Both the position numbers and the translations under genes were made by a program. From positions 4,267-68,266 of the forward strand of contig CAVUFD010000002.1 in NCBI GenBank assembly GCA_963740825.1: a DNA stretch of 64,000 nt, read 5' to 3'. The notes beneath the pieces are model-generated. The model was not told the origin of the DNA and did not search any database. It was given only the letters and a program-made list of their open reading frames with translations. Shown one piece after another: positions 1-64,000 of the stretch (positions within the stretch are counted from its first letter, which is position 1; each line of letters begins with the position of its first letter). The stretch comes from an uncultured Chloroflexia bacterium. GTDB taxonomy: Bacteria > Chloroflexota > Limnocylindria > Limnocylindrales > CSP1-4.

Positions 1-285
1 CGGATCGACCAGTAGACGCTCCCCGGCAGATGGCCAAGAGCGGCACCCCGCATGCGGGAGAAGAACCCGGCGCGCTTCGAGTTTGGTGTCAACGTCATCC
101 CTCGGCACCTCAACGGCGGCCATGCTACGTGATCGCCACGCCCCGACCATTGGTACGAATTCGGCGGACAGCGACGACCAACGTCTCACGCCGAGGCTGA
201 ACTTGGCACGAGGGATCTCCGGTCGCGCTCCTCAGCGTACGAGCGATCGGCGCACGGCTCGGATCGTCGGCGGCCTCCTCATGCC

Positions 286-1374
286 CTAGCGCCGATGTGC
301 ATGCACCTGGATGCTGGCGCCAGTGCCCAACGGTCCCGCAAGGAGCGACCACGCCACCGCAGCCGGGCTGAGGAGCAGGGCGAGCGCCGCGGAGGCGCCG
401 ATCCTGGGCCCAAATCCGACGCTTGGGTCGCGCTTGATGAAGCTGTACAGCTCATCTTGGCCAAAGCCTGAACGGCTGAGTGCGGTCTGCACCAAGCCGA
501 GCACCTCCATCTCTGGATAGAAGGAGTCGATGTGGTCGACTGCGAGGCCTCGGGATTCGAGCAGCGCAACCAGCGATCGCGGCGTGAACTGGAAGAAGTG
601 CCTCGGCAGGTCGAGGTGAAACCACGCATCACCTCCGAGGCGAGCCTGGAGACTCCTTGAATTTGGGACGGAGACCACCAGGCGACCTCCCGGACGAAGC
701 TGTTCACGTGCGCGCTCAATAGCGGCGCCGGGATCCGGAAAGTGCTCGAGCGTATGCCAAATCGTGATGGCGTCATAGCCTCGCTCAAGCGGGGTGGTGA
801 GGTAATCCCCGACCACGACTCTCAGGCCGTACGCGTTTCGGGCAAAGGATGCGGCCGCCTCTGAGAACTCAACGCCAGTCACGTGCCAGCCGGCGTCCCG
901 CGCAGCCGAGAGGAACCGCCCTTTGCCACAGCCGACATCGAGAAGGCGCCCTGGCGTGATCCCGGAGAGCGCCCGAAGCCTGACTGTGTTGTTGATCGTG
1001 TGGAGAATGGCGGCGGCCGACCGACCACGTGCTGCGCCAGAGTAGAAGCCCGTGGCGTATAGCCGGGCGAGGTCATCGCCCTCGGGAGGATCAATCAGCC
1101 ACCGTAGGCCGCATCGACCACACTTGGCGTGTGGGTAGCCGCGAACCAACGCGCGAGACAGCGTGTTGGCCCGACAGGCCGGACATGTCTCTCCACCTGT
1201 AGCCACGAACCGAACGGACCTCTCGTAGTCTGGTTGAGATGCTGGCACGCTGGCCGTATATCGGAATCGCCTTCCTTGTTCATTGTGCCGAATTGCAGGT
1301 TCGGACGCGGCGAACGTGGGCCATACCGATCGCGACCCGAGGGCGGAATCAGTGAGGATCGCGATCGTCGGCAC
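286..1374 (-). CDS. class I SAM-dependent methyltransferase with N-terminal Cys4 zinc ribbon
   Basis: 362-aa ORF. SAM-binding motif LLDVGCGKGRF, and CPACR...CGRCG ribbon at the N-terminus. The real start may be an internal GTG. Confidence 0.6.
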   Translation of the reverse strand: MPTIAILTDSALGSRSVWPTFAASEPAIRHNEQGRRFRYTASVPASQPDYERSVRFVATGGETCPACRANTLSRALVRGYPHAKCGRCGLRWLIDPPEGDDLARLYATGFYSGAARGRSAAAILHTINNTVRLRALSGITPGRLLDVGCGKGRFLSAARDAGWHVTGVEFSEAAASFARNAYGLRVVVGDYLTTPLERGYDAITIWHTLEHFPDPGAAIERAREQLRPGGRLVVSVPNSRSLQARLGGDAWFHLDLPRHFFQFTPRSLVALLESRGLAVDHIDSFYPEMEVLGLVQTALSRSGFGQDELYSFIKRDPSVGFGPRIGASAALALLLSPAAVAWSLLAGPLGTGASIQVHAHRR

Positions 1375-2470
1375 CCGGGGGATCCCGGCCGCGTACGGAG
1401 GCTTCGAGACGCTCGCGTGGGAGCTGTCGACGCGGCTCGCCCAGCGCGGCCACGAGGTGACCGTCTACTGCCGCCGCGGGCGCACGGACGAGTCGATCCC
1501 CGTGCCGGCCGGCGTCAGGCGTCGGTTCCTGCCGTATCTGCCGGGCAAGTACCCGGAGACCGTGAGCCACACCGGCCTGCCGTCATCGACAGCCTGTTCC
1601 GCGGCTACGACGCCATGTGGGTCGGCAACGTCGCCAACGCGGTCTGCTGCGCGGTTCCGAGGTTGCGGGGCACAAGGTCGTGCTCAACGTCGACGGGATC
1701 GAGCGCCAGCGGGCGAAGTGGGGGCCGGTCGGCAGGGCGTGGTACGCGATCGGCGAACGGTTCGCGCTCGTCTACCCGAACGCGATCGTCTCCGACGCCG
1801 ACGTGATCCGCGACTACTACCTGGAGCGCTACGGCAAGCCGTCGACCGTCATCGCCTACGGTGCGCCGCTGCTGGACCGCGAGCCCGTGCCCGACCTCAC
1901 CCGTCACGGCATCGACCCGACATCGAGCCCGGACGCTTCCTGCTCTACGTGAGCAGGCTCGAGCCCGAGAACCAGGCCGACCTCGTGATCCGCGCCTATC
2001 GCGAGGTCACGGGCGACATCCCGCTGCTCATCGTCGGCGACGCGCCGTACGCCGAGACCTTCAAGGCCGGCCTGCGCGAGCTGGCGGCAGGCGACCCCCG
2101 CGTCCGCCTGACCGGCGCGATCTACGGCGACGGGTATCGCGACCTCCAGCGCTCGGCGCTCGCGTACATCCAGGCCACGTCGGTGGGCGGCACGCACCCG
2201 GCGCTCGTCGAGGCGATGGCCGCCGGCAACCTCGTGCTCGCCTTCGGGACGCCCGAGAACCGCGAGGTGGTCGCCGGGACCGGCCTCGTGTTCGCCACGG
2301 AGGGCGAGCTCACGAACTTGCTCCAGGGCGTCGTCGATGCGCCCGACTCGCCGCTGTACGACGCGTTCCGCTCGTCGGCACGCAAGCGCGCGGCAGTCAA
2401 CTACTCGTGGGACGCGGTGACGGACGCCTACCTCGCGCTGTGGACGTCGCTCGGCGCCGGGTCCGCGTGA
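1352..2470 (+). pseudogene. glycosyltransferase family 4 (GT-B), interrupted by about 3 frameshifts
   Basis: GTG start. The GT4 blocks (VRIAIVGTRGIPAAYGGFETLAWELS; AVIDSLFRGYDAMWVGNVANA; KVVLNVDGIERQRAKW; EPGRFLLYVSRLEPEN...EAMAAGNLVLA) sit in three different frames, switching near 1572, 1672 and 1925. Confidence 0.6.
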
Positions 2471-2480
2471 CGGCGGCACG

Positions 2481-4791
2481 GTGACGGCCGCACCGACCCG
2501 CTCGACGTCGATCGTCGGGCCCCTGCTCATCGTCGGCACCGCGTACCTCGTCTTCTTCGCCGGCGCCTACTTCGGCATCTATGACGTCCGGGTCCGGATC
2601 TCGAGCCTCGTCATCGTCGGCGTCGTCCTCGCCCTGTACCTCGTCGCCGCCTGGCGGTCGCCGAGCTGGTTCCCGGCGTCGCGGCTCTGGCCGGCGCTCG
2701 CGATCGGGGTCGGTGTCCTCGCGATCGACACGGTGTTCTCGCGCAACCCGCGGATCTCGCTCGACTTCCTCGCGTACGGCGTCCTGCTGGCCGCGCTGTA
2801 CCTGTTGCTCCGCTCGATCCTCGTCCACCCCGAGCTCCGGGTCCGCCTCGGAGCCGCAATGGTGATCCTCGCGTTCGTCCTGGACGTTGCCTACCTCGCG
2901 GTCGTCGTCTCCGACTGGCGCGAGTACTGGCAGGTGCTCGGCCGGTTCTCGATCCCGCCGCTGCGCCCGTTCTTCGAAGGCCTCACCTACGGCAACCCGG
3001 GGCTCGTGGCGGCGATGGCGGTGCTCGTCTCGGTCTCGGCGAGCGCGCAGCTCGGCGGCGCGACCCGTCGGTCACAGGCCGCGATCGCCGTCCTGTGGGC
3101 GCTCACGACGACCGTCGTGATCGTGTCGGGGACACGCGGTGCCTGGTTGGCGCTCGCGTTGACGGGAGTGGTCGCGCTGGCCATGTGGATCGCCGGTGGC
3201 CGGGCGCGGACGCGACTCGGTGCGCTCGTCGGGACGACGCCCGGGCGGGTCGCGCTCGCAGGCATCGCGATCGTGGGCGTCGCCGGGATCATCGTCTTCG
3301 GGCCTACCGTCGCCGATCGCGTCCTGTTCGGCAACGACGGTGGGCGGATCTCGTACTGGACGGCCGCCTTGCGCATGTTCAGCGACGCGCCGATCACCGG
3401 CGTGGGGCCGGGCATGTGGGCGCCGCAGCGGATCCTGCACACGGCCGAGGGCGAGATCGACTTCTACATCCCCCATGCCCACAACGTGTATCTCCAGACC
3501 GCCGCCGACAGCGGGCTGGTCGGGATCGTCGCCGGCGTGGTCGTGTTCCTCCTGGTGGCGCGCCTCGTGTGGGCGTCGCTCCGGTCCGGCGACCCGGCCG
3601 TCCGGCGCTGGGCCGTGGCCGGGGTGCTGGCCGCCGTCTACTTCGGCGCGCACCAGCTGTTCGACGTGTTCGTGAACATGCCCGCCGCGATCTTCGCGTT
3701 CGCCTTTCCGATCGCCTGGCTCGATGCGGCCGGGGCCGGCGAAGCCTCACCTGCCCGGTGGCCGGCCGCGCTCGGCTCGCGGCGCGCCGTCCTCGCGGCG
3801 GGCGCGCTGGCCGTCGTCGTGGCCATGGGCTGGAGCCTGGCGAGCGAGCGGTCCGCCCTGCAGCTCGACGCCGCCAAGAGCGCCCTCGACGCGGGCGACG
3901 CCGCCCGGGCCGTCGCGCTGGCCGATGACGCGCTCGCCGTCGACCAGTCGATCCCGCCCAACCAGCTGGTCCTCGCGCTGGCGGCCGCCCAGGCGGGCGA
4001 CATCGCCACCGTCGGCCCGGCGCTGGAGGCCGTCGTCGGCGCGGACGGCCTCCCGGCCGCCTGGATCGACCTGGCGTGGCTCCGTGCCGGGGCCGGCGAC
4101 GCGGCGGGCGCCCAGGCCGCCATCGGCGAAGGCCTGCGACTCGGACGCCAGCAGGCGGCCCTCACGCTGGCCGCCGGCGGGGTGTTCGAGCGCCTCGGGG
4201 ATCCGGCGTCGGCGGACCACTGGTACGCGACCGCGATCGCGCAGCTGCCCAGGCTGGCCGCCGACCCCTACTGGCGGGACCCGGCCCGCAAGGACCGATG
4301 GGGCGGGCATCGAAGCCGAGACCGCGGACCGGCTGGCCCCGGAGGAGCGCGTGGACCTGTATCTCTCGGCGGGGGAGCCGGAGCTTGCCAACGAAGCCCT
4401 CGTGGACGTGACCGATCCCGCCGACGAGGCGATGCTGCGGCTGGTGATCGACGCTTGGGGTGGGGACCCGGACGCCCGAGCGACGCTCGACGCCCAGGCG
4501 ATCGCCTCGCCGCGCGATCTCGCCTTGCTGGCCTGGGGTTCGCGGGTGGCCGATCGCGCGGGCGATCCCGACACGGCCGTCCAGTACCGGTTCCTCGCGG
4601 ACATGCAGACCCCGAGCGCCGGTGACGAGGGCAGGGAGGTCGCCGTGGTCACGCGAGGTCCGCCCGCCGCAGGGCATCGCCGGGGCCGTGTGGGCGCCGT
4701 ATGGGATCTACACGTACCGCCGGCCGACGCCCAACGCCCTGCTGCTCAGCGGGATGCCGCAGATCGTCTGCGGGCGCGACTAGGCGCGTGA
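2481..4791 (+). CDS. O-antigen ligase (Wzy_C / PglL-PilO-like) family polytopic membrane protein with C-terminal TPR-like repeats; one frameshift near 4300, 3' end uncertain
   Basis: Many TM helices, followed by the Wzy_C signature GTRGAWLALALTG ... HAHNVYLQTAADSGLVG and an Ala-rich TPR-like tail. The reading frame changes about 4300 (DPARKDRW | AGIEAETADRLAPEERVDLYLSAG). Confidence 0.55.
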
Positions 4792-6368
4792 AGGTCGGGA
4801 GGTCGGGCTCGCGGCCGGCGCGGCGGCGCGCGTGCCGCGAGACCGCCCAGGACGCCGGTCCACGCAGGAACGCGACGAGCACCGCGGGGTTCGCCACGAG
4901 CGCGGCACGCGCGTCGCGCGCGGGGCGACCGCGAGCGCGGGCCGCACGACGACGAGCAGGATCGACACCTGGTACATGAGCGTGAACGGCGCGACGAGCA
5001 GCGCCGCCAGCATCGCGGCCACGAACCCGCGCCGCTCGTCGGCGAGGATCGCCCAGACCGCCGCCACCACGGCCAACGCTGACAGCCCGACGATCAGCGG
5101 CGTCGATTCGAGGACCGTCAGCGAGAGGTTGCCGGACCGCGTGATCTGCCCGGTCGCGATCAGCGCGTCGATCCAGGCGCGATACAGGTCGACGCCCAGC
5201 AGCGCCACGCCGATCAGGGTGCGCGAGGCCGGCGAGGATCGTGCCCGCGAGGGCCCGGCGGCGCCGGACAAGCATCCACAGCAGCACGAGGCCGAGGACC
5301 GGCTTGGGCGTGAGCGCGAGCATGATCCCGAGCGGGATCCCGCGAGCCGCGCCGTCGCGGTCGCGCACGAGGAACACCGACGCCGCGAGCAGCATCGTGA
5401 CCTGCCCCACGACCAGCTCGTACACGACGGGGATGAAGCCCAGCGCGGCGATGGCGATGAGGACGCGGTCGATGGGGTCGAGGTGCCTGGTCTCGATGAC
5501 GAGGCCGGCCAGCAGCAGGACGAGGCCGATGCCCGACATCACCGCGGCGGCGGCGGGGAACGGCAGCCAGGTCAACGGGAGCGCGATCACGCCCGCGAGC
5601 GGGGCGTAGAGGAAGTCGGTGGCGATGACGCCCTTCGCGATGCCTTCGGCGCCGCGTCGGAAGATGTCGACGTCGCCCCCGAACGTCAGGGGCGCGAGGA
5701 TCGCCAGCGCGACGATGCCCATGATCCCGTTCAGCACGGCCAGGGCAAACAGATAGGGCCGGCCGCCGAGTGCCCGGTCCACGGTCGAGACGATCGCGAC
5801 GGCGATGCCGGCGCCCACCTGCGTCCGGCTCGAGGCTCCCGGCAGCGCCGCGAGCAGCAGCCCCATAGGCCAGCGGGTACCACGCGTCGAGGTTGCCGAA
5901 CAGCACCGCGATCGCGAACGGCAGCACCAGCGGCGCGACGGCGATCGCCCGGACCGCCATCGGGAAGCGCCGGATGGCCGGCGCCGACCGCCAGGCGGGC
6001 CGCGACCCAGCGCGAACCCGAGCGTCGCGCCGACGCCCCACAGCACCAGCACGACGCCGTTCGGGCAGCCACGACGACCAGCGTCATCGCCTGGGCGACG
6101 GGCGGCGGGTACGAGTAGAACAGCTCGACGGCGTCGGGCGAGGCGCCCGGCGAGCATCGCCGGGTCGTACGGGGTCTCGCCTGCGAGCACGCGCCGCGCG
6201 CCCTCGAGCAGCAGGGCCAGGTCGAAGCCGGCCTTCGGCGGGCTCGCTCTGCCACAGCGTCCAGCCGATCCAGGCGACGCCCAGCCAGACCACGAGGCCG
6301 GCCACGACCCACGGCCCGAGGCTGTCGGCGCGGAGCCGGCGATCGGTGGTGCGCGTGCCATCCGCCAC
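4780..6368 (-). pseudogene. DUF2029 / GT87-family polytopic membrane glycosyltransferase (copy A), at least 4 frame disruptions
   Basis: Membrane-protein segments are spread over three minus-strand frames: MADGTRTTDRRLRADSLGPWVVAGLVVWLGVAWIGW; GFDLALLLEGARRVLAGETPYDPAMLAG; PMGLLLAALPGASSR...IPLGIMLALTPKPVLGLVLLWML; LIGVALLGVDLYRAWIDALIATGQI... Confidence 0.5.
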
Positions 6369-6378
6369 GGCACCCAGC

Positions 6379-7276
6379 CTAGCGATCGGCCGGCACCCCG
6401 GGCCGAGCGGCGACGGCCGGGGCGGTCGCTTCGTGCCGTGGGCCGCCGAACGCCGCCAGCAGCGTCAGCAGCTGGTAGACGAGGAGCCGGGGATAGGCGA
6501 ACACCGACAGCACGACCGCGAGTGGCCAGCCGTACCGGGTCGGGGCGTAGCGCAAGCGCCAGGAACGCCAGCACGACGACGGTGGCGAGCCACAGGGCCG
6601 GGTGGATGGCGAACGGCGAGATGTTGCGGAACGCGAACGCGCCGTTGAGCCACTCGAGGCGGACGTACGCGATGCGTCGCCGCCGGCTCCAGCACGAGCT
6701 GGACCAGGCCGAGCGCGAGCAGCCACGCCACGAGGTGCAGCAGCGGGCGAAGCTCCCGCCGACCGATCCAGTAGACCGCGACCAGCACGGGCAGGAGCTT
6801 GAGGCTGCCGGCGACCGCGACGCTGGCGGGCGTGCCGAGCGGTCAGCATCAGCATCACGACCAGCTCGGCCTGGCCGACGCTGAACGCCCACAGGATCGG
6901 GAGCGCGAGGCAGCCGATGGCGATCAGCACCGGCTCGCGGAGGCCGATCCGCCGGACGGTCAGCACGAACGCTGCCGTGATCACCACCTGCCAGATCGCC
7001 GCGGCGACCGGGAACGGCAGCAGGGCGAGCGGGCGGAACAGGATGGCGAGCAGCGGCGGGTTGACGTACGGGCCGACGCCCTCGCGTCGTCGATGGGACG
7101 TACAGGGGCAGGCCCTCGTTCAGGCGGGTGCCGGCGTCGTAGTACAGGCGGGTGTCCGCGAACGGGTCGGTGGTGAGGTGGAGCACCATCGCCTGCAGGC
7201 CGATGGCCAGCCCGAACAGCGCGACGACGATGGCGAAGTAGCGCAGCAGGCGGCGGCCGCCCGGCGACAGCGGCAT
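6379..7276 (-). pseudogene. DUF2029 / GT87-family membrane glycosyltransferase (copy B), at least 3 frame disruptions
   Basis: N-terminus MPLSPGGRRLLRYFAIVVALFGLAIGLQAMVLHLTTDPFADTRLYYDAG. Later TM-like blocks (IAYVRLEWLNGAFAFRNISPFAIHPALWLATVVVLAF; LVAVYWIGRRELRPLLHLVAWLLALG; MVITAAFVLTVRRIGLREPVLIAIGCLALPILW) lie in other frames. Confidence 0.45.
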
Positions 7277-7407
7277 CGATTCGGCGGTCAGCACCCGCGC
7301 ACGATACGCCGCGTCCGCGCCCCTGCGCGAGGCGACGGCAGGTGGGTCCGGGTAGCCAATTCGTACCCCCATGAATGGCCCGGGTCCGGTGCTAGGCTGC
7401 ACCGGCC

Positions 7408-9046
7408 GTGCGGATCCCCGTGGCCCTGTACCTGCTCGCGCTCGTGGCCCGGCTCGCCGTCGCGGCCCTGTTCCCCGACCCCGCGTACCCCGATTCCTTC
7501 TACTACGTGGACGTCGCGCGCCAGCTCGCCGCGGGGCACGGATTCAACGTCGACTTCATCTGGATCTTCCCCGAGGTCGGCGGTGCGATCCCCGCCAATC
7601 CCATCCTGCCGATCCCGTCCAACGCGCACTGGATGCCGCTCGCCTCGATCGTCCAGGTGCCGTTCATCTGGCTGCTCGGCCCGACGGCGATGGCGTCGGC
7701 CCTGCCGTTCGCGTTCATCGGGGCGCTGGCCGCGCCGCTCGCGTGGGCGATCGGGCGGGACGCCGGCGCGCCGCGGTTCGTCTCGATCGGCGCCGGGATC
7801 CTGACCGCCTTCCCGGCGCTGTCGTTCGTGTACATGGCCCAGCCGGACAACTTCTCGCTGTACCAGCCGCTGGTCGCCGGGCTCGCTGTGGCTGGCCGGA
7901 CGCGGTCTGCGTGGCCACCCGCGCGACTTCGTCCTCGCCGGGCTCCTCGCCGGCGTCGCGACGCTGTCGCGCAACGACGGCGTGCTCGTGCTGGCCGTCA
8001 TCGTCGCGACCGTGCTGTGGGACCGGGTCCGTGCCCGCTGGGCGTCCGGCGGGAAGCCGGCCCGGCCGCCCCGGATCCCCCTCGCCGCGGCCGCCGGCTC
8101 GGTGGGCCTGTTCGTGCTCGCGGTCGTCCCCTGGTACGCGCGCCAGCTGGCGGTGTTCGGCCAGCTCTCGCCATCGACCTCGTCGGGCCGCGTGCTGTTC
8201 ATCCGCGACATCAGCGAGTGGAACAGCATCACGATCCCGGCCACGCTGGACCACCTCCTCGGGATGGGCATCGGCCCGCTGCTGCTGACCCGGGTCGGTG
8301 GCCTGGTCGCCGCGGCGTTCATCTTCTCGATCCTGGTCGGCGTGCTCGTGTTCGTCCCGTTCATGGTCATCGGGGCGTGGCGCCGGCGGCGCGACGCGCT
8401 GTTCGGGCCGTTCCTGGGCTACGTCGTGCTGCTGTTCGCGTTCAGCGCGATCGTGTCGGCGGTCCACGTCCCGGGCGGGACGTTCATCCACTCGGCCGTC
8501 GCGCTGGCCCCGCAGGGGTACGTGCTCGCGCTCGAGGGGATCGTCGCCGGCGCGGCCTGGCTCGCGGCACGACGGCGGGGCTGGGACTCGACCTCGGCGG
8601 CACGCGTGTTCGTCGGCGGGGCCGTCGCGTTCGGCGTCCTCGCCGCGGTCGTGGGCGCGAGCGCGGTGCACCGGAGCTGGGACGCCAAGCGCCAGAACAT
8701 GCAGGCCGTCGCGACGGCGCTCGACGCCGCGGGCGCGCCCGCGACCGACCGCGTGATGTCCATCGACGCCTCCGGCTACCGCTACTGGACGGGTCATCCG
8801 GGCGTGGTGCTGGTCAACGACCCGCTCGACACCGTGGAGCGGGTCGCGCGCGCGTACGGGATCCGGTGGCTCGTCCTCGAGCCGAAGGACAGCGTCGAGG
8901 CGGTGCGCGAGATCCTGGTCGACGACCAGCGGCCGCCGTGGGTCGGCCCGCCGATCCTCGAGCGCGACGGCGTCTCGCTCTATCCCGTCTGCCTCGACGC
9001 CGGTGACACCCGGTGCGCCACCGCCCTCGCGGGCACCAGCCGATGA
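7408..9046 (+). CDS. GT-C fold ArnT/PMT-family (COG1807, GT39/83-like) membrane glycosyltransferase #1; one frameshift near 7880
   Basis: GTG start. N-terminus MRIPVALYLLALVARLAVAALFPDPAYPDSFYYVDVARQLAAGHGF..., many TM helices, and a soluble C-terminal domain (...GIRWLVLEPKDSVEAVREILVDDQRPPWVGPPILERDGVSLYPV). It is transcribed divergently from the DUF2029 genes. Confidence 0.6.
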
Positions 9047-10690
9047 GCCGGCGCGAGGCGTGGGTCACGGCCCTGGTCGTGTTCGCGGTCGCGATCGCCG
9101 TGCGCGTCGTCGCCGCATCGGTCATCACGTTCCCCAAGCCCGAGGACACGGCCTACTACGTCGGCGTCGCGCGGAACCTCGTCGAGGGCCGCGGCCTCGT
9201 GTCCGACGCCCTGTGGAGCTACGGCACGCCGCCGCTCGTGTTTCCGCGGCCGGCGTTCGAGGTCTGGCTGCCGCTGCCGTCGCTGCTCGCGGCCATCCCG
9301 ATGGCCTCTGGCGGGCGGGCCGCGCCCCATCCCGCTCGAGGCGGCGATGCGGGCGGGCCAGGTGGTCTCCGTCGTCGCCGGCGCGATCGTGGCCGTCCTC
9401 GCCTGGCGCCTCGCCGCCGACGTCGCGGCGGAGCGCGGCCTTCCCGTCGGCCGGGCGCGAACGCTCGCGGCCGGAGCCGGGCTCACCGCGGCGGTGTACC
9501 TGCCGCTCCTGCTCCACTCCTCGCTGCCCGACTCCACGATGCTGTTCGGCGCGCTGGTCCTCGGCGCCGCGCTGCTGATGACCCGCGTCCTGCGCGACCC
9601 GCGCGGCGGGCGAGCGCTGGATGCCCGGCTGCTCGGGATCGGCGTGCTCATCGGCCTCGCGGCCCTCACGCGCAACGAGGCCGTCTGGCTCGCGCTGACG
9701 TGGGCGTGGCTGGCCTGGCGCGCCAGAGGCGCGCCGCGTGGCGTGCGGATCCGCCTCATCGGCATCGTCGCGGTCGTGAGCCTGCTCGTGTTCGCGCCGT
9801 GGGCGATCCGCGACTGGGCCGTGTTCGGGAACCCGCTCCCGGGGCAGGCCGCGACCAACGCGCTGTCGCTGAGCGGGTTCGACATCTTCGCCTGGAACCA
9901 GCCGCCGACCCTCGCCCGCTACCTCGCCGCCGGACCCGGGGGCCTGCTCGAGATGCGCGTCACCGGCCTCGGCCACAACCTGTTCAACGTCCTGCTGTTC
10001 CTGGGCATCCCGGTGTCCCTCATCGGGCTGTCGCGTGCCCTGGCAGGGGCGCGACCGGGCCCTCCGACCAGTCCTGCTGCGTGGCCGTGCTGACGTTCCT
10101 CGCCACCAGCCTGCTGTTCCCGGTCGCGACGACGTGGGGCACGTTCCTGCACGCCTCGGCGCCGGTCGCGGTGCTGCTGATCGTGTCCGCGCTCGGCGCG
10201 CTCGACGCGGGCATCGCCGCGCTGGGGCGGCGACTGGGCTGGACGCGGCCCGTGGCGTGGCTCGGGCCCGCTGCTGGCGATCTTCGCGTCGGCGCTGTTC
10301 TCGGTCGCGCTCCTGCCAGGCTTCGGCGGCAGCGCGCGATGCCTACGGCTCGCACCTATCGGGTACTGGCCGAGCAGATGGCGTCCATCGGGGCCCCGCT
10401 CGACGGCAGCGCCCCCGTCATCCACGACTTCCCGATCTGGCTCGCCGAGACCGAGCGCGTCCCCACCCTCGCGCTGCCCGACGAGGCCCCGTCGGACGTC
10501 CTCGACCTCGCGACCCACTTCGGCGCCAAGTGGCTGATCGTCGCCAAGGCCGAGCACGGCCAGTGGCCGGCGGTCCTCGACGGGCCGGACCCCGACGCGT
10601 CCTGCTTCGAGGAGGTCCTGCTGCCGATCCCCGCCGACCCAGCGGACGCGGAGGCGATCGAGGGCATCCGCGTGTTCCGGATCGCGTGCG
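9043..10690 (+). pseudogene. GT-C ArnT/PMT-family membrane glycosyltransferase #2; at least 4 frameshifts; 3' end uncertain
   Basis: The ATG overlaps the stop of gene #1 (ATGA). N-terminus MSRREAWVTALVVFAVAIAVRVVAASVITFPKPEDTAYYVGVARNLVEGRGL. Later blocks (AGQVVSVVAGAIVAVLAW...; VAVLTFLATSLLFPVATTWGTF; LLAIFASALFSVALLPGFGG; KWLIVAKAEHGQWPAVL) are in shifting frames. No in-frame stop precedes the downstream kinase. Confidence 0.45.
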
Positions 10691-10763
10691 CGGGCGTTGC
10701 GACCACGAACGGGCGCGACCGCGTGGACGGCACGCACCGCGGCGCCGGCGAGGCCCTCGCCGT

Positions 10764-11898
10764 GATGGCCGCGGCCGATACACTCCGCGCGATGGATGCA
10801 CCCAGGGGGGAGCCCGCGGCGAGCCGCTACGACGAGCTCCACGCACAGGCCGCCGACGCCTTGGGCTTCGCCGCGAACACGCTGCGCGGCATCCGCGATC
10901 GCTACCGCCAGGCGTACATCGACGAGATGGCGCGCTGGGAGGACCTGGACCAGGACCTCGTGGGGCTCGAGCGAGCCGGCGGGCTCCTGACTGCAGAGGC
11001 CGACCTTGCCTCCGTCGCCCCCAGCGATGGCGCGGCCGTGGCCGCGGAGGCGGGCGCCGCCGACGCGCAGCTCCGCATGGCCCGCACCGATGCCGTGGAG
11101 TCGACCGACGCCCTCGGCCGCCACGAGGCCGAGCTGTCGCGCCTCGAGCTCGCCATCCGCAACCTCGAGACGACCTGGCTGTTCGTGGAGCGGGGCGACG
11201 CGTCGCTCGTCACCGACCAGGACATGCCCAGGCTGCCCAGCGAGCTGCAGATGCGGATCGTCGAGGCACAGGAGGGCGAGCGCGTCCGCCTCGCCCAGGA
11301 GATCCACGACGGACCGGCGCAGGCGCTGTCGAACGCGATCTTCCAGGTCGAGTTCATCGACCGGGTCTTCGACTCGGATCGCGACATGGCCCGGACCGAG
11401 CTGCGGTTCCTGCGCGAGCTGCTGCGGCGCGAGCTCGGCGACCTTCGCACCTTCATCGGCCAGCTGCGGCCGCCCGTGCTGGTCGAGCTCGGCCTCGATG
11501 GGTCGATCGCCGACACGGTCGCCAACCAGGCGGCGCTGTCGGGCCTGCGCATCACGACCCAGTTGGTGGCCCCCGCGGGCGACATCCCCGAGGCTACGCA
11601 AACCGTCGTACTTCGCGTCGTGCAGGAGGCCCTGCAGAATGTCCGCAAGCACGCGGGCGCGACGAACGTGGTGGTCGCCACGCTGCTGGACGGTGGAGAA
11701 TGGGTGTTGGAGGTCCGCGACGACGGTCGCGGGTTCGATACCGGAGCGGTCGCGGCGCGAGGTCGTCGCAACTTCGGGCTCCAGTTCATGCGCGAGCGGG
11801 CCGAGCTTGTCGGCGCACGCTTTGAAGTACGTTCGCGGCCAGAGGCGGGCACGGTCGTCCGGCTGGCGATTCCGATGACGCGAAAGGAGAGCGGATGA
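10764..11898 (+). CDS. cytoplasmic DegS-like sensor histidine kinase (coiled-coil N-terminus, HisKA_3, HATPase_c)
   Basis: No TM segment. H-box RVRLAQEIHDGPAQALSNAIFQ, N-box VVQEALQNVRKHAGA, G-boxes DDGRGFD and GRRNFGLQFMRERAELVG. The start at the ATG near 10764 is inferred. Confidence 0.65.
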
Positions 11899-12638
11899 CC
11901 GAGTACCAGGGCCCCGAGCGCCGAAGGGGCAATTCGGACCGGCGCAACCAGTCGTACGAACGGGTGCGGATCGTCATCGTCGACGACCACGCCCTGTTCC
12001 GGGTCGGCATCCGCCAGATCCTCGAGCGGGAGCCCGACTTCGAGATCGTCGCCGAGGCCGATGACGCCCGGTCGGCGATGGATGCGGCGTTCGCGACCAA
12101 CCCCGACGTGATCCTGATGGACCTCTCGCTGCCCTCGCCCGGCGGCATCGAGACGACCCAGCGGGTCAAGCGCGAGCTCCCGGCGGCGGCGATCGTCGTC
12201 CTGTCGACGGAAGAGGACGAGGACGCGCTGTTCGACGCCATCAAGGCCGGCGCGGCCGCGTTCATCCTCAAGGACATCGCGCCCGAAGACCTCGTGATGA
12301 TCATCCGCCGCGTCGTCGCCGGCGAGTACCTGATCAACGACAAGGTGTTCGCCCGGCCCGCGGTCGCCTCGCGCGTGCTCAAGGAGTTCCGCGAGCTCGC
12401 CGTCTACGGCCAGGAGGCCGCCCCGATCTTCGCGCCGCTGTCGCCGCGCGAGGTCGAGATCCTGGACAACATCGCGCAGGGCATGACCAACAAGCAGGTC
12501 GCCTACGCCCTGTCGATCTCCGAGCAGACCGTCAAGAACCACATGAGCTCCATCCTCCGGAAGCTGTCCGTCAACGATCGGACCCAGGCGGTCGTGTACG
12601 CGATGCGCCAGGGCTGGATCCGGATGCCGGAGGACTGA
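11895..12638 (+). CDS. NarL/LuxR-family response regulator (REC + LuxR HTH, unusually long interdomain linker)
   Basis: ATGA overlap with the kinase stop. RIVIVDDHALFRVGIRQIL...VILMDLSLP (REC), and a LuxR HTH (LSPREVEILDNIAQGMTNKQVAYALSISEQTVKNHMSSILRKL) separated from REC by about 70 aa. Confidence 0.8.
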   Translation: MTEYQGPERRRGNSDRRNQSYERVRIVIVDDHALFRVGIRQILEREPDFEIVAEADDARSAMDAAFATNPDVILMDLSLPSPGGIETTQRVKRELPAAAIVVLSTEEDEDALFDAIKAGAAAFILKDIAPEDLVMIIRRVVAGEYLINDKVFARPAVASRVLKEFRELAVYGQEAAPIFAPLSPREVEILDNIAQGMTNKQVAYALSISEQTVKNHMSSILRKLSVNDRTQAVVYAMRQGWIRMPED

Positions 12639-12671
12639 GGGGAAGCGCCCGAGCGGGGGAAGCGTCACGCG

Positions 12672-13848
12672 ATGACCACGCCCGCCGACCCGCCGCCCGC
12701 CTCCGGGGCCCAGCTAGCCGTCGTCCTGGGCGCGGATGTCGTCGGCCTCGACCGCGAGCTGACCGAGATCGACATGCTCGTCGGACAGGCGAAGGCCGAG
12801 GCCGTCCGCCACGAGCAGAAGCGCGCGCAGCTGGCCGAGAAGCTGTCGTCCGCCGAGTCGGCGCGAGGGCACCGAGGCCTGGGCGCAGCTCGTCACGCTG
12901 ACGCGGCGATCCGTGCTGATGGAGGCGCAGGTCGACGTCCTCGAGGGCAAGCGCCGCGCGCTCGCCCGTCATCGCGACGCCATCGCGTCGCTCGTGGACG
13001 CCCTCGACGCCTTGCCGGCTGCCGAGGGGGCCCCGTCCGACGTGGCCGGTGCCGCGGCGGCCTCCGCGTCCCTGTCGCGGGTGGTGATGAGCGCCCAGGA
13101 GGACCTGCGACGCGACATCGCCCGCGCGATGCACGACGGCCCCGCGCAGTCGCTGACCAACATCGTGCTCCAGGCCGCGATCGTCGAGCGGCTGATGGAC
13201 CGCGAGCCCGACAGCGCGAGGGGCGAGCTGCGGCTGCTGGTGGCGATGGTCCAGCAGACCCTCGACGCGACCAAGAACTTCATCTTCGACGTCCGCCCGA
13301 TGGTGCTCGACGACCTGGGCGTGGTCCCGACGCTCCGGCGCATGGCGCGCGACCGGGGCCGGAAGGCAAAGATCCCAGTGGAGTTCGACTCGCTCGGCCA
13401 GGACCGGCGGCTGCCGATGGACATGGAGAGCACGATCTTCCGGATCCTCGACGAGGCCCTGGCGGCCTACCTCGGCCTGCTCCCCGATCGCGTGCTGGTG
13501 CATCTGGACTGGACGGACGAGCTCGAGGCCCGCGTGGTCGCCGAGCGCTCGGCGGCGATGCCGGGCGACGGCGAGGCGCTGCCCGAGGTCCCGACCGGGG
13601 ACGTGCCCGACGCGATCAAGCAGATGATCCAGGACCGCCACGACGCCCACCAGGCCGCCGTGGAGGCGGCCGAGCACGCCGCGATCGTGGAGCTGCCGGC
13701 CGGCGCCCTCAAGGACGTGACCGATCGTGCCTCGTCGATCGGCGGACGCGTGGAGCTCCTGGCGGGCGGCGGCGAGCTGCGCCTGCTGGTTCCGCTGCCG
13801 CGGGAGACGGCCGCGACGACCGGTGGGGGCGCGATCCGGGCGTCATGA
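12672..13848 (+). CDS. second DegS-like HisKA_3 protein with degenerate ATP-binding domain (putative pseudokinase/phosphatase partner); frameshift near 12866
   Basis: Coiled-coil N-terminus and H-box RRDIARAMHDGPAQSLTNIVLQ. The C-terminal domain lacks recognisable N, G1 and G2 boxes. No TM segment. Confidence 0.55.
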
Positions 13849-14018
13849 TCGACCGGCGCGTGCCCGGCAGCGGCGGCGAGACCGGCCCCGGGATCCTCGA
13901 GACCTCGATCGTGCTCGGCCTGGCCCTGCTGCTGGCCGCCGTCATCGTCGTGTTCTTCGGCGGCGCGCTGGCGGACACGATCGGCCTGCTCGTGGACGCG
14001 GCCCACGGCGGCTCCTGA
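13845..14018 (+). CDS. Flp/TadE-like prepilin (57 aa)
   Basis: The ATG overlaps the TGA of the upstream HK-like gene (ATGA). Sequence MIDRRVPGSGGETG|PGILETSIVLGLALLLAAVIVVFFGG: a G-XXXX-E prepilin-type motif followed by a hydrophobic helix. Confidence 0.5.
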   Translation: MIDRRVPGSGGETGPGILETSIVLGLALLLAAVIVVFFGGALADTIGLLVDAAHGGS

Positions 14019-14159
14019 CCGGGTTGACCGGCCGCACCGGGAGGGTCCTCCGGCCGGTCACGAATATGACCATCGTCCCATTGCTGGAGCGTGAGAGCGC
14101 GGGCTACGTTATCGCGGCCCTGGACCTCAGGGTGGCTCTCATTCGGGAGGCACATCTAC

Positions 14160-14330
14160 ATGGCGCTCATCACCTCGCTGCTCGCCTCGTTCCAGAAGGA
14201 CGAGGAAGGCCAGGGTCTCGCCGAGTACGCGCTGATCCTCGCCCTCATCGCGATCGTCGCGATCGTTGCCCTCATCTTCCTGGGCAACCAGGTCTCGTCG
14301 ATCCTGTCGACGGTCGGCGACTCGATCTAG
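14160..14330 (+). CDS. flp: Flp-family type IVb prepilin (56 aa)
   Basis: MALITSLLASFQKDEEG|QGLAEYALILALIAIVAIVALIFLGNQVSSILSTVGDSI. Classic G-XXXX-EY Flp motif, with an SD gggagg 8 nt upstream. Confidence 0.85.
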   Translation: MALITSLLASFQKDEEGQGLAEYALILALIAIVAIVALIFLGNQVSSILSTVGDSI

Positions 14331-14351
14331 TCGCTCACCGAAACGCAGCCT

Positions 14352-14380
14352 GAAGGCCGCCGAGGTGTTCGGCGGCCTTC
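14352..14380 (+). terminator. perfect 12-bp-stem hairpin downstream of flp1 (GAAGGCCGCCGA-ggtgt-TCGGCGGCCTTC)
   Basis: Inverted repeat located 22 nt after the flp1 stop. There is no U-tract, as is common in high-GC genomes. Confidence 0.5.
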
Positions 14381-14522
14381 GCGCATCCAGGCACCAAGCT
14401 CAGGGTGCCGGCGTGCAACAGTGGCCTGATGGTCAGGGTTGACGCAGTTGAGCAAGGCAACCTATTGTTCGCCCTCGCCGCGGCTGGGTCCGCGAGCTTT
14501 GTGGAAAGGAGGTGAACCATCC

Positions 14523-14687
14523 ATGTTCAATGCACTGATCGCTCTCATCAATCGTGACGAGGAAGGCCAGGGTCTCGCCGAGTACGCGCTGATCCTCGCC
14601 CTCATCGCGATCGTCGCCATCGTGGCGCTGATCTTCCTGGGCAACCAGGTCTCCACGATCCTCTCGACGGTCGGCGACTCGATCTAA
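14523..14687 (+). CDS. flp: Flp-family prepilin paralog 2 (54 aa)
   Basis: MFNALIALINRDEEG|QGLAEYALILALIAIVAIVALIFLGNQVSTILSTVGDSI. The mature part differs from flp1 by a single residue (S/T), while the leaders differ. SD AGGAGGTG. Confidence 0.85.
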   Translation: MFNALIALINRDEEGQGLAEYALILALIAIVAIVALIFLGNQVSTILSTVGDSI

Positions 14688-14802
14688 CCAGGTCGACAGC
14701 CAGAGTAGCGAAGCGCCGGCTGCCGACCAAGGCGGCCGGCGCGTTGCTACCGGGGGGCTGGACGCTCCGCGTAGAGTTGGATCGAATGGAGGTGACTCGA
14801 GC

Positions 14803-15000
14803 ATGATCGTCTTGGCGTTCAAGGCGCTCATTCAGCGGTTCACCGATCGTGACGACGACAACGGCCAGGGGCTGGCCGAGTACGCACTCATCCTTGCTCT
14901 CATCGCCGTCATCGCCATCGTCGCCCTGTTCTTCCTGGGAAGCCAGGTCAGCGACAAGCTCAGCGTCATCGGCGACACGATCGACTCGGTGGCACCCTGA
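14803..15000 (+). CDS. flp: Flp-family prepilin paralog 3 (65 aa, diverged)
   Basis: MIVLAFKALIQRFTDRDDDNG|QGLAEYALILALIAVIAIVALFFLGSQVSDKLSVIGDTIDSVAP. SD GGAGGTG. Confidence 0.8.
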   Translation: MIVLAFKALIQRFTDRDDDNGQGLAEYALILALIAVIAIVALFFLGSQVSDKLSVIGDTIDSVAP

Positions 15001-15032
15001 AGGGGCGCTCCACTCAACCAACGCACCACAGC

Positions 15033-15069
15033 GACGACCCGCTGGCCTAGCCGGCGGGTCGTTTCGTGT
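15033..15069 (+). terminator. intrinsic-terminator-like hairpin after flp3 (ACGACCCGC ... GCGGGTCGT followed by TTCGTGT)
   Basis: 9-bp GC stem followed by a short T-rich tail, 33 nt after the flp3 stop. Confidence 0.45.
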
Positions 15070-15312
15070 CCGGCACCACGGACAGCTCCGGGACCGGCAG
15101 CTCCGGGCCTGATCGCGCGCGTCCTCGAGCGGGTGGTGCGCGCCCAGTGTCGGGCTGTTGACATCGACGCACGCAGCCTTGCAGCGGACCTTACGATGTG
15201 CGGCGGTTCCCACCATTTCCTGCCAATGGTCCTAGGCCTATTGGCTGGTATCCGGCCAAAACACCGCTGCTAGAGTGGTGCCACCTGTCACATCCGGCAC
15301 GGGGAGGTTCTG

Positions 15313-16311
15313 TTGAAGCGCTCGAACCGGTTGGTCCTGCTTATCGGGATCTTCCTCGCACTCATCGCGTTCGTCTTGATCCTGGTGACCGTCAGCGGCG
15401 GTGGAAACAAAACGACCACCGAGAAGCCGACGACGACGACGTTGGTCGTGGCCACGAAGGCCATCGACCTCGGCGCCATCATCCAGTCGACCGACGTCAC
15501 GACCAACGACGTCGCGATCACCGACTTCCCGCCCAACGGGATCAAGCTCACCAGCCTGGTCGTCGGCCAGCTCGCGCGCCAGCCGGTGACCTCCGGCCAG
15601 GCGGTGACCACCGACGTCCTGCAGGGCGCCTCCGGCAGCATCCAGAACATCCAGGTCCCCGTCGGCCACGTCGCGATGGCCGTCCAGGTGGACCAGGTCA
15701 CGGGCGTCGGCACGATCATCAAGGCCGGCGACTACGTCGACCTCGTCACCGGCATCACCGGGACCGACAAGGTGCCGCTCGTGGTGTCCCCGACGATCCG
15801 ACCCGGTGGTGGCGGCGGCAACGCGACGCCGGCCCCGCGCGGCGGCTTCGCGCCCGAGGTCCTGCCCTACAACCCGACGACCGTCAAGACGCTCATCCAG
15901 GGTGTCCAGGTGCTCGGCACGCTGCTCCCGCCGCCCAGCTCGTCCAGCAACGGCAACGCGCAGGCGTCGCCCGGCACGGGCGCCGAGACGACCCTCAACG
16001 GCCAGCAGCAGATCGTGGTCCTCTCGGTCACGTCGCAGGACGTCGAGGTCATCAAGTTCGCCCAGATCGACGGCAACATCTCGCTGGTCCTGCGGTCCAC
16101 CGATGACTGCCAGCCCCTCGAGAGCCCGTCGCCCTCGCCGAGCGCCAGCCCGTCCGCGTCGCCCGGCCCCAGCCTGGCTCCGCTCTCGCCCTGCCCGGCC
16201 TTCCCGACGACCGGCGTCACCCTTCGCAAGCTGGTCGACGACTTCGGCGTCCTGCCTCCGCAGGTGATCGAGGTCATCCAGCCGACCCCGTACCCGCAGT
16301 TCGCACCGTAA
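15313..16311 (+). CDS. cpaB: Flp pilus assembly protein CpaB/RcpC (SAF domain)
   Basis: One N-terminal TM (LVLLIGIFLALIAFVLILV). SAF/CpaB-like core LVVATKAIDLGAIIQSTDV...QVPVGHVAMAVQVDQVTGVGTIIKAGDYVDLV, and a Pro/Ser-rich linker. Confidence 0.8.
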   Translation: MKRSNRLVLLIGIFLALIAFVLILVTVSGGGNKTTTEKPTTTTLVVATKAIDLGAIIQSTDVTTNDVAITDFPPNGIKLTSLVVGQLARQPVTSGQAVTTDVLQGASGSIQNIQVPVGHVAMAVQVDQVTGVGTIIKAGDYVDLVTGITGTDKVPLVVSPTIRPGGGGGNATPAPRGGFAPEVLPYNPTTVKTLIQGVQVLGTLLPPPSSSSNGNAQASPGTGAETTLNGQQQIVVLSVTSQDVEVIKFAQIDGNISLVLRSTDDCQPLESPSPSPSASPSASPGPSLAPLSPCPAFPTTGVTLRKLVDDFGVLPPQVIEVIQPTPYPQFAP

Positions 16312-16424
16312 GCGCGCCTCCACCGCGGGTCCACGACCCGCTCCCGCGACCCGATGGGCCGGTACACCACCGGCCCATCGACGTCCGATCCATCTGACAT
16401 CCCGGCCACCTGAATCCGAGACCC

Positions 16425-17699
16425 ATGGCAGACCAGATCCGCGTCCTGATCGTCGACGACATCCCGGAGACCCGCGATCACCTCTCGAAGCTCCTGGGCT
16501 TCGAGGCGGACATCGAGGTCGTGGGATCGGCGGCGTCCGGGCGCGAAGCCATCGAGATGGCGGCGAAGCTCACGCCGGACGTCGTCCTGATGGACATCAA
16601 CATGCCCGACATGGACGGCATCTCGGCGACGGAACGCCTGTCCGCCGAGGTGCCGACGGCCGCCGTCGTGATGATGTCGGTCCAGGGCGAGGCGGACTAC
16701 CTCCGCCGGTCGATGCTGGCCGGGGCTCGCGAGTTCCTCGTCAAGCCGTTCTCCTCGGACGAGCTCACCTCGTCGATCCGGCAGGTCTACACGCGCGAGC
16801 AGGAAAAGCTGTCGCGCATCGCGCTCGCACCACCCGTGGCCAGCAGCGCCGGCGGCACCGCCGTCGCGGTCCGGCCGGTCGTGGAACGCGAGAGCGGCGA
16901 GCCCGGCCGCGTGGTCGCGGTGTTCGGCCCCAAGGGGGGCGTCGGGCGCACGACGCTGGCGGTCAACCTCGCGGTTGCCGCGGCGACCGAGCTCGGCCAG
17001 CGGACCTGTCTCGTGGACGCGTCGTTCCAGTTCGGGGACATCGGCGTCCTGCTCAACCTCAACCCCAAGAACAAGTCCATCGCGGACGTCATCCCGGAGC
17101 TCGAGCACGGGGACATCGAGTCGCTCGACGCCTTCGTCATCAGTCACTCGGCCGGGATCAAGGTCCTGCTGGCGCCCCCGTCGCCGGAGATGGCCGAGCT
17201 CATCACCCCCGCCGGCGCGAAGCGCATGGTGGAAGCCCTCCGCGCCCAGAACGACCTGGTCGTCGTCGACTGCCCGTCGACCTTCAACGACACGACGCTG
17301 GCCATCCTCGACCAGGCCGATACCGTGCTCACGATGCTCTCGCTCGAGATCACGTCGATCAAGAACATCCGCCTCTTCCTCGAGGTGGCGGACCAGCTGG
17401 GGTACAGCCAGGACAAGGTCCGGCTCGTCCTCAATCGCGCCGATTCGTCCCTGGGCATCCGCGTCGCCGACGTGGAGCACTCGATCGGGCGGCGCGTGGA
17501 CCACACGATCGTCTCCGATGGCCGGAGCGTCGTCTACGCCCTCAACCGGGGCGTGCCGTTCTTCCTCTCCAATCGGGAGGCGCAGGTCTCACAGGACGTG
17601 CTGCGTCTCGCCTCGGCCGTGGTTGGCGCGACTCCGGCAGACGCCGAAGAGCCCAGCCGGAAGGCCGGTCAGAAGAAATCGCTGTTCGCGTGGCGATGA
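16425..17699 (+). CDS. cpaE: CpaE/TadZ pilus-assembly ATPase-like protein (ParA/MinD fold) with a canonical N-terminal REC domain
   Basis: REC (IRVLIVDDIPETRD...VVLMDINMPDMDG) followed by a deviant Walker A GPKGGVGRTTLAVNLA. Confidence 0.85.
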   Translation: MADQIRVLIVDDIPETRDHLSKLLGFEADIEVVGSAASGREAIEMAAKLTPDVVLMDINMPDMDGISATERLSAEVPTAAVVMMSVQGEADYLRRSMLAGAREFLVKPFSSDELTSSIRQVYTREQEKLSRIALAPPVASSAGGTAVAVRPVVERESGEPGRVVAVFGPKGGVGRTTLAVNLAVAAATELGQRTCLVDASFQFGDIGVLLNLNPKNKSIADVIPELEHGDIESLDAFVISHSAGIKVLLAPPSPEMAELITPAGAKRMVEALRAQNDLVVVDCPSTFNDTTLAILDQADTVLTMLSLEITSIKNIRLFLEVADQLGYSQDKVRLVLNRADSSLGIRVADVEHSIGRRVDHTIVSDGRSVVYALNRGVPFFLSNREAQVSQDVLRLASAVVGATPADAEEPSRKAGQKKSLFAWR

Positions 17700-17747
17700 A
17701 TGCGACAGCGCGCACAATGGCCGCACACGGCTGAAGGGGTGTAACCG

Positions 17748-19154
17748 ATGTCCCTCTTGAAGCGGATCGAAAGCGCTCGACCCGGCACGGGTCCGGCGCC
17801 GGACGGATCCAACGTTCCTGCCCCGGCGCCGGGTGGCGGCGGGAGCCAGACGCCGGCCGCGCCGCAGGGTCGCCTCATGAGTCAGGCACCTGTTCGCGAG
17901 TCGTTCCGGGACGTCAAGTTCCGGATCCAGAGCCGCGTCATCCAGGACCTGGACCCGAAGCTCGACCTGTCCAACCAGGTCGAGGTGCGCCGGCAGATCG
18001 AGGAGATCTTCGGCAAGGTCATCGACGAGGAAGGCCTCGCGCTGACCCGCGCCGAGCGCGTCCGGATGCTGGAGCAGATCACCGACGAGATCATCGGCCT
18101 CGGCCCGTTGGAGCCCCTGCTCCGCGACGAGTCGATCTCGGAGGTCATGGTCAACGGGCCGCGCCAGGTCTACATCGAGCGCAGCGGCCGCCTCGAGCTC
18201 ACGAACGTCGTGTTCCAGAACGACGACCACGTCATGCGCATCATCGATCGGATCATCGCTCCGATCGGTCGCCGCGTTGACGAGTCGTCGCCGATGGTCG
18301 ACGCTCGCCTCACCGACGGCTCCCGCGTGAACGCCATCATCCCGCCCCTGTCCCTGGTCGGCCCGGTCATCACCATCCGGAAGTTCTCGGCCTCCCCCTT
18401 CACGGTCGACGACCTCATCCGGTTCGGCACGGCCACGCCGGACATGTTCGAGTTCCTGCGCGCCGCGGTCGAGGCCCGCCTGAACGTCTTCGTCAGCGGC
18501 GGCACCGGCTCGGGCAAGACCACCACGCTCAACGTCCTGTCCTCGTTCATCCCGAACGACGAGCGCATCGTCACGATCGAGGACGCCGCCGAGCTGCAGC
18601 TCCGCCAGGAGCACGTGGTGACGCTCGAGTCCCGGCCCCCCAACATCGAGGGCAAGGGCCAGATCCCGATCCGTGAGCTCGTCCGCAACTCGCTGCGGAT
18701 GCGGCCCGACCGCATCATCGTCGGCGAGTGCCGCTCCGGCGAGGCCCTGGACATGCTCCAGGCCATGAACACCGGCCACGATGGCTCGATGTCCACCGGC
18801 CACGCGAACAGCCCGCGCGACATGCTCGCCCGGCTCGAGACGATGGTGCTGATGGCGGGCGTCGACCTGCCGGTCCGCGCCATCCGCGAGCAGATCGCCT
18901 CCGCGGTGGACGTCATCGTCCACCAGTCGCGGCTCAAGGACGGCACGCGCCGCATCACGAACATCACCGAGGTCCAGGGCATGGAGGGTGATGTCATCGT
19001 CATGCAGGACGTGTTCGTGTTCGAGCAGACGGGCGTCGTCGAAGGCAAGATCCAGGGCCGCCTGAAGCCGACCGGCATCCGGCCCAAGTTCGTCGAGAAG
19101 TTCGAGGTCCAGGGCATCCACCTGCCGCCGGGCCTGTTCGGCTTCAGCTACTAA
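17748..19154 (+). CDS. cpaF: CpaF/TadA secretion ATPase
   Basis: Walker A VSGGTGSGKTT, plus IVTIEDAAEL and IIVGECRSGEALDMLQAMNTGHDGSMSTGHANS. Confidence 0.9.
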   Translation: MSLLKRIESARPGTGPAPDGSNVPAPAPGGGGSQTPAAPQGRLMSQAPVRESFRDVKFRIQSRVIQDLDPKLDLSNQVEVRRQIEEIFGKVIDEEGLALTRAERVRMLEQITDEIIGLGPLEPLLRDESISEVMVNGPRQVYIERSGRLELTNVVFQNDDHVMRIIDRIIAPIGRRVDESSPMVDARLTDGSRVNAIIPPLSLVGPVITIRKFSASPFTVDDLIRFGTATPDMFEFLRAAVEARLNVFVSGGTGSGKTTTLNVLSSFIPNDERIVTIEDAAELQLRQEHVVTLESRPPNIEGKGQIPIRELVRNSLRMRPDRIIVGECRSGEALDMLQAMNTGHDGSMSTGHANSPRDMLARLETMVLMAGVDLPVRAIREQIASAVDVIVHQSRLKDGTRRITNITEVQGMEGDVIVMQDVFVFEQTGVVEGKIQGRLKPTGIRPKFVEKFEVQGIHLPPGLFGFSY

Positions 19155-19179
19155 CCAGGCTGGAGAGGGAGACATCGCC

Positions 19180-20197
19180 GTGGAGCCCACGACCATCCTC
19201 ATCGCCGGCATCGCCGCCCTCGCGATCCTCGTGATCGCCGTGGGCATCGCGATGTCCGGTGGCGGCTCGGGCGTCAACGCGCGCCTCGAGCGCTACGCCT
19301 CGGGCCGGGAAGCGAAGCCCGCGGCCGGCGCCTCCGGGCAGGGCGGCCTCCAGGAGGCCCTCCAGTCCAGCCAGGCCATGGCCCAGCTCAACAAGGTCGT
19401 CGAGCAGCGCGACTTCGGGGCGAACCTCGCCCGCGAGATCGCCCGCGCCGACCTGCGGCTGAAGGTCAGCGAGTACCTCGTGATCTGGGCCGCCTGCATC
19501 ATCGGCGTGCCGATCCTCATGGTCGTCGCTGTCGGTGGCGTTCCCCGCCCTGCGCAACCCGATCGCGCTCCTGATCGGCGCGCTGATCGGGTTCATGCTC
19601 CCGCGCTTCTGGCTCAACCGCCGCAAGTCGAGCCGGCTGAACTCGTTCAACAAGCAGCTGCCGGACACGATCACGCTGATCGCGAACGCGCTCCGCGCGG
19701 GCTCGTCGTTCCTCCAGGCGATCGAGCTCGTCGTCCGCGAGTCGCGGCCCCCGATCTCCACGGAGTTCGGGCGAGTCATCCGCGAGGTCAACCTCGGCCT
19801 GTCGTTCGAGGTCGCGCTGGAGAACATGGTCCGGCGCGTGAGGTCGGACGACCTCGAGCTGATGGCGACCGCCATCTCGATCCAGCACACGGTCGGCGGC
19901 AACCTCGCCGAGATCCTCGACTCGATCGCCTTCACCATCCGCGAACGGGTCCGGATCAAGGGCGAGATCAGGACCCTGACGGCGCAGCAGCGCCTGTCGG
20001 GCTACGTCGTCGGCTTCCTGCCCATCGGCCTCGCCGGCTTCCTGTTCATCGCGGCGCCCGGCTTCATGTCGCCGATGTTCGACAACCGGGTCTCCCTGCT
20101 CGGCCTGCCTGGTGGCGTGCTCATCCTGTTCCTCGGCGGGTTCGCGATGTTCATCGGGTTCATGCTCATCCGCAAGATCGTGGACATCGAGGTCTAG
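19180..20197 (+). CDS. tadB: TadB (T2SS-F domain inner-membrane platform protein); frameshift near 19540
   Basis: N-terminal TM and periplasmic part lie in one frame. The T2SSF domain (LPDTITLIANALRAGSSFLQAIELVVRES...) lies in another. The join sits at a G/C run. Confidence 0.75.
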
Positions 20198-20200
20198 CCG

Positions 20201-21137
20201 ATGGAATCCCTGTTGCCCTTTCTCATCGCCGGCGTCGCGGCGATCGCGATCCTCCTGATCTTCGTCGGCCTGGCCGGCGGCTCGCCCGTGGATCCCGTCC
20301 AGGCGCGCCTGACCCAGCTGGGCACGATGCAGGCCAAGAACCTCGAGGAGCTCGAGCTCCAGCAGCCATTCATCGAGCGCACGCTGCGTCCGCTGGCGCA
20401 ACGGTTCTCGGGTGCGACCTCGCGCATGGCGAGCACCTCGTTCACCGCGACCACCGAGAAGCGTCTCGCGCTCGCCGGCAACCCGGGCGGCCTGCGCGTC
20501 GCGGACTGGCTGGGCATCAAGGCGGTCGGCGCGATCGTCGGCGGCGTGATCTTCGGCCTGTTGTTCTTCGTCGTCGGGTTCATGAACCTGCCGCTCATCC
20601 TGCGGCTGGCGATGATCCCGATCGGGATTGGCGTTCGGCTACACGATCCCCGAGTTCTGGCTCGGCGGCCGCGTCCGCAAGCGCCAGAAGGCCATCCTGC
20701 TCATGATCCCGGACGCCCTGGACCTGCTGACGATCTCCGTCCGCGCGGGCCTCGGCTTCGACGGGGCGCTGGGCAAGGTCGTCGAGAAGCTCAAGGGACC
20801 CCTCACCGAGGAGTTCCGGCGGGCGCTGGCGGAGATCCGCGTCGGCAAGGCCCGGCGCGACGCGCTCCGGGACATCGTCCCGCGGACCGAGGTCCCGGCC
20901 CTCACCAACTTCATCGGGGCGATCATCCAGGCCGAGCAGCTCGGCGTGTCGATCAGCAAGGTGCTCCAGGTCCAGTCGGAGCAGCTGCGCATCGAGCGCC
21001 GGCAGCGCGCAGAGGAGATGGCGGCCAAGGCGCCGATCAAGATGCTGTTCCCGCTCGTCGGGTGCATCTTCCCGTCGCTGTTCATCGTCATCCTCGGCCC
21101 GGCGATCATCCTGATCATGATCAACCTCCACACCTAG
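20201..21137 (+). CDS. tadC: TadC (T2SS-F domain platform protein); frameshift near 20628
   Basis: MESLLPFLIAGVAAIAILLIFVGL... then, in a second frame, IPDALDLLTISVRAGLGFDGALGKVVEKL... Confidence 0.7.
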
Positions 21138-21149
21138 GCCTCCCGTCCG

Positions 21150-21539
21150 ATGGCGACCACCGCCGCCACCGGTGTCGCGCGCAACGTCGAGCGATCGACG
21201 CTGCTCGCCGAGCGGCTGGAGACGGCCGGCTCGCTGTGGGCCAAGTTCATGGGGTTGATGGGGCGGCCGAACCTGCCGCCCGGCGACGGGCTGTGGCTGC
21301 CGGCCAGCAACGGGATCCACATGATGTTCATGCGCTTCCCGATCGACGCCGTGTTCGTGACGCGCGCGGATCCGTCCGGCGTGCGGCGCGTCCGCTCCGT
21401 GCACCCGTCGCTGGCCGCGTGGACGGGCCTCGTGCCCTTGATCCGGGGCGCCGACGGGGTCCTGGAGCTGCCGGTCGGGACCATCGCCGCGACCGGGACC
21501 GTCGTGGGCGACCGCGTGGAGATCGTGGAGCGCTCGTAG
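21150..21539 (+). CDS. DUF192 (COG1430) domain protein
   Basis: LWLPASNGIHMMFMRFPIDAVFV, typical of DUF192. It is the last gene of the tad operon, 13 nt after tadC. Confidence 0.6.
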   Translation: MATTAATGVARNVERSTLLAERLETAGSLWAKFMGLMGRPNLPPGDGLWLPASNGIHMMFMRFPIDAVFVTRADPSGVRRVRSVHPSLAAWTGLVPLIRGADGVLELPVGTIAATGTVVGDRVEIVERS

Positions 21540-21589
21540 GCGAGGAGCCGGGTGAGTCGCCGTGAAGTGGCGATCGACACACTCGCGCC

Positions 21590-22268
21590 ATGGCGACGAC
21601 GCTGCGCAGGCCGCTCGACCGGCTCCTCGATCTCGCGCTGCCCGCGACCTGCCCGGGCTGTGGGGCGGAGGGCCCGCCGATCTGTGCGTCATGCCGGGTC
21701 GCCCTCGACGGCCGTCTGGCGCTGCCGGCCGGGACGCCGCTCGGGCTCGCCGACGGCCCGCCGGAGCCGCTCCTCCAGCTCGAGTGGTGTGCGCCGTTCA
21801 GCGGCACGCTCCGGCGGGCGCTCCACGCGCTGAAGTACGCGGGCGAGCGCCGGCTCGCCGAGCCGCTGGGCCAGGCCGTGGCCGACCGATGGCGCCGGGC
21901 GGGCGCCGGCGGCGACCTGTTCGTCCCGATCCCGGTCCATGCCACCCGACGCCGCGAGCGGGGCTACGACCAGGCCGAGCTGATCGCGGCGGCGGCCGGC
22001 CTCGCGCTCCCGCTGCCGTGTGTCGCCGGCCCTCGACCGCGTCCGCGCGACGACCGCCCAGTACCACCTCGACCGACGCCACCGGGCGGCGAACGTCGCC
22101 GAGGCGTTCGTCGTGCGGGCGGGCGCTCGCCAGGCGGTGCATGGGCGCTGGATCGTGCTCGTCGACGACGTCGTGACGACCGGCGCCACGCTGAGTGCCG
22201 CGGCGGAGGCGTTGCTCGACGCCGGCGCGCTGGCGGTCAGCGCGATCGCGGTCGCCCGCGAGCGATGA
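21590..22268 (+). CDS. comFC: ComF family phosphoribosyltransferase (ComFC-like); frameshift near 22020
   Basis: N-terminal zinc finger CPGCG...CASCR, and a PRTase motif WIVLVDDVVTTGATL located in a second frame. Confidence 0.65.
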
Positions 22269-22397
22269 CGTCGCGGGCCGGTCGAGTCATCGGTGGCCGC
22301 GCCTGCCCCGTCTATACTCGACCTCCCAGCGGGCCCGGTCCGCCGGCCCGTCGCCCCCCGCAGCCAGGTGCCGAGTCCGCGCCGGGAAGGTTTGCCG

Positions 22398-23039
22398 TTG
22401 AGGACGATCGTCAGGGGCAAGAACCTCGAGGTTCCCGACCGGGTCCGGCTGTACGCCGAGCGCAAGTTCTCGCGCCTGGACCGGCTGTTCGACGACAACA
22501 CCGACGCGGTCGTGGAGCTCTCCAACGAGGCCCACCGCAGCGCCTCCGACGCCCACATCGCCGACGTCACGATGGTCGTCGACGGCCGCACCATGCGCAG
22601 CCGGGCCGCCGCCGGCTCGTACCAGGCCGCGCTCGACACGGTCGTGGACAAGGTCGAGCGGCAGGCGATCGACCACAAGGAGAAGCCGCGGGTCCGCGCC
22701 CGGCCCGAGGAGGAGAAGGCGATCCTGCGCCGGATCGCCGACGGCACGGCCGAGCCCGGCAACGATCGCGAGATCGTCAAGACCAAGCGATTCGCGATCG
22801 AGCCGATGTTCGAGGAGGACGCGGTCACCGCGATGGAGGAGCTCGGGCACGACTTCTACGTGTTCGTGAACGCCGAGAACGAGCGGATCAGCGTCCTCTA
22901 CCGACGGCGCGACGGCCACTACGGGCTGATCGAGCCGATGATGGGCGGCGACTACACGCCGGACCGGCGGAGCGGCAGCAAGGGCGGGACGAAAGCCGGC
23001 TCGAAGGGCGCGGCAAAGGCGGGTCGAGCCCAGGGCTGA
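22398..23039 (+). CDS. hpf: ribosome hibernation promoting factor (long HPF/RaiA)
   Basis: TTG start with SD GGGAAGG. RTIVRGKNLEVPDRVRLYAERKFSRL, plus the C-terminal dimerisation domain FYVFVNAENERISVLYRRRDGHYGLI. Confidence 0.8.
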   Translation: MRTIVRGKNLEVPDRVRLYAERKFSRLDRLFDDNTDAVVELSNEAHRSASDAHIADVTMVVDGRTMRSRAAAGSYQAALDTVVDKVERQAIDHKEKPRVRARPEEEKAILRRIADGTAEPGNDREIVKTKRFAIEPMFEEDAVTAMEELGHDFYVFVNAENERISVLYRRRDGHYGLIEPMMGGDYTPDRRSGSKGGTKAGSKGAAKAGRAQG

Positions 23040-23043
23040 TCCC

Positions 23044-23751
23044 TCAGGGCGCGCGCTCCTCGGGCGCCGGTCCGCCGGGCGAGGTTCCAGCGAACACCCG
23101 CCGGTACAGGCCCGCGTCCCGCGTCACGTACCCGTCGTCGACGAGATAGCGCCGCAGCGCGGCGACGTCCGGGTTGAACAGCGCGAGCCGCTGGTTGACC
23201 TCCTTCTCGGGGTACTCGCGGTCCTCGACGAAGACGCGCTCGAGCAGGAACCGCAGCACGACCTGGCGCTTGCGGTGCTGGGCGGGGATCGTCTCGAGGC
23301 GGCCGTCGATGAAGAACGAGCGGACGACGCGGGCCTCTTCGGGCGTCGCACCCATCCGGTCGAGCGTCTCGGCCAGGGTCTCGCCGTCGTGTGGCCACGC
23401 CCCGTCCGCTCCAGGGGCTGCCCCGGCCGAGCCGTCGGCCTCGAGCGTCGCGAGGGCCTTGGCCAGCTCCCCCACCCGGTCCCAGCGGGCGCGCAGGGTG
23501 TCGTGGCGGTCGCCGGTGCGTTCCACGAGGCCCGCGGCGAGCAGGACGTCGACCTGGCGGGCCACGGACGGCACGGGCTGCCGCAGCTCCATCGCGAGGT
23601 CGTCGAGCGACGCCGGTCGAGCGCCGACCCGCGCGACGATCCGGAGCCGATTGGTGTCGACGAGGGCCCGAAGTCCCGCCAGCAGGTCCGTATCCACGTC
23701 GCCAGTGTAGGGAGGTGGCGGCCCACCCGGCTCCGGTACGCTTCCGGCCAA
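23044..23751 (-). CDS. DUF2087-domain transcriptional regulator with ArsR-like wHTH
   Basis: wHTH LVDTNRLRIVARVGARPASLDDLAMELRQPVPSVARQVDVLLAAGLV, and the DUF2087 C-terminus ...ETIPAQHRKRQVVLRFLLERVF... The start position is uncertain. Confidence 0.6.
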   Translation of the reverse strand: MAGSVPEPGGPPPPYTGDVDTDLLAGLRALVDTNRLRIVARVGARPASLDDLAMELRQPVPSVARQVDVLLAAGLVERTGDRHDTLRARWDRVGELAKALATLEADGSAGAAPGADGAWPHDGETLAETLDRMGATPEEARVVRSFFIDGRLETIPAQHRKRQVVLRFLLERVFVEDREYPEKEVNQRLALFNPDVAALRRYLVDDGYVTRDAGLYRRVFAGTSPGGPAPEERAP

Positions 23752-24728
23752 TGCTCGCGAACGGCCGGCGCCTCGGCGCCCACCTCCCTCTCGGCCACGG
23801 CATGCTCCGGGCCGCGGACCGGGCCGCCGAGATCGGCGTGGACGCGATGCAGGTGTTCACGGACAACCCGACGTCATGGCGCCGGCGGTCCACGCTCCCG
23901 GGCGAGCTGCCGGGCTTCCGGGACCGGCTCGCGGCCGCCGGCATCGAGCCGCTCGTCGTCCACGCCCCCTACCTCGTCAACCTGGCCGCGCCCGAGCCCG
24001 AGGTCTTCGATCGCTGCGTCTCGCTCCTGGCGAACGAGATGCGGGTGGCCGCGGCCTGGGGCGCCGCCGTTGTCAACGTCCACCTGGGCTCCCATCGAGG
24101 CGCCGGCGTGGACGCGGGGATCCGGCGGTTCGCGGACGGCCTGTGCCGCGTTCTCGAGGCCGTCGGCGATGCCGCGCCCGGCGTCACCCTGGTGCTCGAG
24201 AACGGCACGGGCGGCGGGTTCGGGATGGGGTCGAGCGTCGAGCAGCTGGCCCGGATCGACGCGGCCGCGGTGGACGCCGGCGTGGGGCACGAGCGATTCG
24301 GGTTCTGCCTCGACGTCGCCCACCTGTGGGGGGCGGGCTACGCGATGGACCGGCCGGCCGGCGTCGACGAGCTGGTGGCGGCGTTCGACGGCGCGGTGGG
24401 GCTGGATCGCCTACGTATGGTCCACCTCAACGATTCGCGCTCGGAACGAGGCTCGCGCGCCGACCGCCACGAGCACCTTGGCGCGGGGCTGATCGGCGCC
24501 GCGGGCCTGGCGCGGGTGCTGACGCATCCGGACCTCGGCCACGTCGCGTTCTACCTCGAGACGCCGGGCATGGACGAGGGCTACGACGAGGTCAACCTCG
24601 ATCGCGCCCGCGACCTCGCGGCGGGGCGAGCGCTGGCGGCGCTGCCGCCCGAGGCGTTCGAGACCCGCAGCGCCAAGGGCCGGAGCGCGCCCGGCCGAGG
24701 CCGACGACGACGAGCCACGAGGCGGCGC
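23751..24728 (+). CDS. nfo: endonuclease IV (AP endonuclease family 2); no in-frame stop before the downstream GT-C gene
   Basis: LGAHLPLGHGMLRAADRAAEIGVDAMQVFTDNPTSW ... VVNVHLGSH ... VTLVLENGTG ... FCLDVAHLWGAGY ... HLNDS. Matches the E. coli Nfo blocks. Confidence 0.7.
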
Positions 24729-26345
24729 GTGACCGACGACGAGGCGAGCGCCCGGGAGGCGCCGTCACGCCCCACCCGGCCGACCTGGCGCGAGGTCGGC
24801 CTGCTCGTGGCGATCGTCGCCCTCGCCGCGCTCCTGCGGCTCCCCGGCCTCGACCAGCGCGGGGCGTGGGACGCCGACCAGGGCACGGACATGCTGGTGC
24901 TCCAGGGCCTGGTCGACCGCGGCGAGGTGCCGCTGCTCGGCCCGCGGACGTCGATCGGCACGTTCCATCACGGGGCCGTCTACTACTACCTGCTCGCGCC
25001 GGCGGCCTACCTCTCGGGTGCCGATCCGGTCGCCGTGACGGCCGAGATCGCCCTGTTCGGGATCGGCGCCGTCGTCGCGGTGTGGTGGCTCGCCCGGCTC
25101 GTCGCGGGACCGGTCGCGGGGCTCGCGGCAGGCCTGCTGGCGGCGGTCTCCCCGGCCGGCATCGAGGCGTCGACGTTCATCTGGAACCCGAACCTGATCC
25201 CGCTTGCGTCGGCCGTCGCGTTCGGGGCCGCGTTGTACGCGATCCGGTCGCGCCACGCCCGCTGGTGGCTCCTGTCGGCGCTCGGGGCGATGGTCGTGAT
25301 GCAGTGCCACGTGCTCGGTGTCGTCGTGGTGCCGCCGCTCCTCGTGGCGTGGCTGGCCGACGTCCGGGGGCGGCGGCGCCGGGACGAGCGCCTCGGGCCG
25401 GCGATCGGCGCGGGCGTCGGGGCCCTGGCGATCCTCGCGGCGGGCTACCTGCCGCTGCTCGCCTTCGAGCTCCAGCACGACTTCGCGGAGACGCGAGCGA
25501 TCCTCGGCTATCTCGGCGGCAGCGGCAGCAGCGCCGCGTCGGGCGCCCTCGCGCGGATCGGGATCGTCGGCGCCCGGTCGATCGCGTGGCCGGTGTCCGG
25601 CCTGTTCACCGATCGACCGCTGCTCGCGACGCTGGCCGTGGTCGCCGCCTGCGTCCTGGCGGTCATCGCGGTGGTCGCAGGCCGTGGGACTGGCCGGCGC
25701 GCCGCGGCGTGGCTCGCGGGGTCCGTCGCGTGGGCGATCGTCGCGCTGGCCCTCTTCGCACCGAGCCTCGCGGTCATCACGCCGGGCTTGGCCAACGACC
25801 ACTACCACTCGTTCCTGGACCCTCTCGTCCTCGCATTGCTGGGCGCCGGCCTCGCCCACCTGGCCGGGCGTGCGACCGGTGCGGGCGAGGCGCCGCCGCC
25901 GGATCCGGTGCCCGCCGTGCGGACCGTCGCCGCCGCGGGACTCGGCGTCCTGCTGATCGCGGTGTCCGTCGTCGCGTGGCCACCGGCGACGTCTCCCGAT
26001 GGCGGCTGGCGGCTGGCCGACGAGGCCGCGGCTCGGACGATCGGGGCGACCGGGGATGGGCCGCTGGTCCTGGTCGGGATCCCGTCGTTCAAGAACGCCA
26101 ACGCGATGCGCTTCCCGCTGGTGCATCGCGGCGCGACCCCGCTGCCGGATGACGCTTCGGTGGCCGCCACGGGCACGCTCGTCGTCGTGTGCGACCCGCT
26201 GTTCGCCGACGTCGTCGGCGCCGCCTGTGGTGGTCCCGCGGAGGATGCGCTGCTGGCCGAGCGAGGCGCCGCAGGGCTCGGCCTCCTGGACCGCTTCGAT
26301 GCCGGCCCGCGGCGCGTGATCTCGGTATACGGCACCGCTCCGTAG
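24729..26345 (+). CDS. GT-C ArnT/PMT-family membrane glycosyltransferase #3 (in frame with nfo; start inferred at GTG 24729)
   Basis: LLVAIVALAALLRLPGLDQRGAWDADQGTDMLVLQGLVDRGEVPLLGPRTSIGTFHHGAVYYYLL, followed by at least 10 TM helices. Confidence 0.5.
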   Translation: MTDDEASAREAPSRPTRPTWREVGLLVAIVALAALLRLPGLDQRGAWDADQGTDMLVLQGLVDRGEVPLLGPRTSIGTFHHGAVYYYLLAPAAYLSGADPVAVTAEIALFGIGAVVAVWWLARLVAGPVAGLAAGLLAAVSPAGIEASTFIWNPNLIPLASAVAFGAALYAIRSRHARWWLLSALGAMVVMQCHVLGVVVVPPLLVAWLADVRGRRRRDERLGPAIGAGVGALAILAAGYLPLLAFELQHDFAETRAILGYLGGSGSSAASGALARIGIVGARSIAWPVSGLFTDRPLLATLAVVAACVLAVIAVVAGRGTGRRAAAWLAGSVAWAIVALALFAPSLAVITPGLANDHYHSFLDPLVLALLGAGLAHLAGRATGAGEAPPPDPVPAVRTVAAAGLGVLLIAVSVVAWPPATSPDGGWRLADEAAARTIGATGDGPLVLVGIPSFKNANAMRFPLVHRGATPLPDDASVAATGTLVVVCDPLFADVVGAACGGPAEDALLAERGAAGLGLLDRFDAGPRRVISVYGTAP

Positions 26346-26413
26346 CCCCGCGCGCGCGGCGTCTTGCCGCGTGGCCCGCCGCCGCGCACCGCTCCGCCGC
26401 CCGCGCCGCCCAC

Positions 26414-26634
26414 ACGCCTTACCACGTCTCGCGCTCGCTCCGCGCCGCCTCGCGTCCCCGCGCTCGTATGCGCACCACGTTTACCGGCGGCGGATCCACG
26501 GGCCCGCGGGGCCCCGGATGCTCCCCGCAGACCTGGGACGCATACCACGGTCGATTCGGGCGCGATTCGCGGTCGCGTGACGCCTCACACCGGCCCAACA
26601 GGCGCTTCGCTAAACCTGGCACGCATACGGCGGG
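26414..26634. repeat. array of five short imperfect direct repeats (consensus ACGCATACCACGG) spaced about 45-60 bp
   Basis: Copies at about 26414, 26468, 26537, 26579 and 26620, inside a 570-bp convergent intergenic region. Confidence 0.45.
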
Positions 26635-26795
26635 GCCCGATGCGGCCGGGCCGAGGCCGGCCAGGCGTAGAGCGGAGTCGAGGGCCGGCCGAGTCGAGGG
26701 GCGGGGCGGCGCGGGGCCCGATGCGGCCGGGCCGAGGTCGGCCAGGCGTAGAGCGGAGTCGAGGGCCGGCCGAGTCGAGGGGCGGGGCGGCGCGT
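26632..26795. repeat. tandem direct repeat, 2 x about 82 bp (one mismatch)
   Basis: GGGGCCCGATGCGGCCGGGCCGAGGCCGGCCAGGCGTAGAGCGGAGTCGAGGGCCGGCCGAGTCGAGGGGCGGGGCGGCGC is repeated head to tail. It contains GGCCGG/CCGGCC hairpins. Confidence 0.7.
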
Positions 26796-26917
26796 GGCCC
26801 GAGAGGCCGCGCCCGCGCCGAACCCCTCAAATGCGAACGCCGGCCCCTGCAGACCGGCGTTCGCTGTCCCCGAGACCCGAACGTGGAGGGACGTTCAGGT
26901 CGTGCCCTGGAGGTGTT

Positions 26918-27466
26918 CTATGGTCGACCCGGCGTGCGGGTCGGTGGCCGCGCGGGCGGCCGCTGGACGCCGTAGCGCGGCGGGAGGGCGCGGACCGCGG
27001 GAGCCGCGGCGACGCCGGCGACGCCGTTCTGGCGCCCGTAGACGGAGCCGGAGCTCATCGAGCCGTTGCCGTTCGAGCCCGGCTCGGCGGCCCCGACGCT
27101 GGAGTAGGTCCGCGCGAACCGGCGCACCCGAACTGCCAGGTAGTACTCCATGATCTGCCGGACCTGCGGCTCGGAGAGCGCCTCGTCCGCCCGCAGCGCG
27201 TACTCGACGCGCGCGGTCGGGTTCTGGGGCCCCACGGACACCACGCCGAGCGCGGTGGACGTGTCGGAGTCGTCGCGAATCTCACGCAGGCCGCGAGCGA
27301 GCTTGGTCGCCGTGCCGAGGGAGGGCATCCGGTCGCCGCGGATCAGTCGGGAGATCGTCGAATGGTCGACACCCGACTGCTGCGCCAGCTGGCGCTGCGA
27401 CATCTTCTTGGCCTTGAGCTGGGCTCGCAGCCATTCGTTGAACGCGCGGCCGTTATCGGTCGTCAT
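26918..27466 (-). CDS. XRE-family HTH transcriptional regulator
   Basis: HTH SQRQLAQQSGVDHSTISRLIRGDRMP, with a low-complexity C-terminal tail. Confidence 0.6.
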   Translation of the reverse strand: MTTDNGRAFNEWLRAQLKAKKMSQRQLAQQSGVDHSTISRLIRGDRMPSLGTATKLARGLREIRDDSDTSTALGVVSVGPQNPTARVEYALRADEALSEPQVRQIMEYYLAVRVRRFARTYSSVGAAEPGSNGNGSMSSGSVYGRQNGVAGVAAAPAVRALPPRYGVQRPPARPPTRTPGRP

Positions 27467-27703
27467 GCTCGCCTTGGGCTAGGCTCCCGACGCCCGGTGC
27501 GCGGGATCGATTGGAGTGTCGGATGTGAACCTTGCAGGCCCAATCACCCGTTCGTACGGGACGCCTGATCGGATGCCCGTGTGGCCCCGAGAGGTCTTGT
27601 GGGGTCGCGTGCGGTGCGGGCGTGACCCGTTCGGATGGCCCCCCGGCGGTACCCCGGATCGCGGCCCTGCGGCGGCCCGATCGCGGCGCCCCGAGAGTCC
27701 CGT

Positions 27704-28861
27704 TCAGGCCGTCGGCGCGGTGGCCTCGATCGGCTGCGAGAGGCCCACGCCGCGGCGGATCGGCGACACCAGGTACAGGATCGAGCCGATGACGATGATC
27801 GAGAACACGCTGATCAGGCGGTCCACCAGGACGATGGTCGTCGCCTCCTGGGTCGGGAGCCCGTAGGCGAGGGTCAGCACCCCGACCACGCCGAGCTCGA
27901 CCGTCCCGAGGCCCGCAGGGCTGAGCGGCACGGCGGTCAGCAGGGACCCGATGAAGGCGACGAAGAACGCGCCGGAGATGCCCATCGAGACGCCCGGCAG
28001 GCCCAGCGCCTGGATCACCAGCCACAGGCGCAGGCCCTCGGTCACCCAGATGAGGACGGTCAGGATCGCGAGGGGCCCGAGCGTCCGCCGGTTGATCGAG
28101 AACAGACCCTCCTCGAACCGGTCGTAGAACTCGAGCGCCCGCTCCGGGAGCGGGAGCTTGCCGAGGATCGCCCGGCCGAAGTTGCGCACGGCGAACAGGA
28201 AGCCCGCGAGCACGACGATGACGCCGATGCCCAGGACGGCGACGAACTGGATCTCGGGCGGGAAGCCGGTCCGGAAGCTCCAGAAGCCGGCCAGCAGGCC
28301 CAGGATCGCGATCGCGAACAGGTCGAAGATCCGCTCGATGAAGATCGTGCCCAGCGTGCGGGAGCCCGACACATCGGCGTTGATCTTGAGCAGGAACGCG
28401 CGGTAGAGATCGCCGAGCTTGGCCGGCACCAGGCAGTTCACCGTCCACGACAGGAACAGGATCTCGGTCGCGTCCTTCGTCCCCACGCGCATGCCGGCGC
28501 CCTTCAGCAGGAGCGCCCAGCGCGCGCCGCGGATCGGGAAGCCGGCGTAGAACACGAGGAAGGCGGCGATCAGGAGCAGCTTGTTCGCGCTGGCGACGCT
28601 GTTGGCCAGCTCCGCGAAGTCGACGTTCAGCGCGACCCGGAAGATCAGGACCAGCAGGACCAGCGGGACGCCGAGGGAGATGATCGTCCGCGGCTGCCGC
28701 AACCGGGCACCGAGCGAGATCTGGCCGCCATCGTCGTCGGCGCGGCCGTTGCCACCCTCGGTGGGGCGCGGCGTGCGGGTCGATCCGGCCTGGCGGGCCA
28801 GCGGGTTGGCTGCGGGGATCGCAGGGGTGGCGTCGGCGTCGGACACGGGCGGTTCACTCAT
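27704..28861 (-). CDS. lysylphosphatidylglycerol-synthase-TM-region (UPF0104/flippase-like) family membrane protein
   Basis: Eight predicted TM helices. The start MSEPPVSD overlaps the stop of the upstream PHP gene (ATGA). Confidence 0.7.
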   Translation of the reverse strand: MSEPPVSDADATPAIPAANPLARQAGSTRTPRPTEGGNGRADDDGGQISLGARLRQPRTIISLGVPLVLLVLIFRVALNVDFAELANSVASANKLLLIAAFLVFYAGFPIRGARWALLLKGAGMRVGTKDATEILFLSWTVNCLVPAKLGDLYRAFLLKINADVSGSRTLGTIFIERIFDLFAIAILGLLAGFWSFRTGFPPEIQFVAVLGIGVIVVLAGFLFAVRNFGRAILGKLPLPERALEFYDRFEEGLFSINRRTLGPLAILTVLIWVTEGLRLWLVIQALGLPGVSMGISGAFFVAFIGSLLTAVPLSPAGLGTVELGVVGVLTLAYGLPTQEATTIVLVDRLISVFSIIVIGSILYLVSPIRRGVGLSQPIEATAPTA

Positions 28862-29568
28862 GTGCTGGCACCCGCGTTTCCGGACGGGTCGTTGGAGACC
28901 CGCCTGTTCCCCCGGGCGCGATTGACGAGCTTGGCAATCGGCGTGAGCGTCCGGACGATATACGAGGCACGGCCGGGTACAAGCGAGACGTTGGTCAGGG
29001 CTGCCATCAACCCTTCGGCGGTGGAGGGATTGCCCTCGAGCACGGTGTACGCGACGCCGACCTCCACGACGCTGTGGGCGTCGGACACCGCGATCCCCGG
29101 CAGGCCCATCTCGAGCGCGAACGCGGCGGCCTGCTCGTTGCCCGATCCACCCACCACGCGCGCGTTGTGGGATTCGACCCAATCGACGAGCGGCGCCATG
29201 GCCTCCAGCCGCGGGTCCTTGAGCATCGAGCCCCGGAACCGGTCGAACGGGTGCGGGATCCCGACCAGGCCGCCCTGCGACCGAATCTCGTCGATCGTGT
29301 CCCGCGCGGGCAGCCCGGGGGCCACGGCGCGCTCGAGGAACAGCCCGATCAAGTCGCCGTCGAGGGTCTTGATCTCCTCGCCGACGATGATCGTGAGGTC
29401 CGCGGGCGCCGCGTCACGTGCCCGGAGCGCCCCCTCGATCCGGTCATGGTCGGTGATCGCGAGATGCGTCAGTCCCCGCGTCGCCGCGGCCTTCACCACG
29501 CTCTCGGGATTGGCGAGGCTGTCGAACGACACCGACGTGTGGCAGTGCAGGTCGACGAACGCCCTCAC
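28858..29568 (-). CDS. PHP-domain metal-dependent phosphoesterase
   Basis: FVDLHCHTSVSFDS ... HLAITDHD ... IPHPFD ... VSDAHS. Confidence 0.75.
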   Translation of the reverse strand: MRAFVDLHCHTSVSFDSLANPESVVKAAATRGLTHLAITDHDRIEGALRARDAAPADLTIIVGEEIKTLDGDLIGLFLERAVAPGLPARDTIDEIRSQGGLVGIPHPFDRFRGSMLKDPRLEAMAPLVDWVESHNARVVGGSGNEQAAAFALEMGLPGIAVSDAHSVVEVGVAYTVLEGNPSTAEGLMAALTNVSLVPGRASYIVRTLTPIAKLVNRARGNRRVSNDPSGNAGAST

Positions 29569-29648
29569 GCCAACCCCCCGATGAGAGAACGTCCCTCGAC
29601 GGCAGCAGACGCGTTGACCTCGCAGGGGAGGTGGCGCGGGCTACCGGA

Positions 29649-29683
29649 CGCGATCTCAGTCCCCCCAGGGACTGGAATCGCGG
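29649..29683. repeat. short palindromic element GCGATCTCAGTCCC-ccca-GGGACTGGAATCGC (family shared with the atpD-atpC spacer)
   Basis: 7-bp stem hairpin between mreB and the PHP gene. Its flanks GATCTCAGTC / GACTGGAATCG recur at 32892-32947 and, inverted, at 32704-32760. Confidence 0.5.
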
Positions 29684-29722
29684 AGGATGCCCACGTCGCC
29701 AGCCCGCCCTGAACCACGGGCC

Positions 29723-30721
29723 TCAGATCTGCTGCACCAGGGACTTCTTGAAGAAGTCGAAGTGCTCGAGGGCGAGGCCCGTGCCGAGGGCGACGCAGTT
29801 GAGGCTGTTCTCGGCGACGTGGCACGGGACGCCGGTCACCTGGGTCAGCAGCTTGTCGATGTTGCGCAGCAGGGAGCCGCCGCCGGACATGACCATGCCC
29901 TTGTCGATGATGTCCGAGGACAGCTCGGGCGGGGTCTGCTCGAGGACCGTGCGGACCGCGGCCACCAGCTGCTGGAGCGGGACCTCGATCGCCTCCATGA
30001 CCTCGGACGAGGTGATCGGGATCGTGCGCGGCAGGCCCGCGATCAGGTCGCGGCCCCGGACCTCCATCGTCAGCTCGCGCTCGAGCGGCAGCGCGGCCCC
30101 GATCGCGATCTTGACCTCCTCGGCGGTCCGCTCGCCGACCATCAGGTTGTACTTCTTGCGGATGTAGGTCGCGATCGCCTCATCGAACTTGTTGCCGCCG
30201 ACGCGGAGGCTGTTGGAGACCACGATGCCGCCGAGCGCGATCACCGCGATCTCGGACGTGCCGCCGCCGATGTCGATGATCATGTTCCCCGACGGCCCGC
30301 TGATCGGCACGTTGGCCCCGATCGCCGCCGCCAGCGGCTCCTCGATCAGGAACGCCTCCTTGGCGCCCGCCTTCAGCGCCGCATCGCGGACCGCGCGCTT
30401 CTCCACCGAGGTGACGCCCGCGGGGACGCTGATCATGACCTCGGGCCGGCCGACGCCGATGCGCCCCTTGGTGGCCTTGCCGATGAAGAACCGGAGCATG
30501 GCCTCCGTGATGACGTAGTCGGCGATGACGCCGTCCTTCATCGGCCGGATGGCCTGGATGTTGCCGGGGGTGCGGCCGATCATCTCGCGGGCCTCTTCGC
30601 CCACGGCGACGATGCGGTTGTCCTCGCCGACCGCGACGACCGAGGGCTCGGTGATGACGATTCCCTTGCCCTTGACGTAGACGATGACGTTCGCGGTACC
30701 GAGGTCGATTCCAATCTTCAT
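29723..30721 (-). CDS. mreB: rod-shape determining protein MreB/Mbl
   Basis: [16 protein letters not shown] ... [20 protein letters not shown]. Confidence 0.9.
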
Positions 30722-30830
30722 GGGGCGGTGAATGCTACTCCGGGTGGCGTGGTCGCCCGGGACGGCGACCGGGGAGGTGATGGATCGGTGGGGGGCCGGG
30801 GCGACGGCTGGGCCTCCGTCGCGGGCGGTG

Positions 30831-32162
30831 TCAGGCCATGTCGGCCGAACGGGTGATGCTCGCACCCAGCTGCTGGAACTTGCGGTCGATGTTCTCATAC
30901 CCCCGCTGAACGTGATGCGCGCCGTGAATCAGCGAGGTGCCCTCGGCGGCCAGCGCGGCCAGGATCAGGGACGCGCCGGCGCGCAGGTCCGAGATGTCGG
31001 CCTCGGCGCCGCGCAGGGTCGCGGGGCCGAGGATCGCCGCATGGTGGGCGTCCTCGATCTCGATCCGGGCGCCGAGCTTGCCGAGCTCCGCGAGCCATTC
31101 GAGGCGGTCCTCGAAGATCGCCTCGTACACCCGGGAGGTGCCGTTCGCCTGCGTCAGCAGGACGCAGGCGGGTGGCTGGAGGTCGGTCGCCAGGCCCGGG
31201 TAGGGCGCGGTCTCGATGTCGCACGCCCGCAGGTCGCCCGGGCGCACGCCCGTGGCGTCGATCTCGATCGAGCGCTGCCCGCAGGCCACCGGGACGCCGA
31301 CCCGGCCCAGCAGCTCGACCAGCGACTCGACGTGCTCGCAGGGGGCGTTCTCGAGCGTGATCCTGCCGCCGGTGACGGCGGCCGCGACCAGGAACGTGCC
31401 GGTCTCGATCCGGTCGGAGATGACGGTGTGGTCGGCGCCCCGGAGCCGGCGCTTGCCGTGGACCTCGATCGTGTCCGGGCTCGTGCGCTTCACGTCGGCG
31501 CCCATCTTGTGCAGGAAGTCGATGAGGTCGTCGACCTCCGGCTCCTGCGCCGCCGGCCGGATCACGGTGTGGCCCTCCGCGAGGGTCGCGGCGAGCATCG
31601 CGTTCTCGGTGCCCATCACGGTCACCTGCGGGAACGTCACCTCCCCGCCGTGGAGGCGACCCGGCGCCTGGGCGAAGTAGTAGCCGTCGCGATAGGCGAT
31701 CTCGGCGCCCAGCGCCCGCATGGCGTCGACGTGCAGGTTCACCGGCCGGCGCCCGATCCGGTCGCCGCCGGGGTTGCTGATGATCACCCGCCCGAAGCGC
31801 GACAGGAGCGGCCCGAGCAGGATGAACGACGCCCGCATCTTGGCAGCGGCCTCGAGCGGGACGAACAGCCAGTCGACGTCGCCCGCGGCGACCTCGTACA
31901 CGCCGTCGGCCGGGTGGTCCACGACGACGCCGAGGTCCCTGAGCACCTCCGCCATCACGCGGACGTCCTCGATCTCGGGCACGTTCTCGAAGCGGCACCG
32001 CTCGCCCGTGAGCGTCGCGGCGGCGAGCAGCTTGAGGGCGGCGTTCTTGGCGCCGCTCACGTGGACCGTGCCGCGCAGGGGCCGCCCGCCCTCGATGCGG
32101 AACGCCTCAGGCGGTGGGACCTCGGGGTTGAACTCCCAATGGAAAGGTCTTGCGTCTGCCAA
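30831..32162 (-). CDS. murA: UDP-N-acetylglucosamine 1-carboxyvinyltransferase
   Basis: [15 protein letters not shown] ... catalytic Cys region [10 protein letters not shown]. Confidence 0.9.
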
Positions 32163-32231
32163 TTAACTCTCCGAGAGCCGAGGCGACGCTCCTGCGAGCC
32201 ATCGGCGCGAGGACGTTGCGTCGGCCATGGA

Positions 32232-32660
32232 CTAGGCGCCGCGCCTGGGGCCCTCTCGATGCCGACGCTCCGCCACCCGGATCCGGAGCAGGGCCGACTG
32301 GAGCTGGGCGCGCGCGGCGGCCAGGTCGGCACCCTCGACGTAACCGGACTCGAGCGCCCGCTCCGCCTCGCGACGGGCCTCCTGGGCACGCTCTAGGTCG
32401 ATCTCGGAGGCCAGGTCGGCCGTCTCCGCCATGACCACGACCTTGTCCGGCCGGACCTGGAGGAAGCCGCCCGCGATCGCGAAGCTCTCCTCCTCGCCGC
32501 CCTTCCGGATCTTGAGCTCCCCCACCCCGAGCAGGCTCACCAGCGGCGTGTGATGCGGCAGGATCCCCAGCTCGCCCTCGGCACCGGGCACGAGCACCAT
32601 GTCGACATCATCTTCGTACGCCAGCCGCTCCGGCGTCACGATCTCGAGGTGGAGTGTCAT
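32232..32660 (-). CDS. atpC: F1 ATP synthase epsilon subunit
   Basis: MTLHLEIVTPERLAYEDDVDMVLVPGAEGELGILPHHTPLVS. Confidence 0.9.
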   Translation of the reverse strand: MTLHLEIVTPERLAYEDDVDMVLVPGAEGELGILPHHTPLVSLLGVGELKIRKGGEEESFAIAGGFLQVRPDKVVVMAETADLASEIDLERAQEARREAERALESGYVEGADLAAARAQLQSALLRIRVAERRHREGPRRGA

Positions 32661-32703
32661 GTGCGTGCCCCGTTCCAGCGGCCGCTCTCGGCGTCAGGCT
32701 GTC

Positions 32704-32947
32704 CGGCCAATTCCAGTTGCCGTCGCCGGCTTCGCGCGGCTCGGCCACTGAGATCGCCGGCCATCCTGCCGCCTACGCGGCCGCTTGGCAGCACCCCCAA
32801 ACCCCTCAACGCGAGATCGACGCGCCCGAAACGTGGCGTCCACGTGGGGGGAGGGCAGAAGGCACCCGCCTCCGCGTAGCCGGTTGGACGGCAGCCGATC
32901 TCAGTCGCCGAGGCGCGCGCAGCCGCCAATGGCGACTGGAATCGGAC
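32704..32947. repeat. inverted pair of about 52-bp palindromic elements inside the 328-bp atpD-atpC spacer
   Basis: 32892-32947 is GCCGATCTCAGTCGCCGAGGCGCGCGCAGCCGCCAATGGCGACTGGAATCGGAC. 32704-32760 is its reverse complement at about 80% identity. A further inverted repeat CCGCCTACGCGG / CCGCGTAGCCGG (32769/32866) lies between them. Confidence 0.55.
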
Positions 32948-32988
32948 GGCCGGCCGGCCGGCGAAAGCGGAGGCGAAGACCACGGCAC

Positions 32989-35291
<2,303 letters not shown>

Positions 35292-35487
35292 CGCGAGTCT
35301 CCGCCCTCGTCGGCCGCCGCCCGGCCGGCGCGCGGCGGCTCGCCCACGACGGCTCTCCTACGCCCCTCTGGAGTGTTTGAGCGCGATGCGGCACCCGCAG
35401 ATCCCACGTCACCACCGCAAGGCGTAGACGGGCGTCGTTCGAGCCGGTTCCGGCCACAACACCACGCCCAGGCGTAAACGAGGCACG

Positions 35488-35595
35488 TTGGGCGGCGGGT
35501 TGGGCGGCGGGTTGGGCGGCGGGTTGGGCGGCGGGTTGGGCGGCGGGTTGGGCGGCGGGTTGGGCGGCGGGTTGGGCGGCGGGTTGGGCGGCGCG
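35488..35595. repeat. 12-bp microsatellite (TTGGGCGGCGGG) x 8 perfect + 1 imperfect copy, in the 400-bp atpA-atpG intercistronic spacer
   Basis: Perfect head-to-tail copies. The plus strand is G-rich, carrying GGG tracts separated by 2-4 nt. Confidence 0.9.
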
Positions 35596-35690
35596 CGGCA
35601 ACCCGAGAAGCGGACGCGCGGCGCGCGCACCAACGACTCGCCACCCGCGGGGGCGGACGAGCCGGGCGGCGGAGCCGGACGCGACCACCG

Positions 35691-37223
<1,533 letters not shown>

Positions 37224-37245
37224 GGCGTCTCCGTTCGGGCGGGGG

Positions 37246-37797
37246 CTAGCGGGGGCGGGTCCCCGTGTGGAGCTGGTCGCGCAGCCGCTCGAGGCGGCCG
37301 CGGATGGAGGCATCGAGGAGCCGGTCGCCGATCTGGACGGTCAGCCCGCCCAGCAGCGCCGGGTCGACCTCGGTCCGGAGGTCGACCGCCGATCCGGCCA
37401 TCGCCTCGACCCGCGTGCGGATCTCGGCGGTCTCGTCTTTGGTCAGGGCCGCGGCGCTCGTGACCGTGGCCACGACGATGCCGCGATGGGCGTTGAGCTG
37501 GCGCTCGTACTGCTCGCTCACGGCGCGCAGCTCGCGCGCCCGGCCTCGTTCCACGAGCAGGCTGACCAGCCGCAGGGCGCCGGGGCGAACCCGGCCCTCG
37601 AGCAGCTTCGCCACCACCGCCAGGCGCTCGGCCGAGGGGATGGCCGGGCTGTCGACGACAGGCTCGACCTCGGGACGCCCGAGCATGTCGGCCGCCGTCG
37701 CGAGATCGTCGCGCCAGCCGTCGAGCTCGCCGTCGCGCAGGGCGACCTGGAAGGCCGCCTCCGCGTACCGGCGGGCTCCGGTGGTGGATCGTGCCAT
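37246..37797 (-). CDS. atpH: F1 ATP synthase delta subunit
   Basis: Size, position in the operon, and OSCP-like sequence. Confidence 0.85.
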
Positions 37798-38369
37798 CAG
37801 CCGGCGGACCCGCCGGCGGCCGGATCCGCGAGGAACTCGGCCACGAGCTTGCGCTGGCGGTCGCCCGTCATGGATTCGCCGACGACGCGGCCGGCGGCCG
37901 CGAGGGCGAGATCGGTGACCTCTCCCCGGAGCTCGGCGACCGCGCGCTGGCGCTCGGCCTCGATCTCGCTGGTCGCGCGCTCGCGCAGCCGGGCGATCTC
38001 GTCGCGGGTGGCCGCGACCTCCTGCTCACGCGTCTCGGACGCGGCCTTCTGGGCTCGGTTGAGGATCTCGTTGGCCTCGCGGCGGGCCTCCTGGAGGGCG
38101 GCCTGGCGTTCCTGCTCGGCCGATTCCCGATCGCGCCGGGCCTGCTCCGCGTCCTGCAGCCCCTGCTCGATCCGGGCGCGCCGGTCGTTGAGCGTCTTCA
38201 CCAGACCGCCGAACGCGATGCGCTGGACGATCAGGAAGAACACGACGAAGTTGGCCGCGGCGACGATGATCCAGAACACGTTGATCTGGAACTTCGTTTC
38301 CGCGGCCGCCGGCACGGCGACCTGGCGCAAGACCTCCCCGACGACGGCGAGGGTGTCCATGGGCGTCAC
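37797..38369 (-). CDS. atpF: Fo ATP synthase b subunit
   Basis: Single N-terminal TM followed by a long charged coiled coil. The stop overlaps the atpH start. Confidence 0.85.
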   Translation of the reverse strand: MTPMDTLAVVGEVLRQVAVPAAAETKFQINVFWIIVAAANFVVFFLIVQRIAFGGLVKTLNDRRARIEQGLQDAEQARRDRESAEQERQAALQEARREANEILNRAQKAASETREQEVAATRDEIARLRERATSEIEAERQRAVAELRGEVTDLALAAAGRVVGESMTGDRQRKLVAEFLADPAAGGSAG

Positions 38370-38382
38370 CTGTTCCGCTGGG

Positions 38383-38604
38383 TCAGCCTGCGGCGGGCTT
38401 GATGAAGATCGCGAGCAGGCCGACGACGACCGCGAGGACGCCGAGGCCCTCGGCGAACGCCGCGAGGATGATCGCGAGGCCCCGGATCTCGCCGGCGGCG
38501 TCGGGGTTGCGCCCGATCGCGGCCGCGGCCAGGCCGGCGAGGATGCCGATGCCGATGCCCGGCCCGATCACGCCGAGGGCCGCAAGGGCGCCAAGGTTTT
38601 CCAT
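38383..38604 (-). CDS. atpE: Fo ATP synthase c subunit
   Basis: MENLGALAALGVIGPGIGIGILAGLAAAAIGRNPDAAGEIRGLAIILAAFAEGLGVLAVVVGLLAIFI. Classic c-subunit hairpin with the essential E. Confidence 0.85.
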   Translation of the reverse strand: MENLGALAALGVIGPGIGIGILAGLAAAAIGRNPDAAGEIRGLAIILAAFAEGLGVLAVVVGLLAIFIKPAAG

Positions 38605-38665
38605 GTTCCGTGTTCCCTCCGTGGTCCGGGCTCGCGGCCCGGTCTTGGTCCCGTGGTCGGGGTGG

Positions 38666-39679
38666 TCAGTGGGCCGCTTCGACGGCGTGGATGGTGGACT
38701 CGGCGGATTCCGCCGCCTCGTGCTCCTGGCCATGACCCTCGATCGCGACGAGCGTGAACATGAGGGTCAGGGTGGCGAAGATCAGCGCCTGGACGAGGTT
38801 GAGCAGGACCTCGAGGGCGAGCATGGCCATGGGGATGATGGCGAGGGTGAGGGCCGTCAGGACGCCGAGCGCGACCTCGCCGCCGTAGATGTTGCCGAAC
38901 AGGCGCATGGACAGCGTGACGGGCTTGACGAACTCGAGCAGGAGCTCCGTCAGGCCGACGAACATGGCGATCAAGCCGGCGCCGAGGCCGTTCCTGAACT
39001 CGCCGAACGGGAAGAACTTGCCGAGATACCCGAAGCCCAGGTGCTTGAAGCCCTGGTACTCGATGAACACGAACGCGACCAGCGCGAGGCCGATGGTGAC
39101 GTTCAGGTCGCTCGTCGGCGCGCGCAGCTGGTCCACCTTGCCGATCGGCGGCACGAGGCCGCTCCAGTTGAAGAACAGGATCAGCAGGAAGAAGCCGGCG
39201 AACAGCATGATGTAGGGCTTGGCCGCGGGTCCGCCCAGGGACATCGCGAAGTTCTCGAGCAGCTCGTACACGTGCTCGATCGCGTTCTGCCCGCGCCCGG
39301 GGACCAGCTTTCGTGGCCGGCTCAGCGCCCACAGCAGCACGATCACGATGATCGTGATGATGACCATCGTGAGCAGCGTCGAGGTGATGCTCGGCTGGAA
39401 CGTGATGAGGTCGGCGCTCTGCGGCGCGCCATCGAGGCTCCAGACGATGTGCGGCGCGGGGAACTCGAGGTTCCCGTTGATGTAGCAGACCGGGAACTCG
39501 CAGGTGAGGCTGTCCGGAACCTCGCGGTCGAACGGCGGGAACAGCAGGAACGCGAACACGTCGATGACGATCACGAAGATCAGCAGCAGCCCGATGGCAA
39601 CGGGGTTGCTGATGCCGCGCGCCTTCTGGCCCGTGTCGCCCGTCACGTTTCCTCCAAGCAGCCGCGCGGCCTCGGCCAC
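38666..39679 (-). CDS. atpB: Fo ATP synthase a subunit (long N-terminal extension)
   Basis: Essential Arg region LSMRLFGNIYGGEVAL. Confidence 0.85.
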   Translation of the reverse strand: MAEAARLLGGNVTGDTGQKARGISNPVAIGLLLIFVIVIDVFAFLLFPPFDREVPDSLTCEFPVCYINGNLEFPAPHIVWSLDGAPQSADLITFQPSITSTLLTMVIITIIVIVLLWALSRPRKLVPGRGQNAIEHVYELLENFAMSLGGPAAKPYIMLFAGFFLLILFFNWSGLVPPIGKVDQLRAPTSDLNVTIGLALVAFVFIEYQGFKHLGFGYLGKFFPFGEFRNGLGAGLIAMFVGLTELLLEFVKPVTLSMRLFGNIYGGEVALGVLTALTLAIIPMAMLALEVLLNLVQALIFATLTLMFTLVAIEGHGQEHEAAESAESTIHAVEAAH

Positions 39680-39707
39680 GCTCTCCCGTGCCCGTTCCGT
39701 GGCCGGT

Positions 39708-39923
39708 TTAGTCGAACCGCTTCAGGAACCGTGTGATCAAGCGGTAGATCCCGGCCGTCCCGATCCCGGCGCCGGCGAGGAAGCCGACGAGGACGAAGAT
39801 CGGCAGGGTCCCGAGCCGCTGGTCCAACCAGTAGCCCGCTGCCACACCGGCGAGGGACGTCACCAGGAGGATCATTCCGATCTCGGAGAAGAGTGCGAAA
39901 TACGCTCCGAAACCGGTGTTCAT
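39708..39923 (-). CDS. AtpZ/AtpI-like small membrane protein preceding atpB
   Basis: 71 aa with two TM helices, occupying the usual atpI position. Confidence 0.6.
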   Translation of the reverse strand: MNTGFGAYFALFSEIGMILLVTSLAGVAAGYWLDQRLGTLPIFVLVGFLAGAGIGTAGIYRLITRFLKRFD

Positions 39924-40027
39924 GGCCGACCCATCACCGCGCGGCGACTATACCAGAGGGCCTTCTCGATTCGTAAACGCGGATGGCGCGTGATGGCCGG
40001 TTGCGCCCGCCCGTGGGCGGCGCGCCG

Positions 40028-42364
40028 TTACGGGATCGCGATCGTCAGGATCGCGTCGAGATCAACCCGGCGGCCGCTCGCGGTCACCACCTGGATCGTG
40101 TGGCTGCCGGCCGTTGTCGATCGGCTGTAGAGCACCTGGCGGTAGTGGGTCTTCTTCGACTTCGTGCTGATCGCGGACGAGGTGACCTTCACGCCGTCGA
40201 CGAAGACGTTGAAGCTGCCGTGCTTCTTCGCCTCCGTGCCGACGATCGCGAACGACCGGCCGGTGAACGTGAACGTCGCGGTCCGTCCGGTGCCCGAGGC
40301 GGCCTTGGCGCTGCCGCCCGACGGGGAGCCCGCCGTCGTCTTCGACCAGCCGGCCGAGTACACGATCGCGGAGCTCGAGTCCTGGGTCCGGACGACCCGG
40401 AACCTCGGCCCGGTGCCCGTCCCGGTGTGGCCCTTCTTGTCGGTCACCCGGATGCGAAACTGCTCGGTCGTCGGCGAGAGGGGCAGGTTGCGGGTGGTCG
40501 CGGTCGCCGTGGTCGACTTGGTGAGCGTCTTGAACGAGCCGCCGTTCTTGCTCTCGTAGAGCCGGTAGGCCTTGACCGAGGTGCCGCTCGCGGAGCCGCA
40601 CCACGAGAGCCTGACCGGCGTCGTCGAGCCGATCGTGCTGCCGGTGACGAAGGACGGGCGCGCGCCATCGGCGGCGGGGAAGGTGCTCGGGCCGCTGACG
40701 GTGATCAGCACCGTCGCGGTATCCGTCTGGCCGCCGGCATCGGCCAGCGTGTACGTCAGCGTGTCGGTGCCCGACCCGCAGCCGAACGGGTCATAGGTGA
40801 TGCCCGTGCCGCCGCCGGTGATCGTCACGAAGCCGCGCGCGGCGCCGGACACGGACGTAATGTGGGTCGGGTCGCCCTGCTCATTGGGCCCGCCGAGGTC
40901 GTTGGCACGAACGTCGATGGCCGTCGCGCTTGGCAGGCGGACGGTGAACAGGTCGTTCGCCGCGACCGGCGCGTCGTCGACCCCGGAGACGTCGATCGCG
41001 AAGGTCACGTCGGAGCTCGTGTCGGCGCCCCCGTTGGCGGTCCCGCCATCGTCCTCGAGGTGCACCGTCACGTTCGCGATCCCGTTCTTGTTGGACCCCG
41101 GCCGGAAGGTCAGGTCGCCGCTCGCGTCGACGGCGGGCTGGCCCAGTGCCTGGAACAGCGTCGGGTTGTCGTTGTTCGTGACGACGAAGGTCAGGGCCTG
41201 GCCGCTCTCGTCCGCGGCGCCCGCCGAGATCGCCGAGGCCCAGCCCATGACGGTCTGCGGGCCCGCGTCCTCGGACGCGCCGACGTCGCCGCCGCCGGTA
41301 AACGACGGCGCGTCGTTGACCGAGCCGATCGTGATCGAGAACGACTGCGGGTCGCTGGTGTTGTCGCCGCCAGCGGTCGTGCCACCGTCGTCCGTGATCC
41401 GGACCGAGAGGTTCGCGACGCCGTGTGCATCATCAGCGGGGGTGTAGTCGAGCGTGCCGCCGGCGGACACCGACGGAAGGACCGCGAACAGGCCGGGGTT
41501 CGAGTTCGTGACCATCTGGAACGTCACGTCCTGGCCGCTCTCGTTGGCGGGTCCAGTCGAGATGCCCGTCGCCCAGCTGGACGTGCTCTGCGGACCGGCG
41601 TCCTCGAGCAGAGACTCGTCCGCGCCGGCCGTGAACGACGGCGCGTCGTTGACCGGGTTGATGGTGATCGTGAAGGTCTGGGTCGCGCCGGTGTCGTCGC
41701 CGCCGCTCGACGTCCCGCCGTCGTCCGTCGGCGTCACCGACACGGTGGCGGAGCCGTTGGCTTCGTCGGCCGGGGTGTAGGTCAGGTTGCCGTTGGCGGA
41801 CACGGCGGGCTGGACCGCGAACAGGCTGGTGTCGTCGGCGCTGACGTCGAAGGTGACCACCTGCCCGGACTCGTTGGCCGCCCCCTCGCTGACGGCCGTC
41901 GCCCAGCCGTTGATCGTCTGGGGCCCGGCGTCCTCGTTGTCGGTCTGATTCCCGCCCTTTGTGAACGTCGGCTCGTCGTTGACGGCCGTGATCGAGATTG
42001 AGGCCGTGGCAACCGACGACGTCTCGTCATCGGAGTCCGTGGCGGTGAAATCGAACTCGTCGGCGCCGTTGAGGTTTGCGGCTGGCGTGAACGTCACGGT
42101 CGCCGTGCAGGCCGGAGCCGTGCTGACGCAGTCGATCGCCGATACCGATCCGAGGGAGCCCTTCGCTGGCCCATCGACGATGTCGAACGAGGTGATGGTG
42201 CCGCCGTCGGGGTCGGTGGCCGACAGCTCGATCTCCATTGCCGCGTCCTCATCCGTCGTGATCGGGGTCGCCAATGCGACAGGATCGATGGCGAGGACGT
42301 GCGCGGGCACGAGCCCGAGGAAGAGGAGCGCGGATGCGAATACGACGCCCAGGAAGCGCTTCAT
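40028..42364 (-). CDS. large secreted repeat protein with tandem cadherin-like/Ig-like domains and C-terminal beta-sandwich domains (putative adhesin)
   Basis: Signal peptide MKRFLGVVFASALLFLGLVPAHVLA. It carries at least 4 repeats of about 100 aa each, with recurring VNDAPSFT...EDAGPQ...GWA..IS.G...ESGQ..TF.V motifs. No LPXTG motif. Confidence 0.7.
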   Translation of the reverse strand: MKRFLGVVFASALLFLGLVPAHVLAIDPVALATPITTDEDAAMEIELSATDPDGGTITSFDIVDGPAKGSLGSVSAIDCVSTAPACTATVTFTPAANLNGADEFDFTATDSDDETSSVATASISITAVNDEPTFTKGGNQTDNEDAGPQTINGWATAVSEGAANESGQVVTFDVSADDTSLFAVQPAVSANGNLTYTPADEANGSATVSVTPTDDGGTSSGGDDTGATQTFTITINPVNDAPSFTAGADESLLEDAGPQSTSSWATGISTGPANESGQDVTFQMVTNSNPGLFAVLPSVSAGGTLDYTPADDAHGVANLSVRITDDGGTTAGGDNTSDPQSFSITIGSVNDAPSFTGGGDVGASEDAGPQTVMGWASAISAGAADESGQALTFVVTNNDNPTLFQALGQPAVDASGDLTFRPGSNKNGIANVTVHLEDDGGTANGGADTSSDVTFAIDVSGVDDAPVAANDLFTVRLPSATAIDVRANDLGGPNEQGDPTHITSVSGAARGFVTITGGGTGITYDPFGCGSGTDTLTYTLADAGGQTDTATVLITVSGPSTFPAADGARPSFVTGSTIGSTTPVRLSWCGSASGTSVKAYRLYESKNGGSFKTLTKSTTATATTRNLPLSPTTEQFRIRVTDKKGHTGTGTGPRFRVVRTQDSSSAIVYSAGWSKTTAGSPSGGSAKAASGTGRTATFTFTGRSFAIVGTEAKKHGSFNVFVDGVKVTSSAISTKSKKTHYRQVLYSRSTTAGSHTIQVVTASGRRVDLDAILTIAIP

Positions 42365-42374
42365 TCAGGTCCCC

Positions 42375-43643
42375 TCAACACGGCGCGACGACCGTAGTGG
42401 ACTTGTTCGTCGTTCCGCCAGGCCCGCGAAGAATCAGGATGACGTTGTGGCTCGTGCCCGGGTCGTAGCCGGGATCGGAGGCATAGTCGAAGCCGAAGGA
42501 TCGCTGGCTCGAGGTCTTTCCGTCGACATCCCAGGAGTAGCCGCCGTTCGCTTGGCTGAAGACGTTCTGGGCGTTCGAAACGTTGAACGAATAGGTTGTT
42601 GAGCCGGGCGAACAGCTCGCGGCAATCGAACCCGACGGATGGGGCTTGGGGGTCGGCTTGGGCGTGGGCTTCGGGGTCGGCTTGGGCGTGGGCCTGGGGG
42701 TCGGGCGGGGGGTCGGCTGCGGCGTGGGCCGGGGCGTCGGGCGCGGGGTCGAGCGCGGCTCCGGCTTGGTCGGCTTACGGGTGGGCCTGGGGGTCGGCTT
42801 GGGCGTCACGCTCGGGGTGGTGGTTGCGGCGGGCAGCCCGGACGCGACCGGGACGGAGCCATCCGTTGGGGCGTCGGACGGCGGCTCGGTGATGACGACG
42901 GCGATCGCCGCCGAGGTCCCGCGCTCGTCCGTGGGCAACGGCGGACCGGGTTCGAACGCGGGGCTGACGGTGGTGACGACCAGGACCACGACGATTGCGC
43001 CCAGGAGCACGGTCGCCGAGTCTCGCCACAGGCGGTAGCGGCGGGAGATCGGGACCCTCGGGTCGGCCGCCGCCGCGCGACCGGTCGGCCTGCCCGGCGT
43101 GACCGGCGTGAGCTCGGTGACCAGGGGCCTCGGCGCAGTCGGCGCGAGTGGCATGAAGGGCGTGGGCGATGCCATCGCGGCGCCCAGCGTGAGCGACGCC
43201 CCTGGCGCGACAGGCTCGGGGCGGTCCGGCTCGTCGGCCTTGGCGGGCTCGAGCGGCAGGTCGTCGGCGGCCGTGGGCGCGCGGGCGGCCGCGAAGGCCG
43301 TGAACAGGGGGTCGGGTGCGGTGGCGGGCCGGAGCGGATGGTCGGCGGGTTGGGGCCGCCCGACCTCCGCCGCTGCCGCGGCGGCGGCCTCCGTTTCGGC
43401 GTCCTCCAAGTACGCCGCCAGGAGCCCCGGGCGCTCGGTGCCGAGCACGCCGATCCGCCACGCGATGTCGTCCTCGGACAGGCTCGGGACGGGCGTGGAC
43501 GCGACCGCGATCCGGGCCTCGGCGGCCCGGCTGCGACGGCGCCGTACGAACACAACCGCCACCGTCGTAACGACGACGATGACGGCGATCAGGGCGATCA
43601 GGAGTAGCGGCGGCATGACCCCTCGGAGCCGGTCGGCAGGCAT
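42375..43643 (-). CDS. membrane protein with Pro/Thr-rich ([10 protein letters not shown]) linker and C-terminal PKD-like domain
   Basis: Two TM helices; a PTPRPT repeat run; a C-terminal WDVDGKTS...[24 protein letters not shown] resembling a PKD fold. Confidence 0.6.
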
Positions 43644-43922
43644 CCGGCCGGCCGGCCGATCCTAGCATCGGCGGCGGTTCTGCCCGGCGGGTCGATGGTC
43701 ACCCCAGGGTCCGGTGCGGACGGATGTGGTCGGGTGCGGTGTGGGGCCCTCTCGCTGCCGTCAACGGTCCACGAGCCGCCGTCGGTGCGCCCGAGCGCTC
43801 ACCCGGTGGGCGTCTTCGTCTCGGCCCGGCTCCGATCCAGCTCGGCCTGCGTGGCCATCACGGCCACCGGCTTGGCCGGCTGGCCCTGCTGCACGGGCGG
43901 ACTTGCCGTGGACAGGGACGGG

Positions 43923-45023
43923 TCATCCGGCTCGTACGACTCGGCCTCGAGGGCATCGACGCTTTCGCCGCGGGTCAGCAGGAACAGGCCCGAGGCCGAA
44001 CGCCACCGCGAGGCCCATGAACGCGTACACCTGCCCGGTCCCCGACAGGACGAAGGACATGACGGCGAGCAGGATGCAGATGCCGTAGATCACGAGCACG
44101 GTCTGGCCGTGCGAAAGGCCAAGATCGAGCAGGCGGTGGTGGATGTGGCCCCGGTCCGGCGTGAACGGCGAGTGCCCCGTCGCCAGGCGCCGGACGATGA
44201 TCCAGAAGGTGTCGATGATCGGGACGCCCAGGACGAGCAGGGCGACGGCGACCTTGGCCGAGCCCAGGATCGACAGCACCGCCAGCGTGTAGCCGACGAA
44301 CATCACGCCGCTGGTGCCGATGAAGATCGACGCCGGGTGGAAGTTCCAGCGCAGGAACCCGAGCAGCGACCCCGCCAGCGCGAAGCACAGGACGCCGACG
44401 AACGGCTGGTTGGTCGCCGTCGTCATCGAGATCAGCCCGAGGGTGACCGCCGCGATCAGCGCGATGCCCGAGGACAGCCCGTCCAGGCCGTCGATGAAGT
44501 TGATGCTGTTGATCATCCCGATGATCCAGACCATCGTGAATCCGATCGCGTAGGGGCCGTCGAGGGTGATGTTCCCGGTGCCGAACGGGTTGTTGATGAA
44601 GGTCACGGTGATCCCGGCCACGACCGCAAGGGCGGCCAGCGCGACCTGGCCGAGCAGCTGCCACCGGGCTCGGAGCTGGAGCGTGTCGTCGAGGACGCCG
44701 AGGATCGTCGCCACGGCACCGCCGACGAGGAGGCCGAACAGCTCGGGGGCCCCGATCGAGCGAGGGATCGTCACCAGGGCGACCCGCTCGTTCGCGATCA
44801 CGATCCCGATCGCCACCACGATGAACGCGGTCGCCACGGCGATGCCGCCGCCGCGCGGGATCGGTCGCTTGTTGACCCGGCGGTGATCGGGAAGGTCGAC
44901 GTTGTCGAGGCGGATGGCGAGGCGCCGGACCAGCGGCGTGATCAGCAGCGAGATCAGCGCCGCGGACGCGAACGCGAAGACGAGGAGCGGGAGCACCTCG
45001 CCGAACGACGCGATCAGGCGCAT
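43923..45023 (-). CDS. wecA: UDP-GlcNAc:undecaprenyl-phosphate GlcNAc-1-phosphate transferase (WecA/Rfe, MraY-like GT4 family)
   Basis: NVDLPDHRRVNKRPIPRGGGIAV ... INSINFIDGLDGLSSG ... motif. Occupies the same position as Rv1302 / SCO5365. Confidence 0.75.
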   Translation of the reverse strand: MRLIASFGEVLPLLVFAFASAALISLLITPLVRRLAIRLDNVDLPDHRRVNKRPIPRGGGIAVATAFIVVAIGIVIANERVALVTIPRSIGAPELFGLLVGGAVATILGVLDDTLQLRARWQLLGQVALAALAVVAGITVTFINNPFGTGNITLDGPYAIGFTMVWIIGMINSINFIDGLDGLSSGIALIAAVTLGLISMTTATNQPFVGVLCFALAGSLLGFLRWNFHPASIFIGTSGVMFVGYTLAVLSILGSAKVAVALLVLGVPIIDTFWIIVRRLATGHSPFTPDRGHIHHRLLDLGLSHGQTVLVIYGICILLAVMSFVLSGTGQVYAFMGLAVAFGLGPVPADPRRKRRCPRGRVVRAG

Positions 45024-45030
45024 CGGCCGG

Positions 45031-46401
45031 TCAGGAGCCGCCCCTCGGCAGACCCGGGACGGGGAAGCCGGCGACCAGCTCGCGCACCTCACCCCGGATC
45101 CGCTCGTGGACGGCCTCGTCGTCGCGATGGCGGATGGCGTCGACGATCCAGCGGCCGATCTGCGTCATCTCGGCGGGTCCCATGCCGCGCGTCGTGGTGG
45201 CGGGCGTCCCGACCCGGATCCCGGACGCGACGTTGGGCGGGTTGGCGTCGAACGGGATCGCGTTCTTGTTGACGGTGATGCCGACGTCGTCGAGCAGCGT
45301 CTCGGCCTCTCGTCCGGTGACCCCCAGCGGCGTCACGTCGACGAGCGCGAGGTGGTTGTCGGTCCCGCCGCTGACCAGCCGTGCGCCGGCGTCGGCCAGC
45401 GTCCGGGCGAGGACGCCGGCGTTCTCGATGGTCCGGGCCTGGTCGCGCCGGAACTCGCCGGAGGCGGCGAGGCGGAACGCGACCGCCTTGGCCGCGACCA
45501 CGTGCATCAGCGGGCCGCCCTGGACGCCCGGGAACACCGACTTGTCGATGGCCTGCGCGAGCGTGCTCTTGCCGAGGGCCGGGAAGTCGGCGCGGTCGAC
45601 GCCGTCGGGCAGGTCCGCGCGCGCGAACACGATGCCGCCGCGCGGTCCGCGCAGGGTCTTGTGGGTGGTCGTGGTGACGAGGTCGGCGTGCGGGAACGGG
45701 CTGGGGTGCAGCCCGGCCGCGACGAGCCCGGCGACGTGGGCCATGTCGACGAACAGCAGGGCGCCGACGCCGTGGGCGATCGTCGCCAGCCGCGCGAAGT
45801 CCCACGTGCGCGGGTAGGCCGAAGCGCCGGCGACGATGACCTTGGGCCGGACCTCCACGGCCTGCGCGGCGAGGGCGTCGTAGTCGATCAGCTCGTCGTC
45901 GCGCCTGACCCCGTAGGCGTGGACCTCGTACAGGCGGCCCGAGAAGTTCACGGGCGAGCCATGGGTGAGGTGACCGCCGTGGGCGAGGTTCATGCCCAGG
46001 ATCCGGTCGCCCGGCCGGAGCACCGCGAAGTAGGCCGCCATGTTCGCCTGGGCCCCGGAGTGCGGCTGGACGTTGACGTGGTCGGCGCCCGGGAACAGGG
46101 CCAGCGCGCGCTCGCGCGCGAGGTTCTCGGCGATGTCCACGTACTCGCAGCCACCGTAGTAGCGCTTTCCCGGCAGGCCCTCGGCGTACTTGTTGGTGAG
46201 CCACGACCCCTGCGCCTCGAGCACCGCGGCGTAGACGTAGTTCTCGCTGGCGATCAGCTCGATCTTGTCGGCCTGGCGGTGCCGCTCGGCCTCCATCGCC
46301 GCCCACAGCTCGGGGTCGAGGTCCGAGATCGGCGCCCAGGCGGCGGCCGGCGCGGTCGTCCGAGGGGAGGAGGTCTCCGGCGAGGCGATGGCGTCGGGCA
46401 C
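45031..46401 (-). CDS. glyA: serine hydroxymethyltransferase
   Basis: [19 protein letters not shown] ... [17 protein letters not shown] start with SD AGGAGG. Confidence 0.95.
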
Positions 46402-46766
46402 GGACGGACCTCCTGGCGAGTCGGCGCGGGCTCGGGTGGCGCGCGGGCGCTCGGTTGGCGCGCGCGAGGCTCCGCGGCGAGGCCCGCGCGGGTCGTCCTA
46501 TCTTCCCACGTCCGGAGCCTTCGACGGGCGGGAACCGTTTACCAATTCACCGCGATGGCGCGACGACCATGTCGCGCCGGTACCGAAGGTGGACCTTGGA
46601 CCAGCGAGAGCTCCTCGAGCGAGCGATGCGGGGCGATCGTGACGCCAAGCAGGACGGCTCGTCCTGGCTGCTCGATGCGGCCGGCGGCCCCGGGCGGCAG
46701 CTGGACTAGTCGTACGTCGGCGGGCCGGCCTGGCGGCGGCTGGCTCGCTGACGGCGGACGGCCGCG

Positions 46767-47428
46767 CTACCGCTGAGCCTCGACCTGGTGCGGGATCCCC
46801 GCCTCGTCGAGCGCCGCTGCCAGGAGCGATGCATCGATCGCCCCCGATCGCAGGATCGCGGGGCGATCGGTCGTGCAGTCCACGACGGTCGAGGCCGGGC
46901 CGCCGCGGATCGGGCCGCCGTCGATGACCAGCGCGATCGCGTCGCCGAGCGTCTCCGCCACCTCGCTCGCGTCCGCGGCGTCGGGCTGCCCCGACAGGTT
47001 GGCCGAGGTCGTCGGCAGCGGGCCGAGGGCCGCGGCCAGCGCCCGCGGCGCCGGGTGGTCAGGGACGCGGACGCCGATCGTGGGCGCGCCCGCGGCGAGG
47101 ACGCGCGGCAGCCGGGCGTCGGGGTGAACCGGCAGCACGAGGGTCAGGCCGCCCGGCCAGAAGCGATCGGCGAGGAGCTGCCGCGGCCGGCGACCGAGAC
47201 GCCCAGCGTCCAGGCCTGTGCCGCGTCGGCGAGCAGCACCGCGACCGCCTTCTCGGGAGGCCGCCGCTTGGCGGCGAACAGGCGCTCGATCGCGTCGGGC
47301 AGCGCGAGGTCGGCGGCGATCCCGTAGACGGTGTCGGTGGGGATGGCGACGATCCGCCCGGCCCGGAGGTGCTCGATCGCCTCGGCGCGTGCCGCGTCCC
47401 CGTCGGGGAGGACCCGGGTCGCCGTCAC
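46767..47428 (-). CDS. tsaC: L-threonylcarbamoyladenylate synthase (TsaC/YrdC/Sua5 family); frameshift near 47180
   Basis: N-terminus IVAIPTDTVYGIAADL and C-terminus PLPTTSANLSGQP...STVVD lie in two frames. Confidence 0.7.
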
Positions 47429-48381
47429 GAGGCCGACGCCACCGCGACGCGGGCGGCCTCCGCGAGCCGCTCGCCGCTGCGCGCCGCCTCCTCGGGCGAC
47501 GCGAGGACCAGCGCCTCGATGAGGGCCCCGACGCCGTCCGCCTCGACGGGCGCGGCCACGTACCGCCCGGCCGCCCGGACCACGGCGGGGGCCGTGGCCA
47601 TCGCCGCCCCATGCCCGGCGTCGCCGATCATCTCGATGTCGTTCAGCGCGTCGCCGACGGTCATCACCTGGCCCATCGGGACCCGCGCGCGGTTCGCCAG
47701 CCAGGCGACCGCCCGGCCCTTCGACACCCCCGGCGCGACGAACTCGAGGAACCGCGGGTGCGAGACCGTGGCCCCGGCTCGCCCGGCGAACGTCCGCCGC
47801 GCCTCCTCGATCAGCTCCATCGGCCTCGGCGGATCCCCGACCGCGATGACCTTGGACACCGGCTTCCGGATCGCGGCCGCGAGGTCGCCCACGATGTCCG
47901 CCTCCGGCCCGAGGTAGCCCGAGTAGTCCTCGAACCTCGAGTCGCCGCGCCACACCACGATCCGCTCCAGGTCGTTGACATGCGGATCGAGGCCGCGTTC
48001 CAGGCACCACGCGATCGCGGCCCGCGCCACGTCGGCGGCCATCGGGGTGTGGTGCAGGATCCGGCCCACGGGCGCCCGGAACGGGAGGTCGGCGGCGTCG
48101 ATGACGGCGGCAGCGACCGGCATCGCGCGGATGACGGCGCCCTGGTGGCCGATGATCGGGTCCGTCAACCCCAGCTGGTGCGCGTAGACCGCCGCCGAGC
48201 TCGCCATGCGGCCGGTCGCGATCGAGACGTGGACGCCGCGCCGGACTGCCTCGCGGATCGCCTCGGCCGTGCGCTCGGACACCCGGAAGTCGGGGCCGAT
48301 CACCGTCCCGTCGAGATCGAGGGCGATGAGCCGGACCGGGAACGCCGGGGCGGGCCGGTCGGCCAAGGGCAGCCCGTCCAT
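47425..48381 (-). CDS. Cof-type HAD-IIB family hydrolase
   Basis: LIALDLDGTVIG ... MTVGDALNDIEM. Confidence 0.75.
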   Translation of the reverse strand: MDGLPLADRPAPAFPVRLIALDLDGTVIGPDFRVSERTAEAIREAVRRGVHVSIATGRMASSAAVYAHQLGLTDPIIGHQGAVIRAMPVAAAVIDAADLPFRAPVGRILHHTPMAADVARAAIAWCLERGLDPHVNDLERIVVWRGDSRFEDYSGYLGPEADIVGDLAAAIRKPVSKVIAVGDPPRPMELIEEARRTFAGRAGATVSHPRFLEFVAPGVSKGRAVAWLANRARVPMGQVMTVGDALNDIEMIGDAGHGAAMATAPAVVRAAGRYVAAPVEADGVGALIEALVLASPEEAARSGERLAEAARVAVASAS

Positions 48382-48404
48382 CCGGTCCGGGCGGGCGCTC
48401 GCGC

Positions 48405-49319
48405 TCACGCCGGTGACAGGTCGATCCGCACGAGCCTCGGGCGACCCGCCAGGTCCGGCGTCACGGTGCATCGCGCCCTCGGGATCCGGTCCGCGACCGC
48501 GCGCACGGTCGCGTCGCCCTGGTCGGCGCCGATCTCGAGGAACGCGACCCCGCCGATCTCGGTGACGGTCGGCAGGCGGTCGATCAGGCGGCGCACGACG
48601 TCGAGGCCGTCCGGCCCGCCGTCCAGCGCGGACGTCGGCTCGAACGCGATCTCGGGCGACAGGCGCGGCAGCTCGTCGGTCGGGACGTACGGGAGGTTCG
48701 CGCACACGACGGCGTACGGCGGCTCGACGTGGTACGGCAGCAGGTCGGCGGCGACGAACACCATCCGATCGGCCACGCCGTGCCCGACGGCGTTCTCGCG
48801 AGCCAGCTGGAGGGCCTCCGCCGACACGTCGACGGCGATGACCAGCACCTGGTCCGCCATCTTCCGGCGCCGCAGGGCGGCGAGCAGCGAGATCGCGATG
48901 GCCCCGGTCCCGGTACCGACGTCCACGACCCGGAGCGCCGGCGCGCCGTGGGCCCGGGGAGTGGTCGTCAGCCGCGTCGTGATCTCGGCCAGCGCGGCGT
49001 CGACGAGCAGCTCCGTCTCGGGCCGCGGGATGAGGGCGCGCGAGTCGGTCGCGAACGCGAGCCCGTGGAACTCCCGGAAGCCGCGGATGTAGGCGACCGG
49101 CTCGCCCCGCTCGCGGCGCTCGACGGCGGCCTCGAACGCCAGCCGGGCGTCGGGCCCGACGGGCGCGTCCGGGTGGGCGAGGATCCCCGTGCGGTCCATG
49201 CCCAGCGTCTGGCCCAGCAGCAGCTCCGCGTCGAGCCGCGCGGATCCGGAGCCCGATGCGGCGATGCGCTCGGTCGCCACGCGGACGAGCTCGGACACGG
49301 TCGATGCGGCGTCGGCCAT
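48405..49319 (-). CDS. prmC: release-factor glutamine N5-methyltransferase PrmC/HemK
   Basis: VVDVGTGTGAIAISL ... VVCANLPYVP (the NPPY-type motif). Confidence 0.8.
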   Translation of the reverse strand: MADAASTVSELVRVATERIAASGSGSARLDAELLLGQTLGMDRTGILAHPDAPVGPDARLAFEAAVERRERGEPVAYIRGFREFHGLAFATDSRALIPRPETELLVDAALAEITTRLTTTPRAHGAPALRVVDVGTGTGAIAISLLAALRRRKMADQVLVIAVDVSAEALQLARENAVGHGVADRMVFVAADLLPYHVEPPYAVVCANLPYVPTDELPRLSPEIAFEPTSALDGGPDGLDVVRRLIDRLPTVTEIGGVAFLEIGADQGDATVRAVADRIPRARCTVTPDLAGRPRLVRIDLSPA

Positions 49320-49323
49320 CGCG

Positions 49324-51660
49324 CTACATCCGGATGGTGACGTCGAGGTCGCGGCTCTTGCGCAGCACCTCCGCCGACGTGCCGCCGCGCCAGCGGTGGA
49401 ACAGCAGGTCCACCGCGCCGTCGCCGACACGCAGGTTCGAGATCGTGACCTTCTGGAGCCACTCCGGCAGCTCGGGGCGCTCGAGCTCGAGCTCGTGCCG
49501 ATCGGCATGCGGGCGGAGGCCCAGCATCGTCTCGATGAACAGGAACAGGGAGCCGGCGGCCCAGGCCTGCGGGGAGCAGGCGACCGGGTACGGGACGGGG
49601 ACCGGCGAGTGGTCGCGGTCGAAGCCGCAGAACAGCTCGGGCAGCCGGAAGTCGTCGAAGTGCTGGGCGGCCTCGAAGATCCGCCCGACGAGGCGGTTCG
49701 CGTCCTCGTGGCGGCCGTACCGCTTGAAGCCGGCGGCGATCAGCGAGACGTCGTGCGGCCACACGGTGCCCGAGTGGTAGCCGATCGGGTTGTAGCCCGG
49801 CTGGCCGGAGGCGTAGGTGCGGATCCCCCAGCCGCTGAACATGTCGGGCGCCATGAGCCGGTCCACGACCCGCCGGGCCCGGTCGGGCGAGACGATCCCC
49901 GACCACAGGCAGTGGCCCGCGTTGGAGGCGATCGCGTTGGCCTGCCGCTTCTCCCCGTCGAGCGCCATGACGTAGAACCCCTGCTCGTCGGACCAGAACG
50001 ACTCCTCGAACCGCCGGCGCAGGGTCTCCGCGTCGGCCTCGAGGCGTCGCGCGAGGTCCTCGTCGCCGCGCATCCGCGCGAGCGCCGCCAGCCGGGTCTT
50101 CGCGTCGAACACGTAGCCCTGGACCTCGGCCAGCGCGATCGGGGTCGGCGCGAGCTTCCCCTGCCGGTCGCGAATGCCGTCGCTGGAGTCCTTCCAGCCC
50201 TGGTTGACCAGCCCTCGCGGCGTCCGCCGCTCGTACTCGATGAACCCGTCGCCATCGCGGTCGCCGTAGTGGTCGATCCAGTCCAGGGCCCGCAGCGCGT
50301 TGGGCCACAGGCGGTCGACCAGCGCGCGGTCGCCGGTCCAGTCGTACGTCGCGGCGAACAGGATCAGCCACAGGGGTGTGGCGTCGACCGAGCCGTAGTA
50401 CGGGCGGAACGGCAGCTCACCGGTGCGCGCCATCTCGCCGGTCCGCAGCTCGTGCAGGATCTTGCCGGGCTCGGCGTCCCGGTCCGGATCCTCGTCGGCC
50501 GCCTGGAGCGACGCGAGGACCTCGAGGGTCTCGACGGCGACCTGGGGCCGCACGCACAGCGCCTGGAACGAGGCGATCAGCGCGTCCCGGCCGAACAGCG
50601 TCGTGAACCACGGGACGCCCGCGGCCAGGTATCGCTCGGACTCGCCCGGGCCGTCGTTGATGAGCAGCCGCAGGTCGCTGGTCGAGCGGTTGATCGCGAG
50701 GTTGACCAGCTCGTTGTCCGTCCGGATCTCGGAGACGCTGCGATTCCACGCGTGGTACGAGGCGGCGACCTCGTCGGACGGCACAGCCGGCTCGGGCGGG
50801 AACAGCGCGTCGTCGGGGTCGACGCCGTCGCCGGCCTTGGCGCCCTTCGCCGTCGGCCGCTCCTCGGCCGACCAGGTGACCCAGCGCAGCTCCCGCGCAT
50901 CGCCCGAGTTCAGCGGCCAGTGCCAGGTGAGCCGCACCCAGCCGGCGTTGACGGAGCCCGCGACGTCGGGTTCCACCGCCTCGACGGAGTCCGCGCGCTC
51001 GCTGAACGCGACGTGGGTGGACGTGCGGCGCCCGTCGAGGCCGGCGTAGCGGAACGTGACCCGGTCGCGCCGGGTGGCGATCGGCAGCTGCCGGCCGCGC
51101 TCGACGCGCGTCCAGCCGCGGACCTCGAAGATGTCGGCGGCGTCGGCGGCCAGCTCGAGCGTGACCTCGACCTGTTCGTCGACCTCGGCGTAGTTCACGA
51201 CCCGGACGCGCTCCTCGAGCATCCCGCCGGCGATCAGGCGCTTGCGCCCGATGCCGAGCTTCTGCGAGGCGAGGGCGTCCTCGGGCCGCACCTTGTCGGC
51301 GACGTTGCGCTCGAGGCGCGGGTTCGTGAGCTGGATCGCGCCGTGGTAGTTGCCGCCGGCCGACGCCTGGAGCAGCACCGGGCGCTCGCCGTTCACGCGC
51401 AGGATCGAGGCCGACAGGCGGCGGGTGTCGCCGTCGTACAGGCCCAGCCCGCGGCTGTCGGGGTGGACGTCGCCGAACGGGTCCGAAAGCAGGTACACGT
51501 TGCCCTGCTTGAGGACCTGCACCGAGCCGAGGTCGGTGGCCTTCACGATCGGCCGGACGACCGGGTCGAAGAACCGGGTCGCCTCCGCCTTCGCCCCCCG
51601 CGAGCGGGGTCGAGGTTGCGCCGGCGCCGCGGTCGAGGCGGGGTTCGGCGCCTCAGCCAC
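49324..51660 (-). CDS. glycogen-debranching-type enzyme (bacterial GDE_N + amylo-alpha-1,6-glucosidase GDE_C, GH-15-like (alpha/alpha)6 barrel)
   Basis: 778 aa. N-terminus [21 protein letters not shown] start overlaps the prfA stop, and the stop lies 5 nt before the prmC start. Confidence 0.75.
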
Positions 51661-52784
51661 GGTCGGTCCCGTCGGCGCCGGCCCGGCCGTCCGAGTCGGT
51701 CAGATGGCTCAGGCGGTCGGCCTGGTCGGCCATGACGAGGGCGTCGATGAGGGGGTCGAGCTGGCCCTCGAGCACGCCCGGCACGTTGTGGATCGTGACC
51801 CCGATCCGGTGGTCGGTGACCCGGTTGTCGGGGAAGTTGTAGGTCCGGATCTTCTCGGACCGGTCGCCCCCACCCACCATCACCTTGCGTTCCGCGCTCT
51901 GCGCCTCGCGCTGCTTCGCGAGCTCCATGTCGTATAGCCGGGAGCGCAGCACGGACATCGCCTTGGCCTTGTTCTTGTGCTGGCTCTTCTCGTCCTGGAT
52001 CTCGACCACGAGGCCGGTCGGCAGGTGCGTGATCCGGACCGCGGAGTCCGTGGTGTTGACCGACTGGCCGCCGCGGCCCGGAGCTGCGCTTGACGTCGAT
52101 CCGGAGGTCCCGCGCCTCGTCGATGTCGACCTCGACCTCGTCGGCCTCGGGCAGGACGATCACGGTCGCCGTGCTCGTGTGGATCCGGCCGCTCGACTCC
52201 GTGCTGGGCACGCGCTGGACGCGATGGACGCCGCCCTCGAACTTGAGCCGGCTGTAGGCGCCGTCGCCGGCCACCTCGAGGATCGCCTCCTTGGTCCCGC
52301 CGATGCCGGTCTCGTTGACGCTCATCAGGTCGGTCTGGAAGCGGTGCTCCTGCGCGTAGCGGCTGTACATGCGGAGCAGCTCGGTCGCGAACAGCGCGGC
52401 CTCCTCGCCGCCGGCGCCGGCACGAATCTCGACGATGACGTTGCGGTCGTCGTTGGGGTCGCGCGGCAGGAGGGAGACGCGGAGGTCGTCGACCAACGCC
52501 GTCTCACGTGTCTCCAGCGAGGCGATCTCCTCGCGCGCGAGCGTCTTCAGCTCCTCGTCCGACTCGGCGTCGCGCATGTGCCGGGCGCCCTCGAGCTGCG
52601 AACGGACGTCGACGAGCTCGCGGTAGGCGCCGACGACCGGCTCGAGCCTGGACAGCTCGCGGCCGAGGCGGCGCATCGCGGCCGGGTCGCCCAGCACCTC
52701 CGGGGTGGCGAGCTGGGTCGACACGTCGTCGTACTGGCGGGCGAGGTCCTCGAGCTTGGCGTCGAGGCCGTGTTCGTCGGTCAT
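51653..52784 (-). CDS. prfA: peptide chain release factor 1; at least one frameshift near 52075
   Basis: GGQ motif region ...[38 protein letters not shown] (RF1-type). The N-terminal and C-terminal halves are in different frames. Confidence 0.8.
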
Positions 52785-52803
52785 CGGTGCCGTCATCCCG
52801 GCG

Positions 52804-53871
52804 TCAGCCGGGCAGCGGCGGGTCCGCGGACACCGGCCCGATGCCGTCGGCGTCGACGACGGGCGTGCGGCTCGCGGCGGTCGACGCGGCGGGATCCGCG
52901 ACCGTGCCCTCGGCGAGCTCGGCGGCGGCACGCACGCCCGCGGCCGTCTCGCCCGGCAATGGCATCGGGTCGCGCGGGAGGTCGAGGCTGCCGGCCGGGA
53001 CCTCTGAGCCATCGGCCAGGATCGCTTCCTCCATGGCCACGATCGCGACCTCGATCATGTCGTCGGTGGGCTGCTTGGTCGTGATCTTCTGGACCAGGAT
53101 CCCGGGCCACATGATCACGCGCACCACGGGGTTGGACCGGTGCCGGGCGCCCAGCCGCAGCAGCTCGTAGCCCACGGAGGCGATCACCGGGATCAGCAGG
53201 ATCCGGCTCGCGATCATGATCAGCGGCGGCTGGCGTCCAACGAGGCTGAACATGAGGATCGACAACAGGATCACGACCACCAGGAACTCCGTGCCGCAGC
53301 GCGGGTGGGCCGTCGGGTACTGGCGGACGTGCTCGGTGTCGAGCGGGTCGTCGTGCTCGAGCGCGTGGATGGTCATGTGCTCGGCGCCGTGGTACTGGAA
53401 CACGCGCTTGATGTCGGGCGTGCGCGCGATCAGCGCGAGATAGCCGAGGAACAGCGCGACCCGGATCAGGCCCTCGACGAGGTGCTGGACCCAGCTCGCC
53501 TCCGCGTTGCCGACGGTGAACGTGGCGATCGCGAGGGGCAGGATGAAGAAGATGCCGATGCCCACGACGGCCGTGATCCCCAGCATCAGCGCGACGCTGC
53601 CCTTGCCCAGCTCGACGCCCTCGTCCTCCGCCTGGAGGCCGGCGGACCGGATGAGCCAGCGGGTGCCGACGATCAGCGTCTCGTACAGGACGACGAGCCC
53701 GCGCACGAACGGCGCGCGGGACAGGCGGTTGCCGTGGAAGCCGGAGTCGAGGCGCTCCGTGGCGAACACGATTCGGCCGTCGGGGTGACGAAGCGCGACG
53801 GCGATCGCGTCGCGGCCGCGCATCATGACGCCCTCGATGAGCGCCTGGCCGCCGTAGTTGAAGCGGGGCAT
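52804..53871 (-). CDS. DUF1385 family membrane-associated protein
   Basis: MPRFNYGGQALIEGVMMRG ... QYHGAEHM. Its start is 15 nt from the IS110 transposase stop. Confidence 0.75.
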   Translation of the reverse strand: MPRFNYGGQALIEGVMMRGRDAIAVALRHPDGRIVFATERLDSGFHGNRLSRAPFVRGLVVLYETLIVGTRWLIRSAGLQAEDEGVELGKGSVALMLGITAVVGIGIFFILPLAIATFTVGNAEASWVQHLVEGLIRVALFLGYLALIARTPDIKRVFQYHGAEHMTIHALEHDDPLDTEHVRQYPTAHPRCGTEFLVVVILLSILMFSLVGRQPPLIMIASRILLIPVIASVGYELLRLGARHRSNPVVRVIMWPGILVQKITTKQPTDDMIEVAIVAMEEAILADGSEVPAGSLDLPRDPMPLPGETAAGVRAAAELAEGTVADPAASTAASRTPVVDADGIGPVSADPPLPG

Positions 53872-53879
53872 GCGTTGCT

Positions 53880-55150
53880 CCTATGTCAAGCGGCCATGAC
53901 GAGCGGTGCTCGTCCGGCTGCCTGACCGGCTTCATCGTCGCGCATCCGGCGGAAGACCTCGTCGCTGATCCGGCGGCGGAGGGCACGAATCGCCTCCGTT
54001 TTGGTGTCGCCAGCGGAGCGCCGATGCTCGATGTACTCGCGACCGGGTCCGGGCCGCTGCAGCTGGGTGATGGCGATCCGATGGAGGGCGAGGTTGAGCT
54101 GGCGGTTGCCGCCGCGGCTGAGCCGGTGGCGAACGACGTTGCCCGACCAGACCGGGACCGGTGCGGTGCCGTTGTGGCGGGCGAAGGCCGCCTTCGAGCG
54201 GAAGCGGCCGATGCCCGCCGACTCGCCGAGGAGCTTGGCCGCGGTGAGTCGGCCGCAGCCGGTCAGCGCCAGCAGGCTGGGGCAGAGGCCCTCGACCAGG
54301 TGGCCGATCTCGCGCTCGAGCCGATCAATCGCGACGCTTAGCTCGCGGATGCGCGCGACAAGGTCGCGGGCCAGTCGGGCAACGACGCCTGGCTCGTCGA
54401 CGAGACGGATCTCGAGCTCGGCGAGGACATGGGCCCGATCCAGCGAGCGCGGCCCTGGCTCCTCGCCGGGCATGAGCTCGTGGAGGTGCCAGCGGAGCCG
54501 GTTCTGATCGCGGGTCCGGGTCGCCACGAGGTCCTCGCGATGGTCGACCAGGAGGCGCACCTCGCGCTCGGGGCCGTCGAGGGTCGCAACCGGCAGGTCA
54601 GGTTCGCGAAGAGCGGCCCGGGCGACCGCAAGCGCGTCGATCGGGTCACTCTTGCCGGGCTCGCGGGTCGAGCGCCTGGCTCCGGCCATCAGCTTGGGCG
54701 GCACCCGGACGACGCGCTCACCGGCGCGCACGAGGTCGCGCTCGAACGTCCTTGACAGGTGGCGGCAGTCCTCGAGGGCGATCATCCGGTCCGGCCACCG
54801 GCCGAGCCAGCGGCGGAGCTCGAGATGACCGGCCGGGGTGGCGCTGGCGGTCTTCTCGGCGATCGGGCGGCCCGCCGCGTCGACCGCGACCAGGGTGTGG
54901 CTGCGCTTGTGCAGATCGGCGCCAATGACGACCATATCCCGTGTCTCCTCCCAACCAGGGGCGACAGCTGAGGACCGGTCGACGGACACGCCTGAGTGGG
55001 GGCGTTGCCACGCTCCTATGAAGTCACGTCGGCCGGTCCGACGCGTCCGACGGCCGGCACAACGCATGGATGCCACACCAAGGCGGTGGGCAGGCAGTCT
55101 AGGAGCCAAGCCGTCGGACACACGAGAGGGTGACACTCAGGCCAGTCTAC
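53880..55150 (-). mobile_element. IS110-family insertion sequence (boundaries approximate)
   Basis: Contains the transposase gene 53886-54935. An outward-facing TTGACA overlaps the transposase stop. IS110 elements lack terminal inverted repeats, so the ends are not resolvable by eye. Confidence 0.5.
53886..54935 (-). CDS. IS110-family transposase (DEDD N-terminal + Transposase_20 C-terminal)
   Basis: MVVIGADLHKRSHTLVAVDAAG ... LLALTGCGRLTAAKLLGE ... RQLNLALHRIAITQL. Confidence 0.85.
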   Translation of the reverse strand: MVVIGADLHKRSHTLVAVDAAGRPIAEKTASATPAGHLELRRWLGRWPDRMIALEDCRHLSRTFERDLVRAGERVVRVPPKLMAGARRSTREPGKSDPIDALAVARAALREPDLPVATLDGPEREVRLLVDHREDLVATRTRDQNRLRWHLHELMPGEEPGPRSLDRAHVLAELEIRLVDEPGVVARLARDLVARIRELSVAIDRLEREIGHLVEGLCPSLLALTGCGRLTAAKLLGESAGIGRFRSKAAFARHNGTAPVPVWSGNVVRHRLSRGGNRQLNLALHRIAITQLQRPGPGREYIEHRRSAGDTKTEAIRALRRRISDEVFRRMRDDEAGQAAGRAPLVMAA

Positions 55151-55269
55151 CGGGTGGTTCGTGCGGGGACCGACGGCCCGATGGTCCTGGGCACCGACGC
55201 CGGCGCACGTGGCGGGGGCACCGTGGCGGGGCCCCGCGCCCGGCCCACGCGGAGTGCATGATCGGCGCG

Positions 55270-55952
55270 TGAAGGGTGCCGGGCTACGGGTGGTGATCGC
55301 CGAGGACTCCGTGCTGCTGCGCGAGGGCCTGGTCCGACTGCTCGAGGACGCCGGGGCGTCGGTCGTTGCCAAGGTCGGCGACGGCCCGTCGCTCGTCGAC
55401 GCGGTCGTCGAGCACCGGCCGGACGTGTCGGTGGTCGACGTCCGGATGCCCCCGACCCAGCGCGACGAGGGGCTGCGGGCGGCGATCGAGGCGCGCCGCC
55501 GCGTGCCGGGCTCGCCGGTCCTCGTGCTCAGCCAGTACGTCGAGCGCCAGTACGCGAGCGAGCTGCTCGCGGACCGGGGCGGTGGCGTGGGCTACCTCCT
55601 CAAGGACCGCGTCGCGGACGTCCGCGAGTTCATGGACGCGCTCGCCCGCGTGGCGGCCGGCGGGACCGCGCTCGATCCGGAGGTCGTCGCCCAGCTCATG
55701 GTCAGCCGCCGGCGCGACGACCGGCTGGCGGCCCTGACGCCGCGCGAGCGGGAGGTCCTGGCCGCGATGGCCGAGGGCAAGACCAACGTCGGGATCGCCG
55801 CGGCGCTCGTGATCAGCGAGGGCGCCGCGGAGAAGCACATCACGAGCATCCTCGGCAAGCTCGACCTGCCCGACACCGAGAACGACAACCGGCGGGTGCT
55901 CGCCGTGCTCGCCTACCTCGACGCGGAGGGGGGTCCCGACCCGGGCGCCTAG
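55270..55952 (+). CDS. NarL/LuxR-family response regulator (LiaR/VraR-like)
   Basis: GTG start. LRVVIAEDSVLLREG...VSVVDVRMP (REC). LuxR HTH LTPREREVLAAMAEGKTNVGIAAALVISEGAAEKHITSILGKL. Confidence 0.8.
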
Positions 55953-56165
55953 CCCGTGCCGCCGGGTCCCGAAGCGGAGCCAGGCCGCGCCGCCGGGTCC
56001 GACCCCGGGCGCCTAGCCGCGCCGCCGGACGCCATCCGCGCCGCCGGCCGAGCTCGCGCCTGCGGGTCCCAACCCGGGCGCCTAGCCGCACGCCGGCCGA
56101 CCCGGGCGCCCCGACCCGGGCGTCCAGCCGCGCCGCCGGCCGACCCGGGCGCCTCGCGTCACGCC
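55932..56165. repeat. array of about 5-6 imperfect direct repeats derived from / overlapping the 3' end of the response-regulator gene (core GACCCGGGCGCCTAGCC)
   Basis: Copies at about 55932, 55994, 56062, 56099, 56114 and 56150. Period about 62-68 bp, then shorter. Each of the first three carries the regulator's terminal ...GPDPGA-stop coding string. Confidence 0.6.
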
Positions 56166-56720
56166 TGCGTGTGGTGTTGGAGCCGGGCGATCCGGCCATC
56201 CCGCCTTGGATACGCCTCCCGATGGTGCCGCGAGGTGGATCGGCGTATCGGCGGGTCACAGCACTCCACCCAGGCGTAAGACGCGAGAACCTTCGGCTCC
56301 GAGCCGGCCCGGCGGTCGGCCTGCGTCGGGTTCGCGAGACCGGCCGATGCCCGCCCGCTCCGGGGACCAGGCGTTCGAGTCACATGTCCGCGGTGCGGGC
56401 GCTACCGCACGCGGCCATGCCACGCGCCCGCCCCGCGAGCGCAACCGACATGACGACCGCCAGTTCGTGCCGGCGGTCCGCGGTGCGGGCGTTGGTCACG
56501 ATGGTCGTGACCACGGTCCGCGAGATGGCCCGCTGACACCAGTGGTGGTCGTCGGCACGCTCGACCGGGCCCGCCGAGACCGGCGCGGGCGCCACCAACG
56601 CAACTACGGTCCGCCGCGTGAGCATCTGCCGAATTCGGGGCCGGCCGGCCGACGAACGATGGCGCGGCCGACGGCGACGGCGCGACCGACGGCGACGGCG
56701 CGACCGACGGCGAGCGACCC

Positions 56721-58073
56721 TCAGTGCGGCCCCAACGGCAGGTCGATGCGCACGACCGTCGGGCCGCCGGCGGGGCTCGTGACCGCGAGATTCCCGTCGA
56801 GCGCCTGCGCCCGATCGCGCAGGCCGGCCAGCCCGCCGCCCGACGCCGGTGTGGCGCCGCCGACCCCGTCGTCCCGCACCTCGACTACGAGGGCCCACGG
56901 GTCGCGGCGGACCGCGACCTCGCAGCGGGTCGCGCGGCTGTGCTTGGCCACGTTCGCGAGCGCCTCGACGACCACGAAGTAGGCGGCGCGCTCGACGACC
57001 GGCGGCAGCCGCTCGCCCGGTCCGAGCGTGCTGATGACGGTGGTCGGCACGGGACAGCCTGCGGCGACCGCCGCCAGGGCCGCGTCGAGCCCGCGGTCGA
57101 CGAGGATCGCCGGCATCGTGCCGCGGACCAGGTCCCGCAGCTCGGCCAGCGCAAGCCGGGCCTGCGCCCGCGCGTCGGCGACGATCTCCTTCGCCAAAAC
57201 GGGATCGGTGTCGATCCGCTCCTCTGCCCGCCCGAGGTCGATCGCGAGCGACACCAGCCGCTGCTGGGCGCCGTCGTGGAGGTCGCGCTCGATGCGCCGC
57301 AGCTCCGTGGCCTCGAGCTCGAGCGCCGCGGAGCGGCTGCCCCGGAGGCGCTCGACGTCCTGGCGAAGGGCCGCCGTCGGGTCGACACACAGCAGCCCCT
57401 GGACGACCGCCCTGTGGAGGATCATCAGCCCGCGCGAGACGACGGCCGCGACCGGCACCAGCACCAGCCCGACGAGGAACGCGATCGGGAGCACGCCGGG
57501 TGCGGACTCCGGCACGCGGGCCAGCAGCTCCGGCGATCCCACCGAGCGGATGATGCGGTCGATGAGCGGGGCCGCCAGCAGCGCGAACGCCGCCAGCCAC
57601 AGGCCGATGGCCACGAGGAACTCGAGGATTCCGAGCGGCAGCAGGACCAGGACGTAGACCACGTCGCGCCAGCGGTTCGCGTCCAGGAACTGCGCCTCGG
57701 CCCAGGTCCGCAGCCACGGGCCGTACGGCGACCGCGGCCAGCCGTTGAGCGGCTGGTAAGCGTGGGGGACGAGCGGCCGCGGGTCCGCGAGCGTCATCCG
57801 CCAGCGCTCCACCCGCGCGAACAGCCGGCTGACCTCGATGCCGAGCGCGATGATCGGGATCCCGATCAGCCAGATCAGCAGCGAGCCGCCGGTGGAGAAG
57901 CACACGCTGAGCGCGGCCGCCGACAGGATCGCGACCCCGAGGCCGATGACGATCGCGACCGTCGCCAGCCACGTCGCCGGCTGGAGCGGCGACCGGATGA
58001 AGGCGCGCAGTAGGTCGGCCGGTCGGGCGACGGTCGGGGCCGGGTCCTGGAAGCCAGCCGTCCCGCTCATCGC
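56721..58073 (-). CDS. membrane sensor histidine kinase, HisKA_3/NarL-type (LiaS/VraS-like)
   Basis: At least 5 N-terminal TM helices. H-box ERDLHDGAQQRLVSLAIDL. ATPase VVVEALANVAKHS ... DDGVGG ... GGLAGLRDRA. Confidence 0.8.
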   Translation of the reverse strand, partial: AMSGTAGFQDPAPTVARPADLLRAFIRSPLQPATWLATVAIVIGLGVAILSAAALSVCFSTGGSLLIWLIGIPIIALGIEVSRLFARVERWRMTLADPRPLVPHAYQPLNGWPRSPYGPWLRTWAEAQFLDANRWRDVVYVLVLLPLGILEFLVAIGLWLAAFALLAAPLIDRIIRSVGSPELLARVPESAPGVLPIAFLVGLVLVPVAAVVSRGLMILHRAVVQGLLCVDPTAALRQDVERLRGSRSAALELEATELRRIERDLHDGAQQRLVSLAIDLGRAEERIDTDPVLAKEIVADARAQARLALAELRDLVRGTMPAILVDRGLDAALAAVAAGCPVPTTVISTLGPGERLPPVVERAAYFVVVEALANVAKHSRATRCEVAVRRDPWALVVEVRDDGVGGATPASGGGLAGLRDRAQALDGNLAVTSPAGGPTVVRIDLPLGPH

Positions 58074-58196
58074 CGCGACCCTATCACCGGGACCGGGACG
58101 CGAGGCGACGCCCGGCGGCACGGCGGTCGCATCGACGACCGGGGCACCGACGAGCGTCGCATCGGGAGAGGATCCGGCGCGCCGGCCGGGACCAAC

Positions 58197-59126
58197 CTAG
58201 CTCGCGCTGGGCAGCGGCTGGGTCGAGCCGGCCGAGCTCACGGACGTCGTGGGCGGGCGGAGGATCCGCCAGGCGATCACGAGCAGGGCGCCGAACCCGA
58301 ACAGCGTCGCGATGGCGCTGACGAAGGGGACGATGCCGGCGAGCGCGAGCACGATGACCCCGACGACCGCCGCGGCGTAGGGTCGCTCGGCCCGCGGGCC
58401 GCCCGATCGGCCGAGGATCCAGTCGCCGACCCAGATCGCGGCCACGATCCAGCCGATGAAGGCGAGCGCGGGCAGCACCAGCAACAGGGCGCCCAGGCCG
58501 AACGGCGCGCCGATGACGGTGATGGTCAGGAGCACGGCCAGGATCGGCAGCGCCACCGACCCGATCAGGCCCGCGACGAGCACCGTGCCCGGCTCGTTCG
58601 AGATCAGCGACTCCGCGTGGCGGACCTGGCGCGCGCCGAAGGCGGCGACCAACAGGGCGACCGCGATGGCCGCCACGCCGATGCCGACGAACAGGACGAG
58701 GATGAGCGGGATCAGGAGCAGCGCGAACGCCGCGACGTTGGCCTCGAACGACCGGACGGTGCCGGTCACGACCGCGTCGGCGGCCCGGTTGACCGTGCCG
58801 TCGTACGTGCGGACGTCGCCCGTGACGTGCGACCCCGCCTGGAGGTCGGCCGTGCCGTTCATCACGACCAGCGAGCCGGCCGTCGCGGCGGTGAGGGTCG
58901 CCGTGCCGTCGACGACCACGATGGTGTCCACGGAACCCTCGACGGTCGCGTCGGCGCGGACGACGACGAGCGTGTCGACGTGATCGCCGGCGGGGACGTC
59001 GACGTCACGGTCGACCGACAGGACGAAGCTCCGGGAGCTCGATGTGGGCTCGGCGGCAAGCGCGACAGGCGCCGCCAGGCCGAGCAGGACCGCGACGGCG
59101 GCGACGATGAGCAGGATGCGCGACAT
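58197..59126 (-). CDS. toastrack/DUF4097-like beta-repeat domain membrane protein (LiaF/VraT-like accessory protein)
   Basis: Signal/TM MSRILLIVAAVAVLLGLAAPVALA. Repetitive V/T/G/D-rich beta-helix-like region (GDHVDTLVVVRADATVEGSVDTIVVVDGTATL...). About 5 C-terminal TM helices. Sits directly upstream of the kinase. Confidence 0.55.
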   Translation of the reverse strand: MSRILLIVAAVAVLLGLAAPVALAAEPTSSSRSFVLSVDRDVDVPAGDHVDTLVVVRADATVEGSVDTIVVVDGTATLTAATAGSLVVMNGTADLQAGSHVTGDVRTYDGTVNRAADAVVTGTVRSFEANVAAFALLLIPLILVLFVGIGVAAIAVALLVAAFGARQVRHAESLISNEPGTVLVAGLIGSVALPILAVLLTITVIGAPFGLGALLLVLPALAFIGWIVAAIWVGDWILGRSGGPRAERPYAAAVVGVIVLALAGIVPFVSAIATLFGFGALLVIAWRILRPPTTSVSSAGSTQPLPSAS

Positions 59127-59401
59127 GTGATCAGACCTCGTGGTGGCCGGGTCGCCTTCGACCCGGTCTGGAATGCGGCCCTCGCTGTGGGCGGGCCGGG
59201 CACCAGGCACGTCGCCCGGGTGTCGAGACGAGGCTAGGCTCGCCGCCGTCGCGCGCCCATCCGGCCAGCGGGCGTCCCTGGGGTGGGGTTAGCCCCATCG
59301 GGCGCCGCCGGGTCGCGCGACGGCATGCCATTCGCCGTGCGGCCCATACTCGGACGATGCGCCTCGAGCTCGATGGCGACCCGCTGAACTGACCCTCGGT
59401 C

Positions 59402-59845
59402 TCAGCGCCGCAGGACGTCGGGGATCTTCGGCTCGTCGCCCTGCCACAGTGAGAGCTCCTCGGTCGACAGCCGGCCGAAGTAGTTCATGAAGTGGGCGCC
59501 GAACCGTTCGAGCAGCGGGCGGATCGTGGCGATCCGGTTCCGATCCGTCACCCTGACGGCGAGCACCGCTCGACCGTCCTCGATCGCCCGCTCGTAGACG
59601 AGGAAGTCGGGCAGCTGGTCCATCGACAGGAACTGGAACGCGCGCACGAGGCGCGACAGCGGGTTGGGCCGCGAGCCCAGCCCCGCGAGCTGCGCGCGAC
59701 CGTCGGCCCCGGCCAGCACCTCGACGTCGCCGGGTGCGACGCCGGCCTGGCTCAGCGCCGCCGCCGCCTCGCTGGCCCGCGCAGGGTCGTCGATCACCGC
59801 CAGGAGGCGCTGGGTGGGGTAGGTGATGATCGGCCGCGACGGCAT
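59402..59845 (-). CDS. conserved hypothetical protein (147 aa, soluble)
   Basis: Clean ORF with strong GC3 bias and no recognisable motif. Confidence 0.45.
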   Translation of the reverse strand: MPSRPIITYPTQRLLAVIDDPARASEAAAALSQAGVAPGDVEVLAGADGRAQLAGLGSRPNPLSRLVRAFQFLSMDQLPDFLVYERAIEDGRAVLAVRVTDRNRIATIRPLLERFGAHFMNYFGRLSTEELSLWQGDEPKIPDVLRR

Positions 59846-59863
59846 GCTCAGGCTCCTGGCACG

Positions 59864-61117
59864 TCAGATCGCTCCCAGGTCGCGCAGCGTCTCGACGTCG
59901 GCGCGCCGGTAGCCGAGCTCGGCCAGGATCTCCGCCGCGTGCTCGCCCAGCAGCGGCGGCGCGCTCCGGATCGACGCCGGGGTCGCCGATAGCCGGAAGG
60001 GCAGGCCGACCTGGCGCACGGCGCCGAGCACGGGATGCTCGACCTCCACGACCATCTCGCGGGCCACGGCCTGCGGCGACGCGAACGCCGCGCTCACGTC
60101 GTTGATGGGGCCCCACGGGATGTCGGCGCGGTCGAGGATCGCCGCCCAGTCGGCGGTCGAGTGGCTCGCGAACCGCGACGCCAGGATCGGCCGGAGGTCG
60201 GCCCGGTGGACGACGCGGTCGCCGTTCGTCGCGTACCACGGGTCCTGCGCCAGGCCCGGCAGCCCGATCGCCTCGCACAGGCGCGGCCACTGGCGCTCGC
60301 TCCCGACGGCGACCGCGAGCTCGCCGTCCGCCGTCCGGAACGTCTCATAGGGCACCAGGTTCGGGTGGGCGTTGCCCATTCGCTGCGGCGCCCGGCCGCC
60401 GACGAACGCGTTCTGCGCCTGGTTAACCAGCACGGCGAGCGTGGACTCGAGCAACGACACGTCGATCCGCTGGCCGGCGCCCGACTCGCCGGCTCGTGCG
60501 AGCAGCCCGGCCAGCACCGAGACCGCCCCGAACAGCCCGCTGACGACGTCGCTGATGGCCACCCCGACCTTCGTCGGCTGCCCGCCATCCTCGTCGGTCG
60601 CGCCCGTGATCGACATCAGCCCGCCGACGGCCTGCATGACGAAGTCGTAGCCGGGCTTCGCGGCGTCCGGCCCGTCGTTGCCGAAGCCGGAGATCGCGAG
60701 GTGGACCAGGCCGGGGTTCAGCCTGGTCAGCGCCGCGTCCCCGAAACCGAGCCGGTCCAGCGCCCCGACCCGGAAGTTCTCGACCAGGACGTCCGAGCCG
60801 GCGATCAGGCGCCGCAGCACCTCGCGGCCCGGATCTGCGCGCAGGTCCAGGCGGATCGATCGCTTGTTGCGGTTGACGGCGAGGAAGTAGGCGGCCGTCC
60901 GGGTTCCGGCCGCCTCGTCACCCACCCACGGCGGGCCCCAGCCACGCGTGGCGTCGCCCTCCGGCGGTTCCACCTTGACCACGTCGGCGCCGAGGTCCGC
61001 CAGCAGCATCGTGCAGTACGGGCCCGCCAGGACGGTCGAGCAGTCTGCGACCCGAATGCCGGCCAGCGGGCCGGACGCGGCGGTGGGTGGGCCCCCCTGG
61101 CCCCGCAGGCCTGCCAT
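59864..61117 (-). CDS. CoA-transferase family III (CaiB/BaiF) protein
   Basis: LAGIRVADCSTVLAGPYCTMLLADLGADVVKVEPPEGD ... catalytic-Asp region. Confidence 0.85.
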   Translation of the reverse strand: MAGLRGQGGPPTAASGPLAGIRVADCSTVLAGPYCTMLLADLGADVVKVEPPEGDATRGWGPPWVGDEAAGTRTAAYFLAVNRNKRSIRLDLRADPGREVLRRLIAGSDVLVENFRVGALDRLGFGDAALTRLNPGLVHLAISGFGNDGPDAAKPGYDFVMQAVGGLMSITGATDEDGGQPTKVGVAISDVVSGLFGAVSVLAGLLARAGESGAGQRIDVSLLESTLAVLVNQAQNAFVGGRAPQRMGNAHPNLVPYETFRTADGELAVAVGSERQWPRLCEAIGLPGLAQDPWYATNGDRVVHRADLRPILASRFASHSTADWAAILDRADIPWGPINDVSAAFASPQAVAREMVVEVEHPVLGAVRQVGLPFRLSATPASIRSAPPLLGEHAAEILAELGYRRADVETLRDLGAI

Positions 61118-61262
61118 CGAGCGATGGTAGCCCGGGGCGCCAGCGGTTCGTGACGTCCGTGGCCGCGGGCCATGGACGATTGCCGGTGGCCCAGCGACGG
61201 GTCGTGCGGCCTACTGGGCAGCACCGGGCGAACCGGCCCGGTGCCACATGAAGGAATGACCC

Positions 61263-61385
61263 ATGGAAGCCTCCCTGTTCGCGATCCTCGAGTTCGTCGC
61301 CCTGCTGGCGATGGTCGGCGCGGTCGCGGCGCTCTCCGGCAACGACACCCGCGATGGTTTCGCGCCGTACGGCGCGGGTGCCTGA
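61263..61385 (+). CDS. candidate small hydrophobic protein (40 aa), not in the supplied ORF track
   Basis: ATG preceded by AAGGAA at -11 to -6. MEASLFAILEFVALLAMVGAVAALSGNDTRDGFAPYGAGA. 37 of 41 codons end in G/C. Lies on the opposite strand between two minus-strand genes. Confidence 0.3.
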   Translation: MEASLFAILEFVALLAMVGAVAALSGNDTRDGFAPYGAGA

Positions 61386-61411
61386 ACCCGACCCTCGGCC
61401 GGGTCGCCCGG

Positions 61412-61899
61412 CTACCCGCCGGGTGCCTCCGGCACGCTGATATCGACCACGTCCGCGCCCGTGACCTTGATGAGGTCGACGGGCGCGAGGTGCACGTTGA
61501 CCCCGCGTGCACCGCCCCCGATCGCGACCAGATTCCGCTCCCGGATCGACGCATCCGCGATCACCGGCCATGGCCGGAGCGCCCCGAACGGGGTGATCGC
61601 CCCGCGCTCGTAGCCCGTGATCGCCCGGGCCTCCTCGGCGTCCGGCATCGACAGCCGGTTGGTGCCGAGGTGGGCGCGCAGCTTCGGCCAGTCGAACCGG
61701 CGCCCGCCGGGAACCAGGACGAACACGTAGTCATCGGTCGCGCGCCGGACGAGGATCGAGCGCAACAGCGCCCCCAGCTCGATGCCCTGGAATCCAGCGC
61801 TCTCCTCCGCGCTGCCGGCGATCTCGGTGCGCACGACCCGGAACGGCACGCCCGCGGCCTCGAGGGCGGCGATCGCGGGGGTGGTCGGCGGCTCGGTCA
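61412..61899 (-). CDS. YbaK/ProX-family aminoacyl-tRNA deacylase
   Basis: GTG start. GFQGIELGALLRSILVRRATDDYVFVLVPGGRRFDWPKLRAHLG...ITGYERGAITPFG. Confidence 0.7.
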
Positions 61900-61922
61900 C
61901 GGCTTCAGCGTACGATCTCGGC

Positions 61923-62969
61923 ATGAGCGAAGCGACATCCCCCCAGCCAGACCCCGATTCGACGCCCGGCCACGTGCCCACGCTGATGACCGTGCACGCC
62001 CACCCCGACGACGAGACGATCGGGACCGGCGGCACCATGGCCCTGGCGGTCCGTGCCGGCCGGCGCGTCGTGCTGGTGACCTGCACTCGCGGCGAGATGG
62101 GCGAGATCGTCGTCCCGGACATGGACACGCCCGAGAACCACCGACGGCTGGGCGAGATCCGGGCGGGCGAGCTCGAGCGGGCGATGGGCGCCCTGGGCGT
62201 GACCGAGTGGGAGAACCTCGGCTACAAGGACTCGGACATGATGGGTCGGGCCGGGAACCACGATGCCCGGTGCTTCTGGCAGGCGGACATCGACGAGGCG
62301 ATCGGCCGGCTCGTCTACCTCGTGCGGACGTACCAGCCCGACGTCATGACGACGTACAACGAGTTCGGCGGCTACGGCCATCCCGACCACATCCGCACCC
62401 ACCTCGTCGCCGTCGGCGCGTTCGCGCGGGCGGGCGACCCGGCCTGGTACCCGGAGCAGCTGGCGCCCGAGCACGGCGGCACCGGTGCGCCCGAGGGCGA
62501 GGGTGGGCTCCGGCCCTGGTCGCCCGCCAAGCTCTACATCCAGGCGATGCCCGCGTCGATCCGGACCGCGCTGAGCAAGAAGATGGAGGAGGTCGGCGAG
62601 CGCTCGTGGTGGACGCCGCCCGACGACGCGACCCCCGAGCAGATCGCGGAGTTCGAGACATTCGCCGCGAAGATGCTGGTCCCCGACGAGTCGATCACCA
62701 CCTGGGTCGACGTGTCGTCCGTGCTCGACGAGCGGTGGGCCGCGATCCGCGAGCACCGCACCCAGATCTCCGAGGACAACCCGTTCGTGCGGTTCGGGCG
62801 CGACGCGTGGAAGGAGTTCTGGGGTCGCGAGGCGTTCATCCGGCGCGAGTCGCGCGTGGCGGCGCCCGACGCCGAGACCGACGTGTTCGCGGGGCTCGAT
62901 GACCTGGCTCCCGGACCGAGCGGCTGGGGCGAGGGCGCCGAGCAGCCGGCCGCGGTCGGCGCCTCCTAG
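61923..62969 (+). CDS. PIG-L family N-acetylglucosaminyl deacetylase/amidase (MshB/Mca-like, mycothiol-type)
   Basis: LMTVHAHPDDETIGTGGTMA ... YNEFGGYGHPDHIRTHLV. Zinc-binding HxDD...H pattern of the LmbE/PIG-L family. Confidence 0.75.
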   Translation: MSEATSPQPDPDSTPGHVPTLMTVHAHPDDETIGTGGTMALAVRAGRRVVLVTCTRGEMGEIVVPDMDTPENHRRLGEIRAGELERAMGALGVTEWENLGYKDSDMMGRAGNHDARCFWQADIDEAIGRLVYLVRTYQPDVMTTYNEFGGYGHPDHIRTHLVAVGAFARAGDPAWYPEQLAPEHGGTGAPEGEGGLRPWSPAKLYIQAMPASIRTALSKKMEEVGERSWWTPPDDATPEQIAEFETFAAKMLVPDESITTWVDVSSVLDERWAAIREHRTQISEDNPFVRFGRDAWKEFWGREAFIRRESRVAAPDAETDVFAGLDDLAPGPSGWGEGAEQPAAVGAS

Positions 62970-63006
62970 CCAGGTCGTCGACCCGCTCGGGCGCGCCGAG
63001 CGCGGG

Positions 63007-64000
63007 CTACCAGGGCAGCAGGTCGCCCGACGCCCGGTACAGCTGGTTGAGGACCGGCTTGCCGTCGCCGGCCGGCTGGAGGAAGTTGGGCTGCGCCCGG
63101 TCCAGGATCAGGTGCGGCCGCATCCGGGCCTGGACGAGCTTCGTGCCGTCGAAGGTCGATTCGACCGTGATCCCCTCTTCCGTCGGGATGGACCAGGTCT
63201 GGTCGAACACGAGGTTGCCGAGCGCGTACCAGATCGGCTTGCCCTTGTAGACCTCCATCGCGCCCACCCAGTGCGGGTGGTTGCCGACGACCATATCGGC
63301 GCCGGCGTCGATCGCGGCCCGGCCGAGCTTCTGCTGCAGCGCCGTGGGCTTGGCCGTGTATTCGACGCCCCAGTGCGGCATGACGACGACCACGTCCGCG
63401 CCGGCGGCCCGCGCGGCGGCGACGTCGTGCTTGAGCGCCTTGACCGTCATGTGCGCGCTGCCGGGGCTGTCGGCCGCGGACCAGTACGAGGGCGCGATGG
63501 TGTCGTAGCCCAGCAGGCCGACCGTCACGTCGCCGGCCTTCACGAGTGCCGCCTTGTGCGCGGCCGTGGTGTTGCGACCGGCGCCGGAGTGCGCGATGTC
63601 GTGCTCGTCGAGGTTCTTCATCGTCTGGAGGATCCCGGAGTCGCCGGCGTCCCCGATGTGGTTGTTGGCCATCGAGACCCAGTCGAAGCCGGCGTCCTCG
63701 AGCGCGGCGATGTTGGCGCGGTTGGCCGAGAACACGGTTCCCGACGCATGGAACCGCCAGTCGTTGGGGGCGGGGTTCTCGAAGTTGGCAATCGCGACGT
63801 CGGCGCCCTTGAACAGGTCGCGGACCGCGCCCGCCTGGCCGGCGCGCTTGGTGTACGGCGTGTCCCAGCCGAACGGGGAGCAGTCCTTGCACGTGCCGGT
63901 GATGTCGGCGAAGCCGCCGTTGAACGGGAAGTCCGTGCCCGCGGCGTGGCCGTCGATCGCGAGCTTGACGCCCCGGTCGAGCAGGATGTCGCCGCCCGCG
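63007..64000 (-). CDS. capA: CapA/PgsA-family metallophosphatase (poly-gamma-glutamate capsule-synthesis-like), 5' end beyond the window
   Basis: ANFENPAPNDWRFHASGTVFSANRANIAALEDAGFDWVSMANNHIGDAG ... VMPHWGVEY ... VVGNHPHWV. The frame is open through to position 64000. Confidence 0.7.
   Translation of the reverse strand, partial: AGGDILLDRGVKLAIDGHAAGTDFPFNGGFADITGTCKDCSPFGWDTPYTKRAGQAGAVRDLFKGADVAIANFENPAPNDWRFHASGTVFSANRANIAALEDAGFDWVSMANNHIGDAGDSGILQTMKNLDEHDIAHSGAGRNTTAAHKAALVKAGDVTVGLLGYDTIAPSYWSAADSPGSAHMTVKALKHDVAAARAAGADVVVVMPHWGVEYTAKPTALQQKLGRAAIDAGADMVVGNHPHWVGAMEVYKGKPIWYALGNLVFDQTWSIPTEEGITVESTFDGTKLVQARMRPHLILDRAQPNFLQPAGDGKPVLNQLYRASGDLLPW

Follow-up and report, generated by a model that had tools for sequence, protein, structure and literature searches.

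Proteins with a Wzy_C domain include the WaaL ligases, the PglL-type and pilin O-oligosaccharyltransferases (O-OTases) and, within the Pfam family of that name, polymerases as well. WaaL of Cupriavidus metallidurans (structure 7tpg) is built of about 12 transmembrane helices, carries Arg, Arg and His together with an H-N-X9-G-XX-G motif on a large outer loop, and uses a lipid-PP-glycan donor. The pilin enzymes TfpO/PilO, PglS and TfpM attach a lipid-linked glycan to Ser or Thr near the C-terminus of a pilin whose gene lies directly beside their own. In Geobacillus stearothermophilus, a bacterium without LPS, the Wzy_C-family protein WsaB, which is not known to have a TPR domain, serves as an S-layer protein O-OTase; its partners are a phosphoglycosyl transferase for initiation and a Wzm/Wzt exporter, and the chains are methyl-capped. 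In the eukaryotic O-mannosyltransferases TMTC1-4 and in OGT, a TPR solenoid is attached to the glycosyltransferase where it meets the acceptor protein. PglL is told from WaaL by the PglL_A and the PglL_B motif, which flank Wzy_C, and an Arg-Arg-His triad has been reported in both E. coli WaaL and Neisseria PglL (PMC3643930). Chloroflexota are reported to be without LPS and BAM genes, and their envelope layers have been suggested to be polysaccharide or protein (PMC13319060).

Here, we describe a glycan gene island in a 64,000-nucleotide stretch of DNA (the window) from a soil genome that its closest named homologues place in Chloroflexota, probably in the class Limnocylindria. The product of the island's membrane sugar-transferase genes is most likely a lipid-linked surface glycan, and the pathway appears to end in a putative variant of ligase or O-OTase in which Wzy_C is fused to TPR repeats (Wzy_C+TPR). 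We lean, with some hesitation, towards reading the island as the variable part of a surface-glycan pathway of a monoderm-type member of Chloroflexota, with Wzy_C+TPR as a general O-OTase acting on surface protein.

Gene content and layout

The gene types listed in an earlier, sequence-only reading were all present and supported by HMM matches, with four amendments. At 286..1374 on the minus strand lies a SAM-dependent methyltransferase (Methyltransf_23, E 1.5e-29) with an N-terminal CxxC...CxxC zinc ribbon (CPAC...CGRC), followed on the plus strand at 1352..2470 by a GT4 glycosyltransferase of the DUF1972/Cps2T (WchF) type (Pfam Glyco_transf_4, Glycos_transf_1 and DUF1972); HMM matches and the zinc-ribbon motif bear out both of these earlier assignments. 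The methyltransferase stretch has a GC content of 0.664 (66%), and window positions 1-1351 have no DNA homology in the relatives' loci L002-L004, where homology begins at 1352. Judged by this comparison, the methyltransferase is a strain-specific accessory gene on a segment found only in this genome. The GT4 gene carries three frame changes in the assembly (frame map against the L004 and L002 proteins), and its closest NCBIfam model is Cps2T (124 bits, under the cutoff of 500). Cps2T works on a lipid-linked sugar.

The Wzy_C+TPR gene follows at 2481..4783 on the plus strand and encodes 766 aa after correction of frameshifts at ~4302 and ~4654; the fusion to TPR repeats proposed earlier stands, but the gene does not end at 4625 as had been read. 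Beyond it, on the minus strand, come three GT87 genes where two had been counted; relative L009 also has three. The middle one is truncated in the window. GT87c, a GT-C mannosyltransferase-like membrane protein of ~330 aa (4800..5790, ends approximate), matches Pfam GT87 with 42.2 bits against a cutoff of 25, has one or two frame changes and is 53% identical to the 334-aa GT87 of L009 over 5776-4906. The truncated GT87b (5870..6441, by tblastn with its L009 orthologue and six-frame reading) covers only residues 5-156 of that 389-aa protein, with several frame changes. GT87a (6379..7279, ~300 aa, stop codon at 6379), traced in three frames by tblastn with the 274-aa L009 GT87, has four or five frame changes and is transcribed divergently from the gene that follows; GT87a and GT87b owe their assignment to the L009 orthologues, for which GT87 matches had been precomputed.

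The two ArnT/PMT-like genes of the earlier reading were confirmed as paralogues on the plus strand. GT-C A (7408..9046, 545 aa), an ArnT/PMT_2-like glycosyltransferase with a GT-C fold, has a PMT_2 domain above cutoff, shows 70-90% identity across the class and has one frame change near 7882. GT-C B (9043..10740, ~570 aa) is 30-35% identical to GT-C A, matches NCBIfam LA_3751/LA_3752 weakly and changes frame near 9305-9325, 10029-10035, 10080 and 10705-10765. Neither the GT87 nor the ArnT/PMT-like enzymes matched a curated NCBIfam equivalog or, by sequence, any solved structure. An STT3/AglB/PglB-type oligosaccharyltransferase was considered for GT-C A and rejected, as its C-terminal domain lacks the WWDYG motif. 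A third PMT_2-like GT-C gene, likewise noted before, lies at 24729..26345 on the plus strand (PMT_2, 36.4 bits; 27% identity to GT-C A). It shares an open frame with an upstream endonuclease IV-like gene.

Directly downstream of GT-C B, still on the plus strand, the two-component and pilin genes of the earlier reading were recovered. A two-component block (10765..13848) comprises a HisKA_3 histidine kinase (10765-11898), then a REC+LuxR regulator (11895-12638) and lastly a further protein with HisKA_3 only (12672-13848). This block is followed by a Flp-like 57-aa gene (13845-14018), three Flp pilin genes (14160-14330, 14523-14687 and 14803-15000) and the Tad pilus genes for CpaB/RcpC, CpaE with a receiver domain, CpaF/TadA, TadB and TadC (15313..21137). 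The divergent layout also held: gene starts diverge at ~1352-1374 and again at ~7279-7408, and transcription converges at ~4783. Within the island itself there is no gene for an initiating transferase, a flippase or sugar-nucleotide synthesis, and the only initiating-transferase candidate in the window is a WecA/MraY-type gene at 43923-45092.

The Wzy_C+TPR protein

The Wzy_C domain (PF04932) occupies residues 207-351 of the corrected protein and scores 67.5 bits against a gathering cutoff of 31.7. Across 62 family members R219, R289, H334, G345 and G348 are invariant; all five align with their counterparts in WaaL 7tpg and in the oligosaccharyltransferase 9rmk, the Arg, Arg and His residues with the triad of both, and the H-N-X9-G-XX-G motif of ligases and O-OTases is present, so that by alignment the protein keeps the catalytic residues of WaaL and PglL. 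The membrane-domain profile of the family matched the two structures about equally, with 44.9 bits for 7tpg and 44.3 bits for 9rmk (E 7e-11 and 1e-10). In the AF2 model (pLDDT 92.5, pTM 0.92) the membrane domain superposes on 7tpg_B with a target-normalised Foldseek TM-score of 0.61, and helical repeats span residues 482-725. These repeats form a true TPR solenoid, as the family profile matches consensus-TPR structures with E 4e-81 and its TPR part matches the TPR structures of OGT with E 5e-27.

Between the catalytic loop and the TPR domain, whose composition is net acidic (41 D+E versus 24 K+R), lie four hydrophobic helices, the last beginning PRVRR. Helix parity and charge bias in the model place the solenoid outside the cytoplasm, where the catalytic loop also lies.

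Compared with the described enzymes, the protein shares with WaaL the Wzy_C domain, the helix number, the outer loop and the motif, and its gene context implies a donor of the same kind; a 13th transmembrane helix, the TPR solenoid of ~250 aa and a conserved C-terminal tail are, however, additions relative to WaaL, the host phylum is reported to have no lipid A-core, and there are no core-oligosaccharide genes nearby. With Neisseria PglL and 9rmk it shares the superfamily and the catalytic residues, yet scanning Pfam at E up to 0.1 gave Wzy_C alone and no PglL_A motif (PglL_B has no separate model in the library scanned), the TPR domain is fused and the host is not a proteobacterium; an O-OTase activity is putative. 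The NCBIfam TfpM model was not matched, at 14.1 bits against a cutoff of 600. The TPR architecture resembles that of TMTC1-4 and OGT by analogy only, since the catalytic folds and donors differ.

A classical O-antigen pathway is unlikely because the host belongs to Chloroflexota. The earlier suggestion that the island does not serve such a pathway is supported, indirectly, by the taxon, by the reports of a phylum without LPS and by a tad locus without a secretin gene in the window, whereas its further proposal, that the Wzy_C protein glycosylates pilins, was not upheld. Flippase or exporter genes nearby do not separate the O-antigen from the PglL reading, because PglL-type systems also require a lipid-linked donor and a flippase.

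Proposed pathway

Since the island has no initiating transferase, flippase or sugar-nucleotide genes of its own, the pathway was pieced together from the contexts of homologues in relatives, and all five of its steps were derived from family membership and context. In most relatives a Bac_transf gene adjoins the Wzy_C gene. In L005, L006 and L009 the homologues have Bac_transf, epimerase and DegT genes beside them together with Wzx or Wzm/Wzt(+Wzt_C), the Wzx genes (Polysacc_synt) being found in L004 and L006 and Wzm/Wzt in L005 and L009; L007 has an epimerase and rhamnose-synthesis genes. The pgl locus of Neisseria resembles these neighbourhoods, with Bac_transf, a DegT aminotransferase, an epimerase/dehydratase and a flippase. 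The context of WsaB is likened, by description only, to L005 and L009, and no S-layer gene was identified here. Among 26 metagenomic Wzy_C-TPR loci of at least 6 kb, Bac_transf and GT87 genes each occurred in 14, sugar-nucleotide genes in 10 and tad or flp genes in one.

A phosphoglycosyl transferase encoded outside the island would start the glycan on undecaprenyl phosphate. The DUF1972-type GT4, which probably adds a sugar to a polyprenyl-PP-sugar at the cytoplasmic face, would lengthen it in the cytoplasm, where the methyltransferase may modify it, and a Wzx or Wzm/Wzt system encoded elsewhere would export it. Outside the membrane, Wzy_C+TPR would move the glycan en bloc from the lipid carrier to the acceptor, and the GT87 and ArnT/PMT-like GT-C enzymes would add or extend sugars from polyprenyl-phosphate donors.

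Because lipid A-core is absent from the phylum and TPR domains usually bind proteins, the glycan most likely goes to at least one surface protein; the neighbouring Flp pilins would not be its specific target. General protein O-glycosylation by the island is plausible, and Wzy_C+TPR is a reasonable candidate for a protein O-OTase. The island behaves as a variable locus, with low identity of Wzy_C and GT87 to L003, the unique methyltransferase segment and an IS element in L002. A broader proposal, which we regard as improbable, would make the whole Wzy_C+TPR family the general O-OTase of Chloroflexota and other LPS-less phyla, with the outward-facing TPR domain capturing surface proteins, including Flp pilins and archaellins, and the conserved Limnocylindria ArnT/PMT-like pair beside TCS-flp-tad adding further sugars to the pilus.

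Alternative explanations

The most serious alternative, less likely than the protein acceptor but deserving attention, is that Wzy_C+TPR ligates or polymerises a secondary cell-wall polysaccharide or lipoglycan, that its TPR domain is a scaffold for polymer or enzymes, and that the GT87 and ArnT-like enzymes elongate a lipomannan-like chain. Neighbours of the homologues such as Bac_transf, Wzx or Wzm/Wzt with Wzt_C, rhamnose or aminosugar genes and several GT87 genes are typical of polysaccharide loci, and polysaccharide layers are among those suggested for the phylum. GT87 enzymes are best known for lipoglycan synthesis, the solved GT87 enzyme PimE (9dm5) acts on a glycolipid, periplasmic TPR domains also act as polysaccharide export scaffolds, and a Wzt_C-type exporter suits long polysaccharides on non-protein anchors as well as S-layer glycans. 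Membership of Pfam Wzy_C is compatible with a polymerase too. Wzy O-antigen polymerases work with Wzx and a chain-length regulator and lack the His motif of ligases. Here Wzx occurs in L004 and L006, but none of the loci examined showed a chain-length regulator, and both the R-R-H triad and the H-N-X9-G-XX-G motif conserved in the protein are features of ligases and O-OTases.

In this assembly 1-nt frameshifts, at about 1.8 per kb, interrupt most genes of the island, and a second alternative takes these as real, so that the island and some of the tad genes would be pseudogenes in this genome. Frameshift candidates are indeed strongly clustered, with 17 in 1.35-10.8 kb against nine in the other 53 kb (seven in 12.8-22 kb and two in 23-64 kb), and GT87b is truncated. 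They are, however, single-base indels in G/C-rich runs, some mutually compensating within 50 nt; third-position GC remains at 94-100% inside each frame segment, and protein identity to relatives is still 80-99%. Similarly assembled relatives, with contigs named in the contig_N form, break elsewhere, L003 having GT-C A and B intact but Wzy_C and the kinase broken, and L004 being fragmented at other places. We consider a decaying island improbable and the frameshifts probably long-read errors, because relatives have intact copies; with so many frameshifts in its genes, the island cannot simply be assumed to work in this genome.

Relation to the Tad pili

Glycosylation directed at the pilins, in which Flp would be modified by Wzy_C+TPR in the manner of PilO/TfpO/PglL or by the GT-C pair in the manner of the pilin arabinosyltransferase TfpW (likened by description only), is the least probable of the readings weighed. 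The order GT87, GT-C A, GT-C B, two-component system and flp is common to the window, L003, L004, L008 and L009; in relatives the two-component block is always found with the GT-C pair on one side and flp on the other. L037 (GT-C A 56% identical) follows this order as far as its contig reaches, to the second HisKA_3 gene, and in L003 the stop codon of GT-C B and the start codon of the kinase overlap. This synteny is nevertheless limited to one class and broken in L009 by an ABC transporter inserted after GT-C B.

The Wzy_C gene is not part of this arrangement. Its end (4783) and the first flp start (14160) are 9.4 kb apart and in separate transcription units; eight genes and two changes of strand intervene, so the gene lacks the direct adjacency to a pilin gene that marks pilin-specific O-OTases. 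It moves independently of the tad locus. In L008 and L009 the tad surroundings are retained and the nearest 10 kb contain no Wzy_C gene, and in L002 a 72%-identical Wzy_C copy and its GT4 lie beside the IS element, in a 21-kb locus with no GT-C A/B or GT87 match and no orthologous TCS-flp block. Linkage of Wzy_C to flp is absent in L002, L005-L009 and 25 of the 26 metagenomic loci. Within the class, then, the GT-C pair and GT87 hold their place beside TCS-flp-tad whereas the Wzy_C/GT4/methyltransferase module does not, and a pilin-dedicated role for the Wzy_C protein is not supported.

Elsewhere, 21 of 31 predicted pglL genes adjoin pilin genes (PMC3643930), Flp1 of A. actinomycetemcomitans has been described as glycosylated (PMC6182317), and a type IV-like filament of Chloroflexota, the archaellum, carries probable O-glycans (PMC12488501). 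The sole Tad pilus structure found in a literature search, from Caulobacter, is however without glycan density (PMC10710030). The Flp C-termini, which had been called Ser/Thr-rich, are ordinary in composition for the family, and two Ser positions in the exposed C-terminus are alone conserved among relatives. When the window is compared with L003, Wzy_C is 58-62% and GT87 55% identical, against 90% in GT-C A, 99% in the response regulator and 95% in Flp; the GT-C pair, far better conserved than the rest of the island, may serve a separate housekeeping process.

Gene content of the island

At a G+C content of 72%, plain lists of open reading frames (ORFs) are uninformative for this window, and the gene map was derived from a six-frame Viterbi path on third-position GC, Pfam and NCBIfam scans, and tblastn with the proteins of relatives. 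Most island genes were missed by plain ORF lists and a strict GC3 filter, and the Viterbi path and tblastn were needed to recover them. The island comprises a methyltransferase at 286-1374 (-; Methyltransf_23, E 1.5e-29, with a zinc ribbon CPAC...CGRC), a GT4 glycosyltransferase of the DUF1972/Cps2T type at 1352-2470 (+) and, at 2481-4783 (+), a WaaL/PglL-superfamily transferase carrying a TPR solenoid, here called the Wzy_C+TPR protein. These are followed by three minus-strand GT87 genes, namely GT87c (~4800-5790), the truncated GT87b (~5870-6441) and GT87a (6379-7279), and by two paralogous ArnT/PMT-like genes on the plus strand, GT-C A (7408-9046) and GT-C B (9043-~10740). Continuing on the plus strand are a HisKA_3 kinase (10765-11898), a LuxR-type response regulator (11895-12638), a second HisKA_3-only protein (12672-13848), a Flp-like gene of 57 aa (13845-14018), three Flp genes (14160-15000), and CpaB, CpaE-REC, CpaF, TadB and TadC (15313-21137).

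This map bears out the gene types and layout proposed in the sequence-only reading, with two amendments: a third GT87 gene, which is truncated, is added, and the Wzy_C gene is extended to 4783. The third ArnT/PMT-like gene that it had placed at 24729-26345 (+) is also real and PMT_2-like (36.4 bits). This gene shares a single frame (23313-26345, +) with an AP_endonuc_2 (endonuclease IV-like) gene, the junction being an Arg-rich linker without a stop codon, which reflects either a stop codon lost through assembly error or an odd fusion.

The Wzy_C+TPR protein

The Wzy_C+TPR protein scores 67.5 bits against Pfam Wzy_C (cutoff 31.7), and no other family was matched in a Pfam scan up to E 0.1, so the PglL_A motif is absent. 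NCBIfam matches were far under their cutoffs (IctB, 30 versus 366; TfpM, 14 versus 600). In a 62-member family alignment, R219, R289, G307, G309, H334, G345 and G348 are invariant, and the HNVYLQTAADSGLVG segment fits the WaaL motif H[NSQ]X9GXX[GTY]. A PDB search with the single sequence gave no match, and matches to a full-length family profile were swamped by TPR proteins; a profile trimmed to the membrane domain was needed, and this matched exactly two solved proteins, scoring 44.9 bits against WaaL (7tpg; E 7e-11) and 44.3 bits against 9rmk, an 'Oligosaccharyltransferase' of 610 aa (E 1e-10). The family's Arg-Arg-His triad aligns with both proteins, and these residues are common to E. coli WaaL and Neisseria PglL (PMC3643930).

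The AlphaFold2 model of a 72%-identical homologue was predicted with very high confidence (pLDDT 92.5, pTM 0.92), and its membrane part superposes on WaaL with a TM-score of 0.61. Past the WaaL-like helices comes an extra, strongly hydrophobic helix opening with PRVRR, followed by a net acidic TPR solenoid (residues 482-725). The TPR region is genuine, as the corresponding part of the family profile matches both consensus TPR structures (E 4e-81) and OGT (E 5e-27). The catalytic loop and the TPR domain are four membrane passes apart, which puts them on the same, outer side. Taken together, these results make the protein a member of the ligase/O-oligosaccharyltransferase (O-OTase) superfamily, equidistant from its two characterised branches and with a distinctive added module. 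The component families are known, and the combination of Wzy_C, an extra transmembrane helix and an external TPR module is not described as a defined family in the literature searched.

The solenoid is followed by a short, near-invariant C-terminal tail (window ~4700-4780; family consensus YGxYTYRRPTP), in which 90% or more of the members retain Y753, R754 and R755; the AlphaFold2 model shows two short beta strands in the C-terminal region. Such a tail might act as a plug, mimic an acceptor or serve for docking.

Gene neighbourhoods in relatives

The unequal divergence of its genes and their shifting contexts indicate that the island is a composite of two parts. Between the window and L003, a related locus, identity is 99% for the response regulator, 95% for Flp, 90% for GT-C A, 82% for GT-C B and 80% for GT4, and falls to 58-62% for Wzy_C and 55% for GT87. 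In L003 and L004 (Wzy_C identity 62% and 59%) the window's gene order is kept up to the flp genes. The locus with the closest Wzy_C copy, L002 (72%), has only GT4 and Wzy_C before an IS element, and the two-component system near it is just 30-34% identical to the window's. Two further relatives, L008 (on a 3.6-Mb contig) and L009 (GCA_021787395.1), carry GT87 genes and, in divergent orientation, GT-C A and GT-C B, followed by the two-component genes (kinase, regulator and second kinase), the small gene, three to four flp genes and CpaB. L008 has CpaE and CpaF farther along, and in L009 GT-C B is followed by an inserted ABC transporter; neither has a Wzy_C gene within 10 kb of its tad neighbourhood.

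More distant Wzy_C+TPR homologues (41-44% identity; L005-L007) lie in loci without tad genes, where the neighbours include GT87 genes, a GT2 of ~270 aa, and large proteins with MFS or spermine-synthase domains. L005 and L006 also have Bac_transf, epimerase and DegT genes, L007 has genes for rhamnose synthesis, and the exporters are Wzx in L006 and Wzm/Wzt with Wzt_C in L005. A contig scan with the single Wzy_C protein returned one locus only, from Solirubrobacterales (27% identical), and a metagenome scan gave 54 further Wzy_C+TPR loci. Among the 26 of at least 6 kb, 14 have Bac_transf, 14 have GT87, 10 carry sugar-nucleotide genes and 2 carry genes like GT-C A/B. A tad-gene match occurs in a single one, L037 (GT-C A identity 56%), where Wzy_C is followed by convergent GT87-GT2-GT87 and then, in divergent orientation, by GT-C A and GT-C B with the kinase, the regulator and the second kinase. 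The family is consistently embedded in lipid-linked glycan loci and has conserved partners, Bac_transf and GT87, in Chloroflexota-like lineages. GT-C A is extremely well conserved, with over 120 database proteins showing 69-88% identity; those that carry a name belong to Candidatus Limnocylindrales, 'Chloroflexi bacterium RBG_16_72_14' and Chloroflexota MAGs. An actinobacterial origin of the window, suggested by its high GC and its GT87 and PMT-like genes, was rejected because these names indicate Limnocylindria. A PDB search with a GT-C A/B profile gave no sequence match.

The first part, a glycan module formed by the methyltransferase, GT4, Wzy_C+TPR and to some extent the GT87 genes, is accordingly movable and evolves fast. 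The second, the GT-C pair, evolves slowly, and its position beside the block of two-component system, flp and tad genes is conserved within the class. At the module's edge, the methyltransferase segment (1-1351) has 66% GC, weak codon bias and no DNA homology in L002-L004, homology beginning exactly at the GT4 start (1352); it looks like a strain-specific insertion.

The large proteins of the distant loci (about 680-790 aa, with MFS and/or spermine-synthase domains) lie at L005 810-3167, L006 537-2900 and 5474-7573, L007 1327-5690 and L030 2462-4774. In L005 and L006 the two domains are joined within a single protein. Such proteins recur beside Wzy_C+TPR and GT87 in distant relatives and are absent from the window.

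Proposed pathway and acceptor

The recurring phosphoglycosyl transferase, nucleotide-sugar enzymes, flippase or ABC exporter and Cps2T-like GT4 point to a polyprenyl-PP-linked glycan pathway. Judging by family membership and context, the glycan would be assembled on a polyprenyl-PP carrier, the flippase or ABC exporter would carry it across the membrane, and the Wzy_C+TPR enzyme would then transfer it en bloc. No flippase was found left of the methyltransferase, its position in L004; window 1-285 is non-coding and without homology there. Elsewhere in the window, a search for flippase, chain-length regulator and Bac_transf genes yielded only a WecA/MraY-type polyprenyl-phosphate sugar-1-phosphate transferase (Glycos_transf_4) among housekeeping genes (43923-45092, -). 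This gene adjoins glyA downstream of the ATP synthase operon and is the window's sole candidate for an initiating enzyme.

Tad has been counted in about 1,234 of roughly 3,780 Chloroflexota genomes (PMC12488501). Genes for LPS synthesis and BAM are reported absent from Chloroflexota, as are secretins from their Tad systems (PMC13319060, PMC12488501), and the tad locus of the window contains no secretin gene. An O-antigen on lipid A-core is therefore unlikely, in agreement with the earlier suggestion that the island is not an O-antigen pathway. Instead, the acceptor would most likely be surface proteins, the enzyme acting as a general O-OTase, given the lack of LPS, the outward TPR module, the O-glycans reported on a Chloroflexota archaellum and the precedent of WsaB, an S-layer O-OTase. 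A non-protein acceptor, or a polymerase role, is a serious rival; if the acceptor is not protein, the family would still define the anchoring of surface polysaccharide without LPS.

Little is understood of the envelopes of Chloroflexota, a phylum abundant in soils and waters. Cryo-EM has revealed probable O-glycans on a Chloroflexota filament, ascribed to unidentified 'existing bacterial glycosylation machinery' (PMC12488501), for which this widespread WaaL/PglL relative with its external TPR is a concrete candidate. A broader reading, in which the family provides these bacteria's still-missing general O-OTase and modifies subunits of type IV filaments as well, seems to us unlikely, if conceivable.

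Frameshifts and assembly quality

The island's ORFs are riddled with probable assembly indels and are thus not readable at face value. Wzy_C homologues of ~770 aa cover only 85% of the window's 714-aa ORF, and by tblastn the gene runs on in two other frames to 4783, giving 766 aa after correction. Frame changes without a stop codon also occur in the GT4 gene, in each of the three GT87 genes and in both members of the GT-C pair. Frameshift candidates cluster strongly: the glycan island (1.35-10.8 kb) has 17, or 1.8 per kb, the two-component and tad region (12.8-22 kb) has 7, and the other 41 kb (23-64 kb), part of which has equal G+C, has only 2; our guess is that the cluster marks a strain-variable or low-coverage region of a long-read assembly.

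Compared with L003, the window shows single-base indels in G/C-rich runs, some mutually compensating within tens of bases, and third-position GC stays at 94-100% inside each frame segment. Different genes are broken in each related assembly: L003 has intact GT-C A and B and a split Wzy_C and kinase, and L004 is fragmented elsewhere. All these assemblies have 'contig_N' names, which are typical of long-read assemblers. The indels, the steady GC3 and the differing breaks together suggest that most frameshifts are probably consensus errors concentrated in a strain-variable region, and genuine decay of the island in the window's genome is quite improbable. The truncation of GT87b, of which only the first ~150 residues of the 389-aa L009 orthologue remain, is a larger difference than the indels and may be real, making the gene probably a remnant in the window's lineage and perhaps in that of L003.

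Pilin glycosylation

The sequence-only reading had suggested glycosylation of pilins, or of proteins in general, by the island, partly because the Flp C-termini are rich in Ser/Thr. This composition proved ordinary for the family when compared with paralogues and orthologues, and was rejected as a signal. In favour of pilins, the GT-C pair is syntenic with flp genes class-wide, the GT-C B stop overlaps the kinase start in L003, the exposed Flp tail has two conserved Ser residues, in the motifs Q-V-S and L-S-x-V-G, and Flp1 of A. actinomycetemcomitans is reported to be glycosylated (PMC6182317). However, known pilin-specific O-OTases adjoin their pilin gene (PMC3643930), whereas the Wzy_C gene is neither adjacent nor stably linked to flp and its product lacks PglL- and TfpM-family motifs; moreover, polar tail positions beyond the two Ser vary among S, T, E, Q, D and N, and the Caulobacter Tad pilus structure shows no glycan (PMC10710030). 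On balance, pilin-directed glycosylation is quite improbable.

The 57-aa gene (13845-14018, +) overlaps the stop codon of the second HisKA_3 gene, encodes a Flp-like product (…TGPGILETSIVLGLALLLAAVIVVFFGG…DAAHGGS) and keeps its place in L003, L008 and L009; it may be a divergent minor pilin.

Elsewhere in the window, an IS110-family transposase gene (DEDD_Tnp_IS110 and Transposase_20 domains) lies at 53886-55136 (-). A 778-aa ORF at 40028-42364 (-), with Big_9 and cadherin-like domains of a surface protein, is overlapped by plus-strand ORFs of very high third-position GC (40146-40559, 40569-40796 and 41448-41780), which makes the coding strand ambiguous in places.

What the first reader, a model, noticed from the sequence alone, without database searches (positions are those of the whole stretch)
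1352..10700. Frame disruptions are about 10-fold enriched in the glycosylation island relative to the rest of the window
There are at least 16 frame switches in about 9.4 kb: GT4 x3, Wzy_C x1, DUF2029-A at least 4, DUF2029-B at least 3, GT-C#1 x1, GT-C#2 at least 4. The remaining 54 kb has about 7, including tadB, tadC, comFC, tsaC and the essential prfA. Breaks in prfA and tsaC show the assembly has homopolymer indel errors (for example CCGGGGCC to CCGGGCC). The strong local excess suggests either strain-level heterogeneity collapsed into a consensus or genuine decay of the island. All coding calls here should be treated as provisional.
Basis: seen in the sequence. Interest (0 to 1): 0.5.

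Follow-up and report, generated by a model that had tools for sequence, protein, structure and literature searches.

The report
Assembly indel errors clustered in glycan genes
The many broken reading frames in this sugar-coat gene region are real in the sequence, but they are almost certainly single-base mistakes of a long-read metagenome assembly rather than dying genes, so the genes should be read as intact and the deposited protein calls there are wrong.

Summary
Frameshift-aware alignment to intact orthologues finds about 26 frame-changing sites (about 28 indels of 1-2 nt) in 1352-10720. The other 54.6 kb has 6-7. That is 22-27-fold, p about 1e-16.

The cause is technical, not decay:
- There are no in-frame stops.
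- After frame correction the proteins match 394 of 395 codons that are invariant in intact orthologues.
- Private substitutions are not elevated in the zone.
- Essential prfA and tsaC carry the same kind of lesion.
- About 75% of events are in the +1 class, the same bias as in 43 related Nanopore-only MAG loci, which are 5-10 times richer in such junctions than short-read MAGs.

The events are not at homopolymers, repeats or any enriched motif.

The window comes from a 1.15-Mb Chloroflexota (Ca. Limnocylindrales) contig. Positions 1352 and 5782 are true boundaries of a replaceable GT4-Wzy-GT87 cassette. An independent contig is 100% identical up to 1351 and then diverges. The error-dense zone runs on into the core GT-C pair.

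Why errors concentrate here is inferred, not shown. Strain heterogeneity or low effective depth is most likely, with some context-systematic miscalls. Biological interest is low, but it is a useful annotation warning.

The parts
1..1351 (-). Shared flank: an intact SAM-dependent methyltransferase (ORF 286-1374, product matched 289-1206) plus the intergenic region. GC is about 66%. No frame disruption.
   Evidence: Pfam Methyltransf_23, E = 1.5e-29. 100.000% nt identity to L162 with no indel over 1-1351. 306/306 aa identical.
1352..1353 (.). Left boundary of the replaceable cassette. Identity to L162 drops from 100% to about 87% exactly at the GT4 start codon (GTG here, TTG in L162).
   Evidence: The later differences fall mostly on third codon positions.
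1353..2470 (+). GT4 glycosyltransferase with three single-base deficits (about 1580, 1672-1678, 1914). The net change is -3, so ORF 1283-2470 stays open.
   Evidence: 78% identity to L018 and 88% to the intact 411-aa L162 GT4, with no stops. Pfam.
2481..4770 (+). Wzy_C (O-antigen-polymerase/ligase-like) protein with a long C-terminal extension. The N-terminal 1.6 kb is clean. There are two +1 events at about 4290-4350 and 4670-4708.
   Evidence: L001 reference is clean over 2457-4097; L059, L043 and L025 references place the two events. Pfam.
4776..5782 (-). GT87-B (DUF2029 family), probable GTG start at about 5782. Three events: about 5221-5236 (-2), 4905 (-1) and about 4867 (-1).
   Evidence: L017_1651 59% and L019 49%..
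5746..5782 (.). Right boundary of the cassette. Homology to L001, L163 and L164 begins at exactly 5782, and L162 ends at about 5704. About 605 nt (the 3' half of 'Cp') is absent relative to L001.
5783..6380 (-). 'Cp': the N-terminal half (aa 1-196) of a third GT87 gene. It is the densest hotspot, with 7 events in about 400 nt (6245, 6148, 6075, 6065, 6007, 5967 each +1; 5861 is -2).
   Evidence: the orthologues agree against the window at each site. 20 of 20 invariant columns are kept.
6421..7330 (-). GT87-A with four +1 events (about 7078, 6840, 6674, 6556). The start coordinate is approximate.
   Evidence: the Illumina-MAG orthologue L017_8533_9621 is matched collinearly across frames -2, -3, -1, -2, -3. 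38 of 39 invariant columns are kept.
7396..9043 (+). GT-C#1 (PMT_2-like, core gene) with one +1 event at 7879-7882.
   Evidence: seven references all place it at 7879, with 90% identity to L001. 143 of 143 invariant columns are kept. L163 has its own extra C at the same spot.
9043..10762 (+). GT-C#2 (core gene) with eight indels at six frame-changing sites: 9305 (+1), 10031 and 10037 (-1 each), 10080 (+1), 10267 (+1), 10336 and 10345 (+1 each), 10708 (+1).
   Evidence: 92% identity to the intact 572-aa P0001 across every inter-event segment.. 193 of 193 invariant columns are kept.
10762..12638 (+). HisKA_3 histidine kinase and NarL-type response regulator. Both are clean and mark the end of the error-dense zone.
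   Evidence: no internal frameshift. The response regulator is 100% identical to L161..
12648..12862 (+). Two further single extra bases outside the zone: 12648 (intergenic) and 12862 (inside the next gene).
   Evidence: direct comparison with the 97.9%-identical JGI contig L161.
19525..22017 (+). Frame changes in tadB (about 19525), tadC (about 20652) and comFC (about 22017).
   Evidence: The tadC extra base is private to the window. The tadB extra C is shared with L163 but not with L164.
47178..52080 (-). Frame changes in tsaC (about 47178, -1) and prfA (about 52080, +1, at the GGQ motif).
   Evidence: the Sua5_yciO_yrdC and RF-1 domains span the junctions..

Best explanation
The frame disruptions are consensus indel errors of a long-read (most probably Nanopore-only, Flye/Medaka-type) metagenome assembly. 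They are not mutations in the organism.

The genes are a Wzx/Wzy-type glycan cassette (GT4, Wzy, GT87-B), further GT87 genes and a conserved pair of GT-C glycosyltransferases. They are intact in the lineage and most likely in this organism too.

Shown:
- The lesions are only 1-2-nt indels, about 75% of them extra bases.
- They are private to this assembly at nearly every site.
- They are not accompanied by stops or substitutions.
- They are of the same kind as the lesions in essential prfA and tsaC elsewhere in the window.
- They match the signature and clustering seen in sibling long-read MAG contigs, but not in short-read MAGs.

Inferred, for the reason they pile up in 1352-10720: the stretch lies in and next to a strain-variable cassette with sharp recombination boundaries at 1352 and 5782. 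Reads supporting this particular version are therefore probably few or mixed with those of related strains, and the consensus is locally poor. A minor, context-systematic component also exists, because sister assemblies carry their own extra base at some of the same spots.
For: 1. Orthologues in short-read MAGs and in the closest relative have each gene in one frame. This holds for L017 and L025. The contig carrying P0001 (93% aa) has an intact GT87 (303 aa), GT-C#1 (545 aa), GT-C#2 (572 aa) and kinase (377 aa).

2. There are no in-frame stops. Every inter-event segment, even one of 16 aa, matches orthologues at the normal identity.

3. Frame-corrected proteins keep 20/20, 38/39, 143/143 and 193/193 columns that are invariant in 20-40 intact orthologues.

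4. Window-private substitutions are 14 per kb inside the zone and 23 per kb outside, while private short indels concentrate inside.

5. prfA and tsaC are hit by the same lesion type. A 97.9%-identical independent contig lacks the extra bases at 12648 and 12862.

6. Forty-three long-read MFD MAG loci have 0.25-0.50 frameshift-like junctions per kb, against 0.02-0.10 in ten short-read MAG loci. Their events are clustered and 72.5% are in the +1 class. The window is 70-75% +1 class.

7. L162's version of the cassette has an intact GT4 but at least 11 frameshifts in Wzy, exactly where the window's Wzy is clean. Both are clean in the shared flank.

8. Homopolymer density, GC and candidate motifs are the same inside and outside the zone.

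9. The MFD-LR catalogue is Nanopore-only (Flye, then one Medaka round). Its authors report error effects at low coverage (PMC12313526). About 40x is needed for a near-finished R10.4 consensus (PMC9262707).

10. The cassette genes are present in only 2-4 of 53 related loci. The boundaries at 1352 and 5782 are exact.
Against: No reads are available, so depth, allele frequency and strain mixture in 1352-10720 are not observed. The cause of the local excess is therefore inference.

The error-dense zone extends about 5 kb beyond the cassette into core genes. There the nearest relative is uniform and nothing marks heterogeneity.

The sequencing platform of the source contig is not documented here. 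It is inferred from the contig length (1.15 Mb) and from the shared error signature.

'Cp' lacks its 3' half relative to three relatives. That could be a real truncation, so one gene remnant may truly be non-functional.

The extra C in tadB is shared with L163. This could in principle be inherited rather than a recurrent error.
Confidence: 0.9

Rival explanations
1. Genuine decay. The glycosylation cluster is being pseudogenised in this organism, and the frameshifts are real fixed mutations.
For: Many hits fall in functionally linked genes. 'Cp' is structurally truncated relative to L001, L163 and L164. The cassette genes are dispensable across the lineage.
Against: Only 1 of 395 invariant codons is changed, against about 20 indels in the same 5 kb. 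By established knowledge, bacterial substitutions outnumber indels roughly ten-fold, which would predict tens of changes at those codons.

There are no stops, and there are no indels longer than 2 nt apart from the Cp truncation. The bias is toward insertions, whereas bacterial pseudogenes are deletion-biased. GC3 is still 0.95 or more in every fragment, and private substitutions are not elevated.

Essential prfA and tsaC carry the same lesions. The core genes GT-C#1 and GT-C#2, kept in 53 of 53 loci, are hit as hard as the cassette.
Confidence: 0.04
2. The excess is driven mainly by sequence context, for example a lineage-specific DNA modification or hard-to-call contexts in these membrane-protein genes. 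On this view local depth and strain mixture are not the main cause.
For: Sister long-read assemblies from other samples carry their own extra base at the same spots: 7879 (W GGG[C]TCG, L163 GG[C]GTCG), 10336 (W, L163 and L164), 6007 (W and L164), about 9305-9325 (all three), and tadB (W and L163).

L164 also has 12 private short indels in 5782-8782 and none in 10782-13782. Across 43 MFD loci the glycosylation side is 1.8-fold richer.
Against: No 4- or 5-mer is enriched at the events after multiple-testing correction, and motif densities are alike inside and outside. Most events are private to the window. Most other MFD loci lack insertions at these sites. L162 and the window err in different genes of the same cassette. 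A 1.8-fold lineage-wide trend is far from the 22-27-fold seen here.
Confidence: 0.25
3. Phase variation or programmed frameshifting. The breaks would be contingency switches (slipped-strand mispairing in glycosyltransferase genes) or recoding sites.
For: Phase-variable glycosyltransferases with homopolymeric tracts are well known in other bacteria (established knowledge).
Against: There are no runs of 6 nt or more in the island. None of the ten 5-nt runs coincides with an event. Run length near events is 2.68 against 2.60 at random positions. There are no simple-sequence repeats at the events. Single genes carry up to 8 breaks. Orthologues are in a single frame at all sites.
Confidence: 0.01
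4. The consensus reflects real polymorphic indel alleles segregating among co-occurring strains. On this view some strains truly carry some of the frameshifts.
For: The region borders a strain-variable cassette. Metagenome consensus can mix haplotypes.
Against: The substitution and constraint arguments against decay apply here too. The same lesion type occurs in prfA and tsaC. The signature equals the generic noise of sibling long-read assemblies.
Confidence: 0.05

Closest known systems
Indel/frameshift errors in Nanopore-only metagenome assemblies (Flye + Medaka; gene truncation as measured by IDEEL-type tests)
   Same: The lesions are single-base indels that break or fuse gene calls. They depend on coverage, are absent from short-read assemblies of relatives, and occur in essential genes too (PMC9262707, PMC12313526).
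   Different: The classic description stresses homopolymers. Here events are not homopolymer-associated. They are strongly localised (22-27-fold) and mostly insertions. Because GC3 is about 95%, the old frame stays open after a +1 event, so ORF-length or coding-density checks would not flag them.
Flexible glycosylation ('metagenomic') islands: Wzx/Wzy-type glycan cassettes replaced between strains by recombination in conserved flanks
   Same: The cassette 1352-5782 (GT4, Wzy, GT87-B) continues left of the window in L162 with a Wzx flippase, a DegT aminotransferase and methyltransferases. It occurs in few relatives and has base-exact boundaries, with a 100% identical flank next to a version diverged to 70-87% identity. 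Literature on such islands: PMC3458243, PMC10734472.
   Different: Under-recruitment or low depth over the cassette is not observed here, only inferred. The error-dense zone also covers adjacent core genes.
Phase-variable glycosyltransferase contingency loci (poly-G/C tracts, e.g. Campylobacter, Neisseria, Haemophilus)
   Same: Frame changes in surface-glycan genes.
   Different: There are no long tracts, there are many breaks per gene, and the breaks sit at arbitrary contexts.
Pseudogene-rich decaying loci or genomes
   Same: Multiple frameshifts per gene, and one truncated gene copy ('Cp').
   Different: No stops, no substitution excess, an insertion bias, codon bias intact, and essential genes affected alike.

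Membership tests
Long-read consensus indel artefact | Lesions are short indels only, without accompanying stops or substitutions | tested here: met
   All events are 1-2 nt with no in-frame stops. 394 of 395 invariant codons are kept. Private substitutions are not elevated.
Long-read consensus indel artefact | Lesions are private to the assembly; relatives and independent assemblies are in frame | tested here: met
   Exceptions are a few spots where sister long-read contigs have their own extra base, and tadB, which is shared with L163.
Long-read consensus indel artefact | The same lesion type hits essential genes that must be functional | tested here: met
   prfA (RF-1 domain across the junction, at the GGQ motif) and tsaC.
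Long-read consensus indel artefact | Signature shared with assemblies of the same technology and absent from short-read assemblies | tested here: met
   MFD long-read loci have 0.25-0.50 per kb and are 72.5% +1 class. Short-read loci have 0.02-0.10 per kb. L162 and L163 are heavily affected.
Long-read consensus indel artefact | Read pile-ups show low depth, mixed support or no support for the indels | not testable with these tools
   No reads are available. The platform of the source contig is inferred from its 1.15-Mb length.
Classic homopolymer-length error | Events sit in homopolymer runs, preferentially long ones | tested here: not met
   0 of 10 runs of 5 nt or more are hit. Mean longest run near events is 2.68 against 2.60 at random. 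Many insertions are of the T[C]G, G[C]G or A[T]G type.
Decaying pseudogene cluster | Relaxed constraint: substitutions at conserved sites, premature stops, a deletion-biased indel size spectrum | tested here: not met
   About 75% of events are in the +1 class (19 single extra bases plus two 2-nt deficits).
Decaying pseudogene cluster | Structural loss of gene parts | tested here: inconclusive
   'Cp' lacks about 605 nt (its 3' half) relative to L001, L163 and L164 at the cassette boundary 5782. This could be real or an assembly join.
Phase-variable contingency locus | A long homopolymer or simple-sequence tract at the switch site, usually one per gene | tested here: not met
Programmed ribosomal frameshift | A single conserved recoding site shared by orthologues | tested here: not met
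   Orthologues are in one frame. The window has up to 8 sites per gene.
Flexible glycosylation island (cassette 1352-5782) | Variable gene content among close relatives, with conserved flanks and sharp boundaries | tested here: met
   A, B and C occur in 2-4 of 53 loci. The boundaries are exact at 1352 and 5782.
Flexible glycosylation island (cassette 1352-5782) | Reduced read recruitment or coverage over the island in the source metagenome | not testable with these tools
   No reads.

The most novel reading that the evidence does not exclude
The indels are real and very recent. An indel-only mutational burst would have inactivated the whole envelope-glycan cluster, including the two core GT-C genes, in this population, too recently for substitutions to accumulate.

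A milder variant is that the recurrent same-site insertions in three sister assemblies are the footprint of a lineage-specific DNA modification that derails basecalling.
Probability: 0.04. Interest if true: 0.5.

Novelty: not a real feature. Interest (0 to 1): 0.12.

Why it matters
Biologically the finding is ordinary. The genes are intact in the lineage, and the 'decay' is an assembly artefact.

It matters practically in three ways:
1. In a 72-75% GC genome with GC3 of about 95%, a +1 insertion leaves the old frame open. Gene callers therefore emit long plausible ORFs, such as a 917-aa 'GT87' and a 961-aa 'GT-C/histidine-kinase fusion', instead of truncated ones. Coding-density and length-ratio checks miss the problem.
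2. Such products are already in public protein collections.
3. The errors concentrate in exactly the strain-variable surface-glycan region that people mine for diversity. They are common in sibling long-read MAGs of this lineage. Comparative claims about pseudogenes, fusions or gene loss there need read-level confirmation.

Tried and rejected
1. Suspected at first that the frame switches were an illusion of high GC, since long ORFs span the region. Rejected by the GC3 plot, the Viterbi and the orthologue alignments.

2. Homopolymer or GC composition as the cause of the excess. Densities are equal inside and outside, and events are not at runs.

3. A motif or methylation-site cause. No k-mer is significant.

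4. Tandem repeats or phase variation. None at the events.

5. A patchwork or chimeric consensus visible as an alternating nearest relative. Not seen; L163 is nearest throughout.

6. Looked for a near-identical, accurately assembled strain covering the island. The best hit is 93% aa (P0001), but its DNA is not retrievable. The metagenome scan gave at most 77% aa. Only 11.7-13.7 kb has a 98% counterpart (L161).

7. Tried to retrieve the source record. Only the contig length and the sources NCBI and ENA were learned.

8. Junction 14148 was rejected as a frameshift; it is adjacent small Flp-type pilin genes. Junction 7403 was rejected as upstream of the GT87-A start.

9. DNA-only multiple alignment for calling indels outside genes was too noisy to use in intergenic regions.


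Full report
**What the window is.** The window is 72% GC. Relatives fetched with the GT-C#1 protein are all Chloroflexota MAGs of Ca. Limnocylindrales. Many belong to the Nanopore-only Microflora Danica long-read catalogue ('MFD...' isolates), and others are short-read MAGs. Exact look-ups show that window proteins sit on a 1,153,248-nt contig held by NCBI and ENA, so the source is a long-read assembly.

**Checking the observation.** A GC3 phase plot and a codon-usage Viterbi that tracks the six frames both show repeated frame changes between 1356 and 10329.

I wrote a frameshift-aware protein-to-DNA aligner. I ran it with several intact orthologues per gene and inspected DNA columns. The results per gene are:
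- GT4: three -1 events. The net change is -3, which is why ORF 1283-2470 stays open.
- Wzy: two +1 events in its C-terminal part.
- GT87-B: three events.
- A truncated third GT87 ('Cp', 6380-5783): seven events in about 400 nt.
- GT87-A: four events.
- GT-C#1: one event.
- GT-C#2: eight indels at six frame-changing sites.

That is about 28 indels in 9.37 kb.

**The rest of the window.** Junction analysis gave candidates, which I then tested:
- 12862 is proven by L161, a 97.9%-identical independent contig. L161 also shows an intergenic extra base at 12648.
- In tsaC and prfA the Pfam domains run across the junction.
- The tadC insertion is private to the window.
- tadB and comFC are likely. 43991 is ambiguous.
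- 14148 is just neighbouring small genes.

The rates are 3.0 per kb against 0.11-0.13 per kb. That is 22-27-fold, p = 3e-16 to 2e-18.

**Errors or decay?** Several independent lines point to errors.

1. The genes are intact elsewhere. Short-read MAG loci have each gene in one frame. The closest relative of GT-C#2 is P0001, at 93% aa. Its 6.4-kb contig has full-length GT87, GT-C#1, GT-C#2 and kinase genes in the same order.

2. There are no in-frame stops. Each segment between two breaks, even one of 16 aa, matches the orthologue at the usual 92%.

3. After frame correction the window's proteins agree with columns that are invariant among 20-40 intact orthologues at 20/20 (Cp), 38/39 (GT87-A), 143/143 (GT-C#1) and 193/193 (GT-C#2). 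That is one change in 395 codons, against about 20 indels in the same 5 kb. By established knowledge, bacterial substitutions outnumber indels about ten-fold. Neutral decay would therefore have changed tens of these codons.

4. I ran a relative-rate scan against L163 (90% nt) with L164, L001 and L012 as outgroups. Window-private substitutions are 14 per kb in the zone and 23 per kb outside it. Private short indels are concentrated in the zone. The excess is indels only.

5. About 75% of events are in the +1 class (19 single extra bases plus two 2-nt deficits). This is the opposite of the deletion bias of real bacterial pseudogenes. The same lesion type breaks essential prfA, at its GGQ motif, and tsaC.

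**Is it a property of the technology?** I applied the same junction test to all fetched loci of 20 kb or more. The 43 MFD long-read loci have 0.50, 0.33 and 0.25 frameshift-like junctions per kb (left side, GT-C pair, right flank). The ten short-read loci have 0.105, 0.06 and 0.024. In the long-read loci the events are visibly clustered, and 72.5% are of the +1 class, as in the window.

Three further ENA contigs with Flye-style names behave alike. L163 carries about 8 private short indels per kb over most of 13 kb. L164 has 12 in 5782-8782 and none in 10782-13782. L162 has at least 11 frameshifts in its Wzy gene.

The catalogue's paper states that assemblies were made with Flye (--meta, --nano-hq) and polished with one round of Medaka only. 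It also reports error effects in low-coverage MAGs (PMC12313526). About 40x is needed for a near-finished R10.4 consensus (PMC9262707).

**Not homopolymers, repeats or motifs.** None of the ten runs of 5 nt or more in the island is hit. The longest run within 8 nt of events averages 2.68, against 2.60 at random positions. Many insertions are of the T[C]G, G[C]G, C[G]C or A[T]G type. There are no simple repeats at the events. No 4- or 5-mer is enriched after correction. Run density, GC and candidate motifs are the same inside and outside the zone. This removes phase variation as an explanation.

**Why here?** This part is inference. The 'island' is two things.
- GT4, Wzy and GT87-B have orthologues in only 2-4 of 53 related loci.
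- Cp and GT87-A occur in 18-23 of 53.
- GT-C#1 and GT-C#2 occur in 53 of 53.

L162 is an independent 10.6-kb contig (ENA ERZ25039533). It is 100.000% identical to window 1-1351, with no mismatch and no indel. It diverges exactly at the GT4 start codon. Identity then falls to about 87% and further to about 70%, with mainly third-position differences. L162 ends at about 5704. L001, L163 and L164 all begin to align at exactly 5782.

So 1352 and 5782 are base-exact boundaries of a replaceable cassette. In L162 this cassette continues leftwards with a Wzx flippase, a DegT aminotransferase and methyltransferases. That is a classic flexible glycan island.

L162 and the window err in different genes of the same cassette, and both are clean in the shared flank. 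This fits a model in which version-specific sequence gets fewer or mixed reads and hence a poor consensus.

There are caveats:
- The dense zone continues 5 kb into core genes, where nothing in the sequence marks heterogeneity.
- At a few spots sister long-read assemblies carry their own extra base at the same place: 7879, 6007, 10336, about 9305-9325, and tadB. Part of the noise is therefore context-systematic.
- 'Cp' lacks its 3' half relative to three relatives. This may be a real truncation or an assembly join.

**Consequences for annotation.** GC3 is about 95%, so T is rare at third positions. After a +1 insertion the old frame therefore rarely meets a stop. As a result the mechanical ORFs 4649-7402 (917 aa), 7408-9006 (532 aa) and 9013-11898 (961 aa, an apparent GT-C/histidine-kinase fusion) are open but wrong. 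The mis-framed 714-aa Wzy ORF is already a singleton cluster in the public protein collection.

**Verdict.** The homopolymer mechanism is not supported. The frame disruptions are an assembly artefact of low biological interest. The underlying locus is an ordinary strain-variable Wzx/Wzy-type glycan cassette next to a conserved GT-C pair and a two-component system.

Noticed in passing
window 1352 and 5782; L162:1-10587: Base-exact boundaries of a replaceable glycan cassette (GT4-Wzy-GT87-B). L162 is 100% identical to window 1-1351, then diverges from the GT4 start codon. L001, L163 and L164 homology starts at 5782. L162 shows the cluster continues left of the window with a Wzx flippase, a DegT aminotransferase and three methyltransferases.
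   Followed up: yes
window 5783-6380 (-): 'Cp' is only the N-terminal half (aa 1-196) of a GT87 gene. About 605 nt is missing relative to L001, L163 and L164, ending exactly where GT87-B starts. It is either a real truncation by cassette replacement or an assembly join. It is also the densest indel hotspot (7 in about 400 nt).
   Followed up: partly
window 7879, 6007, 9305-9325, 10336, 19525; L163, L164: At these spots sister long-read contigs from other ENA assemblies carry their own extra base at the same place. Examples: W GGG[C]TCG against L163 GG[C]GTCG; and W GCG[C]GAT, L163 GCG[C]GAC and L164 GCC[G]GAC against L001 GCC-GAC. The tadB extra C is identical in W and L163. This suggests a context-systematic error component, possibly linked to a lineage-specific DNA modification.
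   Followed up: partly
window 4649-7402 (-), 7408-9006 (+), 9013-11898 (+), 2481-4625 (+): Long open but wrong ORFs created by +1 insertions in a GC3-rich genome. They include an apparent 961-aa GT-C/histidine-kinase fusion. The mis-framed 714-aa Wzy product is already in public protein collections as a singleton cluster.
   Followed up: yes
window 7396-12638 and 53 related loci: The GT-C#1, GT-C#2, HisKA_3 kinase and NarL-type response regulator block is conserved and syntenic in 53 of 53 Limnocylindrales loci examined. The two GT-C genes are paralogues (about 33% identity). The function of the conserved pair next to a two-component system is unknown.
   Followed up: partly
window 14199-14330, 14556-14686, 14840-14949: Three paralogous units of about 130 nt (80-93% identity to the equivalent L001 units). 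They appear to be tandem small Flp/Fap-type pilin genes upstream of the tad (T2SSE, tadB, tadC) locus. The Pfam Flp_Fap hit is below the gathering score.
   Followed up: partly
L163:3859-17300: This 110-kb ENA contig (ERZ25039555 contig_14230) carries about 8 private 1-2-nt indels per kb across kinase, regulator and tad genes. Its gene calls are badly fragmented, which makes it a much noisier assembly than the window.
   Followed up: partly
window 1-2000: GC drops to about 66% over the methyltransferase flank, against 72-75% elsewhere. The codon model-1355 'non-coding' although the 362-aa ORF is intact. This atypical composition is consistent with laterally exchanged glycan-modification genes.
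   Followed up: no
window 43809-43991 (-): A possible +1 frame change in the C-terminal tail of a Glycos_transf_4 (MraY/WecA-like) gene. The Pfam domain does not reach the junction, so it is unresolved.
   Followed up: partly

Follow-up and report, generated by a model that had tools for sequence, protein, structure and literature searches.

Within the window, a 64-kb stretch of DNA (64,000 nt) from an uncultured soil bacterium of the Chloroflexota, four small pilin-precursor genes form the head of an ordinary Tad (tight-adherence) pilus locus. The genes of the locus and its upstream neighbors, all on the forward strand, are:

9013-11898 (+): histidine kinase (Pfam)
11895-12638 (+): LuxR-type response regulator (Pfam)
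12672-13848 (+): HisKA_3-domain protein (Pfam HisKA_3, E 1e-12), in two frames in the assembly, upstream of and overlapping orf57
13845-14018 (+): orf57, 57 aa, G/PGILETS..., small membrane protein, Flp-like but diverged; its start codon and the HisKA_3 stop codon overlap (ATGA)
14160-14330 (+): flp1, prepilin, 56 aa; 17-aa leader MALITSLLASFQKDEEG, then 39-aa mature pilin QGLAEY...VSSILSTVGDSI
14523-14687 (+): flp2, prepilin, 54 aa; 15-aa leader MFNALIALINRDEEG, then 39-aa mature pilin
14803-15000 (+): flp3, prepilin, 65 aa; 21-aa leader, 44-aa mature pilin (RDDDNG/QGLAEY...DSVAP)
15313-16311 (+): cpaB/rcpC, SAF and RcpC domains (Pfam RcpC, E 3.7e-13)
16425-17699 (+): tadZ/cpaE-like ParA/MinD-type ATPase with a full receiver domain (Response_reg, E 9e-29; AAA_31/CbiA/ParA; Pfam)
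17748-19154 (+): tadA/cpaF secretion ATPase (Pfam T2SSE, E 1.3e-65)
19180-20197 (+): tadB platform protein, T2SSF domain in 19535-20197, N-terminal part in another frame (change near 19484-19560)
20201-21137 (+): tadC platform protein, T2SSF domain, two frames in the assembly (change at about 20613-20630)

Gene Content and Assembly of the Locus

The genes cpaB-tadZ-tadA-tadB-tadC lie directly 3' of flp1-flp3 (15313-21137), and this synteny is kept in the related loci L001-L003; the relatives of CpaB come from Chloroflexota/Limnocylindria metagenome-assembled genomes (MAGs) without exception. The histidine kinase and LuxR-type regulator pair is a conserved neighbor of the flp array, in the same order in L001-L003, which makes the two proteins candidate regulators of the array. 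The HisKA_3 gene also has conserved synteny, and an intact 391-aa homolog from L001 aligns across its two frames; a HATPase_c domain was not detected by Pfam in the scanned part of the protein. Intact tadC homologs of 310-311 aa likewise align over both frames of the window. Among the approximately 50 ORFs of the 64-kb window scanned with Pfam there is neither a prepilin peptidase (TadV/CpaA-type, Peptidase_A24 without a methylase domain) nor any TadE/TadF/TadG pseudopilin gene; the peptidase is also absent from the called genes of L001-L003, and its gene may lie elsewhere in the genome. A scan of 12500-16500 against Rfam at E<=1 gave three sub-threshold chance matches (19-24 bits, against gathering scores of 47-100), so the intergenic regions hold no known RNA family.

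The frame changes in tadB and tadC fall at a common TGGCGTTC, and were considered as programmed +1 frameshifts or split genes. This idea was rejected in favor of assembly indels as the most likely cause, because intact single-ORF TadC homologs are up to 98% identical, because breaks also disrupt tsaC, the HisKA_3 gene, and, at its GGQ codons, the essential prfA, and because similar breaks occur in the flp genes of related long-read MAGs. An assembly so prone to errors, with frame changes in all five of these genes, lends some color to the notion that one flp gene was mis-assembled into three copies. That notion can practically be dismissed: the errors found are single-base indels without repeat expansions; the three copies differ in leaders, flanks, promoters, terminators, and stop codons; and 2-5 tandem flp genes occupy this position in about 30 independent MAGs from different assemblers, short-read ones included (contig names k141_, NODE_, contig_).

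Flp prepilins are typically about 50-80 aa long, with a hydrophilic or neutral leader that ends in Gly and is followed by at least about 20 hydrophobic residues (class III signal peptide; PMC10191384). This architecture is present in flp1, flp2, and flp3, which are intact ORFs whose leaders (17, 15, and 21 aa) end in G, then AEYALILALIAIVAIVALIFLG; the G/XXXXEY motif (Glu at +5, Tyr at +6) takes the form G/QGLAEY in all three. When the peptides were aligned with the Flp model of Pfam (Flp_Fap, PF04964), a check proposed in a first-pass annotation of this DNA, E values were 7e-5 for flp1 (23 bits), 3.7e-4 for flp2, and 7e-5 for flp3, yet the scores of 20.7-23 bits fall under the gathering score of 32.2, and orf57 gave no match. 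The family has more than 8000 database relatives, with E down to 5e-23; most are exactly 56 aa long and are named Flp/PilA or assigned to PF04964, and a precomputed PF04964 match is present on most close homologs. An NCBIfam scan of the four peptides returned only spurious matches to transmembrane segments. Among solved structures, the flp family profile matches Caulobacter PilA and an Flp pilin (8u1k and 8u2b; E 6e-4 and 1e-3), with E5-Y6 aligned. The identity of flp1-flp3 as Flp genes rests on the motif and hydrophobic stretch, on Pfam E values near 1e-4, on annotated homologs that number in the thousands, and on the neighboring tad genes; the earlier count of four Flp-family genes is supported, with orf57 placed by comparative evidence and profile-profile alignment (hhalign) only.

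In orf57 the Glu at +5 is kept, Thr replaces Tyr at +6, and Pro stands at +1, and the gene has no strong Shine-Dalgarno (SD) site of its own; the first-pass annotation had given all four genes both the G/QGLAEY motif and a strong SD, which is true of flp1-flp3 and fails for this one. The gene is kept at the same position in related loci, and 189 homologs of 53-60 aa were found, all unannotated; in more distant genomes its positional homologs carry the canonical G/QGLVEYG. When a 32-sequence orf57 alignment was compared with a 23-sequence flp alignment by hhalign (97.2%, E 4.2e-11), the cleavage motifs fell in register, GPGILET opposite GQGLAEY. On this comparative evidence orf57 is a strongly diverged Flp homolog. 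It would be translationally coupled to the HisKA_3 protein, and may serve as a minor pilin or as a membrane partner that resembles a pilin. It is possible, although we think it less likely, that orf57 is not a pilin but a small single-pass membrane protein whose partner is the HisKA_3 protein translated along with it, in which case it might be a membrane anchor or part of a sensor. The ATGA overlap, conserved in relatives, would suit such a role, as would the Thr at +6, the Pro at +1, and the want of a Pfam match in a family annotated as hypothetical throughout; the hhalign match, with its G/xxxxE register, and the canonical motif of the distant homologs argue for a pilin. The two roles do not exclude each other.

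Predicted Transcription and Translation Signals

The sites predicted around flp1, flp2, and flp3 are as follows:

14066-14110 (+): promoter-like region of flp1, with element ATGACCATCGTCCCATTG, a weak -35 box TTGCTG (14081-14086), an 18-nt spacer, and a -10-like TACGTT (14105-14110)
14118-14132 (+): short G+C-rich hairpin, CCCTG-GACCT-CAGGG, where the flp1 mRNA is predicted to begin
14145-14150 (+): strong SD of flp1, GGGAGG
14352-14380 (+): terminator-like hairpin after flp1, 12-bp G+C stem without a U tract (centroid -25.6 kcal/mol, z -2.45)
14439-14468 (+): near-consensus sigma-70-type promoter-like site of flp2, TTGACG-18-TATTGT
14506-14515 (+): strong SD of flp2, AAGGAGGTGA
14705-14750 (+): terminator-like hairpin after flp2, stronger than the other two (-41.2 kcal/mol, z -6.24)
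14788-14795 (+): strong SD of flp3, GGAGGTGA
15034-15062 (+): terminator-like hairpin after flp3, 13-bp stem, then TTTCGTGT

The blocks of the region at 14066-14110, which would function as the flp1 promoter, are conserved in 13 related loci, whereas the intergenic DNA around them is not; a consensus promoter scan did not report the site because its -35 box is weak. Relatives retain a hairpin at the 5' end of flp1 with differing stems (CCCTC..GAGGG, CCCC..GGGG, and CCCCGG..CCGGGG), and the hairpin 3' of flp1 is conserved as well. The flp2 boxes, TTGAC(G/A) and TA..GT, are kept in 11 related loci, with a covarying 5'-UTR hairpin after them. No convincing promoter was seen for flp3 in the window genome. 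An 18-nt motif common to the upstream regions of flp1 and cpaB (two matches against 0.08 expected) was discarded as circular, the pattern having been derived from those two sites.

Separate transcription of flp1 and flp2 is plausible in silico, given their separately conserved promoter-like boxes and terminators. The earlier suggestion of independently regulated genes is to that extent reasonable; flp1 and flp2 each have promoter-like boxes of their own, and all three flp genes have an SD and a terminator-like hairpin. Hairpins had been noted after flp1 and flp3, and both were found; the one after flp2, which had been passed over, is the strongest.

Evolution of the Paired Pilin Genes

As first reported, a single residue separates the 39-aa mature peptides of flp1 and flp2 (S30 in flp1, T30 in flp2); the underlying DNA differs by one nonsynonymous and six synonymous changes plus the stop codon (TAG/TAA). 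DNA homology has a sharp 5' edge at GACGAGGAAGG (the DEEG codons) and runs as far as the stop codon; the flanks cannot be aligned. The leaders, first described as unrelated, are homologous by sequence comparison: the 17-aa form of the flp2 leader found in relatives (MTLFNALIALINRDEEG) is identical to flp1 MALITSLLASFQKDEEG at 8 of 17 positions and conservative at five more. Both leaders fit the usual Flp pattern of a hydrophobic stretch followed by (K/R)-D-E-E-G. flp3, by comparison, has diverged, as had been stated of it and the 57-aa gene; its DNA is only 71-73% identical to that of flp1 and flp2, so it has not been homogenized recently. Its C-terminus is divergent and longer (...SQVSDKLSVIGDTIDSVAP), and its ortholog group is conserved across the class; with an exposed C-terminus unlike that of the other two, it is a conserved variant in its own right, probably used as an alternative or minor subunit. 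The term "pilin variants" is misleading for flp1 and flp2, which encode essentially one mature subunit.

Comparison of 23 genomes points to concerted evolution of the first two copies. Their mature peptides differ by a mean of 1.0 aa (median 0) within a genome, against 5.1-5.8 between genomes, and the mature-coding DNA differs at 7.3 positions within a genome, against about 20 between genomes (P<=5e-5 in a permutation test on mature-peptide distances that ignores phylogeny). In the close clade the leaders behave in the opposite manner: leader distance is 0.55 within a genome and 0.12-0.17 between orthologs, while the mature part differs by 0.4 aa within a genome and by 2.4-2.6 between orthologs. 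By mature DNA, the nearest neighbor of 32 of 61 genes lies in the same genome, as against 11 of 61 by leader DNA. A table of variable sites shows genome-specific states at codons 26, 30, and 37, and at some synonymous sites, that are common to both paralogs. The window, L001, and L011 still carry an flp2-specific synonymous signature at codons 19-20 that has been erased in L004, L005, and L006, the kind of mosaic that conversion tracts produce.

The combination of identical mature parts and different leaders is best explained by gene conversion, a process that the first-pass annotation left out of account. We put the probability at about 75% that these pilin genes head a Tad (type IVc, Flp) pilus locus in a Candidatus Limnocylindria genome and that flp1 and flp2 are old paralogs whose mature-coding part has been homogenized by conversion. 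Strong purifying selection on a short hydrophobic peptide contributes to the similarity. In the window genome the two genes differ at 7 of 117 mature nucleotides, and either one differs from the L006 copies at 6-8; conversion has thus not been recent here, and the window alone is no proof of it. Leader orthology becomes faint in distant genomes, and independent duplications may therefore account for some of the arrays.

Near-identical mature parts beside unalignable flanks would also be expected had a single flp gene been duplicated in tandem recently in this genome, with fast divergence of the leaders and without gene conversion. This is very unlikely: both leader types and the distinct promoters are present in L001, L004, L005, L011, and L027, so the duplication is older than these lineages; the six synonymous differences speak against very recent copying, as does the mosaic across genomes. 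Another alternative takes up the place where homology breaks off, only four codons ahead of the cleavage site. If the two leader types steered the targeting, processing rate, or fate of the same pilin, or if the leaders had a cytoplasmic role of their own once released, the conversion boundary at the leader/mature junction would be set by selection and not by tract mechanics. Each leader type can indeed be recognized in several genomes. L001, L004, and L006 carry exactly the flp1 leader of the window, with CpaB proteins that share only 67-73% identity with the window's, and the flp2 leader has a pN/pS of 0.16 in the close clade. However, the leaders are homologous and both match the general Flp pattern, their lengths shift by indels even among close relatives (15 or 17 aa in flp2), and nothing points to two peptidases. 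The flp1-type leader, with a pN/pS of 0.4-0.7 (0.71 for codons 2-13 in the wider set), is under weaker constraint than the mature part. We consider a leader function of this kind improbable, and the leader-specific processing or secretion kinetics proposed in the first-pass annotation find no support in the same evidence, namely homologous leaders of the usual pattern, weak constraint, and no second peptidase (none at all turned up among the window ORFs scanned). More speculative still is an arrangement in which selection keeps two (or three) leaders on one mature pilin, the leader setting when or where it is processed, or the released leader reporting pilin flux to the HisKA_3/LuxR module with orf57 as membrane partner, and in which conversion is tolerated only up to the cleavage site.

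In the closest genomes the flp1 leader shows 0-1 differences per 51 nt, against 5-9 per 117 nt in the mature part. The leader and 5' UTR DNA of flp1 were accordingly considered as possibly "ultra-conserved" and set aside, since in the close clade leader and mature part have the same pS (0.21), which indicates nothing special.

The array is proposed to work as follows. By analogy with the family, each prepilin would carry a short cytoplasmic leader ending in Gly, after which a TadV-type peptidase (not found in the window) would cut, releasing an almost purely alpha-helical subunit of 39 aa (Flp1 and Flp2) or 44 aa (Flp3) that starts with QGLAEY and that TadA, TadB, and TadC, with CpaB and TadZ, would polymerize. 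The flp1 and flp2 leader types, recognizable as orthologs in related genomes, would mark old paralogs, and recurrent, patchy gene conversion together with purifying selection would hold the mature-coding parts near-identical within each genome. Conversion tracts would extend no further than homology does, with the leader as their 5' limit and the stop codon as their 3' limit, leaving leaders and flanks to diverge. The outcome would be one major pilin made from two separately transcribed genes, with higher dosage or expression from two promoters. The promoters and terminators, like the processing and assembly of the flp products, are predictions.

Relation to Other Tad Loci

Tad/Flp pili are widespread organelles of adhesion and colonization in which tandem flp paralogs are familiar, and the Limnocylindria, a class of soil and freshwater bacteria, are abundant and for the most part uncultured. 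The flp array is an ordinary example of a gene arrangement already known, and in itself adds little beyond a record of the locus in this class. The literature yielded nothing on pili of Limnocylindria or on gene conversion among flp paralogs.

The tad loci of Pasteurellaceae (Haemophilus ducreyi flp1-flp2-flp3; Aggregatibacter actinomycetemcomitans flp-1/flp-2) likewise have tandem short flp genes with G/XXXXEY at the 5' end and tadZ/tadA/tadB/tadC downstream (PMC3201912). Their flp genes lie inside a long flp-tad operon with tadV, rcpA/B (secretin), and tadD-G, whereas here each flp resembles a separate transcription unit, the window yielded neither a secretin gene nor tadV or tadE/F/G, and one mature peptide is encoded twice. 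Bdellovibrio bacteriovorus also has multiple Flp paralogs, flp1-flp4, with different promoters and experimentally demonstrated differential regulation (PMC5430801), but these differ in sequence, are not interchangeable, and lie in part away from the tad locus, and homogenization of the mature part is not reported there. The closest solved structure by sequence profile is that of Caulobacter crescentus PilA (8u1k, 8u2b; E 6e-4), with which the hydrophobic helix and E5-Y6 align and whose mature form is comparably short (about 40-45 aa), without a globular head (PMC11067988); Caulobacter, however, has a single pilA, diderm machinery with the CpaC secretin, and the N-terminus ATAIEYG in place of QGLAEYA. 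In the archaeon Haloferax volcanii, the paralogs PilA1-PilA6 share a near-identical hydrophobic N-terminal domain, and each builds a pilus, in condition-dependent subsets (PMC4371748). The Haloferax genes are dispersed, and only the H-domain is identical while the large C-terminal domains differ; here identity extends over almost the entire mature pilin, and it is the cleaved leader that differs. Within the same phylum, Tad pili of Chloroflexales have the core set rcpC-tadZ-tadA-tadB-tadC with flp (PMC7332563), but this is a different class, tadE/G (tadEEG) are reported there and were not found in this window, and flp paralogs were not analyzed.

What is new here is evolutionary. The array offers a lineage-wide, clean case in which conversion would homogenize only the part of the gene bound for the filament, while leader and regulatory flanks diverge. 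It is a caution that near-identical pilin paralogs need not be recent duplications, and the diverging leaders may serve as a natural test of which features an Flp leader must keep in order to work.

The flp array and its surroundings

Four small plus-strand ORFs lie within 13500-15400, as read from the sequence and an ORF listing, and belong to a tad locus.

Features of the flp array, the tad locus and two interrupted genes (a bar in a peptide marks the predicted prepilin cleavage point)
9013-11898, + strand, HisKA_3 histidine kinase, upstream of the array
11895-12638, + strand, LuxR-type response regulator, upstream
12672-13848, + strand, HisKA_3-domain protein; its stop overlaps orf57
13845-14018, + strand, orf57, 57 aa, MIDRRVPGSGGETG|PGILETSIVLGLALLLAAVIVVFFGG...
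14160-14330, + strand, flp1, 56 aa, MALITSLLASFQKDEEG|QGLAEYALILALIAIVAIVALIFLGNQVSSILSTVGDSI
14523-14687, + strand, flp2, 54 aa, MFNALIALINRDEEG|QGLAEY...VSTILSTVGDSI
14803-15000, + strand, flp3, 65 aa, MIVLAFKALIQRFTDRDDDNG|QGLAEYALILALIAVIAIVALFFLGSQVSDKLSVIGDTIDSVAP
15313-16311, + strand, cpaB/rcpC, directly downstream of the array
16425-17699, + strand, TadZ with receiver domain, downstream
17748-19154, + strand, tadA/cpaF, downstream
19180-21137, + strand, tadB and tadC, downstream
21150-21539, DUF192 (COG1430) gene, right after tadC; position kept in relatives (related contig L003)
46770-48010, - strand, tsaC/sua5, broken, two frames
51656-52720, - strand, prfA (essential), broken exactly at the GGQ codons

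Assignment of flp1, flp2 and flp3 to the Flp family, as in the first-pass annotation, is upheld. Pfam Flp_Fap matches the three at E values of 7e-5 to 4e-4 (21-23 bits, under the gathering score of 32.2), and a scan of the peptides against NCBIfam gave no meaningful match. A large protein collection holds at least ~8000 relatives of Flp1 (E down to 5e-23); among the matches listed these are mostly exactly 56 aa long with 80-100% identity, and most are named 'pilus assembly protein Flp/PilA' or carry PF04964. Two solved structures, Caulobacter PilA and a further Flp pilin (8u1k and 8u2b; E 6e-4 and 1.3e-3), are matched by the family profile in such a way that E5-Y6 line up.

The product of orf57 has no Pfam match, and none of its 189 homologues (53-60 aa) is annotated. 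It is counted as a fourth, strongly diverged Flp-family gene, as originally proposed, because more distant genomes carry at this position a small gene that shows the canonical motif G|QGLVEYGLILAL and has a similar tail, ...IDAATGG, and because profile-profile comparison matched it to the flp family at a probability of 97.2% (E 4.2e-11), cleavage motif against cleavage motif. The motif G|QGLAEY, said to be common to all four genes, is present in flp1-3; orf57 has P at +1 and T at +6, and with these residues and its translational coupling to the kinase-like protein it is only a candidate for processing and assembly.

The mature pilins of flp1 (first mature codon 14211), flp2 and flp3 would begin with Gln (G|QG), a start somewhat like that of archaeal Epd-type pilins (KG|Q); N-terminal pyroglutamate is a possibility. 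The flp3 product weakly matches the archaeal Class_IIIsignal model (PF04021, E 0.002).

Some 50 ORFs spread over the window were scanned, and no Peptidase_A24 or TadE/F/G gene was found among them. The remainder of the window is housekeeping (ATP synthase, mreB, murA, glyA, prfA and others). The receiver domain of the TadZ/CpaE-like ATPase (16425-17699) is full-length and non-degenerate (Response_reg, 100 bits, E 9e-29), which suggests phosphorylation control of pilus assembly. An IS110-family transposase (DEDD_Tnp_IS110 plus Transposase_20; 53889-55136, - strand) separates the housekeeping genes from a second LuxR-type response regulator/HisKA_3 kinase pair (55134-58196).

Conservation of the array and assembly quality

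A CpaB scan of species-representative genomes returned 31 loci (best CpaB identity 73%), nearly all labelled as Chloroflexota, Chloroflexia or Ca. Limnocylindria/Limnocylindrales MAGs and many stemming from one long-read soil survey. Three more long contigs with close Flp1 homologues (L001-L003) have the identical gene order: histidine kinase, response regulator, HisKA_3 protein, 57-aa ORF, three flp genes, cpaB, tadZ, tadA, tadB, tadC and DUF192. The kinase/LuxR pair and the HisKA_3 protein are conserved neighbours. A motif scan of all loci found, ahead of cpaB in ~30 of them, arrays of 2-5 flp genes in tandem. Some of these assemblies have contig names in short-read style, and the triplication is therefore no artefact of assembly.

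Five genes in the window run in two frames (prfA, tsaC, tadB, tadC and the HisKA_3 protein), and the frame changes in tadB and tadC both adjoin TGGCGTTC. Pseudogenes or programmed frameshifts are disfavoured as the cause, since unbroken relatives of TadC (up to 98% identical) and of the HisKA_3 protein span the breaks when aligned; single-base indel errors of long-read assembly are most likely. Genes flp1-3 are intact and agree with relatives. Similar breaks occur within some flp genes of related long-read MAGs, where copies have out-of-frame tails (L003 8370-9340, L004 8525-8743, L006 8557-8961, L027 7816-8196 and L002 8455-8634); these are probably indel errors too, so intact flp counts per genome from such assemblies are lower bounds.

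Predicted transcription units

A strong Shine-Dalgarno sequence, attributed earlier to every gene, stands 7-9 nt before the ATG of flp1, flp2 and flp3 and is lacking in orf57, whose start codon shares bases with the TGA that ends the preceding gene. Hairpins had been noted after flp1 and flp3 only; in fact each of the three flp genes has a stable one 3' of it, flp2's being the strongest.

Upstream of flp2 is TTGACG-18-TATTGT; in 11 loci the two boxes are kept together with the Shine-Dalgarno and a hairpin in the 5' UTR that covaries, and the other spacer DNA is not. The block preceding flp1 is conserved but unlike that of flp2, and comprises ATGACCATCGTCCCATTG, a weak -35, TACGTT as -10 and a small hairpin whose stem varies by paired substitutions in relatives. 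Because these conserved promoter-like elements differ, it is plausible that flp1 and flp2 are transcribed separately, each from a predicted promoter unlike the other's, and to that extent the proposal of independent regulation survives in silico. Gene flp3 has no convincing -35 upstream in the window genome (more distant relatives have TTGACA-17-TA..GT); read-through into flp3 is possible.

The ~130 nt before cpaB (about 15180-15312) are conserved over 21 Limnocylindria loci, more so than the CpaB protein, in the blocks CCTTGCAG, ACCTTACG, GGTCCTAG(G/C)CC and TGCTAGAGTGGTGCCACCTGTCACA, the last being an extended -10-like TGnTAGAGT with a near-palindrome after it. The region has no Rfam match; two candidate readings are a complex promoter/operator and a structured 5' leader. 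An 18-nt pattern, ATGNNCNTNGNCCNATTG, is common to the upstream regions of flp1 (14066-14083) and cpaB (15226-15243), at the -35 place, and may be a site of a common regulator; its enrichment figure is circular, the pattern having been built from those two sites.

Mature and leader segments of flp1 and flp2

DNA comparison confirms that the flp1 and flp2 mature peptides are one residue apart; their coding DNA also has six synonymous changes and differs in the stop codon. In an alignment of the three gene regions, flp1-flp2 similarity has a sharp start at GACGAGGAAGG (the DEEG codons) and runs as far as the stop codon, and the flanks are unalignable.

Across related loci the mature peptides of copies 1 and 2, the first two flp genes of each array, agree fully or almost fully within a genome and differ between genomes: GNQVS(S/T)ILSTVGDSI in the window, GGQVSEILSTVGGSI in both copies of L004 and GNQVSQILSTVGKSI in both copies of L005. 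Leader types, MAL(I/V)TSLLASFQKDEEG and M..FNALIALINRDEEG, recur across genomes. Over 23 genomes the two copies differ by a mean of 1.0 aa (median 0) and 7.3 nt within a genome, against 5.1-5.8 aa and ~20 nt between genomes, and 20,000 permutations re-pairing copies among genomes reached the observed within-genome value 0 times. In the close clade (the window, L001, L004, L005 and L011) the leaders are 0.55 apart within a genome and 0.12-0.17 apart between orthologues, whereas mature distance shows the opposite, 0.4 aa within and 2.4-2.6 aa between. The nearest relative lies in the same genome for the mature DNA of 32/61 genes, compared with 11/61 for leader DNA.

The variable sites are a mosaic: genome-specific states at codons 26, 30 and 37 are common to both paralogues, and a flp2-specific synonymous signature at codons 19-20 has survived in three genomes (the window, L001 and L011) and been wiped out in three others (L004, L005 and L006). 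Because mature parts group by genome, leaders of the close clade by orthologue, and sites are mosaic, we favour an old duplication that would have been followed by recurrent, patchy interlocus gene conversion, probably confined to the homologous mature-coding segment, plus purifying selection. The window's flp1 and flp2 have 7 differences in 117 nt, about the same as their distance to the L006 copies; conversion in this genome is not recent, and the case for it therefore stands on the comparative set. Gene flp3 belongs to a separate, conserved group of orthologues, ..DK(L/F)S(V/I)IG....SV.P, with only 71-73% DNA identity to flp1 and flp2.

The leaders, described as unrelated, share 8/17 residues with 5 conservative replacements when the 17-aa forms are aligned, and both fit the usual Flp pattern of a hydrophobic/amphipathic stretch followed by [KR]-D-E-E-G. 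By Nei-Gojobori counts, pN/pS is 0.42 for flp1-type leaders in the close clade and 0.51 in the whole set (0.71 at codons 2-13), 0.16 for the flp2 leader in the close clade and 0.28-0.39 for mature parts; the leaders are under constraint, but in general a weaker one than that on the mature peptide. No result speaks for a leader-specific function such as altered processing or secretion, and the two leader types would persist simply because they lie outside the conversion tracts. The first-pass observation thus largely stands and separate regulation is plausible, with leader-specific function unsupported.

Tandem flp paralogues are well known, examples being flp1-3 of H. ducreyi (PMC3201912) and flp1-4 of Bdellovibrio, whose promoters differ and whose roles are non-redundant (PMC5430801). 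Tad gene sets are on record for Chloroflexales (PMC7332563), and Haloferax volcanii has paralogous pilins with an almost identical hydrophobic domain (PMC4371748). A literature search for Limnocylindria pili and for flp gene conversion turned up no paper on either. The locus is most probably an ordinary Flp array, in which two conversion-homogenised genes would encode one major pilin, flp3 one conserved variant pilin and orf57 one diverged pilin-like protein; domain-bounded concerted evolution is a modest addition to such systems and not a new system type.

Follow-up and report, generated by a model that had tools for sequence, protein, structure and literature searches.

A DUF192 protein as a probable cytoplasmic accessory of a secretin-less Tad pilus operon in Limnocylindria

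Tad pili drive adhesion, biofilm formation, predation and DNA uptake, and the list of their parts, comprising Flp, TadV, RcpCAB and TadZABCDEFG, is treated as settled. In Actinobacteria, the Tad loci exemplified by tad2003 of Bifidobacterium breve, flp of Mycobacterium and the competence pili of Micrococcus are secretin-less, and their tadV gene is often unlinked; these monoderm loci possess the TadE and TadF pseudopilins and have no DUF192 gene. The locus described herein, which lies in a 64-kb stretch of DNA that was analysed at its full length (hereafter the window), shares its gene order with the tad locus of Aggregatibacter and the cpa locus of Caulobacter, along with Flps bearing the G/xxxxEY motif (the slash marking the processing site), CpaB/RcpC, TadZ/CpaE, TadA/CpaF, TadB and TadC. 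It differs from both in that it is without RcpA, RcpB, TadD, TadE/F/G and TadV, and in that an additional gene encoding a DUF192 protein closes the operon. Moreover, the receiver domain of its TadZ is canonical, whereas that of the Aggregatibacter and Caulobacter systems is atypical. The structure of TadZ from Eubacterium rectale reportedly has an atypical N-terminal receiver-fold domain on a ParA-like protein; the window TadZ has the N-terminal receiver fold in common with it and carries all five phospho-relay residues. CpaB, DUF192 and a 57-aa ORF that is the only extra prepilin-like gene set the locus apart from its actinobacterial counterparts. The same cpaE(REC)-cpaF-tadB-tadC-DUF192 order is found in Dehalococcoidia (L087/L088) and in a clade in which DUF192 is fused to TadV (L083, L085 and L086), with DUF192 proteins that are 39-44% identical. 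In these loci DUF192 is followed by TadV, either as the next gene or as part of the same protein, whereas in the window and in 80 Limnocylindria genomes it is followed by comF.

The operon occupies positions 13845-21539 of the window on the + strand and comprises the 57-aa prepilin-like ORF, three flp genes, cpaB, a cpaE/tadZ gene with a receiver (REC) domain, cpaF/tadA, tadB, tadC and DUF192. Pfam searches bore out the gene list of the initial annotation, every gene being present on the + strand at or close to the coordinates given there. Two details required correction: flp2 begins with an ATG at 14523 and not at 14520, and the gap between tadC and DUF192 is 12 nt and not 13 nt. Judged by its genes, the locus is a secretin-less Tad/Flp (type IVc) pilus operon on the chromosome, the lack of a secretin being what one expects of a cell that has no outer membrane. 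The best 80 genome matches were all Limnocylindria or uncultured Chloroflexia MAGs, and the host is a soil bacterium of the class Limnocylindria, Chloroflexota, a class of abundant uncultured bacteria of soil and freshwater. An exact-sequence look-up of the window CpaF and DUF192 proteins found no record for either.

Upstream of the operon lies a two-component block whose position relative to the tad genes is conserved in every Limnocylindria locus that has sufficient flanking sequence. It opens with a sensor histidine kinase gene (10816..11898, +; Pfam HisKA_3, E 9e-15, with a HATPase-type C-terminus), a context gene whose product is likely a regulator. This is followed by a NarL/LuxR-type response regulator with REC and GerE domains (11895..12638, +; Response_reg 4e-24, GerE 6e-22) that is syntenic in related loci, and by a second HisKA_3 kinase-like gene (12672..13848, +; 9e-13) with one frame break near 12855-12913, whose stop codon and the start codon of the 57-aa ORF overlap as ATGA. 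Downstream, a frame-broken comF-like phosphoribosyltransferase gene (21590..22238, +; Pfam Pribosyltran) marks the boundary and lies outside the system; by synteny it holds the position that tadV has in Dehalococcoidia. It is followed by hpf (22341-23039; Pfam Ribosomal_S30AE and S30AE_C).

The three Flp ORFs carry an EEG/QGLAEY or NG/QGLAEY processing site, as Flp prepilins of a Tad system do. The first, flp1 (14160..14330, +), has the leader MALITSLLASFQKDEEG and the mature N-terminus QGLAEY; flp2 (14523..14687, +) differs from it by one residue in the mature part; and flp3 (14803..15000, +) encodes a prepilin of 65 aa with an additional Class_IIIsignal match (2e-3). Their Flp_Fap E-values (7e-5, 4e-4 and 7e-5, respectively) are all under the Pfam gathering score, and the canonical G/QGLAEY motif is present in each. 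Every flp gene is closed by a hairpin: a perfect inverted repeat of 12 bp (14352-14380) lies 3' of flp1, an inverted repeat at 14705-14750 lies 3' of flp2, and a hairpin with a T-run at 15034-15062 lies 3' of flp3. The 57-aa ORF (13845..14018, +; GC3 0.98) combines a G/PGILET motif with a hydrophobic helix; of the real ORFs in the window just four, this one included, have G-x4-E together with a hydrophobic stretch. In an alignment with the Flps, its residues G17, G19 and E22 coincide with theirs, and tblastn detects it only in the closest relatives, those with a DUF192 identity of at least about 75%. No Pfam or NCBIfam profile matched it, but it has the G-x-G-x-x-E motif and hydrophobic stretch in common with the Flps. 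We regard the ORF as a candidate minor pilin.

The assembly proteins are readily assigned. The product of cpaB/rcpC (15313..16311, +; RcpC/CpaB 4e-13, SAF) has an N-terminal membrane anchor and matches the NCBIfam equivalog TIGR03177 pilus_cpaB (105.8 bits; cut-off 71). The cpaE/tadZ gene (16425..17699, +) encodes an ATPase of the ParA/MinD type with an N-terminal receiver domain (Response_reg 9e-29, AAA_31, CbiA, ParA), and the cpaF/tadA gene (17748..19154, +) encodes a secretion ATPase (T2SSE 1e-65; TadA family TIGR03819, 352 bits), so that both the TadA/CpaF and the TadZ/CpaE components of a Tad system are present. Residues D11, D12, D57, S85 and K107 of the CpaE receiver align with D12, D13, D57, T87 and K109 of CheY, and 56 of 61 related loci retain the acceptor Asp motif; with all five signature residues in place, the receiver looks phosphorylatable, as had been proposed. 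The kinases encoded nearby may gate pilus assembly by phosphorylating it. The two platform proteins of a Tad system, each with a T2SSF match of about 1e-20, are encoded by tadB (19180..20197, +; 2e-20 on the C-terminal part) and tadC (20201..21137, +; 9e-21). One +1 frame break interrupts each gene, near 19530 in tadB and at 20614-20632 in tadC; the initial annotation makes no mention of either.

The last gene of the tad block (21150..21539, +) encodes a DUF192 protein (PF02643) of 129 aa without a signal peptide or TM segment. It matches the family profile with 52.4 bits against a cut-off of 27 and gives profile hits to the crystal structures 3PJY (E 3e-13) and 3M7A (E 8e-13), and it has the DUF192 fold; the NCBIfam label is merely 'hypothetical protein'. 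These solved members of DUF192/UPF0127/COG1430, from Sinorhizobium and Novosphingobium, respectively, have signal peptides and are periplasmic, whereas the DUF192 protein of the window and those relatives of it that are linked to Tad genes are predicted to be cytoplasmic and have an additional motif, IHMxFMRFPID, in common. The window protein thus belongs to a cytoplasmic subfamily of about 125 aa without a signal peptide; among the screened DUF192 representatives of 105-170 aa, only 2 had an N-terminal hydrophobic segment. D66 and E106 are invariant and H57 is nearly so. Loci were retrieved with narrow DUF192 alignments, as a broad one (A1) proved overly divergent for this purpose. Apparent T2SSF-DUF192, DUF192-comF and DUF192-hpf fusions among the representatives (P0122, P0123, P0155, P0133, P0157, P0166, P0188 and P0250) were rejected; they include wrong-frame stretches and are read-through artefacts of indel-rich assemblies. 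A literature search on DUF192, COG1430 and UPF0127, and on Limnocylindria with pili, returned nothing relevant, and no experiment or description ties DUF192 to pili.

Some components of Tad systems, namely a dedicated A24 peptidase (TadV/CpaA), the pseudopilins TadE/TadF/TadG and the diderm-only secretin RcpA, are absent from the window, in agreement with the initial annotation. Pfam searches of all high-GC3 coding segments of the 64 kb found no Peptidase_A24 (PF01478), TadE, Tad (PF13400) or Secretin domain, and a custom A24 HMM run on every six-frame ORF of the window found nothing above noise; with this HMM, true TadVs scored 130 bits and a highly diverged TadV from Clostridia scored 19 bits. 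Likewise, 67 tad loci of the DUF192 type, each with 6.5 kb or more of upstream sequence, contained no A24 peptidase, and none of the 80 Limnocylindria genomes had an A24 gene within 10 kb. In Limnocylindria the peptidase gene would appear to have left the operon; as the Flp leaders keep the G/xxxxEY motif, an A24 peptidase is expected elsewhere in the genome.

DUF192 directly follows tadC in all 80 Limnocylindria genomes, and the pair is found in every locus of the class for which upstream sequence exists, including those whose DUF192 identity is as low as 50%, but the neighbourhood is syntenic throughout from the regulator to hpf, including comF, so that the 80 loci amount to approximately one evolutionary observation. 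Beyond the class, the Dehalococcoidia MAG loci L087/L088 have the order cpaF-tadB-tadC-DUF192(124 aa)-Peptidase_A24(166 aa) with overlapping stops and starts, and in L083, L085 and L086 a DUF192::TadV (A24) fusion with DUF192 at its N-terminus lies directly after tadC. This fusion clade consists of six clusters (60-100% identity, 297-302 aa), in which DxxTRRIPN is kept in five of the six and GxGDxK in all six; loop charges place D177 and D233 on the cytoplasmic side, the same as DUF192, and a structure model of the natural fusion reached a pLDDT of 90. On an Alkaliphilus (Clostridia) plasmid, DUF192 is located 4 nt downstream of a prepilin peptidase gene, so that fusion or adjacency of DUF192 to such a peptidase is known from two phyla. 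Loci that bear a secretin also have the gene: L091 and L095/L096 end in tadB-tadC-DUF192, and L144 has the arrangement rcpC-secretin-TadZ::TadA-DUF192. The large proteins encoded after DUF192 in some loci (694 aa in L095, 675 aa in L097, 767 aa in L144 and 510 aa in L091) were considered as a conserved partner and rejected, being mutually non-homologous and absent from the window. Among 40 assessable metagenomic DUF192 loci, each with at least 1.4 kb upstream, DUF192 follows tadC in 16 and the ATPase gene tadA in 4, for a total of 20; a further 5 have a tad gene within the flank, and 15 have no tad gene nearby. Outside tad contexts, DUF192 adjoins genes for PP2C phosphatases (L104, L119, L124), FHA proteins (L093), glycosyltransferases and others, and the archaeal and signal-peptide-bearing members have no pilus link. 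The placement of DUF192 relative to tad genes is thus non-random, in the class, in other lineages, in half of the metagenomic loci and in the peptidase fusions, and this comparative evidence lends good support to the earlier suggestion that DUF192 is an uncharacterised Tad component.

Because its adjacency to tadC or fusion to the peptidase recurs beyond Limnocylindria, DUF192 is probably an undescribed cytoplasmic accessory of the Tad system. With a good deal of confidence, we explain the window as a regulated, secretin-less Tad operon with a DUF192 accessory and a peptidase encoded elsewhere, its frame breaks being assembly errors. The protein would be an accessory subunit that acts on the inner-membrane machinery of Tad from the cytoplasm, the side on which the prepilin leader and the catalytic aspartates of A24 are located, and would most likely help to present or process the prepilin, or couple TadV to the TadB/TadC platform. 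Since tadV adjoins DUF192 in a minority of lineages only, a role specific to TadV is not the sole reading. The wider proposal that the subfamily is an unrecognised core accessory of many Tad pili with or without a secretin, docking to TadB/TadC and working with the peptidase on the leader, is tentative, and we lean somewhat against it; under this proposal, DUF192 might act in peptidase-less loci in lineages such as Limnocylindria, where processing could perhaps be carried out with its help by an enzyme that is non-canonical or encoded far away. PilD/GspO offers an analogy to DUF192::TadV in that the A24 membrane domain there is likewise supplemented by a cytoplasmic domain on the side of the active site; the extra domain of PilD is, however, a Zn-binding N-methyltransferase region, whereas DUF192 has an unrelated all-beta fold without known activity and is a separate protein in the window. 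If the accessory role is correct, DUF192 would be a further component in the part of the Tad machine that is understood least, prepilin processing and hand-over to the platform, and would provide a first function for a widespread family (COG1430, UPF0127) whose two orphan crystal structures have been unexplained since 2010. For Limnocylindria, the locus points to a regulated pilus that may be controlled via the phosphorylatable-looking CpaE.

An alternative that we consider unlikely is that DUF192 is a regulatory adaptor, passing signals from two-component systems or Ser/Thr kinases on to the ATPase or the platform of the Tad machine by analogy with the PilZ-type proteins of type IVa pili. The kinases flanking the window operon and the canonical CpaE receiver would suit such a role, as would the PP2C and FHA neighbours found outside tad contexts and the position of DUF192 directly after the TadZ::TadA fusion ATPase in L144-type loci. 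One REC-GerE-DUF192 fusion (P0180) is also in its favour, but this is a single 1.3-kb contig whose regulator part is 30% identical to the window regulator, whereas the fusion partner that is replicated, in six clusters, is the peptidase. Furthermore, DUF192 has no evident nucleotide- or phospho-binding motif.

It is less probable still that DUF192 is an unrelated passenger that sits beside tadC through inherited gene order. The class-wide conservation of the regulator-to-hpf neighbourhood would allow this, as would the metagenomic homologues without tad neighbours (15 of 40) and the breadth of a family in which some members, periplasmic and archaeal ones, have no pilus genes with them. Against it, the tadC-DUF192 pair recurs in lineages that differ considerably in their other neighbouring genes and in envelope type, there are overlaps between stop and start codons, a diverged clade has DUF192 and TadV fused, and the chance of a position directly after tadC is approximately one in thousands of genes.

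We give very little credence to the notion that DUF192 replaces the missing prepilin peptidase and cuts the Flp leader from the cytoplasmic side. Its predicted location on the side of leader cleavage, the lack of A24 in the window and in the 67 loci, and the invariant D66 and E106 with the nearly invariant H57 would fit, but H57 is not retained in the solved periplasmic members, and a fold search found no functional analogue and no protease among the structural neighbours. Where a locus does encode a peptidase, that enzyme accompanies or is fused to DUF192 and keeps both catalytic Asp motifs; as the two proteins occur together or fused, they would cooperate rather than substitute for one another. 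In addition, an unlinked tadV is normal in monoderm Tad systems such as those of Bifidobacterium and Mycobacterium.

Least credible of all is the idea that the operon is a decaying pseudogene cluster, for although tadB and tadC are each frame-shifted once, codon bias is undiminished on either side of each break (GC3 ~0.97), and the closely related long-read contig L001 is fragmented likewise while L002 is intact. Compared with the intact TadB of L002 (336 aa), the window tadB has one extra base and is 95% identical past the break; tadC is 96% identical past its break to the intact L002 TadC (311 aa). Sequence comparison therefore indicates that both breaks are almost certainly assembly indels and not decay, given that the frame map of the window contains at least 15 breaks, one of them in RF1, and that both genes are intact in a relative. 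The others include breaks in glycosyltransferase genes, comF and Sua5, and the one in RF1 separates its two halves at the SSG/PGGQ junction.

A compact run of plus-strand genes at 13.8-21.5 kb, delineated from the ORF list and a GC3 frame map and named using Pfam and NCBIfam, makes up an ordinary Tad-family locus of the secretin-less kind, whose novelty lies in its last gene, DUF192. Three short Flp-like ORFs (14160-14330, 14523-14687 and 14803-15000; Flp_Fap E-values 7e-5 to 4e-4) are followed by genes encoding CpaB/RcpC (15313-16311; RcpC 4e-13, TIGR03177 over cut-off), CpaE/TadZ (16425-17699; Response_reg 9e-29 plus AAA_31, CbiA and ParA), CpaF/TadA (17748-19154; T2SSE 1e-65), and TadB and TadC (19180-20197 and 20201-21137; T2SSF ~1e-20 each). 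The DUF192 gene (21150-21539; PF02643, 52.4 bits where the cut-off is 27) begins 12 nt after the end of tadC.

DUF192 homologues at 75-94% identity are plentiful in metagenomes, the named ones being Chloroflexi MAGs, and the best 80 genome matches all belong to Candidatus Limnocylindria, Limnocylindrales or 'uncultured Chloroflexia' MAGs. In every one of these 80 loci with upstream sequence tadC directly precedes DUF192, an order that persists in Limnocylindria down to 50% DUF192 identity. Because the entire neighbourhood is syntenic (regulator/kinase-flp-cpaB-cpaE-cpaF-tadB-tadC-DUF192-comF-hpf), these loci amount to nearly one evolutionary observation. In all Limnocylindria the tad operon is followed by the comF-like and hpf genes (window 21590-23039); this pilus-comF adjacency might reflect a role in DNA uptake, or be no more than long-standing synteny (comF-hpf-secA). 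L138 (10335-12954), from another Chloroflexota-like lineage, has a second T2SSE ATPase, of 380 aa, between comF and hpf.

The decisive evidence for a DUF192-Tad link comes from loci outside Limnocylindria. A 297-aa protein, P0260, carries DUF192 and Peptidase_A24 within one chain, an architecture common to six clusters of 60-100% mutual identity that keep the first catalytic motif, DxxTRRIPN, in five of six cases and the second, GxGDxK, in all six; in short-read contigs (L083, L085 and L086) the fusion gene overlaps the tadC stop. A Dehalococcoidia MAG (L087/L088) encodes cpaF-tadB-tadC-DUF192(124 aa)-TadV(166 aa) with shared stop/start positions, and on a plasmid of the clostridial Alkaliphilus sp. 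B6464 an annotated prepilin peptidase is followed after 4 nt by DUF192. Two unrelated secretin-bearing Tad loci (L091 and L095/L096) end in tadB-tadC-DUF192, and a third secretin-bearing type, exemplified by L144, reads rcpC-secretin-TadZ::TadA fusion-DUF192, with no recognisable TadB/TadC between ATPase and DUF192. The natural TadZ (ParA-like)-TadA (T2SSE) fusion is 719 aa long (L144 7793-9952; also L122, L141 and L170), and a conserved coiled-coil protein of ~770 aa lacking a Pfam match is encoded downstream in these loci.

We also sampled 80 more metagenomic proteins of the FMRFPID-motif subfamily, which share 38-74% identity with the subfamily seed. Upstream sequence reached 1.4 kb or more in 40 loci; among these, DUF192 directly follows a T2SSF gene in 16 and an ATPase gene in four, a tad gene lies elsewhere in the flank in five, and 15 have no tad gene nearby; a partial tadC or ATPase gene is found 5' of DUF192 in 13/28 shorter contigs. 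The cytoplasmic DUF192 subfamily thus shows very strong enrichment at the 3' end of the Tad motor/platform block, and this comparative evidence backs the initial annotation's proposal of DUF192 as an uncharacterised component of the Tad system; a mere passenger gene is unlikely. In L097, DUF192 lacks an adjacent tadC and lies 5 kb from a minus-strand flp-tadE-tadF-tadG-like cluster (1-3044; 60 aa, 146 aa, 268 aa and a PF13400 Tad protein).

The DUF192 family overall is not pilus-specific, since an archaeal DUF192 gene adjoins a CPBP protease, a Halomonas plasmid DUF192 with a signal peptide has no pilus genes around it, and further non-tad contexts comprise FHA, TPR, PP2C or glycosyltransferase genes. 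A non-tad cytoplasmic DUF192 is followed by a PP2C phosphatase in L104 (4846-5610), L119 (7267-8031) and L124 (6269-7033), and three FHA-domain proteins lie 5' of DUF192 in L093 (3752-7907), neighbours that hint at a link to Ser/Thr phospho-signalling. A single 376-aa ORF, P0180 (L084, 160-1290), encodes a REC-GerE response regulator continuous with an entire DUF192 domain; this fusion was seen on one 1.3-kb metagenomic contig only, and its regulator portion shares 30% identity with the window regulator at 11895-12638. No paper in a full-text literature search tied DUF192, COG1430 or UPF0127 to pili or gave the family any function, and solved structures are structural-genomics entries only.

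An N-terminal hydrophobic segment occurs in just two of the screened 105-170-aa DUF192 representatives and is absent from the window protein. D66 and E106 are invariant throughout the DUF192 subfamily and present also in periplasmic crystal-structure proteins; near-invariance of H57 is limited to the cytoplasmic subfamily. An AF2 model of the natural A24 fusion (pLDDT 90) comprises a beta domain (residues 1-120), then a ~13-residue linker and seven helices. Its catalytic aspartates, D177 and D233, lie on the cytoplasmic side, as does the N-terminal DUF192, judging from the RRIP loop that follows D177 and from the basic loop behind helix 6. Prepilin leaders are cut on the cytoplasmic side.

The best-supported reading is that DUF192 would be a cytoplasmic accessory protein of the inner-membrane Tad machinery. 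We favour a putative role in prepilin processing or hand-over, because the TadV fusion is replicated and DUF192 is coupled to TadV in operons. DUF192 may instead be a regulatory adaptor: it adjoins tadC or tadA far more often than TadV, is retained where tadV has gone from the locus, occurs once fused to REC-GerE, and has PP2C and FHA neighbours in other loci. That it acts as a substitute peptidase is unlikely beside chains in which it accompanies an A24 domain. The function of this long-orphan domain family is now directly testable.

For missing components, all high-GC3 segments of the 64 kb were translated and searched against Pfam, as were the locus proteins separately; Peptidase_A24, TadE, Tad (PF13400) and Secretin had no match across the window. 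Our own A24 profile, built from 64 TadV/CpaA-type sequences, gave no score above 8 bits on any six-frame ORF, compared with 130-136 bits for true TadVs and 19 bits for a very divergent clostridial peptidase. These negatives confirm the absences listed in the initial annotation, whose Tad gene set also held with corrections. None of the 80 Limnocylindria genomes, in which comF occupies the slot after DUF192, has an A24 gene within 10 kb of its tad operon, and none turned up in 67 tad loci of the DUF192 type whose upstream sequence spans at least 6.5 kb; where present in such loci, A24 adjoins or is fused to DUF192 (L083-L088, L151). As the Flp leaders keep the A24 site, we infer that the peptidase is probably encoded elsewhere in the genome.

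All three Flps score under the Pfam gathering score for Flp_Fap, and each has a canonical processing site (EEG/QGLAEY in flp1 and flp2, NG/QGLAEY in flp3) followed by an uninterrupted hydrophobic helix. GC-rich inverted repeats lie 3' of each flp (14352-14380, 14705-14750 and 15034-15062), an arrangement behind pilin genes and ahead of assembly genes that is usual for strongly expressed pilins. A 57-aa ORF (13845-14018) has no Pfam or NCBIfam match, shows high coding bias (GC3 0.98) and shares a G-x-G-x-x-E motif and hydrophobic stretch with the Flps; a six-frame motif scan found these four to be the only genuine prepilin-like ORFs in the window. Its start overlaps the stop of an upstream HisKA_3 kinase-like gene (ATGA, 13845-13848), which suggests that translation of a signalling gene and a pilin-like gene may be coupled. 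The canonical REC domain previously ascribed to CpaE withstood alignment with CheY, D11, D12, D57, S85 and K107 matching D12, D13, D57, T87 and K109, and the acceptor motif is kept in 56/61 related loci. A HisKA_3 kinase, a REC-GerE regulator and a second HisKA_3 protein lie 5' of the operon in all relatives, and phosphorylation-dependent control of pilus assembly is plausible from these sequence features.

The tadB and tadC genes are present as annotated initially but not intact: each has one +1 frame switch (near 19530 and at 20614-20632, respectively), which had gone unmentioned. Each carries one extra base when set against the intact orthologues in the relative L002 (TadB 336 aa, TadC 311 aa), with 95-96% identity past the break. 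The frame map revealed at least 15 single-base breaks within otherwise well-conserved genes (for example 1337-2443, 4787-7306, 9034-10245, 12669-12913, 21605-22238, 46857-47434 and 51686-52805), affecting glycosyltransferases, a kinase-like gene, comF, Sua5 and release factor 1, the last split between KRSSG and PGGQ (SSG/PGGQ junction). The closest public contigs are long-read soil MAGs, among which L001 is fragmented likewise, and codon bias is the same on both sides of the tadB and tadC breaks. We therefore regard the breaks as assembly errors rather than decay, a pattern consistent with a 72% GC genome assembled from long reads and left unpolished; pseudogenisation of the tad operon is unlikely, and any pseudogene call in the window is unsafe.

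Elsewhere in the window, 40170-43005, after the ATP synthase operon, holds a minus-strand cadherin-like repeat protein (weak Cadherin_4 match) and a Gly/Val-rich low-complexity ORF with GLGVG repeats, of uncertain strand and frame assignment. An IS110-family transposase (Transposase_20, DEDD_Tnp_IS110) lies on the minus strand at 54051-54917 in three or four frame-broken pieces.
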